DNA of 62,608 nucleotides, counting the filler, from Hausera hauseri (Eukaryota), in assembly GCA_046269625.1 (NCBI GenBank). It is 11 parts of 11 records of this genome, joined end to end, with 100 filler letters (N's around TTAATTAATTAA, not from the genome) between each part and the next. Parts side by side here need not be neighbours in the genome. Positions count along the whole stretch, not along the records: positions 39,059 to 47,556 come from JBJURY010623219.1; 10 more parts are not named here. One strand, written 5' to 3'. Position 1 is the first letter of the stretch. The number at the start of each line of letters is the position of its first letter. Below, one piece after another: positions 1-62,608 of this stretch. The position numbers were made by a program, and so were the translations under genes. The notes under the pieces were generated by a model. It was not told where the DNA came from. It did no database searches and saw nothing but the letters and a program-made list of their open reading frames with translations.

Positions 1-460
1 AGGAAAATTCTGGATAAGAGCATGGAATAATTTCATATTTGAAATCAACGTAACAAATAACGTCAGTATGCAATTTTCAACCAGATCTGTTCTTAGAAGT
101 AAATTTGTCAGTCATAACGATAAAGAATCCCATACATGTGGTGAAATTCGATCCTCGTAGGTAAAGAATCCCTAGAGAGCGCTATTGAAGCAATAATTCA
201 AAGATATTTTTTGCACTTTTAATCGTAGTGTAACATATGACGTTTTTAAACTATGGGTAAGTCAGATTTCAAAAATTGTGGCAAATGATAGATCATCTAT
301 ACTTTGACGGAAGATGGTAAAATATCCATTGATACAAATACTTTTTATTCATTTCATAAAATCCATTTTTCACGGTGCTTCTTTTTAAATGTAAGTTTGA
401 TAAGTCTTATTACATTTTTTCTAAATAATTTTACGTTTAACCATGATATTTGGATTTTAG

Positions 461-1165
461 ATTGTTCCTAGTACTCTCTATCCAAATTTACCTGGTACGA
501 GTTTTACTACATCAGCAACAGTTGCTACAATAAGTGAAATTTACTCAAATATGCCAACTGTTGACGAAAAATCTGATATATATGCTAAATTCGCAGAAAC
601 TTTACAAGTAGATTTGGAAAGTATCAAGAAAGACCGAGAAGACCATGAATATGAACTATATCGACATATCGAGGTATGTACGCAAATCGATTCTTTGAAG
701 GAAGAATTGGCACAGCTTAAACACGATTGCAATGAGGTAGATGGATTGTGCCACGAACTTCAGGAACGATGCTCACTTATAGAAAATGTAGTTTATTTGA
801 TATTTTATGCCATTTAAAAGTATTAACGTAGACTGAAATGGCAGCAGAAAATGCTAAATTCGATTTTGTCAAATCGGAAGTTGAAAAGAATCTTAAGCAA
901 CTTAATATTCTCGAACGAGAAATATCTAAATCTGAGTTCAATAGGTGTTATTTGTTCAGAATTTTGTCGATTATAATTTCATAGAAATTTAGAAATTCAG
1001 AAAAATATCGACCAAATCAAAAGAGATATAGATAAGTTAAATAAAGATCGAGACTTAACGGAAACCAGAAATTCTAAATTGAAAGACGAAATCAGAAATT
1101 ATGAATCGGAATTTAACTCTTTTAAGTTTCAGTTGCAAAAGGAACTCATTGTGTTACAAAATACG
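461..1165 (+). CDS. Host coiled-coil protein, partial, spliced through very short introns
   Basis: Exons 461-787, 832-944 and 985-1165 join in frame through GT..AG introns 788-831 (44 nt) and 945-984 (40 nt). The product is E/K/L-rich and heptad-like. Confidence 0.7.
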
Positions 1166-1501
1166 GTAAAGGATTATGTTTTGATCAGCATTTCTTTTTA
1201 TCACTTTGGTCTGTCATCGTGCGTTTAGAATTTCTTAAGATTATTTACCGATGCTTCATTTAGGTCTTTTGGATCAAGAATCTGTATTGAGTGTGGTATT
1301 TAACAATATAAACATAAATCAAATATATATGTATATTATTAAATGGACACCATTTGCCTCAAGCTCTATTATTGGTCATCATCATTCAAAGAACATAAAC
1401 TAAGTGAAAAGATCGTTAAATACACAAATAAATCTTTACACGCTTATGCAAACACGTGAATAATTTTATTGAAATCTGTTTGTGAATTAGGTATTGTGTA
1501 A

Positions 1502-3608
1502 TAGAATGGGTTGATTTTGTAATTGCGATGTTGGAGTGACCGAGATTCATAGATTTATGTTTAGTAACAAAGAAAAACCTTATACATGTTGAAATATAGG
1601 AAAATTTTTTTAGGAAAACCTGTCAGTTTTGGGTATAATTTTTCGCATAATAAATGCACAAAAATTAGTGTATTGCAAATTACAAGTATATAAACCTTAA
1701 TTTTCATCACTTTGTAAAATGTTCTTAGTGTTAGTAGAAAGCATTCATGTTCCTTTGTATTTTTATTGTGGCTAAAAAGCGTAGATCTACAGTATTGCCT
1801 AGAGCAGACAGTGGCAAGAAGTTCTGTGGACAACTACCTCTTTGGATACAACAGAGTCTACGACGTTGCATCAAGTTATTCAACACAGCTATTTTCTTAA
1901 AAACAGTAATCCAGATTTGAAAGACTATGACATTTCTAAGGTAATTACGAAGGATGTTATTGAGGTCTGGCGATCCGTGAACCCACAGCTGCCACTCTAT
2001 GATGAATATTACATTGTAAAGAAGATAAATAAAGCTTGTTTCCAAAAGGCGAAGAAGATTAACTGGAAGATGCTTTCAACAGTCCAACAACAAAATTTAG
2101 AGCAAAGCCTTCATAAAATTTTTGACATTTCCGCGTTCACCTTCCATCTGCCTATTCGACCTTGCAATGACAATTCTGTGGGATGCACAAATAAAAAAGC
2201 TAAACTCAACATTGTGTGCTTGTGCCCTCCAAGCAAGAAGGTTCCACTTGAGGAGAGAGAGTACTTGAGAGATCCGAGAGCAAAACATGGACCAAAAAGT
2301 ACGTCCCAGTTGTGATCGGTAGATCATGAGGCGGTAAAGAAAATGAGAAGGACTGAAGCAGAAGCCGAGAGATTTAAGAGGCAGAAACAAGCCAAGGACC
2401 TACCCCCCACGACCACATCTCATGCTGTGTCGTCAGATTCAAGTCAATCCTTAAGCAACGATAACGGCGAGGATGGAGAGTTCAATTTTGATAGTATGTC
2501 TAGTGGTGCTTACAGTTTCTTGAAAACTCCAAGATATTCAATGGAACTGATTAGGAGTGATGTGTCTTCTCGTCTTGGAACCAGCCTCGCAAACGCACTT
2601 CTCTTCGACTTACAGGCTATGGATCTTCTCAAACTTGGTTTAGGTGTAGGACAAATAATCCTGGATAAATTCAAAAATGATCGAGAAAAGAACAGAATGA
2701 AAGAAGAGTGATAAGAAGCAAGGTGAAAGTATGGATCTGTTATTGTGCATTTGGGTTGATACAAAGTTTGATAGAGATACATTAATGTACAGAGAGGTTA
2801 CAAGTGAAGATGGTCAGATCAAATTGAAGAAAGGAAAGAGACTTGAGCATCATCTGACTTTTATTAAAGAATCAAGAAAAGATAGTGGGACATATTTAAC
2901 TCGTAGGATCGTTCCAACAAAGGAGCTACAGGAGCTGTTCTTGGAGCAAAAGTGGAGAGCGTCTTGGAGGAGTTCCAAAGTGTAAACTACCTCAAAGCAG
3001 TACTCCTTCATAATACAGCAACAAAGACTGGTTGGGAAAGTTGCCTTTTTACAGTACTGGAAAATAATTTCAAGCGAAGACTGCACACTATTGGTTGTTC
3101 TCTTCATCAAAATGAACTACCTTTTCGAACGGTTTTTAAGTTCTTTTATGGCAGTACTAAGAGAGTCCCACGGCCTTCAGCGGCCCTTTGGGTAAATTAT
3201 GTGAGATTGATCACCAGAATCTGCCACAGACCAAATTTACAACCCTTAGTGGTCCAATTAATGATATACAGTTTCCTGATGAAAATCTGGCTGATCTCAG
3301 CACCGACCAGAGACTTCTTTTGGAGTATATTCGAGGAATTTCCAGTGGCGGAGTTAACCCAGATTTGCGGCATAGTGTAACTGTCAAAACTTTCATTATC
3401 TTTGCCAATATTTTTGTTCTTCTTATTAATTTGACAAATATTGGTGATGAACATGAATAATTTTAGCAAATTATGGTGCATTATTTTTTATATAACATTT
3501 TCATACAACAATGTGAAGTTTTTTGTTCTTTCATCTTACCATAAGTCCTGCATATCTTAACGAGTCCAAAATTAATATCTTCAAAAAGTTGGAAAATGAC
3601 CCATCCTA
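1502..3608 (+). mobile_element. Decayed cut-and-paste DNA transposon (DDE transposase pseudogene, possibly Sola2-like) with imperfect TIRs
   Basis: Broken ORFs 1842-3460 carry LHNTATKTG (D-x-T-x-x-NTG-like) and CSLHQNELPFR motifs. The ends TAGAATGGGTTGATTTT (1502-1518) and AAAATGACCCATCCTA (3593-3608) are near reverse complements. Superfamily assignment is tentative. Confidence 0.6.
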
Positions 3609-3803
3609 ATCATAAAATTCTGAGACACACGGGCACGATATTGTGCTGCTTATACCTTATCTGATTGGATGTGAACTTATAAGTTTCAGTTTCAATTAAT
3701 ATTACAAAGAACTTCTAAATGTAAACCTGAATATCACAAAAATTGTTCAACCTGAAATACCTGGGAATTTAAAAAATATCTTGAAAATTACGTTCGTAAA
3801 GTG

Positions 3804-3833
3804 TGTGGTGCTGCGAGAGCGGGCGTCGCCACA
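3804..3833 (+). repeat. LTR 5'-end hairpin (TGTGGTGC...CGCCACA), probable solo/partial Gypsy LTR start
   Basis: 30-nt motif matches 22855-22884 and 30815-30844; the last directly follows a polypurine tract. Confidence 0.55.
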
Positions 3834-4197
3834 ATTTCGGTGGCTAATTTATCGCTCGGCACCATCAGGCCGGTTTGTTTTCCGCCTTGGCTTTCGCCGA
3901 TTTGTTTTCTGCTCGACTGTCAGTCGGTCGATCATTTTCCAAAAATGAAATATTCTAACTTGCCAGTCAGAACGAACTACTTAATGTTAACCAAGCAATG
4001 CCAATTTGATTTTATTTTACTGTTTTGTTCGTTTAAATAGTTTGTGTCGTTCCGGTGAATTGCTTTTATTCTACCGGAATATGTTAGTTTTCGTGCAAAT
4101 ACATTTTTCTTCTATGTCCAATTTTTTCTCAACAGAATGTCAATTTTATCTGAGATTGTTACAAATCGTATGTATTCATTTTAATGTAAAAGTGTTT

Positions 4198-4297
4198 NNN
4201 NNNNNNNNNNNNNNNNNNNNNNNNNNNNNNNNNNNNNNNNNTTAATTAATTAANNNNNNNNNNNNNNNNNNNNNNNNNNNNNNNNNNNNNNNNNNNN
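4198..4297. other. Artificial contig-joining linker
   Basis: 44 N + TTAATTAATTAA (six-frame stop) + 44 N. Identical linkers at 11514-11613, 15925-16024, 22041-22140, 26914-27013, 32074-32173, 38959-39058, 47557-47656, 53859-53958 and 58466-58565. Confidence 0.98.
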
Positions 4298-4767
4298 TTC
4301 GTGTCAAAATATCTGCCCGACCGATGTTCTCTGACGAAGATCTTAGTAAGATCGAAATATTCGAACGTTGAATAAAGAATGTTGAACAAATTCGGCAGCA
4401 TTATTGTCCTCAAAAAGACATTTATATATAGTTTATATCTTAAAATATGCAACAGAATTTAGTAAAATTCGTCTCACTAATAAATATAAGCCAGTGTATA
4501 ATATGAATTATGCACCTTTTCATTTATATTTAAACGTAAACAACACGTGCCAAAGAACATTTGTCAAAGTAAAATTATTTTAAATAATTAGTTCTAACAG
4601 TAATTATTGCAAAACGTTTATACCACAAAGACATCTCAACACTTCAATATTACTTTTGATCTACTAATCATTGTTTTGCATTTATATTACTAGTTTCGCT
4701 TTCACTACCAGCTATTTAAAATAGAAAATTGACAGGTTTAATTGCATTGAACTTTAACACTATTTAT

Positions 4768-4940
4768 TACCGTATTTCACGGACTATAAGACGCAATGGA
4801 CAACAAGACGCAGGGGACTTTCAAAAATACCAATTTAAAAAATACCATATTTGGACATTAGTAAGAATCCCATTTTTCTCTGGTACAGTGGCACCTTCGT
4901 TGTATAAGACGCACGGAATTTCTGGACGGAAAAAAAAATC
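4768..4940 (+). mobile_element. pogo/Tc2-type transposon or MITE terminal fragment
   Basis: TA + CCGTATTTCACGGACTATAAGACGCA terminus, with TATAAGACGCA repeated internally near 4903. Confidence 0.5.
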
Positions 4941-5537
4941 TTGGGTTGTGGTGAATGTTTTTCCCAGGAGACTCTGGTAGCGAACGAGTTAAATTACTAT
5001 GAATTAATGTTTTAGATTAATAAATTATGCACTTTGTATCTTAACACCAGAAGTATCAAAGGCGCCATTAGACGCAACTTAGATAACTCCTTACCACGCA
5101 CCCCGTCAATTATTGTCATAATATTAATTTATGCTAACTATACCAGAACTTAGTAGCCCCAAACTTACCTACTCATGTTTGTTTCTTTAATAGACAAAAT
5201 GACTAGAAAAACCGCCTGATACGCCATATTGACACTGGTTAATGCACTTTTGCAGCTAAATTGAGATATAATTTATTAGCCATACACTCATTCCATTGTA
5301 GTTGTCATAATTGTGTCTATTTCACGAAATGAAAAACAATGAAAAAACGTCACTTGTGTTCATACAAAAGCGCATCAGTAGGTGTATACGCGGGGTCCAG
5401 GCCAACCTTGGACTTTGGACCTTACGACTGGACAGATCGGCCAATAGCGATCGATCTATTTTTTTCAGATTGTCACCTGGCTGCGCTCCGTACAGGACAC
5501 GCGTAGTGTTCCACTAGAGGAACATGTCCCGCAGGAG

Positions 5538-5567
5538 CGTGGGAAAAATTCATGAATTTTTCCCACG
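5538..5567. promoter_or_regulatory. Perfect 30-bp palindrome containing inverted CGTGGGAA (CSL/Su(H)-consensus) sites
   Basis: CGTGGGAAAAATTCA|TGAATTTTTCCCACG is self-complementary. It lies in a GC-richer non-coding tract distal to the Polinton genes. The palindrome is certain; its function is not. Confidence 0.45.
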
Positions 5568-6219
5568 GTTGCGCGTCACGCAAAATACGTGATGAATAAA
5601 AAGTAATAATAAAAAAGTTGAAATAAGAAATGCAAAAAAAAGAACTTACGTCACGCCAGTAATCCGTTCTAAATGTAAAAAAAAGGTGGTGAAAATCACC
5701 GTTGAGCACCATGGGAACTGCCCCCACTGGTCCTGCCGATGCCCTCTTTTTGCCCCGTAGGGTGCGGCGAGGAGTTAGTTCCGCATTGGTTGCCATTTCA
5801 ATCATACATGACCCATGTGATATTACATGTATAAATTATGATAAACTGACATGATGTGTTAGAAAGAATTTTTCTGGTTGTAAAAATTTAGAAATGCACT
5901 TTAATATATTTCAGACAAATATGCTGCGTTGTCATTGGTCAGTATCACATAAATGAAATCAACATATTCTTTGACAGATAATTCAATTCTTTTTTTATTC
6001 ATCAATTTTTCTCTTTATATCCTATGTAAAAAATTTTTAGTTAACTGAATACTACGTATTCTGCATATAAACAGTAATAAAAAAGGTTTGTCATATCACA
6101 TAAGTCTTATATGGTCGAATTAACAACCTGGGAAAAGTAAAATTTAAAAAATCTAAAAATAAAATCTATAATTATTTAAATCTGTAGTTAAGTAGATGGT
6201 CAATATACGAAGATATATA

Positions 6220-6487
6220 TTAGGATTCATAGCCAGAATCTATGTTCAATATTTCATTAATAATGTTCATATCAGAATCATTTAAATTTATAGAGTCAAA
6301 AAAATCGTCATCATCGTCATCATCATCAGTATTCTCATCATCGTCATCATCAGCATCATCCTTGTTTATATTGTCGTTATACTGTTCGCTATGATATACG
6401 ATCGACAGTATTTCTTGTAAAAATTAAAAAAAAGTCTTCCTCATCAGATTCATACTCATTCCAATTCTGAAGCAAAAAACCGTACAT
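6220..6487 (-). pseudogene. Small highly acidic Polinton-associated protein ending in DSGYES (one frameshift in a homopolymer)
   Basis: Manual translation: MYGFLLQNWNEYESDEEDFF / FLQEILSIVYHSEQYNDNINKDDADDDDDENTDDDDDDDDFFDSINLNDSDMNIINEILNIDSGYES*. The shift is at the A-runs around 6419-6433. Confidence 0.5.
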
Positions 6488-6647
6488 GCAAACATCTCTG
6501 CACAAATATAATAAAAGCAGTAAACTGCAAAATTTTTAATAAAAGATCTATCAGATGAGTACTATTACTACAGATTATATAAATATATAGGTAAAAATCA
6601 TTTTCACAATCAAGAAAAGTCATCAAATATCACCATTGTCATCATCA

Positions 6648-7046
6648 TCATCTGAAAAGCAGTTCAACTTCATACAAACACCATGATGCCCTCTTCGCTT
6701 TAGTTATGGAATGTTCTGAATAACCAAGTAATTTTAACGTAATGCTACAACGAATCTCCTCATCTGGTAAAACTTTCAAGCGATGTTTTGTTTTGTCAAC
6801 ATCGGTTATTCCCCATTTATTAACGTTTTTGACGAATATCGACGAATCTTCCAATGTCAAACCTACGCCCAACGATGATAAAGACTCATTGATACTGTCA
6901 ACGTCTGTTGAAGTCAAGTCGAAAATGCGAAATCCAAATTTTGTCTTTTTTATGTTGACAGGATCTGACAGTTTAATTACAATAGGCCTTCGTAAGCTGT
7001 TCATATTGTATTCAAAAACTTTTCTTGCTTCACGGAATAAGCCCAT
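6648..7046 (-). CDS. Conserved PolB-linked Polinton protein (possible OB-fold ssDNA-binding protein)
   Basis: Intact 132-aa ORF just downstream of PolB. Homologous to the decayed ORF at 61310-61751 (LSDPVNIKKTKFG..TDVDSINESL vs LPQPVKIMQPKYG..SDFDSMEETI). Confidence 0.6.
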   Translation of the reverse strand: MGLFREARKVFEYNMNSLRRPIVIKLSDPVNIKKTKFGFRIFDLTSTDVDSINESLSSLGVGLTLEDSSIFVKNVNKWGITDVDKTKHRLKVLPDEEIRCSITLKLLGYSEHSITKAKRASWCLYEVELLFR

Positions 7047-7186
7047 AGAACTAGACTTAATATATTGAAAGTATTAATATTTTGCAGGTAGTAATTATGT
7101 AAATTTATTAAATAGAATATGTATGAAAAGGTAATCACATAAAGTAAGTAAACGAAGAATGTATTAAGATTTACAACAACACAAGA

Positions 7187-10100
7187 TCAAAGTGAGTAAT
7201 GTCCATATGCCCGACTTTCATAGCTACTGATCCAATGTCGTTTATTGTCCAGTGGCGACAAGGCAATTTTTGTTCGTTTAACCGTATACAGTTGATGGTT
7301 CACAGACTGAATGAGACGTTGTTCAACGCTACATTCGTGTTGATTTATAAAAGCAATTTTAAATGAATCATGATTTATATCCGTCTTTTTCAACGAAACT
7401 CCCTTGGCTCTCATTGTTTCTGCCCCATCGCTAAATAGCATGCTGTAACATTTTGGACGGAGAAAAATCCATTCAGTAAAATGACGATTTCCACAGCTTT
7501 CGTCTTTAACCAGACCAATTTTATTTGCAACTGCTGACGAATAAAGAGGATTGTCTGGTGGGTAATTTGATGTGTCAAGCAAACCATCATCTTTCATCTT
7601 CTGCAATAAGGTGTTTAAATTCACATTTTTACATAACAGGAAAAAACTGTCAGTATCACCTGCTATAAGACTCAGTGTGCATCCAAACAATTGTCTATAA
7701 GTCTGCAGCTCAACATATTGTAGCATGTACATTCGTAATTTACTTAAATCCAATACTGCATTGCCGACATATATTGGGCGATCAAGACATATAACGTCTT
7801 TGCCTAAGAGAACCAGTACAATATTGTCATCGATTACCCACGACGTCTTGAACTGTAATTTACTCGTATATGTAACTAAAGCCTTTTCCGTGGTACATAT
7901 TCGTACGTTCATACGTTTAAATAGATTTTCTACAGTTTTTCCATACAACGAATTATTTTTCAATTTATAGTAATCCTTGTCACACTTGGTTGATGCCATT
8001 GCTCGCTTTGTGGAATTCAGATCAATGTACGTTTTGAAACAGCATGTTTGAGAAAATTGAACTGCTCTATGCACTCGTGTAACCACAGCTCCTAGGTTTA
8101 CAAAAAATTGCAAAAGTCTCCAGTGGATGATATAATTTGTTTTATTTTCATGTGTCAACAATAGTTTTTCAACTTTTGATCCCGGTGGACATTTCTTCTC
8201 AGGAGCTAAAGGAAAATCATCCACTAGATCATGAATATGTGGAGGTATGATGATATCAACCTCTAACACGTAACCAATAAGACTCTTTTCAGTATCTGCT
8301 TCCATTAACTCATTTAGAATCGACTGCAAACGGACTTCATTAAATATCCACACAAATCCTTCATGTGGCAACGGTTGTGATAATGCCCATCCATATAAGT
8401 TGTTCACGTCCAAGTATAAAAGTGACGAGTCCTCCATGGCCTCTACATGATGCGTATTGACAAACGTTATACCACCTCGGATTCCATATTCAAAAAATCT
8501 GTACATTTCCGGATCCTGCAACAAATCTAAATTTACGTCCAGAGTTCGCAATGCACTGTTCCATGACATATGAGGAAGAGTTATGAAATTAAGAGGATCG
8601 AATCCATCATCATCCAGAGCTCTTTGACAGAAGGTATTAAATACGTCAGCTAACAAATATACGTCAAGTTGTAAATAATACAACATATAATCGAGTAAAT
8701 TTTGGCAATTCAATTCAGTCCATTTCTGCCTAGCATATTGGTAATCAGCAATACCAACGTCGTTCCAAATTGGTGGTAAGTCGATTGTGCCTTCCAAGAC
8801 AGTCAATGACGTAGCAAAATTGTATGTAAAAATGCCTTTTCTATGTCCTGTTTGTCCCGGAAAACGGTAGATGTCAAAGGCCATTGAACCAACTTCGAAG
8901 AAAGAGTGTCCAATGACTCGAGCATAAATTGGTAAGAGTCGATAAATTTAATTGCCAGACTAGAAACATGACCAAACCTCTTCAAAAACTTTTCTCTGCT
9001 TTGTGCGATAACAGATGGTATCCAATGTCTGAAATGTCTCAGAGCATATTTCATAATGTGGTGGGAATCGCTTCCTCGAAAATTATGAAAAACAAGTACC
9101 ATAAGAACTTTCCTCTGAATATTACATGTCTGACGTGCATCGCCAATATACTGACCTGTAAAATGATCATGATCACAAACTTTATCATGTACTTCATTTT
9201 TACATAAGTAACATTGATCAGCTAGAAGGAATGCATCCTTATCGTCTGCAGATAATGGAAGCATAGGGCAATGTGCATTCCGATCATACCATGGAATCAC
9301 AATAGTTTTAACTATAATATCTAAACATAACAAGTAATCGACAATACAATTATCTCCGACAAAATGATAATATTGTGACGAAAGATTATAATCCTTTAAC
9401 GGAACTAGCAATAAACCATCAGCAGTAGGAATGTTTTTGTCCATACCCATCATCATAAGGTGACAGGTCAGATTTAAAATCTGAATATGCGACAAAATCC
9501 AAAAATATAAGCTTAGACCAGTTGTCTAACGTTGTATGTTCACTATTGACATTACATAATTTAGCACGGTTGTCATATGCTTTTTGATGTCTGAAACCAT
9601 GCAAACGAATCTGACACTGTATACAATTGATTTAAACCACACAATTGTCAAAGTTTAAGTCGATTTAAATTTACCACTGCAACGTAAAGAAACCTATGTG
9701 AATTTTCAAGTATCAATAGATTAATAATACAACAATTTGACGAAATATCCTTCGAACGATACAAAACATCAACATGCGGATTTTTAAATACTTTCTGTAT
9801 CATCATTGTATCCGAAAACATTAATTGCATGTTTTGGATTTTTTACTTCAAACAGTAAAATTCCTGATAATTTCATTGGCATTTCGCTTTCTTTATAATT
9901 GATTTTATGCACATAATGAAGATAATTATTTGGTCGATAATGATGATGTTGAATATCGTCATAATGCAACACAGCGAGAATACTATATAGAAAACATTTA
10001 TTATCTGAGTTTTTCACATTTACTATAGATTGTGACTGAAAAAGCCCTTTGGTGTTTGAATATACGATCTTCCCGATAAGTATATAATATCAGATGTTTT

Positions 10101-10484
10101 TCTTACAGTAAATGTAAATTCAATAATCCGACATAATCTCTATCCACTACCGAATTCTGAATACTTCTCAATTTTCTGATTCAATATTTGTCCAACATCC
10201 TCAACAAAATCGTTATTCCATGATTTTCCACAATGAGACAGCCTCCATTGCTTAATTTTACCTTTACTAATGTTCTTAAACTCAAATAAACCACCAAACT
10301 GTATTTTACAGGATGGAAAACGATCAATTTCTTCTTTTTATTTTAAAATAATATGTCGAGGAACATGTCTGATATCTACTAAACCATCGTTTTCAACTGT
10401 AATTCGTAAATAAACATGAGACCCGTTTAAAGTCGAACATCGTTCCACATTCCCATCTTCGTGAATAAATTGACGTTTACGCAT
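7187..10484 (-). pseudogene. Polinton/adintovirus protein-primed DNA polymerase B with endonuclease-VII-like insert (5' half frameshifted)
   Basis: Pol motifs YLDVNNLYG, KLKNNSLYGK and AGDTDS in 7187-8884. Exo FHNFRGSDSH and CYLC..DHDHFTG.YIG...CN in 8803-9495. NSDNKCFLYSILA in 9784-10017. Confidence 0.93.
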
Positions 10485-10684
10485 TGCTTTATCCTAAATA
10501 TCAAAAATTGTTAAGCTTACATGTTAATAGAAAGTTGCTTCTGATACAATATGATGGCAAATGTATTCATATTACAAGAACTTTTTTTACTTTTATACAA
10601 TGTTGATGAAATGAAATTGGAAAAACAAGTTATTGACTCGTGAAAAGGTAAAAAAACAACATTAACAAGTCTATTATTATGAAA

Positions 10685-11170
10685 TCAAATTTTAAATACT
10701 CTATAGTTAGATGGATTACGCCAGTCCAAATCTGCTCCACCGTCACGAACTCGTCGACAATAATTTTGAATCATATGTTTTGTTAAGGCGAAACAATTTA
10801 GGGAATTATCGGCTTTAATTTTTGATTTTGTTCCGTGACAAATTCTGAAATGATAAGCATGTGCGTCATCATGCATCCGTTCAGAATCGTCGTATTCCTT
10901 CTTACTAATTCCAGACGATAAAAATATCCATAGTAATTTATTACTACATGCTGTTTGTGATAATCTGAGAACGTCGGGAAACTCTCTCACGTAACACGAA
11001 CGATCACTTCCAGTTGATCCAGTCACGTTTTCCAAGAGATATTGCTGTTTGAATCTCATATTGGAATAGAATCTCTCCATGTATTTTCCTTCCATATCAT
11101 CAGTCTTCATCAACTCAGGAATTGCATGAAGCCTCGGTGAAAATCGACTGTGATCAAATTCTCTAATCAT
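10685..11170 (-). CDS. Hypothetical protein upstream of PolB, probably Polinton-encoded
   Basis: 161-aa intronless ORF co-oriented with PolB; the frame continues further 5' past one stop. Confidence 0.45.
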   Translation of the reverse strand: MIREFDHSRFSPRLHAIPELMKTDDMEGKYMERFYSNMRFKQQYLLENVTGSTGSDRSCYVREFPDVLRLSQTACSNKLLWIFLSSGISKKEYDDSERMHDDAHAYHFRICHGTKSKIKADNSLNCFALTKHMIQNYCRRVRDGGADLDWRNPSNYRVFKI

Positions 11171-11419
11171 GTAGGCAAAAGGGTTTTCTTCATTAATAAC
11201 ATACCCAGCGTGGCATTTTGCATGAACAATATCGAGTATGTGATGGGAATATGGAGAAAATTATCCAGAATGATCATTATCAATACGTCGTTTTTTCGCA
11301 TGTAATGCATTATTATTGTGCATATATATAGAATCTATTGATTTCTTGCAAAAGCAATAATCATAATAGAGGTGTGGTCGATTCGATTTGATATCATCGA
11401 TCCAACCTCCAAGGTTTTA

Positions 11420-11437
11420 ATGATGATGGCGATGACA

Positions 11438-11513
<76 letters not shown>
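11420..11513 (+). repeat. (GAT/ATG)n microsatellite at contig end
   Basis: About 30 trinucleotide units running into the linker. Confidence 0.95.
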
Positions 11514-11639
11514 NNNNNNNNNNNNNNNNNNNNNNNNNNNNNNNNNNNNNNNNNNNNTTAATTAATTAANNNNNNNNNNNNNNNNNNNNNNNNNNNNNNN
11601 NNNNNNNNNNNNNTTCTATACATTTAGTAGTCAATGCTT

Positions 11640-13929
11640 GCTCGAGTTTCTCCGACCGACTTCGTATTTGTCATTTCGGTGAGGACACGAGTTGTGCCCG
11701 CAACTGCGGCACTACAATGAGGATGCCTTTGCTGGGTCGTATTCGGCCATATACTTATTGTTGGCCTCACTATACAGGTGAATGGATTGGCATATTCCGC
11801 CTCTAATGCGTCTCTCAATCATGCTGATCATGTCGTAATCCTTTATGATCCGCAGTCTAATACTGGTATATCTCAGCATTGCTGCCCAGCTGATCCCTGG
11901 AACTGTAAAGAAATAAGCTGGATCGAGTGCGTGGTTCTTCATCGTAACATTCCTGAAGCTCTGAAAAACATCCATCAGCAGCAGCACGTCCCTCTTGAGG
12001 TATATGTCGCTGTATTCCCCAATTGTCCTGCACTGGAATGCATGCCAGACATCTTGGGCATGCTGATAGTCCATATCACTGATATCGCTATTTGAGAAGT
12101 TATTGCAAAAGTCCTTCTTGGCTGGCAATGAGGTCTCATCCAGTGTTTCCCATGAAGTTATAAAATCATAGGGAAACATTCCTTTCCTCTTGACTATGCC
12201 AAATGTAGTGGGGAAGAATCGCTTTGTCTCCTTGAGTTCTTCCGCAGGGAGGTTCTTCTCGAGGATGTCAAGTGAAGACGGCTTGAAACGGAAGCTGTCT
12301 ACAAAGCGAAGTTGGACTTTTCAAAAATGTTTAGTAAATGTGATATACGTCTCACTGTTTGGGATCGCATCAATGTTTTCTTTAATGTTTCCCAATTCTC
12401 GGACTATGAAATTGGAATCATAGCTACTGAGACTGTGGAACACTAGAGGCACATATGTACATGTTCTGCAGCGTAGATTGCAGTTGTTGCAGGCTGCGCC
12501 CCGATTTGTGCATGTAAAATGGCAGTGATACCTGTCTTTCCAATTCTCCTTAGTGAAAGACTTGTCGCACAAGTAACATGCTGTTGCCTTGCGCCATTCT
12601 TCTTCCTGCACCTTTAACATGCTCACTGTATCCTTATGTAGCTGCTGCTGCTGCATATCTCCAAGCATATTAGCCATATCTTCAAGTCACTTCATGAAAT
12701 GAGCTGCTGCATTTTGGCCTCTGAATAGATATGGTTCACTGTCCAGTCTTTTGGCAAACATACAATATGATGAGAGTTTATAATATTGGTATGCCGTTAT
12801 GCTGCTATGTTGTGGATTAGGGCTGAAACTCTGAGCTGGACGCAGGATCGCTTCAAAGTCGAAATAAATGCCTATTGGGACCTTGAGCTTCTTCTCGAAC
12901 TCCTTAAATTCAATGTAGTCCTCCTTGGAAAATTCTGGCATTATACAATAACTGTTGTTGCAGTACATCTTGTGCTCCTTCAGCTTCTCCACTGCTAACT
13001 TGCCACTGAAATGGGACAAATATCCTTGGCATATTTCGATTCTTTCCATATGTTTCGTAATTTGGTATCTGACTAGACGTTCAAAGTTCTTTATCCAGAT
13101 GAAATGCCTGTTATTCACCATCATCTCGTAGGAGCAGATCCCTATGGTCTTCCAGTTAAACATTGCATATCTGCAGGTGATAGAATTTGTCCTCCTAATC
13201 CAATCCCAAGACAGTGATGGAAATGTCGTCAAATCGACTGAACTTCTTGACTTCATCTATGAATGGCGGGAACTTAATACATTGGAAGTCATAGTTGTGC
13301 TGCACATCCTTATATAGCCAAACTCATGAAGTATTATCTTAATCCAGTACGAGTTTTGATAGAATGGCATGCACGAAGCACAGGTTGTCATTATTATGGA
13401 CATTAATGTATGCCTTTTTATGTTGAGTACATTCAGGGAGCTGAATATATGAACTCCCCCGCATCGGCAAGTACTTGTGCACATGCACACGCAGTCTCTT
13501 GATGGCTGACATAGTCCAGCCGCTCTTCTTATCCTGGCTGTCCTCAGCATCATGGATCAACTTCCTGTGTTCCTCATGCAGTCATTATACTATATTGTTG
13601 GTTTCCAATATTGGCCTATTTTGGTTCTTGAAGGCTCTTTTGGATTCTTCGCCATCAACATTGATGTATGTGGCCTCTAGTTTCATATTGACCTTAAGCG
13701 CTTTGAGCTCTGCCATGTTGTCCTGGAGAATCCCTATTGTTTCTTCCTCTGTGTATAAGAGGAACTCTTTGAGGGTTGTTTGTCCAGTTGCTGCAATGAC
13801 ATATCTACTGACTTTGTTCTTTAATGCTGCAGCATCAACCGGCCGCTGCCTTTGACTCTTTTGTGGAGCCGCTGCGCATGATGTGGCTGCGCTTAATGCT
13901 GCTGTGCCTGATTCAGCTGCATGTTTCAA
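11640..13929 (-). pseudogene. Second, divergent Polinton pPolB gene (fragmented, truncated by contig end)
   Basis: SGW..GSSYIQLP..INVHNNDNLCF, YFDFEAIL, CYLC..YHCHFT..GAACNNCN, FHSLSSYDS, FPYDFITSWETL.ETSLP, IRGGIC. Confidence 0.9.
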
Positions 13930-14439
13930 TTCTCTAATATGCTTCGCAGCTGCAGCAGCAGATCCAGCAGCATAATGCGAAGCATAATACTGCGAAGCAT
14001 ATTACTGCGAAGCAGATACATCAAGATTATGTTACTCATTAAAGATAGTCTTCTTTGATACAGGATCCTGTTGAATTTGTATCCATAGTAGCGCCGCATT
14101 GTATCATTATAGTTCTGCGGATTGTGTACTGCGGATGCGCAATACACATAGGAACCGCAGTTTTGAAGTTTTTGTGGAGCGTATAATATCATTGATTTGT
14201 AATTCAAAAAAAGCACAATGATTTGTGGAACACAATTAAAAAACTCATTATTCTTGGAAGTGATTTCTGAAACAATGAAAAATATATTCATATCAACGCA
14301 CACTGCCTCGTTTATAGATTTTTTAAATTTTGAATTTATTGATTTTCCTCTATTTTTTAAACATTCTATAACAATTTGTTTTAATGCATCAAATAAATTA
14401 AATGAATTTTGGTGCCTATTTCTATTTGATTATAGGTAC

Positions 14440-15100
14440 TCGCGCATGGGGAATCGAATAACATCATCATATTCTTCGAATAATGCACGCTTGACGGAGT
14501 TTTCGAGTTCGAATAGCTAAATATTCGATTTTTAATCTCAAATTCGAATATATGATGTCATATCCCGATTCACCATATATGGATTCCTATCTATATGTGC
14601 TATTAGATTTATCGACTTCTGTTTCACTGGGCTTTAAATGCACATTTTGCTTAATTCGAAATAATGACTTTATATCTATATAGCACATTTTCATGGAATA
14701 CCTTTAATGTGCCAAGGGGTTTTCGAACATTGGGAGTCGAATTCTGTCGTCAGATTTTTTGAAAAGTTCGAAGTTTGATATTCGAGGGAGAAATTTTTCG
14801 AATTTCGAATATTCGACTCGATATTCGAGATTTCCATACTCGGTTTCCTATCTGGCCCCGCTCAATGTAATACCAATTTTTTTCTCATTAGGGCAAATAA
14901 AACCTATGTATCTTCGGTCCCAATTGAATTTCGAGTTGATATTGTTCGAAATCTACTCGATCGATTTAAATTCTAATTGCACATTCGCATAGTGCATTGC
15001 ATCTGCGTTCAAACACGCCCGGTCACATGTGCTAATCATCAATATTGGAACTATCGGAAAATCGATATTATTGACTTGCACACACTTGAACATGTGCATG
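14440..15100 (-). repeat. Dispersed non-coding repeat, homologous (inverted) to ~37850-38495
   Basis: Shared blocks such as CCATGAAAATGTGCTATATAGATATAAA, TACATAGGTTTTATTTGC and TTAGAATTTAAATC.ATCGA occur in opposite orientations. Confidence 0.85.
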
Positions 15101-15343
15101 TGTGGTGCCCACAGCGGCCGGCACCCTCTGGCCCATTTGGTTGGGCACGGCCGGGCGTACGTTGCCGCGGCGTCGGCCCATGGACGGGCCCCGACCTTCC
15201 GCCTCTAAAATTTGTTTTACTGTGTTTAAATTTGCATCAGTAATGTAAGACTACTCGAAAATCACACCTACACTTTGATTAAGCTGTGCTATGAGGCGAA
15301 CGGATACAAGAAACGATAATTCTGTATACCATGTAGAAATTTC

Positions 15344-15892
15344 TTGTATCGAGTCCATCAACACGTTCGAACTTACCACGAAATTAACAAGAAATTCGTT
15401 TGTCGGGAACGTAAAAAAACATTTTCTGCTGATTTGACGTTATGGGCACACAGTAAGACACACGAGACAGTCGAATCAAGTGCTATTTTGAGCTTTATTG
15501 CCTGTGGACAGAGGTTTGTTTCGGTTGGTTCTCTAAGTAGACATGCCCGAATGCAAAATAACGATAATCTCAATCTGTGCAAATATGTTTATTGTAATCA
15601 GTTCTACATAACTACTCGGGAATTGTATGCCCACATCAAAGAATTGGTATCCGAATATGATGTTCTCGTTAAAGATTCCGACATCATCGACATTCGAGAT
15701 AATTTGGATTTTTCGAAAGACAAATATGCCCGAATGAAATTGGACTTGAACAGAAATATCGTCAAATTGAACAGATCGGAAATTGATCAAATTTCTGCGA
15801 TGGACGTATCGAATATTCCAAGACAGTCACTAAAAGAATTGGTTAATGTTGCTGAAGAGAAGGCAGGAGTCACTGAAACGAAAGCATATTAG
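15344..15892 (+). pseudogene. Degenerate C2H2 zinc-finger protein fragment
   Basis: FVC....KTF...L..H..TH, CGQRF...SLSRH and C...CNQF....LYAH patterns with lost ligands. Confidence 0.6.
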
Positions 15893-16024
15893 AAATTAAA
15901 GGAAAAGGGATTAGTATCGAAGTANNNNNNNNNNNNNNNNNNNNNNNNNNNNNNNNNNNNNNNNNNNNTTAATTAATTAANNNNNNNNNNNNNNNNNNNN
16001 NNNNNNNNNNNNNNNNNNNNNNNN

Positions 16025-17172
16025 AATACACCGTAAATGTACATCACGGTAGATTGCTCCAACGCTTTAGCAAAGTGAACCTCCAGTCGTAGGTTTCCCT
16101 GCTGAGGTAGTTGAGTCGGCTCAACATCATAATCCAGAGCCATAACAAAGGTGAAGAACGGGTTGGTGGACTTGAACAGATCCATCAATATGCCATTGTT
16201 GTCATTTTTGTTCAGCAAACCCATGTTGCGCACAATAGATTGCATATATGTGCAAACATAATTATTAGACTCAAAGTCTTGTTTGTGCGTTGCAACAAAA
16301 TTCGCATTGTGGCCCAAACTGATATAATTCACATTGCTATGGGTAAACGTTTCCGAATCGGTCGCATAACTGCCCGTTTTTTGAACAGTCCTTTGAAATG
16401 TAACAAGCATAAATTTCGGCAATCGCATGTCGCCAAACAGTGCATCTTTGTAAAACGTAGTTGAACTTTCGGTATGGTGTAAAAGACGAGTTCTGTGCGT
16501 TGTATCGGATAACAGGCATTTTGCGTTTTCAAGTCTAATCGATGTCCCGTGAGCAGAGATGGTTTTACCTTTACACGACGTACGTATAATTGTGCCTCGG
16601 TAATTTTCAAGCAAAAGATATTGTCGCTTCGTTTGATCCGAATCATGGCTCTAACACGGGGCAGTAGGTATTTGGGCTAATCAAAAAAGTCCAAGTACAG
16701 CGGTTCACACATTGCAAGCGGTTTTGTTTCTGCCACCCATGACTGACGGTTTGTCGCTGTGGCATTGTATCCAATGGTTTTCGTCAAATAAGTCGTTTTT
16801 GTATCTGTGCTGTAATTCAGAGCCGTTTTAATAAGTGCTTTGATACTGTATAGACTGGTGTTGCCTTTGATTTTGACGCTGTTCAGTGTCAGTGAAGCCG
16901 CCTGGAACAGTGTGAGAAAAAAGTAATTGGCCGGTGTGACAGTGTCTGTTGCAGCGAAAACCGTCCTTTTTAACAATGACTTTTACATAGAGTAGCGCAT
17001 CGTTTAAATCCAGGTATTCATTGTCCGATGTCATAATGTTGAATTGAATTTCAATGTTATCGTCCGTCTAGACGGATTCAACGGGGTAAATTTCTTCAAA
17101 TGCCGCATTGTCAATAGCAACTTGTGGCTCCGCTTTGTCAAACATACACAATTAAGATTTTGCAGATGCCAT
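16025..17172 (-). pseudogene. Double-jelly-roll major capsid protein (Polinton MCP), frameshifted, 3' truncated
   Basis: KS*LCMFD..PQVAI..EEIYP..IQFNI..EYLDLNDALLYVK, NYFFLTLF..LN, KALIKT.LNYS, CYPIQRTE, LPKFMLV, GNLRLEVHFAKAL. Confidence 0.85.
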
Positions 17173-17179
17173 CAGTCAA

Positions 17180-17508
17180 TCGGAAATCGTACGACGACGA
17201 CGTTTGTTTATAACTGTTGAACTCGATGATGCCAGCGAATTGTTTTCTGACTGATTCAACGACTCCCGGTGCAGCGCTTTTTATTTCCGGCAAGGCGTGT
17301 TCCTTCAGTGATAGTAAAATCGATTTGTTTTTATATAGTACGTACTGTGCAGTTTTGTTTCCACGGCACCGATACACTTCAACACCGGAAATGCTAAACG
17401 TGCCAATGTACGCAACCATCCAGAGCCGTACCGTTTACCGACGAAATACGTCAGTTGCCCGCCCTGCTGCGGTTTACTGTAAATGGAAACGATTTCAGAA
17501 TCAATCAT
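17180..17508 (-). pseudogene. Small virion protein with amphipathic helix (adenovirus pVI-like analogue)
   Basis: QQGGQLTYFVG.RYGSGWLRTLARLAFPVLK directly upstream of MCP, the usual position and motif in Polintons. Confidence 0.6.
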
Positions 17509-18578
17509 GTTGTTGTTGTTGGATTTGACTGAAATGTAGGGTTAGACTGCTTGTGGTACCGTACGGAAATTCAATAAGGTAGCCCATGTCACATCGGATA
17601 TTCACTTCAACATTGTTTATAAATGTATATGCCACAGGTAGGTACATTGGATTATCGAGCTTGACAGTGACATTGTCGCCGGAAGTATACTTGCTGCTTT
17701 ACGAATAAATTGCACGGAGTAGCAATACACGTACTCTACCTACCAAAACTGGTTTGGTGACGTTCACATCAATGTACATTTGACTTAGTCCCGTTTTCAG
17801 TTTGGGTTTGAGTGTTGCAACATGTGCCACCGCCGCCCCTGTCGTCGTATATGATGTCTCAAACCGCTCTTTTTCAAAACCCAATACAATGGCCAAAGCT
17901 TTGTCCAATGAAATGTCGACAATATCCTTAGCCAGTTCAAATTTAATGTACCCATTTGTATCTGACTCGAAAACTTTAAATATAACCTTGTACTTTCGAT
18001 GTTAAAAGTTTTGACAAATATGTTACAGATTCGCAACAGACATTGCCTCTAATCGATACATATGACGTTGACACCCTTTGGGCTGTATAGGTAAATTTCA
18101 CCGTTGTCTGATAATTTACGGGATTTAATCTCGGACCAACTACATATTCACTTTTAATATTTTTACCTTTGTACTCTGTATTGTTGAATCCAAATTTCTG
18201 CGCCATCTCAGAAGACTCAAAGGTAACAGAGAATTCAAAATCTGCCATAAAATGTAAGTTTTGATCTATAACAAAAACACTGATCTTGCTGACTATACCG
18301 TAATTTGCTTTGGTCGTGCAAATGGCCGATTCTCCAACTGCTATTTTATTGTTATTAAGTATCAGAAGACAAAAATGTGTTTTGGTTTCACGAACAGTCT
18401 TATTGTACGTTATTTTAATACTACCTTTCAATGTCACTGGTGCGTAGGGAAAGTTAAATTTCGTCAGTGCAACCTCCCATTTTCCAGATAAAACCAAAGG
18501 ATTGTTCCAATTTACAACGTATTCACTGGCTGAATTTTTCGGACGAGTCGTTGGATAACTGTTTCTCGGCAACACCAT
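17505..18578 (-). pseudogene. Minor capsid (penton-like) protein 2
   Basis: N-terminal LPRNS...P.NSASEY...PLVLSGKWEVAL; C-terminal PVLVG..V.LLR, NPMYLPV and LTLHF. Confidence 0.8.
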
Positions 18579-18641
18579 GTAAATATTCGTGATCTCGATT
18601 GTGATGATGATAATGATGATAGTGATGACGCAGTTTGTTTA

Positions 18642-19662
18642 TTATCGACGACGAAAATGTAGCATCAAATGTTTTGGCTCCAAACAGAAATTTAATGAGT
18701 TTCTAAAATTCGTCTACTATATACACGGAAATACTGTGCACAACATTGTGAGATAACGATAAATACATGTGCCAGATGATACATACATGAGCAGTTTGAC
18801 CCGGTGTTTTGTACGTGTCCGAATCCTGTCCAATAGAAGCCAATAGTTGTTTACGGTCTCCGCCAACATATACGGGTTCGGTTAGATCTGTTAAAATATT
18901 GATTCGATGAAATGCTTCTTAGAGACGTGGTTTGTGTTTAGCAAAAATAGACCGTCCGCCGCTGGTTTGACCGAATTCTTGTTTCTTAAAAACCAGATTC
19001 TGTGCCAACAGTCCATCATAGGCAAAATATGTAATATTATTATGTAGTGTAAAAGAAATACGACCATCAGAGTTTAATTCAAATATCTTGAGAGACAATT
19101 TAGCTACAACCTTGATGGTTGCGCACAATTCTGTTTCCGTTTCGTAAGAAAATTAGTTCCTGTTGTATGACAGTAAAAGAATGATTCACTCTTTTTCCAG
19201 TTTACTGTAATATCGGTAATTGTAATGGTGTTTTCGGAAAAGTTTGTTTTTTCACTAATTATACTATGTCTACCGAGCTGTAGACCTTTCAAGTGCACAT
19301 TGACAGATTGAAAACCGCATGCCTGAGCGTCGGCTATAGATTTAAGTTGCAATTCAATCGGATGTTTGTCTTTTAGCACAAATCGATTGTTTAAATAAAA
19401 AATGTAAATCGGAAAATATTGCCGCTTGTAATTGTGAACGACTAGATGCAGGAGATTGTCTTAGTAGAGTATAGTATATTCCATTGTTCTCACGTATTGT
19501 TATCGGTGAATATGTAAGTGTGAATTTTACCAAAGTCACTTCCCAAGCTCCATGGCGTAAGTCGAGGGGCTGGTCCAACGCCACGGTAAACCGTTCAGCG
19601 GCATTTCTGTTGTTGTCATGTTCTGATAATCTGTTATCAAGTACCAAATAAATGCTCATCAC
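18642..19662 (-). pseudogene. Minor capsid (penton-like) protein 1
   Basis: N-terminal N.AERFTVALDQPLDL...WEVTLV; C-terminal PVYVGG..KQLL and LHFRRR*. Confidence 0.75.
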
Positions 19663-20731
19663 TCAATCTGCGATGAAAAAGTCCAACCCGGTGCAGTGTA
19701 TCCGTGCCACTTGACGAGACATTGTTTATTTGAACCTTTGCCACGTTAATATAAAATTTCCTGAATACGATATACATCGGATTTCTCGTGCAGTACCTGC
19801 AATTCCTGTTTGTAAAATTTACCGCGTATTTCTTCATCGTTTTCATCCTCTAAAACGTACATGACAAGTGTTTGTTTTGTGTTGATTGCCGAAATGCGGA
19901 AAACATCGTTGCTCCATTCTGACTGAAATTCTTAATGAATGGCGTCGTACTTATTTTCGAAATACGTACGTAAGCACCGATTTTCTATTTTGGGCGTTTA
20001 AATGCCTGTCGTTGTGTTCGGTTTTGATAAAGCCACATGTTCAAATCATCGATTACGTCAAGCGGACGCATTTTGTTGATTCTAAGGTGTGTCGAGTGAT
20101 TGTATGCGTGAATAATATCCGGCAGTACATCTACCCAGCGTTTATTGCCTTGCTTTGTAAAGAATTTGTTTAGGCTACTGCGCAATGTTCGATTAAATCG
20201 TTAAACGAGTGCAGCTTTGTATTGGGAAAACACTGAGTAGTGGTTTATGCCGAACCGTTTCAAGACCGCTGCAACGTGGGCTTTGTAGAATTCCTTACCC
20301 ACATCCGTTTGTAAATGCTTCGGCTGTTGTTGTTTTTGTATCAGTGACCGAAGAGCGTCGGGAATCCCTTTACCGGATTTAGATTTCACAGCAATTTCAC
20401 GTGTAAAACGACTAAACACATCAACGCATATCAGCACGTACCTACACTCATCGTTGATGCTGGCGTACGGAATCATTTCCATTAGATCCATTTGCCATAC
20501 ATTATTTATACCGGCAGCACGGTATGCACAAGTTGGAAACCGCCTTCTTATTGGTTTGTTTAGGCTGTATGCTAACTGTTTCCCGAGCCTATGTTTGGCC
20601 TGTTGCCGAGTCTGTTTGACAGTCTTTGCCAATTTGTCAACGCCATTATACCCAACGGGATGACGCAGATCGAACCACACGTCGCTCATCGTTGTCATCA
20701 ATGATGACATTTTTGTTTGCATTTGCAGCAA
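19660..20731 (-). pseudogene. Polinton retroviral-like (rve) integrase with C-terminal chromodomain
   Basis: WQMDL, CVDVFSR, QTDVGKEF, RFNRTL, YNHS.H, and chromo-like CLVKWHGYTAPGW. Confidence 0.9.
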
Positions 20732-20834
20732 TTAGAACGAAACGTTAATGAGAAATTTGGTAAACTGGGACAAAGTGATGAAAACCATGCACCCCTATCG
20801 CTAAATCATCATAAACTTACCGTCATAGTTTATA

Positions 20835-21150
20835 CTAAACTGTTCCGCTAATGAGTCCACCTAGTAATGACGTGACAATCAGTAGAAATGCGCCAAGGAA
20901 TCCGCCATCTTGCTGGTACATGACCTCTCGTTTCAGTCCTTTACTACGAGCGTTAGCAAGGCCTATGAGCCGTTTTCGATACTTTAGTAAATTCCACTTT
21001 CCACTACCAGTGTGAACGTGACTCACAACAATATTGTAAAAAATTTCCACTAAATCGTCTACTACAAATAGAGGGAATGATGGCAGCATGTTCCGTTTAT
21101 GTCTTTAAGCAAACCAATAAAGTATGGTTGACTACGTTTGAAATGCAATA
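20835..21150 (-). CDS. Small Polinton virion protein with QxGGF motif and hydrophobic tail
   Basis: EIFYNIV..H...LLKYRKRL..L....KREVMYQQDGGFLGAFL. Homologue at 56820-57152. The 5' part is shifted. Confidence 0.7.
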
Positions 21151-21248
21151 TTCAATGAATGAATAAATGTTGATGCATCGAATCGTAGTAGTTTATAATT
21201 GTTGCCACCTTGACGGTAACCTGCGTCTCTCTGCTTTTTTGTTGTTGT

Positions 21249-21395
21249 TCAAAGCACTGAATTAATCAATTGCTTAATTGTAGCGTTGCGTTTTGATGTT
21301 TTTGACGCACGTTTCTTCTTCCTGGATAGTTGTTTGGTAGGTTTACGTTTAACAGTTGTTTTTCGGAAATTCTTCATTTTATCACAATCATGTCG
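21249..21395 (-). CDS. Short Lys/Arg-rich protein (candidate DNA-condensing core protein)
   Basis: KRKPTKQLSRKKKRASKTSKRNATIKQL, conserved in copy B (KRKPAKQAPKKK..KRNATVKRL). Confidence 0.45.
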   Translation of the reverse strand, partial: RHDCDKMKNFRKTTVKRKPTKQLSRKKKRASKTSKRNATIKQLINSVL

Positions 21396-22025
21396 ATTTT
21401 TGAATTTGTTTATAGACACATACATCTTTCGTACGCACATGTCATCGGGACACTGTTGTGTGAAGTCAATAAACTGATACCCACGCGATTTGTTCGTAGC
21501 ATCATGATATGCATCTGTCAACTAGGCTCGGTTGTGAGAAAATGCTTGTCGTGCAACATAATCAATGATAGTCTGCTCAAAGGGATTTTTGAACAACACC
21601 AAATAGTGTACGTTTAGATTTATTGTTCGATGCTGTCCGCCCTGATGGAACATGTTTTGCGTAATGAAAATAACCGTCACACTACGGTGTCGTGCAATCT
21701 TCGTGAACAGGTTGTTAAAGTCGGATTGCTTCGTGGCTTCCTGAAATAAATCGTCCATGACAATAACGTCACCGCTTCGTAATCTCTCTGACCAGTTCTC
21801 ATCAAACCCATCTATTACCGTTATCGATGATTTCAGTTTACAGAATTCTTGATATGTCGAACAGGACTCTCCATCATTACCACTGCCCTGATGCCAGTAA
21901 ATGTGGTTGAACAGCGGCGATTGGAATATGTCACGGTAGTTCTGTAGCAATTTGCAAACAAAGTGCGTTTTGCCACTTCCACTGGGGCCTACAATCTGGA
22001 AAATGGCACTGTTCTGCAGCTTCAT
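21390..22025 (-). pseudogene. A32/FtsK-family genome-packaging ATPase
   Basis: Walker A GPSGSGKT, Walker B VIVMDDL, TKIARH..FITQN, YLVLFKNP. One internal stop at 21522-21524. Confidence 0.92.
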
Positions 22026-22140
22026 GACGTTGTTGTTGTTNNNNNNNNNNNNNNNNNNNNNNNNNNNNNNNNNNNNNNNNNNNNTTAATTAATTAANNNN
22101 NNNNNNNNNNNNNNNNNNNNNNNNNNNNNNNNNNNNNNNN

Positions 22141-22617
22141 CCGTAGTCTCCAGATATGAATCCTGTCGAGCATATTTGGAAGCATCTCTACAAATAAATC
22201 CGTCAACCTGAGATAACTAGCAAGGAAAGCCTCAAAGCCGCTTGGTAGAAGAATGGAACAAAATATCCGGCGATGTTACCGGAAACCTCGTAAATTCAGT
22301 GAGAAAACGGATAGAAGCAGTTATAAAGGCTAAAGGAGGACCAACAAAATACTAATTCTTAAAGAAACTCCGATCTAATAAGAAACAAATGTAATAAACC
22401 GTTAGATTTAATTAGTGTGCCTTTTCCTTTGACGCGTTATTTTCATACGTTTTGTTGTTATTCATACAGCGGTTATTTTTGATCCTGAATTTTGCATGAA
22501 ATAACAAATTGTTACATGTGTCATTAAACGTAATATCATTCTTTTATGTTAGTTTATAAAATATAATATAAAATTCGAAAAATTTAAATGTGCCTTTTCT
22601 TTTGATACTGACTATAC
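22141..22617 (+). mobile_element. Tc1/mariner transposon 3' end
   Basis: SPDMNPVEHIW motif and KAKGGPTKY* end (stop 22353-22355), followed by a TIR-like tail. Confidence 0.85.
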
Positions 22618-22635
22618 ATACAAAAACACACCTAT

Positions 22636-22830
22636 CAGGTGCGGATCCAGGATTTTTGAAGTGCCGGACATTATCGCCGGGTTCTTTAGGAGGAGATTGT
22701 GACCCTCTCGCCACCAGCTAGGGGTCTGGGGGGAGTATTGTAAGCTCCCCCATTGGGGTCCGGGCAAAGCCCCGGCGACAGAACTATTTCGCGTATTTTA
22801 TGCACCTCAGATCGCATCCCTGGACCATAA
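22636..22830 (+). mobile_element. Non-autonomous DNA element fragment with GC-rich hairpins
   Basis: Starts CAGGTGCGGATCCAGG (hAT-MITE-like terminus) and contains the GGGGGAG..CTCCCCC and CCGGG..CCCCGG stems. Confidence 0.5.
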
Positions 22831-22854
22831 AATATCTTAGTGAGTATACAGTAT

Positions 22855-22884
22855 TGTGGTGCCGCGGATTCGAGCGCCGCCACA
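22855..22884 (+). repeat. Gypsy LTR 5'-end hairpin
   Basis: TGTGGTGCCGCGG...GCCACA, matching the post-PPT sequence at 30815. Confidence 0.6.
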
Positions 22885-23732
22885 ATCCAGCTGCCGCAAG
22901 TCCGTAAAAGCTGTTACTTCAAACGGTGAAACAAAATGACTAAAACCCCATTGATATTGCTGAGGTACGTGAAATTCAGCCTAGCAAACTAAACCCATGA
23001 TCAAGAAATTGCACTAGTCGACTTTAATCTGGTTGGAAATACGGTGCTGATGAAGCTCTCAATTTGTTAGCGAGATTATCTGGTTGTGACGGAGATAGGA
23101 AGAGACTGCATGCGTGCGATGAATTAGTTTTTTTGGCTTTGTTACAGTTTGTCAAAATGACCATACCGATTAATGCTTTGTACAAAATGATGAAGCTTTG
23201 AAGGGCACTAAATGGTTGTTCCAGTATATAAAATTCAAAAGTGCCAGCACCAACGCCTATACTTATATGACACGAAGTGGTTATGCTCGGGCGCAAATAA
23301 TTGAACAAACGACGGTCCAAAGGATTAAGAAGTTCCGAATATTTCAATTAATGTCGGAATACTTTACCAGGACCATAACCATCCGAGTTTGAATATTCTT
23401 TTGATTGAGAATCAATATGATGTTCTGCCAAAGTAAAAATATGCATCGAATATTTGCTCTATAGCCTCGGACTTATATTTCACTATTGATTACCGTTTAT
23501 CTCAACAACAAAGGATAGAAATGTCTGGTTATAAATGTCTGTAGCTACAGATGACGATTCATATTAATATAGACTATAATGGTAATAATGACAGTTATTA
23601 AAAAAATTGATTTTTTGTTTTGAAGTTTAATATATGATATAAATTATTTATCAGTTCTCTAATCTTCTGCCGTCGTTGGAATTTTTGGATTTTATTAATC
23701 AATCATTTATTTATTTGGAATAAATAACAAAG

Positions 23733-25821
23733 GTGTCAGAATATTTCAACCGTCGATTGTTGGAAATTGAAGAAGCCGTATTTTCCCATTCATTTTGTGA
23801 TTACTTCAATCTGAAGTCGTTGTTAATGATGTTGAATTCAACTCTATGTGACTTAATATTCTGCTGTGACAATGATATTTTGTCCATTATTACAAAACCA
23901 TTGGTGTTGAACATACTGCCTTTCACAGCACATTTGAAAACTGTTTCTTTCCATCTCCAACAATTTCTACCTCAGAAATTATCCACAAATAAAACGAATA
24001 TTTGGCGAGTACAGATAATCAGAAAAGATAAACGTCCTTTAAACAATTATGTCGAGAAACTTTATATTACGAACATTTCTTTATTACTCAATGAACCTGC
24101 AAACAGATTGCATAATATTGAACAATGTAAATTCGTTTGTAGCTGGGGTCCTGTATGTCTTAATAAATCTGTACAAATTTGCGATGGACAAGTAAATTGC
24201 ATAGACGATGAAGATGAGGATCATCGGCTGTGTGATAAAATTAAGAAATCGTCTTCACCATTTGAATCAATACCGGTGTCATCACCTAGCAAAACCCCTG
24301 CTTCCAGTACTTTTGACAATTACAAAATTCACAAAGTAAATGAGAATTTGTCTGATTCTATTAAACATTGCGACGATCTAGAAGAAATGTCGTTTGCGGA
24401 ATTTTTGCAAGTGGTTGAAAATAAAGAAAAATCATCAGAAGCAGATGACGAAATGAACCGAAGAATCTTGACAATTTCTCAACATACTCAATTTCTAAAC
24501 TTACGAAATTTATAAGAATTTTCTCCAGAAAATTGTTTCGCAGATCGGAAAATTTTAGTTGGATTTATACACACCAAAGGTATCCGGTCAATATTTCACC
24601 CTTGTGCCGCAGGTATGGAAAATTAAAAAGTGGCTTGAAAGAGGGAAAGAAGCAAATCCTGATTTGATACTCAACGAAAATTGGTCCGCGTATAGTGAAG
24701 ACAGTCAGTGTTCCAGACAACTGAATGAGACTCAATTGACGAACATTGTCAGGTCGAGTCCGAGTAACGAGCCTTTGGCCGTTGTGCGGCCATTTCTTGT
24801 CGATTTGCTTCGCTTCATGGATACACTTTCGGTGCGGATTGTGCTGAGGTTCGTAAACAAATTGATACGGGCGAATGGCGCGGAATTGTTGGCGGATTTA
24901 ATGGGGATTTTGAACGGTAAATGTCGGCCGATTTCAGAAGAGAATATAGTGGAATTGTCGGCGATTTGTGATGAAATTGGCTGCGTGAAATTGGAGATGA
25001 ATTCCGTGACGGGAAACAATTGCAAACATTGCCATGAAAACTTACCAACATGTCAATTGACAAAGGAAATGTGTGACAAAATGGCCGCCATTAAAGATAT
25101 CATGAAAAGTGACAACATCGACAGACTCTACGAGAAATTATTTACCGAGGAATTAATAAAATTTAAAGAATTTCTCAATCAATATTCATTAGTTTACAAT
25201 TACGTCATTGATTTCCCGAATTTGATTTTAACGCAATACAAAACTCGAATTCAAACTGATGCCAAACTTTTGAATTTTACCGTGCAGACTCTCGTTACGT
25301 TGAATAAGAATGATAAACGATTTACAAATTTTTGTTTTGTAGGGAAATATTCTCAAATTGAAATTATCACCAACCGATTTTTTTAATCGTGCACGAAATC
25401 GATTAATGAATTACAAAATGGTGAAGAATATTAATTTGCAATTGACATTTTATTTGACAAATAAGGAAACTGCTGATGATTTCTTTTTGTTGTATTTGGC
25501 ATTGAAACGTGGACCAGAATGTGCCCATAGCGCACCTGAATTCGGCGTTGTTGAGAAGCGGAAATGGTTAGAAAACTACGATAACTTACCAAAAATACAA
25601 GATACAATCTGCTAGAATCGTGGACAGGTCTCTACGATTTTGTAGCTAATAATGATTCCACGAGTAAAACAGTGTTTTCCATATTCAAAGATTGGAATCA
25701 CAGGAAAGATCTTATAACGTACCTTGTAAGTACACCTATTGAATCACTACTGGCAAAAAACGAACCGAAATATCATCTGTATATCGCCACACAAAGTTCC
25801 CAGACAAACAATATGAAGTAA
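23733..25821 (+). pseudogene. Intronless decayed ORF (~690 codons) containing one LDL-receptor class A module
   Basis: CKFVCSWGPVCLNKSVQICDGQVNCIDDEDEDHRLC near 24126-24233. Consecutive ORFs 23733-24515, 24559-25386 and 25358-25615 look frameshift-linked. Confidence 0.55.
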
Positions 25822-26406
25822 ATAACGCTAGGAGCAAATCGCGTTACAGACCCGACTTGTATTTGACAGCTCGAGGCAATTCTGCGGATAACAATTTAGC
25901 TAAAGCAAAAGATGAACGGCAAAAATGTCAACGACATTCGCATACTGACTTCGAACGAATAAATACAATGATCCCAGACTCTACAAACACTCTGGACTTA
26001 GGATTTAAAAAAAGGTCGGATAATTTATTGCTTTTCTACTTTGTTAAACCTTTTCAAATAATACCAACCAGAGTTCCCCAATTACTACATTAAATAATCT
26101 CCAGTACAGTTAGTACAAATAAGTATTACAAATTCAGTTGTTTATTAATTGAGCCTATAAACAAGGTACTGAAACCTAAAAGGCTATTTGCCAACATACG
26201 AACAAGGGGAAGTGACTTATCGTTTTCCGAACCAACTGATCAAATGCCCAGGATAATATCCAGATCTAATGTCCCAGAAGCCATCCTAATTGGGCAGATC
26301 TACCATTACAATATATGGATATTTGGCGCGGTCGTGTTCCGGGTGACATTCTATACCCACGAAATGGCACATACCTTCTCCATTCCTCTTTCCTTGCAAA
26401 ATAATT

Positions 26407-26913
26407 ATGTCTTCCTCTATCTATCTTTTCTTCCCAAACATACATATTCACACACACCGCACACACACCAAATCTCAATTAAATGACCCTCAATTATTTA
26501 ATCTGTCTGAATGTACCAAATCTTTAACATATGAAAGCTTATCCAAAGAATTGATTACCTTATATTTCGACAATATTCCAAAATTTCTCCAGTCTTGTTA
26601 CAATGCCGATTATAAATCATTGCAGCACAAAGCAGTGATCTTCTCGGTCAGACAAACAAGTCATTACAATTCAGATACTTTGGGTACGCCTGTGTTTTAC
26701 ACACCACGCTGCATACCCGACTTCTCTAATAAATTTGTTTCACTAACACTGCTATTTGAAGACGGACATACCCAAACTTACTATATTTATAAATTAACAA
26801 CAGTCGCCAAATTTTCGTGCATACTACAGCTGCAAACATCTTTAACTAACTTCCGTCTCAGTTTTAACGGACTATTCCTTCAACAATCAGACGTAATAAC
26901 TAGTTTCACTCAT
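26407..26913 (+). CDS. ORF ending in a ubiquitin-like (beta-grasp) domain, cut by contig end; probable retroelement leader
   Basis: VSLTLLFEDGHTQTYYIYKLTTVAKF..ILQ..FRLSFNGLFLQQSDVITSF (26731-26913). Confidence 0.55.
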
Positions 26914-27013
26914 NNNNNNNNNNNNNNNNNNNNNNNNNNNNNNNNNNNNNNNNNNNNTTAATTAATTAANNNNNNNNNNNNNNNNNNNNNNNNNNNNNNN
27001 NNNNNNNNNNNNN

Positions 27014-27743
27014 AATCACGGAGCCGTCTTTGGATAATATTATCCACAAGTATTTTTATAATAACACTATGGGAAATTTAAAAATTTCTGAGTTTCTTCA
27101 GACCGCATTAACTCAGTTGAGCACTTTTGGTGTCAACCAGGCGAATAACGTGGATTTACTACGCAGATACTTTCTGCAGTCTCTACCAAGAGATATTCGT
27201 GCACTTCTAACAATATTTGAGAATACAAAGGCACTACAAAAGCTGGTACAATTAGCTGATAAAAGTCACAAAATACTACATTTACAATCACCGCCATTAG
27301 TCGCCGCTACGCTACAAACGTCAGCGACACAACAGATTAACGGATTATCAAATTTCAACAAGCAAATAAATTCTTTACGTACCGGAAACGCCAAAACATG
27401 TCAGACAATTTCATTACTCACGTCAAAAATAGATGCCCTGACCATGCCGAGGCGGAATCGTTTTGATGCGGGCCATAGCTGCGCTTCGTCTCAAAATTCG
27501 CCTGCGCGACCAATGGTGTGTTACTATCACACCAAATTCAAAAATAATATTAATAAATGCTTTATAGGATGTAGGTTTCATGCGCCTAGTTTCAGACGAC
27601 CTGTAATCGTCAGTATATATCATAACAAATTTAACACCAAAGCGCGCAACTGCATTGCCGGTTGCACCTTCGTCGGCCGTTCCAATTCCTCACGGCCTAC
27701 TCCTTCCAACAACTTAAATCTTGTACTTCCAAAAAGCGGATAA
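27014..27743 (+). CDS. gag: Gag (partial)
   Basis: LLRRYFLQSLP..IRALL..LVQLADK plus two CHCC-type knuckles; homologous to 49260-50414. Confidence 0.85.
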
Positions 27744-27799
27744 AGCCGCCAGATGTTTTGGCGCATGCTGGCACAAGCAAATATCTCCACCGTAACAGC

Positions 27800-30430
27800 C
27801 GTACTTATGCCGTATTTATTCTAAACGTTTTAATAATAACTAAGTCCACTCAATCGATTAATTTTTTAATCGACTCTGGAGCAGCAGTCTCTCTTCTGCC
27901 TCTCTCTACCAAAATTAAAACTTTCCCAATCAGCCTAGAAATTATATACAGCTAATGGTCAAGCATTACGTGTGTATGGCACGTCCAAAATTTCGTTCAT
28001 GTTACAGCCTTTTCCTGACATTTTTACCTGGACCTTCACCGTAGCCGACACACAGTCATCAATACTTGGCTCCGATTTTTTATCTTTCTACAACCTCCTA
28101 GTAGACTGTAGACACAGTAGATTAGTTAGAAACAATCAAGTAAATGCAACGTATACAGATAATTCTTTATCGGTTGCACAGCCTGTCTCATTTGTCAGAC
28201 CTATACTAAAAACGTCATTACCTAATTTAAATGAAAATATGAATTTTAACACTACTGATTTTGATAATTTCATATTTCCGTCGAATGGTGACAAAGTAGA
28301 AAACGTTGATAAAGACGATTTAGACAGTTCAATATCCACCATATTTAGTTCTGCCATTGATCAACAATCTAATTTACTAACCACACCGTTTGCCTCATTA
28401 AGTCAAGAAATTCAGCAATACATAACTAAGTCCTGTTCCCACACGATCACAAAGGACCCAACTTTTAGACCAACTAGCTCGACATTCCATCACATCATCA
28501 CCGAGAATCCTCAGCCAAACAGGCAAAAGCTCAGGTCACTATTACTACGCCGTCGACAAGCGGTCCAATCTGAATTCACGTTACTTGAACAAGCAGGAAT
28601 AATCCACCGTTCAAAGTCATCTTGGGCTTCACCACTTCACGTGGTACCCAAAAAGATAGTACATTCAAACGATGCGGCGATTATCGTCAACTTAATAATG
28701 TTACTATCATGGATGCTTGTCCTTTACCTTTGATAAAAGACATCTTACATTCGTTGCATAAAACTACAATCTAAATCACTATAGACCTAAAAAAGCTTAC
28801 CACCAAATACCAGTAGCGCCTGAAGACACCCAAAAACGGCGATAATAACACCACTTGGCCTCTTCGAATACGCCTTCATGCCGTTTGGCTTAAAGAACGT
28901 AGCCCAAACTTTTCAACGGCATATCGATTCTATCCTTTCAGGCCTACCATTCAACGATATACTGGTAGAATCATCTTCACATAAGCAACACGCTGAACAC
29001 CTCAAACTTGTTTTTTAACGCCTGCACAACAACAAATTACAGGTTAACTTCACAAAATGCACATTCTTTCAAAAGAAAGTCAACTTCCTAGGCCACATCA
29101 TAACGCCTGACGGTCACAGTCCTCAGACTGATAGAATTCACCAATTACAAAATATCGAACTGCCAAAAACTACAACTGATATGCATAGCTTTCTCGGGAT
29201 TTTGAATTTCGTTCATTAGTATGTCCCACACTGCAGCCAGTTAACTGCTCCTTCCTCTCAACTAGGAGCAGGACCAAAGAAGAAACCTTTATATTGGACA
29301 CCAGAACTTTTAAACCAGTTTTATGAGCTCCGCAATAATCTTAAAACTGTTGAAATCTTGGCTTATCCAAAACTTGATGCCGATCTCATCCTTACAACCG
29401 ACGCATCAACCACAGCCGTTGGAGCGGTTCTCCATCAAATATCTTAAGGACTAAATGAATCACATTCTCTTTAACAAACAGCATTCACCCATATTTATTC
29501 GTTGCATCACCCAGGTTCGAAGGCTACATTCTGCCTACTCAAATGTCACGTCACATGGCCATCAATGAGATCCGACGTAGAGGGTTAGGTTAGGCAATGT
29601 ATGGCTTGCCAAAAATTTAAAGTAGCTAAGCATCTTAAGCCACCATTATTCCATTTCCCATATACGTTCCGCTTTGAATCAGTTCACCTAGATATTGGCC
29701 ACCAGTTCGTCTTAATAATGATAGACCGCGTATATCGTTGGCCCGAGGCTGTTCCCTTGCGCTCCATCAACACTGACTTCATCGCCGATGCCTTTATAAT
29801 GGTTTGAATTAGTTGGTTCGGTTCACCACACTATATTATCACATATCAAGGCCTCCAGTTTGAATCGAACCATTTCAAATCCTTAGTTAATCGGCTGAGC
29901 ATAAACAATATTCATACTACTCCATACCACCCACGGTCGAACGGCTTATTGGAGCGACTTCACCGAACTCTTAAAATTTCCCTAAAAATGCTAGCCAAAA
30001 CACATACGAACTGGACTACCATCCTTCCATTCATATTACTCGGGTTGCGCAACACACCATATACCACCACCGGTTGCGCACCCGCTGAAGCACTCTTCAC
30101 CACCATAATTCGTCTACTTTTTGAACTGACCGATTTAGACAACACACCGACTGATAAAACAATTAGGCCCGCACAATATCATTTTGTCCGGCTAAGTCAA
30201 GAGTCTTTCTGTAAAATAATACACCGGGACAAAACATATTTACCTGACTCACTCTTTAATGCAAAGTTTGTGTGGTTAAAAAATCCGTCACAATCTGTAT
30301 TTTAACCGCAGTATTTGGAACCGTTTAAAGTTCTCACCATTACTTCACACACAATTTCAATACTCAAAAACGGCAAAGAACAAAACGTGAACATAACGAA
30401 CGTAAAACCTGCGATCTTTGTTAGTGACAC
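27800..30430 (+). pseudogene. pol: Pol (PR-RT-partial RH-IN), multiple stops and shifts
   Basis: Motifs as listed for the element; internal deletion near 29450-29480. Confidence 0.88.
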
Positions 30431-30893
30431 ACCGGATTCCTTGGCTGAGTCTGACCAACCATTCTTGACTCCTTCAATTCTTGCAATCTGCCTACACTTC
30501 AACATGCTACCCTAAAATCCGCAGAAACTCATAGAAATACTAAATGACATACCGACCAGTTTTAAACTTGCTCACATGTCAAATCAAGACATAACTTTAC
30601 CCAAACCATATCAGGAGGCAGTTAAACAGCACGTCAAACAAAGCAAGACAGTTACCTTCAGTAAATGTAGTAGGGCACAAAATATCAATAAGGTTCAACG
30701 TCTAGTTTATACAAAAACTGAGTAGATCACAGACATTGTTATTTCTTCTTGCAGTTTTCCATTTCTACTTTTTTGCTTTACGTAATGCCATCTTTGCCAC
30801 GGGGAGAGGGGTAATGTGGTGCCGCGGCTGCAGGCGTTGCCACAATCCCGGAAAAACATTGCACGTCTTGAATAGCGTTATGGCATTTTTTTT

Positions 30894-31295
30894 TTGGATT
30901 TTTTAACCAGTGAACTTTGTGAAAGATGCAAAGAAATTTCTGGTGGAGCAATATATGCCCAGGAGTTAAAATCTCATGGAACTCATAATCTCCACATTAG
31001 TAAAGCTCAAATTTCCAAACTAGCACCAAATTTTGAAAGAACGTTTAAAGATATCAAATTATCGGATTTTAAAGGCAGCTATTTGGTTTTCTTTTCTTTC
31101 CATTGGATTTCACATTTGTCTGTCCAACAGAAATTGTTGCATTCAGTGATCGAATTAAACAATTTGAAGCTATCGATACGAAAATTGTTGCCTGTTCTGT
31201 TGATTCCCAATTTACTCATTTGGCATGGTTAAATACACCGAAAAATCAAGGATGTCTGGGCAATATCAATTATCCGCTGTTGTCGGATTTCTTAT
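30894..31295 (+). pseudogene. PRDX4: 2-Cys peroxiredoxin (PRDX4-like) fragment, frameshifted and truncated
   Basis: [61 protein letters not shown]. Confidence 0.8.
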
Positions 31296-32173
31296 TGGCA
31301 ATAAAGTTAGCCATCACATTTGTTATAAGTGCCGTCGTTGCGGATTGGGTAGTTCACGCTCCTCCTTTTTCTTTCTTTTGTTTAACTGAGCTAAATGACA
31401 ATAATAAAATGATTTTGTAATTTGATTAAAAAACAACATTTAGCCATATTGTCAGTTTAATAAATTTATACCTTTCATTCCTAGTTTAACTTTCATTCGA
31501 TTATTTTGATTTTGGGAATTAAATGTTGAACTATCAGGATCATATTTACGTTCGGGAGTTTCGTTTATCCGCGAATTAAATGAAGTTTAATTGATGCTGA
31601 AGCTTTCGGTTATTATGCTCAAGTGTAGGCACCAAAAAACGCTAGTTATGGATTTTATATTTAAACACACTAACGCAACTAAGGTGAAACATGGAAGTTT
31701 TATCCCTCGGAAACGACACTATCAATTTGTGTAATATTTATTGAATAACATAGCCATGTTCTCATATAGTTGCATGACTCAAAAGGAACAGCACCTTACC
31801 TGCAAGTCAGGAGTTTATCAAGTTTAACATGAAAATAATTGTTGCAAAAGAAGCCACGATTAAGTAATACGGGCTTCTGAATGTTGTCATTTTGAATTTC
31901 TTCAATTTCCCCTTTAAACATGCAGAAGAATTTTGTGAATTGACGAAACTTTTGCCATATTTTTAACCACCAATATTTGGCAAATTCTGTTTTGACGTTT
32001 TGTCGACCTAATAAATATCCATCTAATATTTGACTAATTGTGTTTTGTTGATGTTTTGTCGACCTAATAAATANNNNNNNNNNNNNNNNNNNNNNNNNNN
32101 NNNNNNNNNNNNNNNNNTTAATTAATTAANNNNNNNNNNNNNNNNNNNNNNNNNNNNNNNNNNNNNNNNNNNN

Positions 32174-35100
32174 ACCGTATATGGCGTCATTCCTAAGTCT
32201 GTGGGTAACACAGCTTCGCGTCCATACATAATAAACAATGGCGTAACTCCTGTTGCCGAATGTGGAGTGGTATTGATCGCAAATTTCGTTCCTTCTAAAA
32301 ATTTGTCCCAATCCTTTTGGTTCTTGGTTACTACTGTCGATTGTATGCGTATGACAGTTGCATTCATTCGCTCAATTATTTCATTACATTGTGGATGGCA
32401 TGCGGTGGTAGTTAACTACTCGATCTCAAATATTTTAGTAATTTTCTCAAATATTTCACTTGTGAAATTTCTTTTCCGATCTGTCAGTATTTGATCTGGA
32501 GGTCCATATCTACAAATAATTCTTCTTACTACAGCCTCTGCTAAAGTTTCTGCCTTTTGGTTAGTCAAAGCTACTAACTCGACAAAATGAGTTAGTCCAT
32601 TAATACAGGTTAAGATATATTTAGTATTCTGATGAGTCGTAGGGAGTGGTCCTACGATATCCATTGACATGGCCTGCATGGGTCTATCCGGTATGCTGAT
32701 TGGTTTCAGTTCCGCCATGTAATTTTTCGTCGTCTTCTATTTTGTCGCATATATTTTACAAGCACTAAACAAATTCTTTACATCAATGTAGATACTGTGT
32801 CAAAAGTATTTATTTAATATTCTTTCCTATGTCTTTTTCCATGACATGTGTCCTGCTAAATATGAGTCATGTCCGGCCATCAAAACCTCGGTTCACAACC
32901 CCCCTGGGATAACTACCAGCTTTCTTCCTTTTCGTTCGTAATATAGAATATCGTTACTGCTCTTATCGTTTAAGACACAGTATCTATGCCTGTGCCTCTG
33001 TAAATGTTTTTATAGTTGTCGTCCTTTTGGTATGATATCCCTTTTGGCAAATTCTATAATCTGCTGAATGATTTTATCCTTTTTCTGTTCCATTGAAATT
33101 TTGATTGCTTTGCCCAATGTTAAGGCGCGTTGGCGGTCTACTAATTCTTCGAGATGAGTCTTCATTGCAGTGATTGCATTTGTCTTAGTTTTCAATCTTG
33201 ATAGTGTGCCAGTATCTACGTGCTTATTTCCAGGCTTATACCGAAATTCGATATTATATTGAGAGATTTCAATCCATCGATTGAGTCTACATGCTGGGTT
33301 GTTTGCTCGTCCTTTCAAGGTCATGACTGCCTTATGATCGGTAACAGTTATAATTTTCTGACCGTAAACATAGACATTTAAGTGTCGTAGTGCTTCTTTT
33401 AAAGCTAATGTTTCTAACTCCGTAACGGAATAATTTTTCTCGGCTTTCTTCAACGAACATCCTCCATATGCAATTGGATGTTCGTTTTTCATTATTTCTG
33501 GTCTTAGTGAATATGAGGAAGGATACCATTTTGGCATCTGATCTTCGCGATCAATTTCCTCATTTTATCCTGACTTTTATTAAGCGGAGTAGTTAATCTT
33601 AGAGCCTTGGCTCTACCAATATCTTCGTCCTTCGTAACGATTGATTTATAGCGGCATAGCAGTTCATAAAAACAACAATAAGATTTGGGTGAAAATTTAG
33701 TTTCAACATGAAGCGGAAATTCGGCACATTTATAATATTTTTCTTCAATGGTTATTGGGGATACTTTATTTGTATGTCGTAGAGTAGTATTGGCGTGTTA
33801 TTTAACTGGAGTTGGCGCATTATTAACTGATCTGATTGGTACACGACTTGTCGTTACTCGGGTTAGTACATTACTGAATACGACATTTGGATTCAACGTT
33901 TCTTTTGCTTCAAAATATAGCCGTTGATCATTATGTCCAATTTATGCATAATGTAGCATTTCTATTCTTGGTGGAATATTTTCATCCACCTGAATGCATA
34001 CTTCTCCGGGTTTTTCTATCTTTCGTAATTTTTACTCCTCTTATTGGTTTAAGTTCTATCAATTTACCTGCATGCAAATCTACTGCCACAATCGTTAGTT
34101 CTCTTAATAAGTACATCCCAACACTACGTCATCTGTTAATTCCTTTATAGTTGCAAATTCATGGTGGAAAGATTGTCCCACAATGTGAACTTTAGGATTC
34201 CATTTAAACATTGGTCTCCGCGTCTGTCCCAAAGCTCCCATACTTCCAGGATCTTTCATTAACGGTGGATGTAATTTCCTCGCAACATCTGCGGTATTGA
34301 ATCATTTATGATATATGAAAGTTCAAAACCCGTATCGATTAAGGCAAACATCCCAGTCTTCGATACTGATTTTGACGAAGGGTGTTCTTTCTATTACGGT
34401 TCCTTAACAATTTGATGCAATTTTGGGACGTTTAAACGTTGATATTTTGTGGCAATTTATTCTGATTTCTGAAGGTTACTGCTTTCAGTCAGTTGTCTCA
34501 GTTCTCCATTTCGGTATAATTCATTGTTTTCGATGTTTGAATCTTCTGCTTCGTGAATACTTATTAGCGGTTCTCGATTATTTGAGTGCGTTTCTATATT
34601 TCGAAACGTTTGCATATTTTGATTTTCCCAGACTGTTCATCTAGTTTTTATAATTCGAGGTACTCTTGGAGAATATAATATTCTATGATGATCCACTGAC
34701 GTTCGGCGGTGAGACGCAGAATTTTCTCTTTTCTCGTGCATTTTCCCTAAAACTCCATGTTTTATTCGTTCGAAAGGATCTTCAAAACGAAATGATTTTC
34801 TATAGACTTTTGTCTTCTACGAACTCATCGACTATTTGTCACAATCTTCAGACTGGTGCTGTCGCATGTAACATGGGCAGCGGTGCCTTTATGACAGAAT
34901 ACGTCTTGTTCCTATTTACTTTGGAAACGATTTCTCCGTTAGGCTCGTCATCATCCGAATTATTTTTCCGCATTTTCTGCTTATGGAATTTTCGGCCATA
35001 CAAAAATATAGGTTTTCTTCGTCGTTTACGATTATGATAGATGGAATGTCGCTTTACGTCCGTTTTTCACCTGTTTTTTTCATAAGCTTTTAAAATTTTT

Positions 35101-37160
35101 CCCGTCGATGTTATAATTGCAGTTAGAATTTTACATGAAAATCCAGTTAACGTGAATATCTCGTATCCATTTATTACTGCTCAAGTTACGGTCTTGATTA
35201 ACCGCACTAAGTATATCGATAAAAATCGAGATGTGGCTTGTCCAAAAATTAAAAATCTTTCCCAAATTTTATATAGTATTTCAGTGGTTACTCGTTGATA
35301 GTTGTTCGCATCGAGTAACGATTCCAATTTTGCTTGGTAGCGAGTGTCGTCTACTACTGCGGCTATAGCTCGATTTAATTCGTGTTCGCTGGCGTGGAAA
35401 ACAGAGAAATTGCCTGAAAACTTCAACTTCTTTCGGCCTGTAAATACCTTTCGATGAGGTACCCAGGAATTTATAATCCGTTATTCCTCTCTGGAGATTA
35501 GTTCCCGTTAACGTGATTGGAGCGGCAGTAATGTCTCCATTTGGCAAACTTATCCAGTGGGTTTTACTACGTCTAAACATTGGTTCTCCTAAATTTACCT
35601 TACATTCTTTTAGGATTGTCGGTTGAGTTGCATTATCTAATAATACTCTAGTAAGTGGCATAGCTAACCGAGGGGTGTTTTTGGTATAAAACTGGGAGTT
35701 CTTGTGTGCATAGTTTTTCTTCAACATTAATCGGAACATCTCTTTTTTTCGCATTCATAGGTTAATAAGACTTCTCCGGTGACTCAGCCGAAAATTCCTT
35801 CGCTCATTGGGATTATCGGTGATGCTAATTTAGGGTTGGCATAAATAAGAGCCAATTTTGTTTCCATGTGTTATTTACAATCGTTCGTTATCAATTTTTG
35901 ATATAGTTTGGCTATTCTAACTTGTCCCTTGTAGTAGAAATAATTGTGTCTATTCTTGAGATAGTCTTCAATTTGGATGTCTTGCATTTGTATATTGTAG
36001 GTTAGTGCATTTATTTTCGTTTGTGCGACGAAAAATGCTTCATAATTCGTGTCAAACATCATTACTTCGCAGCGGGGTTAGAGGGTCATGAGGATCAGAG
36101 ATTAGTATGGTCGGTGTAGTGTTCTGCTACATCTTCGCCTGTCCTTGTATTGGTATAAAGCTTATTTACATATCGTTTACCGGTAGTCTCAATGAATTTT
36201 AATTTCATGATTTTAATGAAATTGCAGTTTCTTCCAGGTAGAGGTTCCCATATTATAACTGAGCTTCTAAATGTAAAAGCTCCATTCTGTAGGTGACATT
36301 TTTAGTTTTCGCTATACAATTTGGTAACGTTATGAAACATCAATTTCTGAGCTCGCAATTTGGTTTCAGAAATCTGCAATTACCACGTTTGCTTCTATTC
36401 TTTTGCCGGTGTCATACTCTTCACTATTACAGTTACCATTATGCACGTCTAGTTTTCCGACTGCTACTTTAAATGCCCTGATAATTTTATCTTATTGTAT
36501 TTCAAGTTCCATGTCATCCCACTGTAGTCTACCTGTTTCTTTGGCCTGTTTACAATGCTGGCGTTCCAGGATCATTCGGATTGGTGACGTGGTTGGTTAT
36601 ATTATCGATTAGTGTCCTTGTATTAGTACACAGTAGAAAACACTAAGGGATCATCGCAACATACATTTAATTCCATCCTGTAATATTAATTCTCGTTGTG
36701 GGCACAAGAAGTAATTTTTTTCTATCTCTAAGTTGTGCGGTCTGGCATCTTCACACATCTGCAGGTCCATTAGAGAGTATTTCTGACCGAGTTTAAATTG
36801 GTCGCAGTCATAGAATGTGACAGGACCTATCGGTTTTATTAACATCATCAGGATGAGCAAATTAATTAGACAATTAGATTTGATTCTCCGATTATTATTG
36901 GTTGACGTCAGATTTCATATTATATCTTCGAGTCTTATTAATACCGGTGGATAGTTTATCTTCCTTCTTTTCGAACAATTTTGACCAATGTATTTCCCAA
37001 GGCAATTTCTTTGCAGCTTTCCATGCTAAACTCGTGGCTTTGATGAATTTATTTTTTCGATGTGGGTTTGTCCTGATAGCTAAGTATTGCAATACTTTCG
37101 GTAATTCTTCTACTGTATATTTTACCATGATTTTCTCATTGACTTTCGTTGGTTAGGATG
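32174..37160 (-). mobile_element. Glycoprotein-bearing Gypsy element, copy 2 (RT deleted)
   Basis: Colinear with 39806-45740: helical domain, VTFYDC glycoprotein, TM, ALIDTG protease, RNaseH C-half, integrase SMDIVGPLP/ILTD. Confidence 0.9.
35030..36860 (-). pseudogene. Chuvirus-like class III fusion glycoprotein, copy 2
   Basis: PVTFYDC....GQKYSLMDLQMC, YYKGQV.I..LY, PRLAMPLTRVL, IWERFLIFGQ TM. Confidence 0.75.
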
Positions 37161-37199
37161 CTGTTTGAGTATGGGTAAAATGTACCTTCGGTCCCATCC

Positions 37200-38495
37200 C
37201 AGGAGGGGATAATCGATAAATCGATTAGCACATGTGCTAATCGATAGTGTACACCGAGCACTATCGGTCGGTAATGTGACAGGCAACGATGCCGTTAGGC
37301 ACCGTTGTTGTTCACACTGCACATTTCACTTATCGATCGCTGCACATTGCACTGTTGATCGAATCGATCGGGACAACGTGCTGTTCGATAGAGCACATTA
37401 GAACGCATCGATTGGTGCACTGTGCAGTTGCACTGCACATGTGCAAGTGTGCAAAAATCATTAATATATGATTTCCGATAATTTTAATATTGATTAGCAC
37501 CCGGCACCGGGTGCAATCGATAGCCAACACGATTCTCTATTTGAATGTGCAATTAGAATTTAAATCTATCGATTGGCTTTCGAAATGCCAACGGGGACTG
37601 TAGTGCATAGGCCTTTCCGCTATAAAATAAAAATCGATGTCACATGTCCTAGTAGGTAGTGCACTCGATACACTATTGATCGAGAAATGCTCATGGCTAA
37701 GGTGCCCCGGGCACCGTTGCCATGGCACTTTTTGACTTCACATATTTGTAGTTGTACGGCCTGGCATTGATAAAATCCAGCGGGACCAAATGCTTGTGAA
37801 TAGAGCATATCGAGATGCACTTTGATATGCACGGTGTAATGCACCTGCACATGTGCAAGTGTTCAAAAATTAATAATATCGGTTTTTCGATAATTCCCAT
37901 TTTGATGATTAGCACGTAACCGGGTGTGGTCGAACGCAAATACGATGCACTATACGAATGTTCAGTTAGAATTTAAATCTATCGATTCGTTTTCGAATAA
38001 TATCAACCCGAATTGCAACTGCGACCAAAGGTACATAGGTTTTATTTGCTCTAAGGAAGGAAAATCGATATTATATAGAGCGGGGATAGATAGGAAACCG
38101 AGTATGGATATCTTGAATATCGAGTCTAATGTTCGAAATTTGAAAAATTTCCCACTTGAATATGGAACTTTGAGCTTCTTGAAAAATTTGACTACGGAAT
38201 TCGATTCCCCATGTCCCAAAACCTCTAAATTCATTAAAATTATTCCATGAAAATGTGCTATATAGATATAAAATCAATATTTTGAATTAAGTAAAATGTG
38301 AATTTTAAGCTTAGTGAAGCGGAAATCGATAAATCTAATAGCGCATACGGATACGAACCCATATATGGCGAATCGGAATATGGCATCATATATTTGAAAT
38401 TGAACTTAAAAGTCGAATATTTAGCTATTCGAACTTGAATACTCGGTCATGTGTGCACTATTCGAAGAATATAATGACGTATTCCCCATGTGTGA
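37200..38495 (+). repeat. Non-coding repeat with internal ~410-bp diverged tandem duplication
   Basis: GCACATGTGCAAGTG..GATTAGCAC..TTAGAATTTAAATCTATCGATT occurs at ~37435-37575 and ~37847-37987. The distal part matches 14440-15100. Confidence 0.75.
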
Positions 38496-39285
38496 AACAC
38501 TTAAATTTGGCGCCTGACATTTAATTTATTTAATTTATTAAAACAAGTGCGTTATATTTGACATAAACATATAAATATAGAATATGATCTACATAATGGA
38601 CTTTATTGATAATCTAATATCTCATATGAACAAACGCACAGTGGATGATGCGCCCTATGAAGATGTTGCAGAATATACATGTTGCCAATCAGATTATGGA
38701 GAAAATGACGACGTGGCTGCAGCTATAAATCTGAAGATACTGAATTGTTTGAGGAATGTTGTGAAGATTGCCAACAAAGTGAATACGGCGATGACGAAAT
38801 TGAAATCAATATTATCTAGGAAGACGAAGAGGAAGTGACGATGAAAATTGATTATGCACATGTGTTAAAATGAATAATAATTAAAGATTGTTATTGTTGT
38901 TGTGTTAATAAAGTTGCTATAAACACACGTTGCTTTTTGAAATAAGAGACACATAAATNNNNNNNNNNNNNNNNNNNNNNNNNNNNNNNNNNNNNNNNNN
39001 NNTTAATTAATTAANNNNNNNNNNNNNNNNNNNNNNNNNNNNNNNNNNNNNNNNNNNNATTAAATGAAGTAGAAACGTGTCCGCAGAACAGGAGATTCAA
39101 TGTGGAGATGCTCCTGGATTCAGCGCTGAAAAAGATTTAACTGAACTAATTAACGTAAATATTACTGAAAGTTAAGACAACTTATTCCGACCGTAACTAA
39201 AATATCTAGTGAGAATACAATTTATAGTACGGTGCCGAAACTTTTGATAAGGAAATACGCTAAAATCTTGAGGGCTAAACCTAAT

Positions 39286-39512
39286 GTAATGATAAAAGTA
39301 ATGGTATCATCAGAGTGGATGGACGAAAAAGAATGTGAATTAACTATATATTCCTATGTAAGGGACGTAAGATAATGGTTATTAAATAATGGCGGAACAA
39401 ATGAGTTAAATTATAGATTTTACTTTAGAGGTAGAATACTCGACAATTTAGAACAATTAATAGATGTAGGGATTATCCCCGACGAAAAAAATCGAATAGT
39501 AGTAGTAATAGC
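39286..39512 (+). pseudogene. Ubiquitin-like domain (one internal stop; C-terminus falls in a 10-N gap)
   Basis: Manual translation VMIKVMVSSEWMDEKECELTIYSYVRDVR*WLLNNGGTNELNYRFYFRGRILDNLEQLIDVGIIPDEKNRIVVVI matches the Ubl pattern RLxFxGxxLxDxxxLxDxxI...IxVV. Confidence 0.65.
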
Positions 39513-40124
39513 NNNNNNNNNNAACGGATGAGGACAATGAACAATGACAAGAATTTAGTGCCGCTGAGTGAAATGATGGCCATTGTCCCAAAACAAAAAC
39601 GCCCAGTCGCTAGGCCTAAGAAGACACAAGAAGAAGTTGATTATAATGGAGAATTGATTAGAGTTAAGACAAATGTCGATTCCTACTTCCAGCACAATGA
39701 AGAATTAAACGAATTAATGAAGAATTTAATACGTGTTGTAAATTATTCAAGCCTTCGAGGTGACACATTAGATGGTAAAGAAAGACCATATTCAATGAAG
39801 CTAGAATGATGAAAAGCTCTCGTTTTAAATTATCGAAAAGTAACCTAACCGATGAATCGATAATAGAAAAGATCATTGTGGAAAACAAGAATGAAAAATT
39901 AAGAAAAGTATTACTGTATTTAGCTATTAAAATAAATCCCAATCGAGAAAATGAAATCAATAGAGCTATAAGCTTAGCTCGAAGAGTGGCGAGAAAGCTG
40001 CCCTGCGAAGTAAATTGGTCAAGACTGTTCGACAAGGAAAAAGACAAACAGACTAGTAATAGGCCCGAGGATGCGTTTCTTAATTTGGTAAAAACCGATA
40101 ATAATAACCAGAAAAACGAATTAA

Positions 40125-42018
40125 ATTGGTTAATCAGGTTACTCACCTTGATGATGCTAATAAAGCACATAGGCGCTGTGACCGTGTATGACTGCGATAA
40201 GTTTAAACTAGGGCCTAGATATTCCTTAATGGATTTGGAAGTGTGCGAAGATGTCAGGCCGCACAAGTTAGAAACGAGAGAGAAAAATTATTTTCTGTAC
40301 CAAAAACAAGAATTAATATCACTTTATGGAATGGAATGTATGCTGAGACGATATCGAAGCACTTTTCACTGTGGGTTAGTACACGGACATTCCTCAATAA
40401 TCAAAACAATACTCCTCTAATCCAAATGAACTTAGAACACCAGCACTGCAAACAGGCTAAGGAGACCGGAAGAGTACAATGGGATAATATTGAATTAAAA
40501 ATGCAACCTGGAAAGATAATTAGTGCATACAAAATAGTGGTCGGAAGGTTATATATGCATAGCGGGCATTGTTACGGAGCGGAATACGACACCGAAAAAG
40601 GATTACAAGCAAACGTGGTAGTCGTGGATTTCTACGAATTGGAGATACGATCACAGAAAGTAATGTTCCATAGTGTCACCAAGTAATACACCGAGAATCA
40701 CTAGTGTTATTTACAAGATGGAACCTGTGTTTTTAGAAAATCTGTTATAATATGGGAACCTCCCTATGGAAGAATCTGTAATTTTATCAAAATTAAGGAG
40801 ATAAATTTAATGAAACTACTGGAAAGCGATATGTGGATAAATCTGATACCAACTCAAGAACACGCGAAGACGTATTAAAACGCCCTACACCCACTATATT
40901 AGTCTCGGATCAGCATGAACTGAAATGTATTAAAAAGGAGATGATTTACCCTTGTGTTGTAGTGATGTTTGCTACTAATTATGAGGCATTCTTTATCTCC
41001 GAAACCGAGATAAATACGAAGACCTAAAAGTTGAAAACACAGGATATCCGGATTGAGGATTACTTGAAGAACAGAGATGATTACTTTTATTACAAAGGAC
41101 AAGTCGGAATAACTGAATTATATCACAAAATGATAACAAACGACTGTGAATCAGATACTGAGATCATGAGGACGAAACTGGCCTATATATACGCCAACCC
41201 AGAATTGGCTTCTCCAATAATTCCTAAGGGAGGGAATTTTCAGTCTGGTCACGGGCGACGTACTGCCAACCTATGAATGTGAAAAGAGAGATGTACCCAT
41301 CAACGTGGAAGAAAAATGTTGCATTCAGGAACTTCCCATTATTTACCAAAATATTCCGAGGTTAGCTACACCATTGACAAGAGTGTTACTCGATAAAGCT
41401 ACCCAACCTACCATTCTTAAAAATTGTAAGGCAAGCTTAGAAGAACCCATGTTTAGACAAAGTGAGACAGACTGGATCAGTTTGCCAAATAGGGGTATTA
41501 TTGCCGCTCCAAATAAATTGACAAGAACAAACCTCGTAAAAGGAATTACAGACGATAAATTTCAAGACACCTTGTTGAAAGGTATATACAAGCCGAAGGA
41601 AATTGAGGTTTTTAGACAATTCCTTGCCTTTCCGCGCCAACGAACACATGAGCTAAATTGAGCTATGGATTCTATTGTAGTCGATACACGATATCAGGCT
41701 AAATGGGAATCCATACTTAGCGTAAACCATTACCAGCGAGTAACCACAGAGATACTTTACAAAATTTGGGGAAGATTTTTGATATTTGGACAATCCGTGT
41801 CTGGATTCCTAGCGATATATTTTCTGATACAAATGAATAAGGCAGTCATCCCAGCAGTAATAAATGGGTACGAAATATTTACATTAACCGGATTTTCATG
41901 TAAAATACTGACTGCGATTGCAACGCCTTTTGGGAAATTCTTAAAAGCATACGAAGAAAATAGATGGGAATCGGACGTAGAACGCCATGTTGGCTACTAT
42001 AATCGTAAACAAAGATGA
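40125..42018 (+). pseudogene. Chuvirus-like class III fusion glycoprotein with internal signal peptide and C-terminal TM
   Basis: Signal WLIRLLTLMMLIKHIGA|VTVYDC; YSLMD..C; C.L.R..FHCG..HSS; CKQAKETG; GHCYG..Y..NVVV; CYLQDGTC..IW; CCIQELPI.Y; PLTRVL; TM WGRFLIFGQSVSGFLAIYFLI..INGY.I...GFS. The Cys spacing recalls chuvirus G. Confidence 0.78.
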
Positions 42019-42589
42019 AGGCCTATATTCTTGCAAAAGCGAAAATCTACAAAACCTATTACACGAAGAAATAATTCAGATGATGACGAGCCTAAGGGAG
42101 GAGAAGCACTTTTAGGAACAAATAGACATAAGATGTACTCTGTCGTTAAAGTGCCATTGCCTATGCTACCTCCTACCGCCCCATTTTACGACGATTGTGA
42201 TAAACGGTCCATGAGCTCGTATCAGACAGAAATTTATAAAAGGATAATCAATGTAGAAGACCCTTACGAAGGAACGAAACGATACGGAATCTTACGGATA
42301 ATGTGCTATCGGCAATCCATAAATGATCCCAGGATGTTGTATTCACCGAGAGAACCTAAAAATATCGATACTAGATCGACGGTTTGGGACAACCCGAAAT
42401 TAAAAACCTTCCAACATACTGAACTACATACTAACAATCGAAAGCCGCTAATTAGCACTCATGAAATGGAAGAATTTCACGTAGAAAAAAGAAGAGTTAA
42501 AACAGATATCGGAAAATATAGTATCCGCCCCAGAAGTACGATTGAACGGACACAAAATATCAGTGACTAAACGTTCGAAAGTAGCATCA

Positions 42590-45500
42590 AACTGTTTCGG
42601 AACAGTGATCGAAGGAAGACCTTTCGCCAAAATCATTATTGAGGATCGGGAAGTTTATGCGTTAATCGATACGGGTTCCGAGATGTCTTACATCAAAAAT
42701 GATTCAATATCTTAAACGCTAAGAAGACAGTTATATCCTCCGTCTACGAAAGATCCAGGTAGTACAGAAGCTTTTGGCCAAATGTCAAAACCAATGTTTA
42801 AATAGAACCCAGAAGTCCAACTAGTTTGGCAAACATTTCGACATGAATTTGCAATAATGGAACAATTAACTGACGATGTTGTTCTAGGATGCGATTTATT
42901 AAAAAGGCTACCAAATATAGCGATCGACTTACAAACAGTAAAATTAATAGAAATCACGCTCAATAAAGGCGTGAAAAACGCTAAGAATAGAAATTTTGGA
43001 GAAATATGGATAGCAGTTAACGAAAACATTCCACCAAGAAGAGAAATGATAATTTATGCCAAGATACAACAAGATGATGATCAGCCAGTATATTCGGAAC
43101 CAAGAGATACGTTAGATCCAAAAATATTACTCAGCAACGTATTAACAAGAGTGCACTCTGGTCGAGTACCAATCAGAATAGCTCACAACGCGCAAACTTC
43201 CGTTAAGCTCTATGCTTACACTACTCTAGGAGACATGTATAGAGTATCGTCGATAACGATCAAAGAAAAACCCTATAAATATGCTGAATTTCTACCTCAC
43301 GTCGAAACTAAGTTTCCACCCGAGTCTTATTGTCGATTTTATGAACTATTATGCCGATATAAATCGATTATTGCTAAGAGTGAAGAATATATCGGAAGAG
43401 TAATGCATTAAAACTGACTATTCCGCTCAAGGAAAAGACTGGTTCGAATGAAGAAATAGATTTGGAATACCAAAAGATGCCGAAATGGTACCCTCCACCA
43501 CATTCATTAAGGCCTGAGATAACAAAGGAAGTTGAACGAATGCTTAAGGCCGATATAATTAGCCCCAGTTACAGATCCTGGTACTCGCCTATCCTTATGG
43601 TTAAGAAGAAAGGCACTACGAAGCACCGATTTTGTATTGATTACAGAGCTCTAAATAATTTTATGATAAAGGATTCTTTTTCATTACCATCAGTAAAAGA
43701 GGCCCTGGATAGACTCTCAGGAGCAAAATGGTTTACTACTCTGGACTTACTATCCGGATAGTGGCAAGTGGAGATAGAAGATGAAGACCGTTATAAGGTA
43801 GCATTTAAAACTCACGATGGTGTTTACGAATTTAATGTTAAGCCGTTCGGTGTTACTACCGAACCCGTCATATTTACGAGAATAATGAACAAAATGTTAA
43901 TGGGATTGGATCATGCCTTTGTGTACTTAGATGACGTGATAATAGCATCGAGAATAGAAGAAGAACACTTAAAGGATATTGAACACACACTGATAAGTTT
44001 GGAACAAGACGGATTGAAGTTAAATCCGAAGAAATGCAAATGGGACCAAAATGCAGTATCTTACCTAGGTCATATAGTTGGGTAAGGAGAATCGAAACCA
44101 GATAAATCGTTCTTAAACAAAATATCCGATTGTATGGAACCACAAAACCAGAAAGAGTTAAGACATTGGTTAGGACTCTGTGGTTATTATGCAACCTATG
44201 TACCAGATAAATCAAAAATTAATGCACCTTTATACCGTCTACTTAAGAAAGGAATTAAATAGTAATGGACAGATGTCGAACAAAAAGCTTTCGACGAGAT
44301 GAAGTAGATATTAACAAGCGAACCCGTTTTGCGATACCCCGACTTTAACTTACCCTTCATAATCAAAATCAACGCCAGTAAAGAAGGCATCGGGTACGAA
44401 TTAGCACAGAAAAGAGAAGATGAAAAATTAGAACATCCGATTGCTTATGGAGGACGTTCCTTGAAGAAGGCCGAGAAAAATATACCGTTATCGAACTGGA
44501 AACTCTAGCCGTAAAAGAAGCACTGCGTCATTTCAACGTTTACATATATGAACAGAGAATTATAATTGTTACTGATCATAAAGCCGTTACGACCTTAAAG
44601 AGCCGAGCAAATAATCCGACATGCAGACTTAATAGATGGATCGAAGGAATCTCCAGATATAATATTGAATTTCAGTATAAGCCAGGGAACAAACATGTAG
44701 ACGCTGATGCACTATCGACATTAAAGACTAAAACAAGCGCAATTACAGTAATGAAGAAAAGTCAACTTGAGGAAATAATAGACTGTCAACGCGCGTTAAC
44801 GATAGATAAGGCAATTAAAATTTCAACAGAACAAAGAAAGAATAAGGTCATCCAGCAGATTATAGAATTTGCTAAAAAGAATGCCATACCAAGAGGACGA
44901 CAGTTAAAGAAACATTTACACAGACACGGACACAAATACTGCGTCCTACATGACGGAAATGAAGGAGACATTTTATATTACGAACGAAAAGGAAAGATGT
45001 TGATAGTTATCCCAAAGAGTTTGCGAACCGAAGTGCTGATGTCAGAACATGACTCATACTTAGCCGGACACATGTCCTGGAAGAAAACATTAAAAAGAAT
45101 AATGACTAAATACTTTTAGCCGAGTATCTATATTGATGTAAAAAATTGGGTGAACGCTTGTGAAGTATGTGCAACTAAGCAAAAGAAAACAAAAAATTAC
45201 ATGGCCGAATTAAAACCAATTGAGGTACCTGATAGACCCATGCAAGCCATGTCGATAAATATTGTAGGACCTCTTTCTACGACTGATACGAACAATAAGT
45301 ATATCTTAACGTGTATCAATCGCCTAACTCATTTTGTCGAGTTGATAGCATTAATAGATCAAAAGGCTGAAACCTTAGCAGAAGCCGTTGTAAGAAAAAT
45401 TATTTGCCGATACGGGCTTCCAGACCAGATACTTACACATCGGGGAAGAAATTTTACCAGTGAACTTTTTGAGAAGATTAGCAAAATATTTAAAATCGAA

Positions 45501-46103
45501 AGATTGACAACTACTGCATATCATCCTCAATGTAATGGGATGGTGGAACGAATGAACGCAACCGTCATACGTATATTATCGACAGTAGTAGCAAAAGATC
45601 AAAAAGATTGGGATGAATTTCTAGAAGGAACTCAATTTGCAATTAATACCACACCACATCCAGCAACAGGATTTACGCCATTTTTTATGACGTATGGACG
45701 TGAAGCCGTGTTGCCCATGATATTAGGAATGACGCAATATACAGTCTATTCCGATTATTTAGAACAAAATTTCGCAGAAGTATTACAAACGCGATTGCAA
45801 AAGTGTTGGGAGATCGCTAAGGAATTATCTCAAGAATATCAAGAACAGTTTAAAAGGCAATATGACAAGAAGGCAAAACCACATGATATAGAACAAGGAA
45901 ATTAGGTTTATGTGCATTATCCAGTAGCCAAGAAAGGCACCTCATTGAAACTGACCCGTACAGGTAGAGAACCGTACGAAGTTAGCAGAATTACGCCGAC
46001 CACAGTAAACATTAACAAAAACGAAAAGGAAGAAGTCGTGTCAATACAAAGAGTCGTCAAGACAGAAATACGACCCAATAAACGTTACAACTTACGCTCA
46101 TAA
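42590..46103 (+). pseudogene. pol: Ty3/Gypsy pol (PR-RT-RH-IN)
   Basis: DTG at 42668-42676; RFCIDYRALN, TTLDLLSG and YLDD at 43924-43935; HPIAYGG, TDHKA; GH..CEVC; TTAYHPQCNGMVER; RYNLR end. Confidence 0.95.
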
Positions 46104-47549
46104 GAAGTAAAAACTTCCCCAATAATTACCAGACCAATATCATACGTTCAAATAGTCTTAGCGTTATCGCTAATTGCTTCTTATATTCCAAGAACACAAG
46201 CTCAATGGTGGCACGACGAGTCGACGCTAGAAGATATATACGGAATTTGGAAGAGCGGATCAAAATCGGAAGTTGTTAAAACGGAAAATAAACCAACGGC
46301 CGAAGAAATCTAAAGACATGAAGATATTAAATTATTACAATCAATGACAATTCATTATTGTTCGCCAAATTCTGTATGTGTTGGATTTAAAACTGAAAAA
46401 CCACATTACGATTTCGGAAAATTTCAAATTGCCTTACTTGACGTAACCGCAAAATAAGCGAAAAATTGTAATTTTGAATCTGGAGACTATATGCAATGTT
46501 GCGACATAGATTTTGGACGCATGTATAACCTCACCTATCGTCTATACTTACCAGACTCATCCGAAGTTTATATTGAAACGAAACCACAATTTCAATTAGT
46601 CGTCCCTGCATGGAACCGACATCACGGAGTAAAACCTAACAAAATGTTACGATCCACTGACCCAGATATAAGAATATTAAACACAAATATCCGCAGAATC
46701 TCAGTAAATAGGGAAAAACAATGCATTCAAGTCGATGCTCAAACAGGATTAACTCTCAGTCAGGAAATTAGTACTACATTCAAAGCAGCAGTTGGACCGA
46801 CCCCGAAAATAGGATACTGTTCTATTCGTGCAGGCGTGCAACATCCGTGTTGTAAAATACTCGCGAACCAAGAGTTCAAAATAAAATTCAACTTATACGA
46901 GGTACGACCAAATAAACCAAGTATACAACTACGAACGTACTATCCAGAAAATAGAATTTGGAAAATTTCAGTAGAAACAACCACGAAAAGACCGACTACT
47001 CGAGTTGGTGCCATTGCGAAAACCGCTACGTCGGGCAGCGTGCCTAAGAGAGAACTAGGAAATATACCTATTAAATATTCGGCGCATCAACTTAAGATTG
47101 TGTTGTTTGTGGAGGGGAAACAAAATTACTATATACACATAAGTTGTCGAACGACATATAATAATCAAATTGTAACATTACTTAAAAACACCTACCAAAC
47201 GGAGTGCAATTTACTAAAATCACGATCTGAATACGTAATACAAGTACATGCGGAGAATAAACAGACCCAAACGATTACATTACATACCTTAGCTAAAATT
47301 CACGCGAAATCGCATACATACGAGGATGTAGACGATGAAACTACAACGTCATTTACTACTTGATCACCACTAGGATTAACTGCCTTACAAATTGCATCTA
47401 TTGCAGTACTGTCAACGTTTATTCTCATTTTATTAATTGCGATTTTTCGACTAGTCACCAAAAACTGTCATTCTAAGCGCCATAAAAATGCAAAATGGGA
47501 ATTAAGGGATTTGGAAACCCCTATTGACCCGTATGATAAAATAACATGA
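46104..47549 (+). pseudogene. Type I membrane protein with FN3-like domains, same frame as integrase
   Basis: Signal-like IVLALSLIASYIPRTQA, FN3-like LLKSRSEYVIQVHAEN and DIDFGRMYNLTYR, TM IASIAVLSTFILILLIAIF, tail ending YDKIT*. Three internal stops, no frameshift. Confidence 0.6.
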
Positions 47550-47656
47550 CAATTACNNNNNNNNNNNNNNNNNNNNNNNNNNNNNNNNNNNNNNNNNNNN
47601 TTAATTAATTAANNNNNNNNNNNNNNNNNNNNNNNNNNNNNNNNNNNNNNNNNNNN

Positions 47657-50600
47657 GTCAACCAATTCGGATGTCCACTGGATTGGCTGATGTTTTTTGC
47701 CGCTTAGGTGTGCGAATGGTGCTGTCAATTCGGAGCAATATGGTACAGATTTATGTACAAAGTGTAGTGTGCCAAGGAAACTGCGCATTTCGGTGGTTGT
47801 ACGTAGCAGCTGGATATTTTTAAGAGCTTCGACTCGGTTTGATTGCGGGGAATGACAGTCTGGTGAGATAACGTGGTTTAAAAAGTTGATGCTTTTTTGA
47901 AGAAATGGCATTTGTCAAAATTGACTTGGAGATTATGGTGGCTAGGACGTTGGAATATTCCGCGAAGGTGTTCCTTGTGTTGTTTGGACGAAGATAAAGC
48001 GACTAGGATATCATCGATATAATGGTGTGCAAACGGGAAATCTTAAAGAATTGAATCAATGTGTCGCTGAAAAGTCTGCGGCTTTCCGCAAACCGAATGG
48101 CATAAACAGGTATTCATAGAGACCAAAAGGAGTGCTACCGGTATTTGATGGTATAATTTAGCTATATTAATGGTCGAATAAATGGTGGTTGAATTAAGAC
48201 GATGCAAGATATCCTTGATGAGTGGTAAAAGGTACGCATCCATGATAGTTAAGTTGTTCCGCTGTCGGTAGTCACCGCATGGTCTAAAATTACCGTCTTT
48301 TTTTTTACAACGTGTAAAGGTGATGACCAAGGAGATTTGGAATAACGTACTATGCCGGAACGTTCTAGTTCAAGAAATTCGGCTCCTACGGCTTGTCTAC
48401 AACGAGGTGACAGAGGCCGTAACTTTTGGCGTATTGGTCGTTGATGCTGTGTAACTATATGGTGTAAAGTACTGTTTGCGGAGTAAACGTACACTCCTTT
48501 TGAAGTACGCGTGGACATGATGTGTTGACGAATTGTTTTAAAATTGTAGGTAACTGTGAGAAATTTGGTGGGAGCGAGGACGTCTTACCAATAGCTTTGG
48601 CTGTATCAGTAAAAGTAAAAATTTGGACGTTGTTTGGTAGTCGAGAATGAAGTGGTATTCGATGCAGGATGGTAGTATTGAAGATGGTATTTTAGTTTGT
48701 AGTTTTATCGAATGATTTGGCAGTGGCAGCAGAATCATTTTTATCTCTGTGCAAACCTCAATCATCAATAACGTTGTTCTTTAGTGATTTAAAACAAGAT
48801 GCCATGGTTGTAAAAAGAATGTTTGTTGAACAATTTTTTTAATATCGGCTTTTGAGCTGAATTCACCCGTACGACAGCCAAAATTGTATTGTCGTGATCA
48901 AATCGCTCCTTATTGCGACCATTTGTTAAGCAGGGTTGTTTGCAATCTACAAGGAGGTTAGAGTACAAAAGAAAATCGGATCCTAAAATGACTGTTTGGA
49001 CATTTGCGACTGTAAATGTTTAGTGGAACGTTTGAGTAAATTTCGGAAGGATAAAAGAAAGCCTACATGTACCGAAAACATGTAGCGGTTGTCCGGAGGC
49101 TGTAAATAAAGGTTTAATTTTGAATAAAGTGTGTTGAGTTGGAAAAGTGAGGTGTAGTAAAGAAATCGTTGCGCCTGAATCGATGAGAAAATCTGTGTTG
49201 AGCTGTCGGTGCGATGGTGGAGGCTGTTAATGTGAACACGGCGAAAGAAATTTTTTGGCTATTAGGAAGTGAAAAGTGGCCTTCGCCAGTGCTTGCCGAA
49301 AACTCTTGAGGCGAAGTCAGTTCTTTGAAAACGGGGAACCTGAGCGGCTGTTAGAAAAGAAAGTTGTGCGTTCGTCATTTGCATGGTGGGATTTGTTTTT
49401 AAACGTGAAACCTGGAATGCACTTACATGCATTATGTCTGAATTTTGCACGATATATGCAAATGACGTTGTCCGTATGGTATTTTTGATCATAAAATTTG
49501 CACCCTAAGTGGCATTTTTGCGCGTTGATATCAAACTTACCATGGTAATAGCAAATCAGTGATCGTCCAGGTAAAGGTGAACGACCATGAGATACTGAAC
49601 GGTTACGGTCACGTATGAAACCCTCACGTCAAGTCAATGAGATCTCGTTCAGTTTATTGTTGATATTATTTATTGTTCTTTGTAGGGCCGCATTTTCGGC
49701 TCGTAGTTGATTTAACTGCTGTTTCATTGTAACGTTGTTGGTAGTAACGGCTGAAGAAATGACTGGTTGAGTGTGTGCATTCAAAACCTCGTATGTCTTG
49801 TCTGCCAGTTCAGCCAATTTATCAAGTGTTGTCGATTCTTCGACGACAGTAAGTAAGGCCCTAATTGGTATGGGCAATGCGTTCAGGAAGTAGCGTCGTA
49901 AAAGATCAGCGTTGTGTTGTTTAGTCACGCCAAGTATTTGAAGTTGTACAAGGGAAGTTCTGAAGAAATCAGATGGTTTTTGCGTCCCCATAGCATTGTC
50001 GTTGAAGAAACAATTAATTATTAAGTCCATAGATGGTTCAGTAAGCTTTAAAACGGAGTTGTAAAGATGGGTGTATGGATCAGTTTTTTAGAAGATATCT
50101 AACAAATCATAAATGACCGTTTTTACAGTTGTCGGTAAAAGACAAAGCAGGTTATAAGCTTTAGTTAGCGGATCAGTAATGTTGTTAGACTGCAGCCAAA
50201 GTTTGTGGATATTAAACCAGGTCTTGCTGGACTGTTCGTGGTCGATAAAATACTCTGTGCACTGAAAAGGAGTGTGTTTTGCTGGCGAGGTTAAAGAAGT
50301 ATAACTTCTGAAAGAAGATGGCGTGGTAACGGTCGACGATTTTTGGTTAAACGTGAAATGTGATGCTTTGGAAGTAGTTTTGTTAGTGGTGTTAATGGTA
50401 GGTGAAAAGTCCATTCCACCACGTACGCGTATATGTACGTGAATGATGGTATAATAAGTTGAAGGCACAGAAAGGTTACGAAGGTTGGCATTAGTTACTG
50501 GTAGATTATTGTATGTAAAATAAAAGTCAAATGTTGGCGACGTGTAGTGCGTAGTTATGTAAGTAGGATGCGTCTATGAAATGTGTTATTCTGTGTGTCA

Positions 50601-51144
50601 GTAAATAGTGATTACTTGGAAAGAATAAAAAGGAAAGAGTCGGTGTAAAACCAAGTGGTTGGTGTGGTGACAGAGCACGCCTTGGCATGGGATTCACAGA
50701 CATTGGATTGGCAGGTGGGTGGTCGGTCACGCTGTGATCACCAATTTTCCCCAAAGAAGCCAATTTAAATTTCGAAGTAGGCTGATTAACTTTATCAACA
50801 GTAGTAAGATATCTCGGAAGGCTATGTCGTGGACAGGAGGTAAAGCGAAACAACTGTGAAATAGAGTAGACGAAATTTATGATATGAGGAATAAAGAAAA
50901 GAATAGGTGTCTTGCTGGAATGATCTAGAATTCCAAAGTCGGTAGAAGTCATGCCTGAATAATAACGAGATGTGTCACTAAAAACGCTTTCAATAGATAA
51001 CGGCTGTGTTTCCAAAAATCCCATACGGTTATTGGGAACGCTTTACCGATTTCAATCAATAAAATAGCGTCGAGCTTAAGGGGGATTTTCGGTTAATTAT
51101 TTTCATCTGTTTGTGATTTAGATAGTAAATCTAAAGGCTCGCCA
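47657..51144 (-). mobile_element. Ty3/Gypsy (CsRn1-like) retrotransposon 5' half with Ubl-Gag
   Basis: Gag (TDPY..L, LLRRYFLNALP, CYYH knuckles), protease FLIDSGA near 49180, RT FRPCGDYR and YIDDIL. Candidate PBS TGGCGAGCC at 51136-51144. Confidence 0.9.
49260..50640 (-). pseudogene. gag: Ubiquitin-like domain fused to Gag (...TIIHVHIRVRGG|MDFSP...)
   Basis: FYFTYNNLPV...LRNLSVPS..TIIHVHIRVRGG ends at 50415 and is followed in frame by ATG (50412-50414) and Gag. Confidence 0.75.
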
Positions 51145-51849
51145 GTTATTTTTAGTAATGCTAAATATGTGAAATGTTGCCCTTTCAATTGATCTTCTTT
51201 CTATAGGAATTTCATCTTTACGATCATGTTGTACAATAAAACATGATCGGACATTGAACAGAGTAAAGTATTCTGTAATGCAAACAAACTACTCCTGTCA
51301 ACACCGAAATACTGAACTCTTAATCTCATAAACAAAAGACAAATAATATTGTACGATTCACGAAAAAAATTAAGGAAGTTCACTGTATTCCCAAAAATAC
51401 CAAAAAAGAATAACCAGTATTTTGAATGATTTCAATTTCCGAAAAATTATAGTTTCCGTTAATATTTTATTGACTCACGTTCAGTAAATATTATTTTGGA
51501 CGTATTCCCTCTGAAATACACAAAGGGTTTGACATTAACGTTTCGAGAATGTGTTGAGTGTGGAAATTGTCTGTCTTTAACACTTAATGTTTCAGTAATT
51601 CTGATAAGCGATGCCCCGAATGGTGTATTAAATGGAATATACACTATGTTATCAAAGAGAAAATCAAGGTCGACATTTGCAATTTCCCAAGCAATTATAA
51701 TGCGATAGTGGGGTTGACCAGTCAAGACACAAATTGTTTGGTCACTAATGTAAATATATCTGTTTATATCTTCACGTTCAAGGTAATGCTGAGCAAGTAC
51801 GATTATTGGTTTTTTAAATGACAAAATGTTTCTCGACATCAATTGTCTG

Positions 51850-53170
51850 AGCCGACGGAACTAAATTGATTCTCGTAACAAAAGTATATGGTTTGTCCAA
51901 TTTCGCAGTTTCAGAAACTATGAAATAAATCACCCTACCCTCTGAAACTCATATATCTTACGTATCTCGTATTCTTCCACTGAAAACCCGATGGACAGGG
52001 CTGATTTGAAAATAGAAAGTCCTCCAAAGTTTTGAATAAAATTTACCACATGTGTACACATTACTTTTCGTGTTTCTTGGCAATTGGCATACCAATTTGT
52101 ATCACAGACTTCAGGCATTGGTTGGCCAGCAGCCATATGCTTTGTGATTGGCAATTATACTTCAAAGACAATGGCAAGTAGAGCATAGAAATTATCTAAT
52201 CTTGAACACAGTTGCTGATAACGAGTTTATTTTCAGCACAGCCTTTATACATTTCTACGGAAAAATCCATACAATTTTGTCCAAATGCTATAAAAATATC
52301 TGGTATCCTTTCCACTTGGGATAATGTCTGGATTTCTCGGGGAAGCTGAACGCAATAGTTTGCCAAAGAAAGTGTTGCAGTAAAAAACATACCAAGTAGT
52401 GAGTTGAGTTTGTTATTTTCATTCAGAATCGACTGAGAAAGGGCCTTAACAGATTCTAAAATAGTCTTGCAGCGCACTCAAAGAACCATGATACCTATTA
52501 ACAGACAAGGAATTAACCCCAGTCGATTCTGACAAACATCTGAACTGAATGAAATGTATAATCAAAGTTTGCTTTAAAACAATATTGAATCATTGAAAAT
52601 CATCGACAGAGAAATAAGTTTGAATGTCATTAAATAACAGGAAATATTTCAAATAGAATTGCAAAGAATTTCTGAGATGGAAGCCCAGTTATCTTTCCTT
52701 TACTCTTAAGCCTCTCCGGTAAATTAGCAGAAACCGCCAAACTAATCGATTCAGTGCCAATCTTTGTTCAAGAGTACCAAACCATAAATTTGAGGTTTTC
52801 TTGCGGTTTTGCAATGTAATTATTAAAAATTCACTGCAAGTAGCAACTGCGTGTTTTTCAATGAATTTTCAGATATTTCCTGATTTGAAAGTAATGATGA
52901 TGTTTCAGTGATGTCAAGCAAAAGTTTCCAGGCTCGTGAAAAATCATCTAATTTCAAAGGAACTGTTTGTTTGTTGGGAAACATTTGGGCCACTCCAACC
53001 AAACTTAAAACCTGAATTTCTGCCCACTGTTTTGCTACTGTATCTTTGCTGTGATGGATTAAGAGATTTTCATTGTTCTTTTTTTCTGAAGCTACTGCAC
53101 AAAATTCTTTTATTTTGTCAAGTAAGGGAAACAAAACCTTCCACATTACTATGGACCAAGAATATTTTGA
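51850..53170 (-). pseudogene. MON2: MON2 homolog C-terminal region (fragmented exons or pseudogene)
   Basis: WKVLFPLLD..LLIHHSKDTVAKQWAEIQVLSLVGVAQMF..DFSRAW.LLLD matches MON2. Confidence 0.78.
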
Positions 53171-53274
53171 AGTACCCCTCCATGTACATCAAGAGTATTA
53201 AAAGTGTCTGACCTGCATTAACATACATAAAATTTGACCGTTTAAATTTATGAAATGTTTCAATGGCATTCAAT

Positions 53275-53586
53275 TCAAAAAACAAGAGTGGCATAGGCAA
53301 AGTGTAAAAGACAGTCACCGGGTGCCTCAGAAACAACTACCGAACTTACCTGATTTGCTGTGCACCAATTCCCGACAGTGTTTACGCAATCACAACTGTA
53401 TCCGTTCTGGAATTTCTGACACCAATTGTGGAAGTTTGTATCTTGTACCGGGTGCGGCTGACGAAAATTAAGCTGGTTTAAATTAGAAATTATACCGGTG
53501 CATTTTGGGTGCATCAATCGACCCCCGAGAACGATATGTAGCACACCAGTGTAATTACAATCAAAGGGAGATTTAACCATCTCCAA
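53275..53586 (-). pseudogene. Degenerate laminin-G/EGF (neurexin-like) fragment
   Basis: IVLGG...GIISNL followed by CQ...NGYSCDC.NT.G..C. Confidence 0.35.
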
Positions 53587-53958
53587 TATATATAAAAATC
53601 CGATCCAACAGTTCGCACAAAGATTGAAAATATTTTATTTTCTCGATCCACAAAATTTCCAACAACAATAATCAAAAAAACACGATAATCGATTTATATC
53701 AAAGTTTTCAAGTTTTTGAATTTTCAAATTAAATTGAGCCGACGTTGTTACATGATGATATTAAAACAACTTCAGCTATTGTTTCGGCATAATTTGGCAA
53801 TAGCTCCAAAATCCCCGGTGACTGTTCCAAAACGCTAACAAACACAATATTTCAGGTANNNNNNNNNNNNNNNNNNNNNNNNNNNNNNNNNNNNNNNNNN
53901 NNTTAATTAATTAANNNNNNNNNNNNNNNNNNNNNNNNNNNNNNNNNNNNNNNNNNNN

Positions 53959-54190
53959 AAAAATTTGTTAGCATGAATCATGTCTTCCAGCCATCGTTTG
54001 GCCTCATCTGTAAATGATCCATCAAATTTCCGTAGTGAGGCATTGTAGTATTTCCGGAAGTGTTTGTGATAGTCTGGAGGACTTGAATTACCTTGTCCCA
54101 TTTCCTGGTTGGATCGCCAGTAAAGAAGAATTTGCTCGGCAAAGTCGGCGGATCGAAATCCTGAATCTCACTTGGTTTCTTGTCGCACAT
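53959..54190 (-). pseudogene. Probable retrotransposon Gag N-terminal fragment
   Basis: LRKFDGSFTDEAKRWLEDM resembles the capsid F-x-G...WL motif. Confidence 0.45.
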
Positions 54191-54301
54191 AATTTAAATT
54201 GAATTCCAGAGAGTTTTTAAAATGTATTTATTTTATATCCAATATTTAAACAAATTAAAAATAAATAATAACTTTGCTTATTATTTATTTTTGTTGCCCC
54301 A

Positions 54302-54631
54302 TTACTGTACTTTTCCATTTTTTGGTACAACACTGATTTTGTCTTCTTTTGTACTCTTATAAAAGTCGCTCGCACAAATAAAAGAGGTTCTGGTCCACAG
54401 TTTATTATTTTCAAATAGTTGACATGGTTCGTTTGCAGTGACCCGGTGAATTGTGCTGTAATGTATTTTCATATTGTGTTTCAATGTCACCGGTATGTAG
54501 GGAAAGATAAATTCCGTCAGTGCAACCTCTTGTTGTCCGGATAAATCTATCGGATTGTCCCAATCTACGAGGTATTGATTGGCTGAATTGTTCGGACGAA
54601 TTATCGGACAACTGTTGCTCGGTAACCCCAT
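54302..54631 (-). pseudogene. Penton-like protein 2, N-terminal part
   Basis: LPSNSCP..RPNNSANQYLVDWDNPIDLSGQQEVALTEF. Confidence 0.78.
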
Positions 54632-54660
54632 GTAAAGACAAAGATGATGATGCAGTTTGT

Positions 54661-55667
54661 TTATCGTCGACGTCGAAAATGTAGCTTCAAATGTGTTGTT
54701 GACCCGAACAGAAATTTAATTGGTTTTCAAAATTCATCTAGCATATACACTGAAATACTGCGCACAACATTTTGAGACAACGATAAATACATTAGCCGGA
54801 TGATATTAAGGTGAGCTGTTTCGCCGGATGTTTTGTACGTGTCAGAATACATGTTCAGTGATATCTGTTAAAGTGTCGATTCGATGAAATGCTCTATGGA
54901 CTCATGGTTTGTATTTAGCGACATTAGCTCTACCGCCACCGATTTGACCGAATTCACATTTTGTAAAACCCAGATTACGTGCCAGTAGTTCATCAAAGGT
55001 AAAATATGTAACATTATCATGTAGTATAAACGAAATATCACCATCGGCGTTTAATTCAAATGTCTTTAGAACCAATTCAGCCACTTCCCTGATAAGTACA
55101 CACAATTCCACTTCCGATTCCAACAGTAAACCATATCCTGTAGTATACGAGTAAAAGGTTGATTTTGTCATTCGCCAATTCACCGTAATATCGGTTTTCA
55201 TGGGTTTGGAAAAGTTCAATTTTCTTTTACGAACTATGACATGTCCAACTAGCTGCAAACCTTTCAAGCGTAAACTGACAGATTGAAAACCCAATGCCTG
55301 AGCAAGGCTAATGATTTAAATTACAATTCAACTGAATACCGGTGTGAATTCAATTGAATATAAAAATATACATTTTGAAATATTATCGCGTATAATTGTG
55401 AACATGAAATCACTTAGAGTCGTCATTTAACTGTAAACGACTTGAAGCGGGAGATTTCTTCAGTAGAATAAAGTAAATACCTCTGTTCTCACATATTGAC
55501 ATTGCTGAAAATGTAAATGTGAATTCCATCAGATTTACTTCCCAGACTCTCTGGCGTAAATCGAGCTATTGGTCCAAGTACATGATAAATCGTTCAGCCC
55601 TATCGTTGTTGTTGTTGTCATGTTGTAATAATGATCTGCTACTGTCGTGTACCATGTAAATACTCAT
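54661..55667 (-). pseudogene. Penton-like protein 1
   Basis: Homologous to 18642-19662 (GFQSV..LKGLQL; LHFRRRR*). Confidence 0.72.
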
Positions 55668-56720
55668 TCAGTCTGCGATACAAATATCCAACTCGGTGTA
55701 GTGTATCCGTGCCACTTGACGAGATATTGTTTATTCGAACCTTTGCCGCCTGAATATATAATTTCCTATACGTCAGGTTTCTCAGGCAATATCTGCAGAT
55801 CCTGTTCGTAGAATTTACCACGTATTTCCTCACCAGTTTCATCATCTTCTAAAACATATATGACAGGTGTTCATTTTGTGCTGATTGCAGAAATTTGAAA
55901 AACCTCATCGCTCCAGTTCTGATTGAAATTCTTGATGAATGGCGTTGAACTCAATTTCAAAATGCGTACATAATCACCCATTTTGTATTTAGGACGACGT
56001 TTAATTGTGTCTTGTCGGTTTTGATAAAACCAAATGTTAAAATCATCAGTTACATCGACCAGCCGTCATCCGTTGATTCCACAATGTGTCAAATGATTGT
56101 ATGCATGAATAATATCCGGTAATACATCTACTCAGCGCTTATTGCCTTGTTTCTCAAAGAATTTGTTTAGTCGACTGCGTAGGATTCGATTAAATCGTTC
56201 AACGAGTGCAGACTTTTATTGAGAAAACACAAAGTAGTAGTTTAGATCGAACCGGTTTAAGACCGATACGACATGAAAGTTGTAGAATTATTTACCTTAA
56301 TCAGTTTGTACATGCTTCGACATTGGTTGCTGGTTTATTAATGTGTGAACAGCGTCGGCAATTTCTTTACCGAATTTTGATTTCACGGCCATTGCACGTG
56401 CAAAAGGACTAAACAAATCAATACATTTCAGCACGTACCCATACCCATCGTTAATGCTCGTCTACGGGATCATTTCCATTAGATCCATTTGCCATACGTT
56501 GTTTACGCCTGCAGCACGGTGTGCACGAGTTGGAAACCGTTTTCATATTGGTTTGTTCAGGCTGTATGCTAACTGTTTCCCAAGCCACTATTGGGTTTGT
56601 AGTCGATTCTGTTTCACAGTCTTTGCCAGTTTGTTGACAACAGTATACGCAACAGGACGACGCGGATCTAACCATACGCCCATTGCTGTTGTTGATGTCG
56701 TTTTCGTTTGTATTATAATA
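55660..56720 (-). pseudogene. Polinton rve integrase with chromodomain
   Basis: WQMDLMEMIP, ERFNRIL, YLVKWHGYTTPSW. Confidence 0.85.
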
Positions 56721-56819
56721 GTTCGAACGGAAAGTGAATGAAATATTCGGTTAAGTGGGTCAAAATGATGAAAACCATGCACCCATGCCGCTAAAACAAC
56801 ATATACTTACATTCACTGT

Positions 56820-57152
56820 TTATACTAAACTGCTGTTGCCACCGATGATACCACCTAGTAATTATATGACAACCGGTGCAATTGAGCCAATTAATCCTCC
56901 GTTTTGCTGGTACATGACTTCGCGTTTCAGTCTTTTACTACCAGCGTTGGAAAGATTAATGAATCGTTTTCTATACTATAGTAAATTCCGATTTCCACTA
57001 TCAGTGTCTACGTGACCCATAACAATATTGCACAAAATTTCCATAAAACCGTCCACTACAAATTGCAGGAATGATTGTAGCATGTTTCGTTTATGTCTCG
57101 ACGGTGCTTTAAGCAAAGCAATAAAGTACGGTTGACTACATTTGAAATGCAT
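56820..57152 (-). pseudogene. Small virion protein (QxGG motif)
   Basis: EILCNIV..KREVMYQQNGGLIG, homologous to 20835-21150. Confidence 0.65.
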
Positions 57153-57384
57153 GTTTCGTCAATGCGTATTGATGCGTCGACGTAGTTGTTTATAATCATT
57201 GCCACTGTGAGGGTTATTTACGTGTCACTGTTGTTGTTCGAAGTACTGAATTGGTTAATCGCTTAACTGTAGCGTTACGTTTTGCAATGGTACTTGTAAC
57301 ACATTTCTTTTTGGGCGCTTGTTTGGCAGGTTTACGTTTAACAATTGTTTGGGAAAATTCATCATTTTTCACTATTATCATCAT

Positions 57385-58037
57385 TATGTCGATTTTTGAA
57401 TTCGTTTATAGACATATACACCTTTCTGATTGAAAATTTTTGTTCGTACACGCATGTCACCTGGACACTGTTGTGTAAAATCAATGAACAGATATCCGTG
57501 TGGCTTGGTCATACCATCATGATATTAGTCGATTAAGTAGACTCGGTTGTGAGGAAATGCTTGTCGTGATACATAATCTATGATAGTCTGATCATGGGGA
57601 TTTTTGAACAGTACCATATAGTGCACATTGTGATTTCGTGTTCGATGCTGTTCGCCCTGATGGAACATGTTTTGCGTAATAAAAATCACTATCACACTAT
57701 GATATCCTGCAATCTTCGTAAACAGATTGTTGAAGTCGGTTTGTTTTGTGGCTTCCTGGAATAAATCATCAATGACAATAACGTCACCACCGCATAATCG
57801 TCCGGACCAGTTCTCATCAAACCCATTTATTACTGTCATCGATTTTAATTTACAAAATTACTGATGTGTCAGATCGGACTCTCCATCATCACCAACACCT
57901 TGATGCCAGTAAATGTGAGTGAACCGCAGCGAATGGAATATGCCACGGTAGTTTTGCAATAGTTTACAAACAAAGTGTGTTTTACTACTTCCACTGGGAC
58001 CTACAATCTGGTAAATTGTATTGCTCTGCATCTTCAT
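57385..58037 (-). pseudogene. A32-like packaging ATPase
   Basis: GPSGSSKT, VIVIDDLF, FITQNMF. Confidence 0.88.
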
Positions 58038-58565
58038 GTTAATAAGACACCTTTCATCACATTTTATTTATATTCACGCCCTACACATAAATACTGCTAC
58101 AGTATGAACACTGTTTCCATAATGTTAGCCAATATCAACTATCGCGAACATGTTTCGGAGTGTATCAACGCATTACCAATTAATTAATGAAATCCGAGGC
58201 AGTGTGTCCACAAATGTCTACCGGATATTACATGCATCATATTTCAATCGGGAACGTGTTGTATTATGCGTTGTCGCAAACCAATCACAACTGAAAGCAG
58301 TAAATTACTAACATTTGGAATTGTCATTGACCAAATTCAATCAATAACGGGAACGACTCAGTTAGATTTTTTGTCACTCAGTCTGCACAATTTGGCAATT
58401 GCTGCCGAATTTATTTATGAACCCGAGTTTTTTCCGCACTAAGATTAACATTATTTCTTCCACTCNNNNNNNNNNNNNNNNNNNNNNNNNNNNNNNNNNN
58501 NNNNNNNNNTTAATTAATTAANNNNNNNNNNNNNNNNNNNNNNNNNNNNNNNNNNNNNNNNNNNN

Positions 58566-61011
58566 ATACGTTGTAAATGGTGTCCTACATGTCTGCATGG
58601 CTTCAGATCAGAAACCACGTGGGAAAAACATGTGACGCTGTGCAGACAGAATGCATCAGAAACAACAATGTACGTCATGCCAGTCAAAAAAGAGCTGCGA
58701 TTTAGTGACTGATCTAAAACGGACAGTCCAGCATATGTGCTATATACTGATATTGAGGCAATCCTACCACAGCACGATGTATAGGATCAAAAACATTTTC
58801 CCAATAAATGCTGCAGATCAACCGCAGTATTACTTTTTTCATGGCTGGAACTGGGTGCATAATTTCCTGCATCATTTAAAAACAATATTTGAATCGGAAA
58901 TCGCATAGTGGGATCGCAATAACAGCACAAAACGCCTGATTTTGGACAAATGAAAATGAACACCTGACGTTTGCAGTCACACAGAAATGTTATCTGTGCC
59001 ACAAAATATTACCGTTTGATGCATAGGAACAACTCGTATCCAACCACAACCATTTTACCGGTCGATACTTGGGAGAAGCATGTAATTAGTGCAATTTATC
59101 GAGGCGTGTGCGGCCATTCCTGCCGGTGATCTTTCATAATTTCCGAGGTTATGACTGTCACCGTATTCTCAAATGGGCCATCAACGGATTTCCGCACTGG
59201 GAACTGTCCATAATCGCACCGACAATAGAGAAATATCTGTCCCTGTCAGCACGCATAAACCGGTTCCAGGTAAGCTTCCTTGATTCATTGCAATTTCTCA
59301 ATAAATCATTGACGAAGCTGATTAACGAAGCTGAATCACTGGCCTTGCCGGATGTGCCGATAACCTCAATGCAGTTCCCCACATATATTGCACGCAGCAA
59401 AGGCATATTTCCATATGACTTTGCAACATCATATGAGCGACTCCGAACAGCAGAGGATTTACCGCCGAGATGGACAGGCATCATAGAAGCTGAATATCGG
59501 AGAGCACAAAAATCATGGACAGAGCTGGGCTGTAGAAGCATGTTGGAGTATATGCTCCATTACCATAAACTGGACGTATACTTATTGGCCGATGTGTTTC
59601 AGACGTTTTGGGCGAAAGCGTTGGCAGAAGATAAGCTTCAGCCGCTCAACTTTTATTTCATATCGGGAATTAGATGGGCGTCAGCTCTAATGTCATTAGA
59701 TAAAGACATTGAGCTGCAAGACCCGGAAATGTACCGGCTGTTTGATGTTGGTATTCGCGGCGGCGTGACATTTGTCAGTGCTACCGATACCACATCACTG
59801 TTGTATATTTATATTACTAACCTATACGACTGGGCGCTATCGCAACCTTTGTCGTACGGTTCATATGATTGGATAGTCGACAGAAAAGATGTGGATGACA
59901 TAATGGTCAACCCACCACGAGCAGACATGGCAGGCTCAGTCGGATACCTGATGGCGGTCGATCTCATGATACCAGATGAGCTGCATGACGTTTTGGATGA
60001 TTTACCAGTCACACCATTTAACCAATTGCCGCCAGGCTCAAAAGTGAAGAAACTGCTCATGACGCATGAACCGAAGCTGAATTACGTCGTCCATTGGCGT
60101 ATGCTACAGTTCTACATGCAGCTGGGTGTTCTCGTTGCACAGTTACATCGCGCTATACGATTTGCTGAGGCTCCCATATTCAAGGCATACATAGATGGAA
60201 ATTCGGAGAAACGAGCAGCAGCTTGTACAAAGTTCAAAAAGGACTACTACAGGCTGAAAAACAATTCCCTGTATGGAAAAACAGTGGATAATCTGAAAAA
60301 GCGGCTCAATGTACGCCTATGAAACAGCAAAAAGCGGTTGGTTACGTATACCAGCAAGGCACAATTTCGGCGGTCAATGCACATTGCCGATGGATTGGTT
60401 GCAGTGCTGCTAAACAGCGAAGAAGTCGTTCTGGACCGGCCAAGTTACATCGGACAAGTGGTCTTGGACCTGAGCAAGTTGCGGATATATGAGCTGCAGT
60501 ATCGCGATTTGGCACGTTATCGGCAAATGTTTGGCGGTGGCGGCAGGATCAGTATAATTGCCGATAACATAGATAGTTTTTTCTCAGAACTGGAAAACTT
60601 CAATTGCGAACAACTACTGCAGTAAATGATGGAAGACGGATTACTGGACATGTCCAATTACCCACAGAATCATCCAATGTACAGTAATGCCATCACAAAC
60701 ATAATCGGCTGTTTCAAGGATGAAAGTGAAGGTGAGGTTCAGTATCGGGAATGGATATTCCTACGCCAAAAAACGGACTGTGGACCGAAAATGCGGACGA
60801 AAGGAGTCTAGCTGAAGCAGACGAAAATCGGCCACGGTGATTATCGCCGTATATATGAAGAAGAAGAAGAAGGCCAATCAAAGGCAGTAGTTTCTAAAAC
60901 GATCATTTGATCAACTGAGTACACAATAACTAGTGCGAAAGTCGCTTTGTCATGTAACGATGATAAGCGAAGGTGGGTGTGGCGAAATAAGAGTTGAGCG
61001 CATGGACATTG
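58566..61011 (+). pseudogene. Third Polinton pPolB (close relative of 7187-10484), decayed
   Basis: HNHFTG.YLG.AC..CN, FHNFRGYD, KGIFPY, TNLYDWA, KNNSLYGKT, degenerate ADNIDS, DDKR.W. Confidence 0.92.
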
Positions 61012-61309
61012 ACGACTGAAATAAACGCACGTCCAAACAATTGGTGCTCTTTCAGTTTAGTTCAGTTTAGTTACTGTGAAGTCATTGACAATTATCTGTT
61101 GTATGTTGTTTTGCTGTCTATTTTAATAACGTATTTTGTTCAATGTCTTTTGTGTTTTGATTGGAGTTACTTATTTAACCTATTATTATTAAATAATATA
61201 TAAGTAAAAATAAAACAATAGCCTTGTATGAGAAAACAAAATATGAAACATGAATACAATTATTTACTGATCGGAGACACTAAAATCACAAAAACACACA
61301 AAGTAAGTT

Positions 61310-61751
61310 AAATCATACTAAACTTCCCATTTTCTACAATGGGGATTTGACGCAACTCATTTTCTTGAATCCTTTCAACTTCAGCGTCAGGTAGCCTTTA
61401 GCTCCTTACGGTGGCAAAACCGCCGTTTCGCCTCAACGTGAACTGACAATTTTCTTTATATTCCCTTTCAGGAAAAGGGAATATCATTTCACAGCACCAA
61501 ATCACTTCAACCTTTTTAATTGTCTCTTCCATTGAGTCAAAATCACTGTCGCTAATCTTTTTCACCAACAGACCGTATTTCGGTTGCATTATTTTGACCG
61601 GTTGCGGCAATGCCAATTAAATAAGGGTTCTCAGATAGTGCAAGTTGTATCCATTGTACAACCGGGATTTTTTCAGCGAATACGAAACATACGGACTCGC
61701 GGAACTTTCACCTTGCTTGACGGAATTGTTGTTGTTGTTTGCTTAGAACAT
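61310..61751 (-). pseudogene. Homologue of the PolB-linked ORF 6648-7046, here convergent with PolB
   Basis: YNLHYLRTLI*LALPQPVKIMQPKYG...DFDSMEETI...VKLKGF aligns with YNMNSLRRPIVIKLSDPVNIKKTKFG...DVDSINESL...LKLLGY. Confidence 0.6.
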
Positions 61752-62058
61752 TTTTCTCGTAGACAGAAATAAATTGAATTACACTTCTACATATATGCTC
61801 ATGTATCAATTATTTTGTTTATATTGCACAAGTGCAAGCATTAGATGTTTACTTTACAAAACGTAGGTCTAATAAGAGGACACTAAAGTGTACAAATATT
61901 TATTAATGTATGACATTACAAATATTTGTCTACAATCTTACGCATAGCAGCAGTAACATGCATTTGACGAATGCATAATCATAGAAATGTTGTATAAGAT
62001 TCAAAGGTAGTTGTTTCGGTGCTTTTTCCAGTCGTTTGAATACTGCTTCTGACTGTTT

Positions 62059-62490
62059 TCATGGTGGTAAAATTTCCAATAAGTCAAATTTTATGATTAA
62101 CATGTCATCATTGACCAGAAGAAGTGATTCCAATTTTGATAATGGAAAAAATTTCGGAAATCCACTTTCAATGTTGCGATCGTCTTGTGGTTTCATGAAA
62201 CATGTCGATCGTAAATCAGTTTTTAATGTATCCGAGCAGACAACTTCACCTCGTTTATTCAGTAGAGACATTTCAATCGCTGCACAAAAAGGCCACTGCA
62301 ACGTATCATCAAGTTCACCTTTGACAATTGCAAAGAAAACGGATAAATGCGTACTTCGTCCAATACCACCACCATCAGGATAAATTCGGATACAGAAATT
62401 GTACTGTTGTAAACTGAATGAATTAATGCTTACAGTAACATTGTTCTTGTAGTCTGTAAATTTTTCCAATATCCAAGTGAAGGTATTCAT
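62059..62490 (-). CDS. TRAF-type MATH domain protein (stand-alone, intact)
   Basis: FTW....F.DY, YNFCIRIYPDG.G.GRSTHLSVFF.IVKGELDD.LQWPF, CFMKP, SGFPKF, LVNDDMLII. Confidence 0.88.
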   Translation of the reverse strand: MNTFTWILEKFTDYKNNVTVSINSFSLQQYNFCIRIYPDGGGIGRSTHLSVFFAIVKGELDDTLQWPFCAAIEMSLLNKRGEVVCSDTLKTDLRSTCFMKPQDDRNIESGFPKFFPLSKLESLLLVNDDMLIIKFDLLEILPP

Positions 62491-62608
62491 AATTCTGAAA
62501 ATAAATGCAAATGTTAACTTTACTTATACTTTGTTCGGTATTGAAAATGTTGGCTGCGTGCCCATCCACACCGGCCACGTCATCGCCCAGCCGGGGTAGG
62601 GTTTTAAA

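Follow-up and report, generated by a model that had tools for sequence, protein, structure and literature searches.

Directly behind the integrase of a decayed retrotransposon in Hausera hauseri, the reading frame of pol passes a TAA and runs on without a methionine into a segment that resembles a type I membrane protein, in the slot classically held by env. The locus raises the question of whether this segment is a gene, whether it belongs to the element, how its product would be made, and what a second surface protein would do in an element that carries a fusogen upstream of pol.

Genomic context and structure of the element

The window, i.e. the whole stretch of 62,608 nucleotides that was analysed, consists of 11 contigs joined by N spacers that carry a six-frame stop linker, and is not one molecule. 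The segment in question, hereafter the 3′ ORF, is located on the forward strand of the contig at 39059–47556, which has a 10-N gap inside it (39513–39522); the TGA of the 3′ ORF is 7 nt from the contig end. The contig starts within coding sequence. No LTR was detected inside it, its ends had no match in the rest of the window, and no clear polypurine tract was observed before its end. The other contigs of the window contained Polinton-like pieces (protein-primed polymerase B, A32 ATPase, integrase) and other LTR elements, as well as host-like fragments (Mon2, peroxiredoxin, MATH). The window looks like a bin of mobile-element contigs of a eukaryote, probably an invertebrate.

The order of the pol domains (protease, reverse transcriptase (RT), RNase H, and integrase with H2C2 and DDE core), as determined with Pfam, matched that of Ty3/gypsy elements (Metaviridae; Table 1). 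BEL/Pao elements have the same pol order; the RT_RNaseH and Integrase_H2C2 models and all 102 fetched relatives were gypsy-type, and the class assignment is based on these Pfam models and on the type of the fetched pol relatives. Ahead of pol, the Pfam model PF24664 (Monjiviricetes_fusion) matched 40130–42018 in five pieces in profile order (positions 5–97, 104–182, 257–358, 412–497 and 519–622 of 653; best E 1.1e-14). Hydropathy indicated a signal-like segment from 40130 and hydrophobic C-terminal stretches from 41806 and 41875. A chuvirus/gB-type glycoprotein before pol was thereby identified with PF24664 both here and in a sister copy, in agreement with the preliminary description, which had placed a fusogen 5′ in the element. 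We equate PF24664 with the HSV/gB class of PMC13524379 because of that paper's statement on Chuviridae-like glycoproteins. The approximately 1 kb of broken coding sequence between the contig start and env is possibly the end of gag, and the frame between env and protease may be an env tail or linker, or a very short gag. Neither stretch had a Pfam match to gag or a usable Atlas match, and both are broken or cut off.

Table 1. Features of the element, its 3′ ORF and the sister copy. Positions refer to the window.
Feature	Position	Strand	Basis
Internal fragment of decayed Ty3/gypsy LTR retrotransposon	39059–47556	+	N-spacer limits, domain order
Broken coding stretch before env, in frame with env signal segment from 39779	39059–40129	+	ORF 39779–40420
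Chuvirus/gB-type (class III) fusion glycoprotein, frameshifted, with stops	40130–42018	+	PF24664, hydropathy
183-aa frame between env and protease, PTAP-like word, no Pfam match	42019–42570	+	ORF, sequence
Aspartic protease	42614–42910	+	PF00077 E 6.9e-5; DTG motif
Reverse transcriptase, one stop	43600–44079	+	PF00078 E 2.7e-29; YLDD
RNase H, split across two frames	44266–44660	+	PF17919 E 1.7e-17, PF17917 E 5.4e-14
Integrase (H2C2, core, C-terminal part), ends in RYNLRS	45009–46100	+	PF17921 E 4.1e-17, PF00665 E 1.6e-8
TAA closing pol	46101–46103	+	Sequence, stop counts
3′ accessory ORF for a type I membrane protein, three FN3-like domains; a pseudogene here	46104–47549	+	Stops, homology
Signal peptide, predicted cleavage after TQA	46131–46202	+	Hydropathy 1.7; conservation with P0002
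Beta-sandwich domain 1 (FN3-like), C-x(30)-C-x(10)-CC	46335–46601	+	Seven strands, both models
Beta-sandwich domain 2 (FN3-like), Cys register as in domain 1	46689–46970	+	Models, structure alignment
Thr/Ser-rich linker, mucin-like	46971–47051	+	pLDDT below 50 in each model
Beta-sandwich domain 3 (FN3-like), one conserved Cys pair, tyrosine-corner-like word	47052–47285	+	Models
Single transmembrane helix, then conserved Cys and basic stop-transfer cluster	47391–47456	+	KD peak 2.9
Terminal YxxI-T sorting-like motif	47532–47546	+	Conserved in 3/3 proteins
Sister copy: env, protease, RNase H, most of integrase; RT deleted	32174–37168	−	Nucleotide identity, two blocks

Pol contained 11 in-frame stops in 1194 codons and two frame changes; with the 3′ ORF included, the count was 14 in 1675 codons, plus the frame changes. 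Two of the stops were internal to the integrase (45009–46100), and two of its three catalytic positions were non-acidic in this copy, whereas those two were acidic in the sister copy. The whole element copy is dead. Published elements are intact and often multicopy (over 98% identical), a state not found in this copy; this concerns the copy and not the lineage. The TAA at 46101–46103 is most likely the natural stop of pol, and Y-x-L-R words were present 20–50 residues before the end in 6 of the 102 pol fragments fetched.

The sister copy (contig 32174–38958) could be aligned with the element from 39833 onward at approximately 70% nucleotide identity (68.5% over 39833–43522 and 77.6% over 44420–45745). 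It lacked the RT through a clean deletion of approximately 900 nt and stopped inside the integrase at the equivalent of 45745, short of the 3′ ORF region. RNase H and integrase of the two copies shared 75% amino acid identity, with differences of 0.17, 0.12 and 0.41 at the first, second and third codon positions, a third-position excess of the kind left by past purifying selection.

Coding status and anatomy of the 3′ ORF

The preliminary description had reported that the pol frame closes with RYNLRS-TAA and continues in the same frame without Met into a signal-like stretch (about 46131–46202), a transmembrane (TM) segment and a YDKI tail (47532–47543). All of this was borne out by the sequence, and the end was located at a TGA (47547–47549). 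The frame over 46104–47549 is not open, however: internal stops, which that description had not mentioned, were present at 46311 (TAA), 46455 (TAA) and 47361 (TGA). Because of these three stops, the last just before the TM segment, this copy cannot make the protein. The frame had 3 stops in 481 codons, whereas 2000 base shuffles gave 33 on average and never fewer than 17; 31 and 33 stops were counted in the remaining forward frames. The low number of stops relative to shuffles and other frames, together with the alignment with an intact 479-aa protein (P0002), indicated that 46104–47549 is coding sequence and not a product of chance.

The window protein (P0001) and its relatives P0002 and P0003 displayed the features of type I membrane proteins: a signal peptide where the N-terminus was present, one C-terminal TM segment and a short basic tail, with signal peptide and TM called by hydropathy, conservation and model. 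The TM helix had a pLDDT of 74–86 in the model of P0002. The tail comprised 30 residues, with a palmitoylation-like juxtamembrane Cys and no signalling domain. Domains 1 and 2 shared the cysteine pattern C-x(30-32)-C-x(10)-CC, and their hhalign score of 17.9 (E 0.013) was above that of all 40 column shuffles (maximum 14.6). Domain 2 is a probable tandem duplicate of domain 1.

Relatives and conservation pattern

A word-index search yielded one relative, P0002, among 5043 candidates, and a profile of the window protein and P0002 compared with 1.84 billion representatives found only P0002 and P0003. P0002 is an intact, single-member ENA protein of 479 aa, 34% identical to the window protein over 93%. 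P0003 is a C-terminal fragment of 189 aa that was 44% identical to the window protein; in domain 3, 38 of 80 residues were identical between the two. With tblastn of P0001–P0003 on the whole window, 46104–47549 was the sole locus and a second copy was not found. The protein family is three sequences, undescribed in the collections searched, and the three versions were diverged (34–47% identical) and intronless.

Between P0001 and P0002, 10 of the 11 ectodomain cysteines were conserved. The juxtamembrane Cys and the Thr run of the linker were common to all three proteins, each of which ended at its very C-terminus in the sorting-like motif (YDKIT, YDRIT or YGRIT). The signal segment was 22/26 identical to that of P0002, compared to 140/442 elsewhere, a contrast reached by none of 5000 permutations; expressed as identity, this was 85% for the signal peptide and about 33% for the ectodomain. 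A conserved signal peptide with a divergent ectodomain would fit a fast-changing, host-facing protein, and a host-facing surface protein is most simply how anatomy and conservation pattern may be read together.

Predicted fold

Of two AlphaFold2 models based on shallow alignments, one had P0002 as its lead sequence (pLDDT 53.7) and the other the window ectodomain with X at the stop (pLDDT 57.6). Both contained three seven-stranded beta-sandwiches, at low confidence (pLDDT 54–58). The best Foldseek matches were three tandem FN3 domains (fibronectin 10–12; E 1.7e-9 and 2.3e-9), and FN3 proteins likewise ranked at the top in a viral structure library. With VIA-align, single domains reached middling Z values of 7–8.8 at an rmsd of 2.2–3, at which FN3 ties with generic Ig-like sandwiches; domain 1 aligned with ROBO1 Fn3 at Z 7.5 and an rmsd of 2.5 over 83 residues, and no specific FN3 family stood out in the VIA lists. 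FN3 proteins were also returned by the Atlas (0.85–0.87, low recognition (1885)), as a lead only.

At the level of sequence, none of the three proteins passed the Pfam fn3 model (PF00041), the best score being 13 bits (E 0.12, P0003) against a cut-off of 25, and when the alignment was compared with PDB sequences, FN3 chains were absent from the matches up to an E of 10. The FN3 fold features a conserved core Trp and a tyrosine corner. A tyrosine-corner-like word was present in all three domains of both full-length proteins, and no Trp was conserved in the early strands. FN3 surface proteins (fibronectin, contactin, gp130 and receptor phosphatases; PF00041) have the same tandem seven-stranded sandwiches and tyrosine-corner-like words; the proteins here differ from them in the weak fn3 match, in the lack of a conserved Trp within the domains and in the cysteine pattern of domains 1 and 2. 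The FN3-like repeats proposed earlier were thus recovered in the predicted structures and fell below the cut-off of the Pfam family: the models favour domains that are FN3-like in fold, and membership of PF00041 was not found.

Association of the 3′ ORF with the element

We consider it very likely that 46104–47549 is an element-borne 3′ accessory ORF (ORF3). Downstream of the pol stop, homology to P0002 set in within 30 nt and on the strand of pol, leaving neither an LTR nor an untranslated gap in between. No introns were present over 1.4 kb: P0002 is a single frame of 479 aa that runs colinear with the window, and each of the three stops falls within aligned coding sequence. The density of stops in the 3′ ORF (3/481) was similar to that in pol (11/1194; Fisher p 0.77). 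Its codon usage correlated best with that of this pol (r 0.82) and the sister pol (0.78); the value was 0.68 for the partly misframed env pieces of the same element, and seven ORF sets from other elements of the window gave 0.02–0.67. The AT skew was +0.19 in the 3′ ORF and +0.22 in pol, and ranged from −0.03 to +0.12 in the seven other element sets. The A content at four-fold sites was 0.43 in the 3′ ORF and 0.42 in three host-like fragments (p 1.0, 128 sites), so composition sets the ORF apart from other elements, though not clearly from the host. Integrase relatives were recovered from 54 of 5625 candidates of 307–979 aa and from 48 of 258 candidates of 30–306 aa (closest 43% identity over at least 150 aa); with a size range ending at 979 aa, these searches are no evidence against linkage. 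Scans of prokaryotic genomes gave 98 and 27 pattern matches, of which none was confirmed, and phages were empty too, as expected for a eukaryotic element.

The 3′ ORF might instead be adjacent host sequence, such as a dead retrocopy or an intronless gene beside a truncated element, or one-off cargo without a role. A single locus (n = 1) ties the gene to pol, no LTR was seen on a contig that ends at 47556, the four-fold A content equals that of the host-like fragments, and FN3 type I proteins are common among host genes, all of which would be compatible with a host neighbour. Truncation would, however, need a chance junction within 30 nt of the pol stop and on the same strand, and the decay rate and strand bias shared with pol, as well as the lack of introns in 1.4 kb, also argue against it. 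A small mobile family would account better than a conserved host receptor for three diverged, intronless versions that have no other relatives among the 1.84 billion representatives and belong to no conserved family of hosts. We regard a host origin of this kind as improbable; if the gene were a neighbouring host relic, the finding would shrink to an ordinary dead element.

Start of translation

In live members, the 3′ gene likely has its own start, and the simplest reading is that it is separate from pol and probably expressed from a subgenomic or spliced RNA, as is the case for rotifer ORF3s (PMC5408684). Similarity begins at a Met of P0002, the start predicted for it by a gene caller, with 1/9 residues identical before that point and 22/26 after it. 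The decay of this copy was estimated at 0.12–0.18 substitutions per codon (from 12–14 stops in 1675 codons), so the loss of a start codon in this copy is unremarkable. With a separate start, the frame shared with the integrase is a one-in-three coincidence. That the position in frame after the integrase is meaningful, as the preliminary description had taken it to be, found no support: the residues before the signal segment were unconserved. Of the three routes it had offered (stop read-through, splicing, or a polyprotein with a lesioned stop), read-through and polyprotein are not needed given the Met of P0002, and a spliced RNA is the most likely. A possible acceptor-like word, TTACCAG, is present at 46126–46132 as a candidate.

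A protein fused to Pol, made either by read-through of the TAA or as part of a lesioned Gag-Env-Pol-ORF3 polyprotein cut by signal peptidase, would account for the shared frame and for the missing Met in the window copy. The signal segment of the element's env is also internal to a longer frame (39779–40420), in two of the fetched pol fragments (P0014 and P0043) no stop separates the integrase from a signal-like segment, and lesion stops are frequent here (14/1675 codons). A 10-bp stem, moreover, begins at and includes the TAA (z −3.4 to −4.0, with −4.0 in one of four hand-picked windows). Against such a fusion, P0002 was called on its own, is otherwise intact and opens its signal segment with a Met, the 9 residues from stop to signal segment are unconserved, and a lesion within the 10-codon junction has a chance of about 8%. 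The hairpin was rejected as evidence of read-through: the stop is part of the stem, and among 157 windows of the contig, 3 fold as well (z −3 or lower). Rfam gave no match at the stop region. The CARYYA-type word is a known read-through motif; the context here (TAA-GAAGTA) is not of this type, and TAA-G is not known to be a leaky stop context. In favour of fusion, the env of Burro elements is in frame between gag and pol according to the available part of PMC6431247; the available part of PMC5009743 contains nothing on read-through into env. Overall, fusion to Pol appears quite improbable.

Proposed role and alternatives

That the element had two surface proteins, as proposed in the preliminary description, is likely: the 5′ fusogen (PF24664) and, at the 3′ end, a membrane protein of type I that has three FN3-like domains. 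As a whole explanation, we hold it somewhat probable that the 3′ ORF is the ORF3 of a decayed element, with its own start, encoding an FN3-like type I protein that was an attachment partner for the gB-type fusogen. Live members would carry a separate 3′ gene with its own start, most likely expressed from a subgenomic (spliced) RNA. Its product would have a cleaved signal peptide, three disulphide-bonded FN3-like sandwiches (two duplicated ones, a Thr/Ser-rich linker and a third) and one TM segment, followed by a juxtamembrane Cys and a terminal YxxI that would sort the protein to the budding membrane. This surface adhesion protein would bring the particle or the producing cell to the target cell, and the gB-type protein would then fuse. 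The last part, action as an adhesion or attachment partner at the cell or particle surface, is put forward tentatively. The fold matches name no ligand, as all FN3 proteins tie at 4–17% identity, and an attachment partner is not required because class III fusogens, e.g. rhabdovirus G, can attach unaided.

The same anatomy could belong to an element-borne decoy or immune-adhesion modulator, i.e. a captured and eroded receptor ectodomain that would bind a host ligand or block re-entry, with YxxI perhaps clearing the ligand complex by endocytosis. Its fold matches include ectodomains of cytokine receptors and adhesion proteins (gp130, IL20R2, IFNAR and IFNGR), the Atlas returned an IL-11-receptor-like cluster and herpesvirus US8 (0.84–0.85, leads only), and poxviruses are known to have decoy receptors of FN3 fold. 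The 30-residue tail without a signalling domain and the combination of a conserved signal peptide with a variable ectodomain would also be in line with a decoy. These fold matches nevertheless tie across FN3 proteins (4–17% identity), WSxWS, a feature of class I cytokine receptors, was absent from P0001 and P0002, and no sequence link to any host receptor was detected in the 1.84 billion representatives, the PDB or Pfam. We therefore judge a decoy unlikely, as compared with the attachment partner outlined above. A more specific form of the latter, a two-protein entry system in which the upstream gB/chuvirus-type fusogen was paired with a captured FN3-like attachment protein in the env slot, its three-domain ectodomain diversifying under a fixed signal peptide, is doubtful. 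If true, binding and fusion would be divided between two proteins as in herpesviruses and paramyxoviruses, but in a retrotransposon. It could then explain the upstream move of env in GAG-ENV-POL elements, and what fills the 1–2 kb after pol in some of them.

Comparison with described elements

A gB-type env before pol has been published for nematodes, bryozoans and flatworms (PMC13524379), and the upstream gB-type fusogen is not new, the arrangement having been published already (PMC13524379, PMC6431247). The GAG-ENV-POL errantiviruses of PMC13524379 have the same chuvirus/gB-type glycoprotein ahead of protease, RT, RNase H and integrase, whereas in the element described here gag was not recognised and the copy is decayed. 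In the available part of that paper no extra 3′ surface-protein ORF is reported, other ORF arrangements being outside its search, and the words 'fibronectin' and 'immunoglobulin' have 0 occurrences in its main text. The ENV-GAG-POL elements of oribatid mites (PMC13524379), unlike this element, carry an F-type Env. In the data of the same paper, the gap between the last ORF and the 3′ LTR was at least 1450 nt in 5/6 bryozoan and 4/16 nematode GAG-ENV-POL elements, and in 12/27 molluscan and 0/9 odonate GAG-POL-ENV controls, counting only rows with LTR calls (bryozoan 6/10, nematode 16/36, odonate 9/12, molluscan 27 among 35 listed) and taking the 3000-nt extension of its methods at face value. 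Room after pol was rejected as a sign of a 3′ ORF, as the molluscan controls have room too and the measure does not discriminate.

Other elements resemble the locus in part, as far as the available portions of the respective papers show. The Burro giant gypsy-like elements of planarians (PMC6431247) also have a mononegavirus-like env before pol, host-like domains and accessory ORFs; in contrast to the 3′ ORF, the cargo listed for them consists of intracellular proteins (MATH, BIR, BCL2-like, ankyrin, SUMO-like) positioned before pol, the elements are far larger, and no FN3 membrane protein is named in that portion. The ORF3s of bdelloid rotifer LTR retrotransposons (PMC5408684) are likewise family-specific third ORFs after pol, usually separate spliced units, and some encode TM proteins. 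Their products are GDSL esterases, DEDDy nucleases, small TM or coiled-coil proteins, or the only env of the element; in the portion available none is described as FN3 and none is found beside a second, upstream fusogen. The sORF2 of the Drosophila MDG1 group (PMC11952523) is also an accessory membrane protein and serves cell-to-cell transmission of an LTR retrotransposon; judging from the part available, it is short, fusogen-like and replaces Env, whereas the protein here has 480 aa with a three-domain ectodomain and is present besides Env. Troyka (PMC12440569) was rejected as a match because it is without env in the part of the paper available.

LTR retrotransposons are already known to carry accessory ORF3s, accessory TM proteins and domains captured from hosts. 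No paper describing an FN3-like ORF in retrotransposons was found in the open-access literature, and 'fibronectin' occurred 0 times in the available text of the four papers probed, including PMC13524379, PMC6431247 and PMC5408684. What appears new is an env slot occupied by a type I protein of FN3-like build beside an upstream fusogen, an arrangement not found in the open-access literature searched.

How env-bearing invertebrate retrotransposons choose their target cells is largely open, and the group with env before pol was only recently catalogued. A second surface protein that is recognisable by structure, and of which P0002 is an intact natural version, is a testable candidate for cell targeting or for interference with host signals. 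For genomes already published, it raises the question of which sequences fill the stretch from the pol stop to the 3′ LTR in GAG-ENV-POL elements.

Termini of the 3' ORF and possible Pol-Env polyproteins elsewhere

In the 3' ORF of the main element, a decayed gene for a type I membrane protein, the last stop had the sequence TGA-CAATTA (47547–47555), a read-through context of the tobacco mosaic virus (TMV) type. This context occurred at just 3 of the 469 stop triplets on the same strand of the main element's contig. The contig ended immediately past TGA-CAATTA, and TG could equally be the start of a 3' LTR. All three proteins, the window's own version (P0001), its intact relative (P0002) and the C-terminal fragment (P0003), had their C-terminal end at the same residue. 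The signal segment (46131–46208) was 85% identical to that of P0002, whereas identity in the rest of the protein was 32%. Recombination, an RNA signal overlapping the segment or diversification of the ectodomain may account for this contrast. A stem predicted at the pol stop had its 3' arm within the codons of this segment.

In the C-terminal 60 residues of two fetched gypsy-type pol fragments (P0014 and P0043), integrase was followed by an acidic tail and then, with the frame still open, by a signal-like segment. This points to Pol-Env polyproteins in other lineages.

Short motifs in integrase and between env and protease

The integrase ended in RYNLRS (46083–46100), which resembles the YNLR core of the chromatin-binding peptide of foamy-virus Gag (PMC6021111). 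Words of the form Y-x-L-R were present close to the C-terminal end in 6 of the 102 fetched pol fragments. RYNLRS is a possible nucleosome-tethering motif. Downstream of the env hydrophobic stretches, the PTAP-like word LPPTAPF (42121–42150), which reads LHATAP in the sister element, may be a late-domain-like motif.

The sister element

At 33492 (minus strand), the sister element lacked approximately 900 nt equivalent to 43523–44419, a stretch that spans the entire reverse transcriptase (RT). It retained env, protease, RNase H and integrase, and is possibly a non-autonomous derivative. Upstream of its homology was a non-coding repeat (37170–38958; two copies approximately 412 nt apart), also found with 80% identity at 14367–15102 on a Polinton-like contig (11614–15924).

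Other content of the window

The 11 contigs of the window (1–62608; 4–8.5 kb each), separated by 100-nt N-spacers containing TTAATTAATTAA, consisted for the most part of decayed mobile elements, with host-like fragments besides. The Polinton-like pieces included three protein-primed polymerase B genes; an endonuclease VII-like zinc motif was present in two of these. An A32 ATPase and an integrase were carried by two Polinton-like contigs related at 75% identity. The two env-less gypsy-type elements adjoined the peroxiredoxin and Mon2 fragments.

Other mobile elements and gene fragments in the window
Feature	Position	Strand	Remark
Polinton-like pieces	7187–9525, 11712–13256, 59090–60322, 16025–22040, 53959–58465		
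Decayed gypsy-type element without env	27014–30500	+	
Decayed gypsy-type element without env	47657–50600	-	
Peroxiredoxin fragment	31073–31290		
Mon2 fragment	52826–53188		
PRORP-like nuclease match	24559–25386		E 2.4e-5; sole assignment on its contig
MATH domain	62059–62523		E 5e-26; end of a polymerase B contig

As a set, the contigs resemble a virus-like bin from a eukaryote genome.
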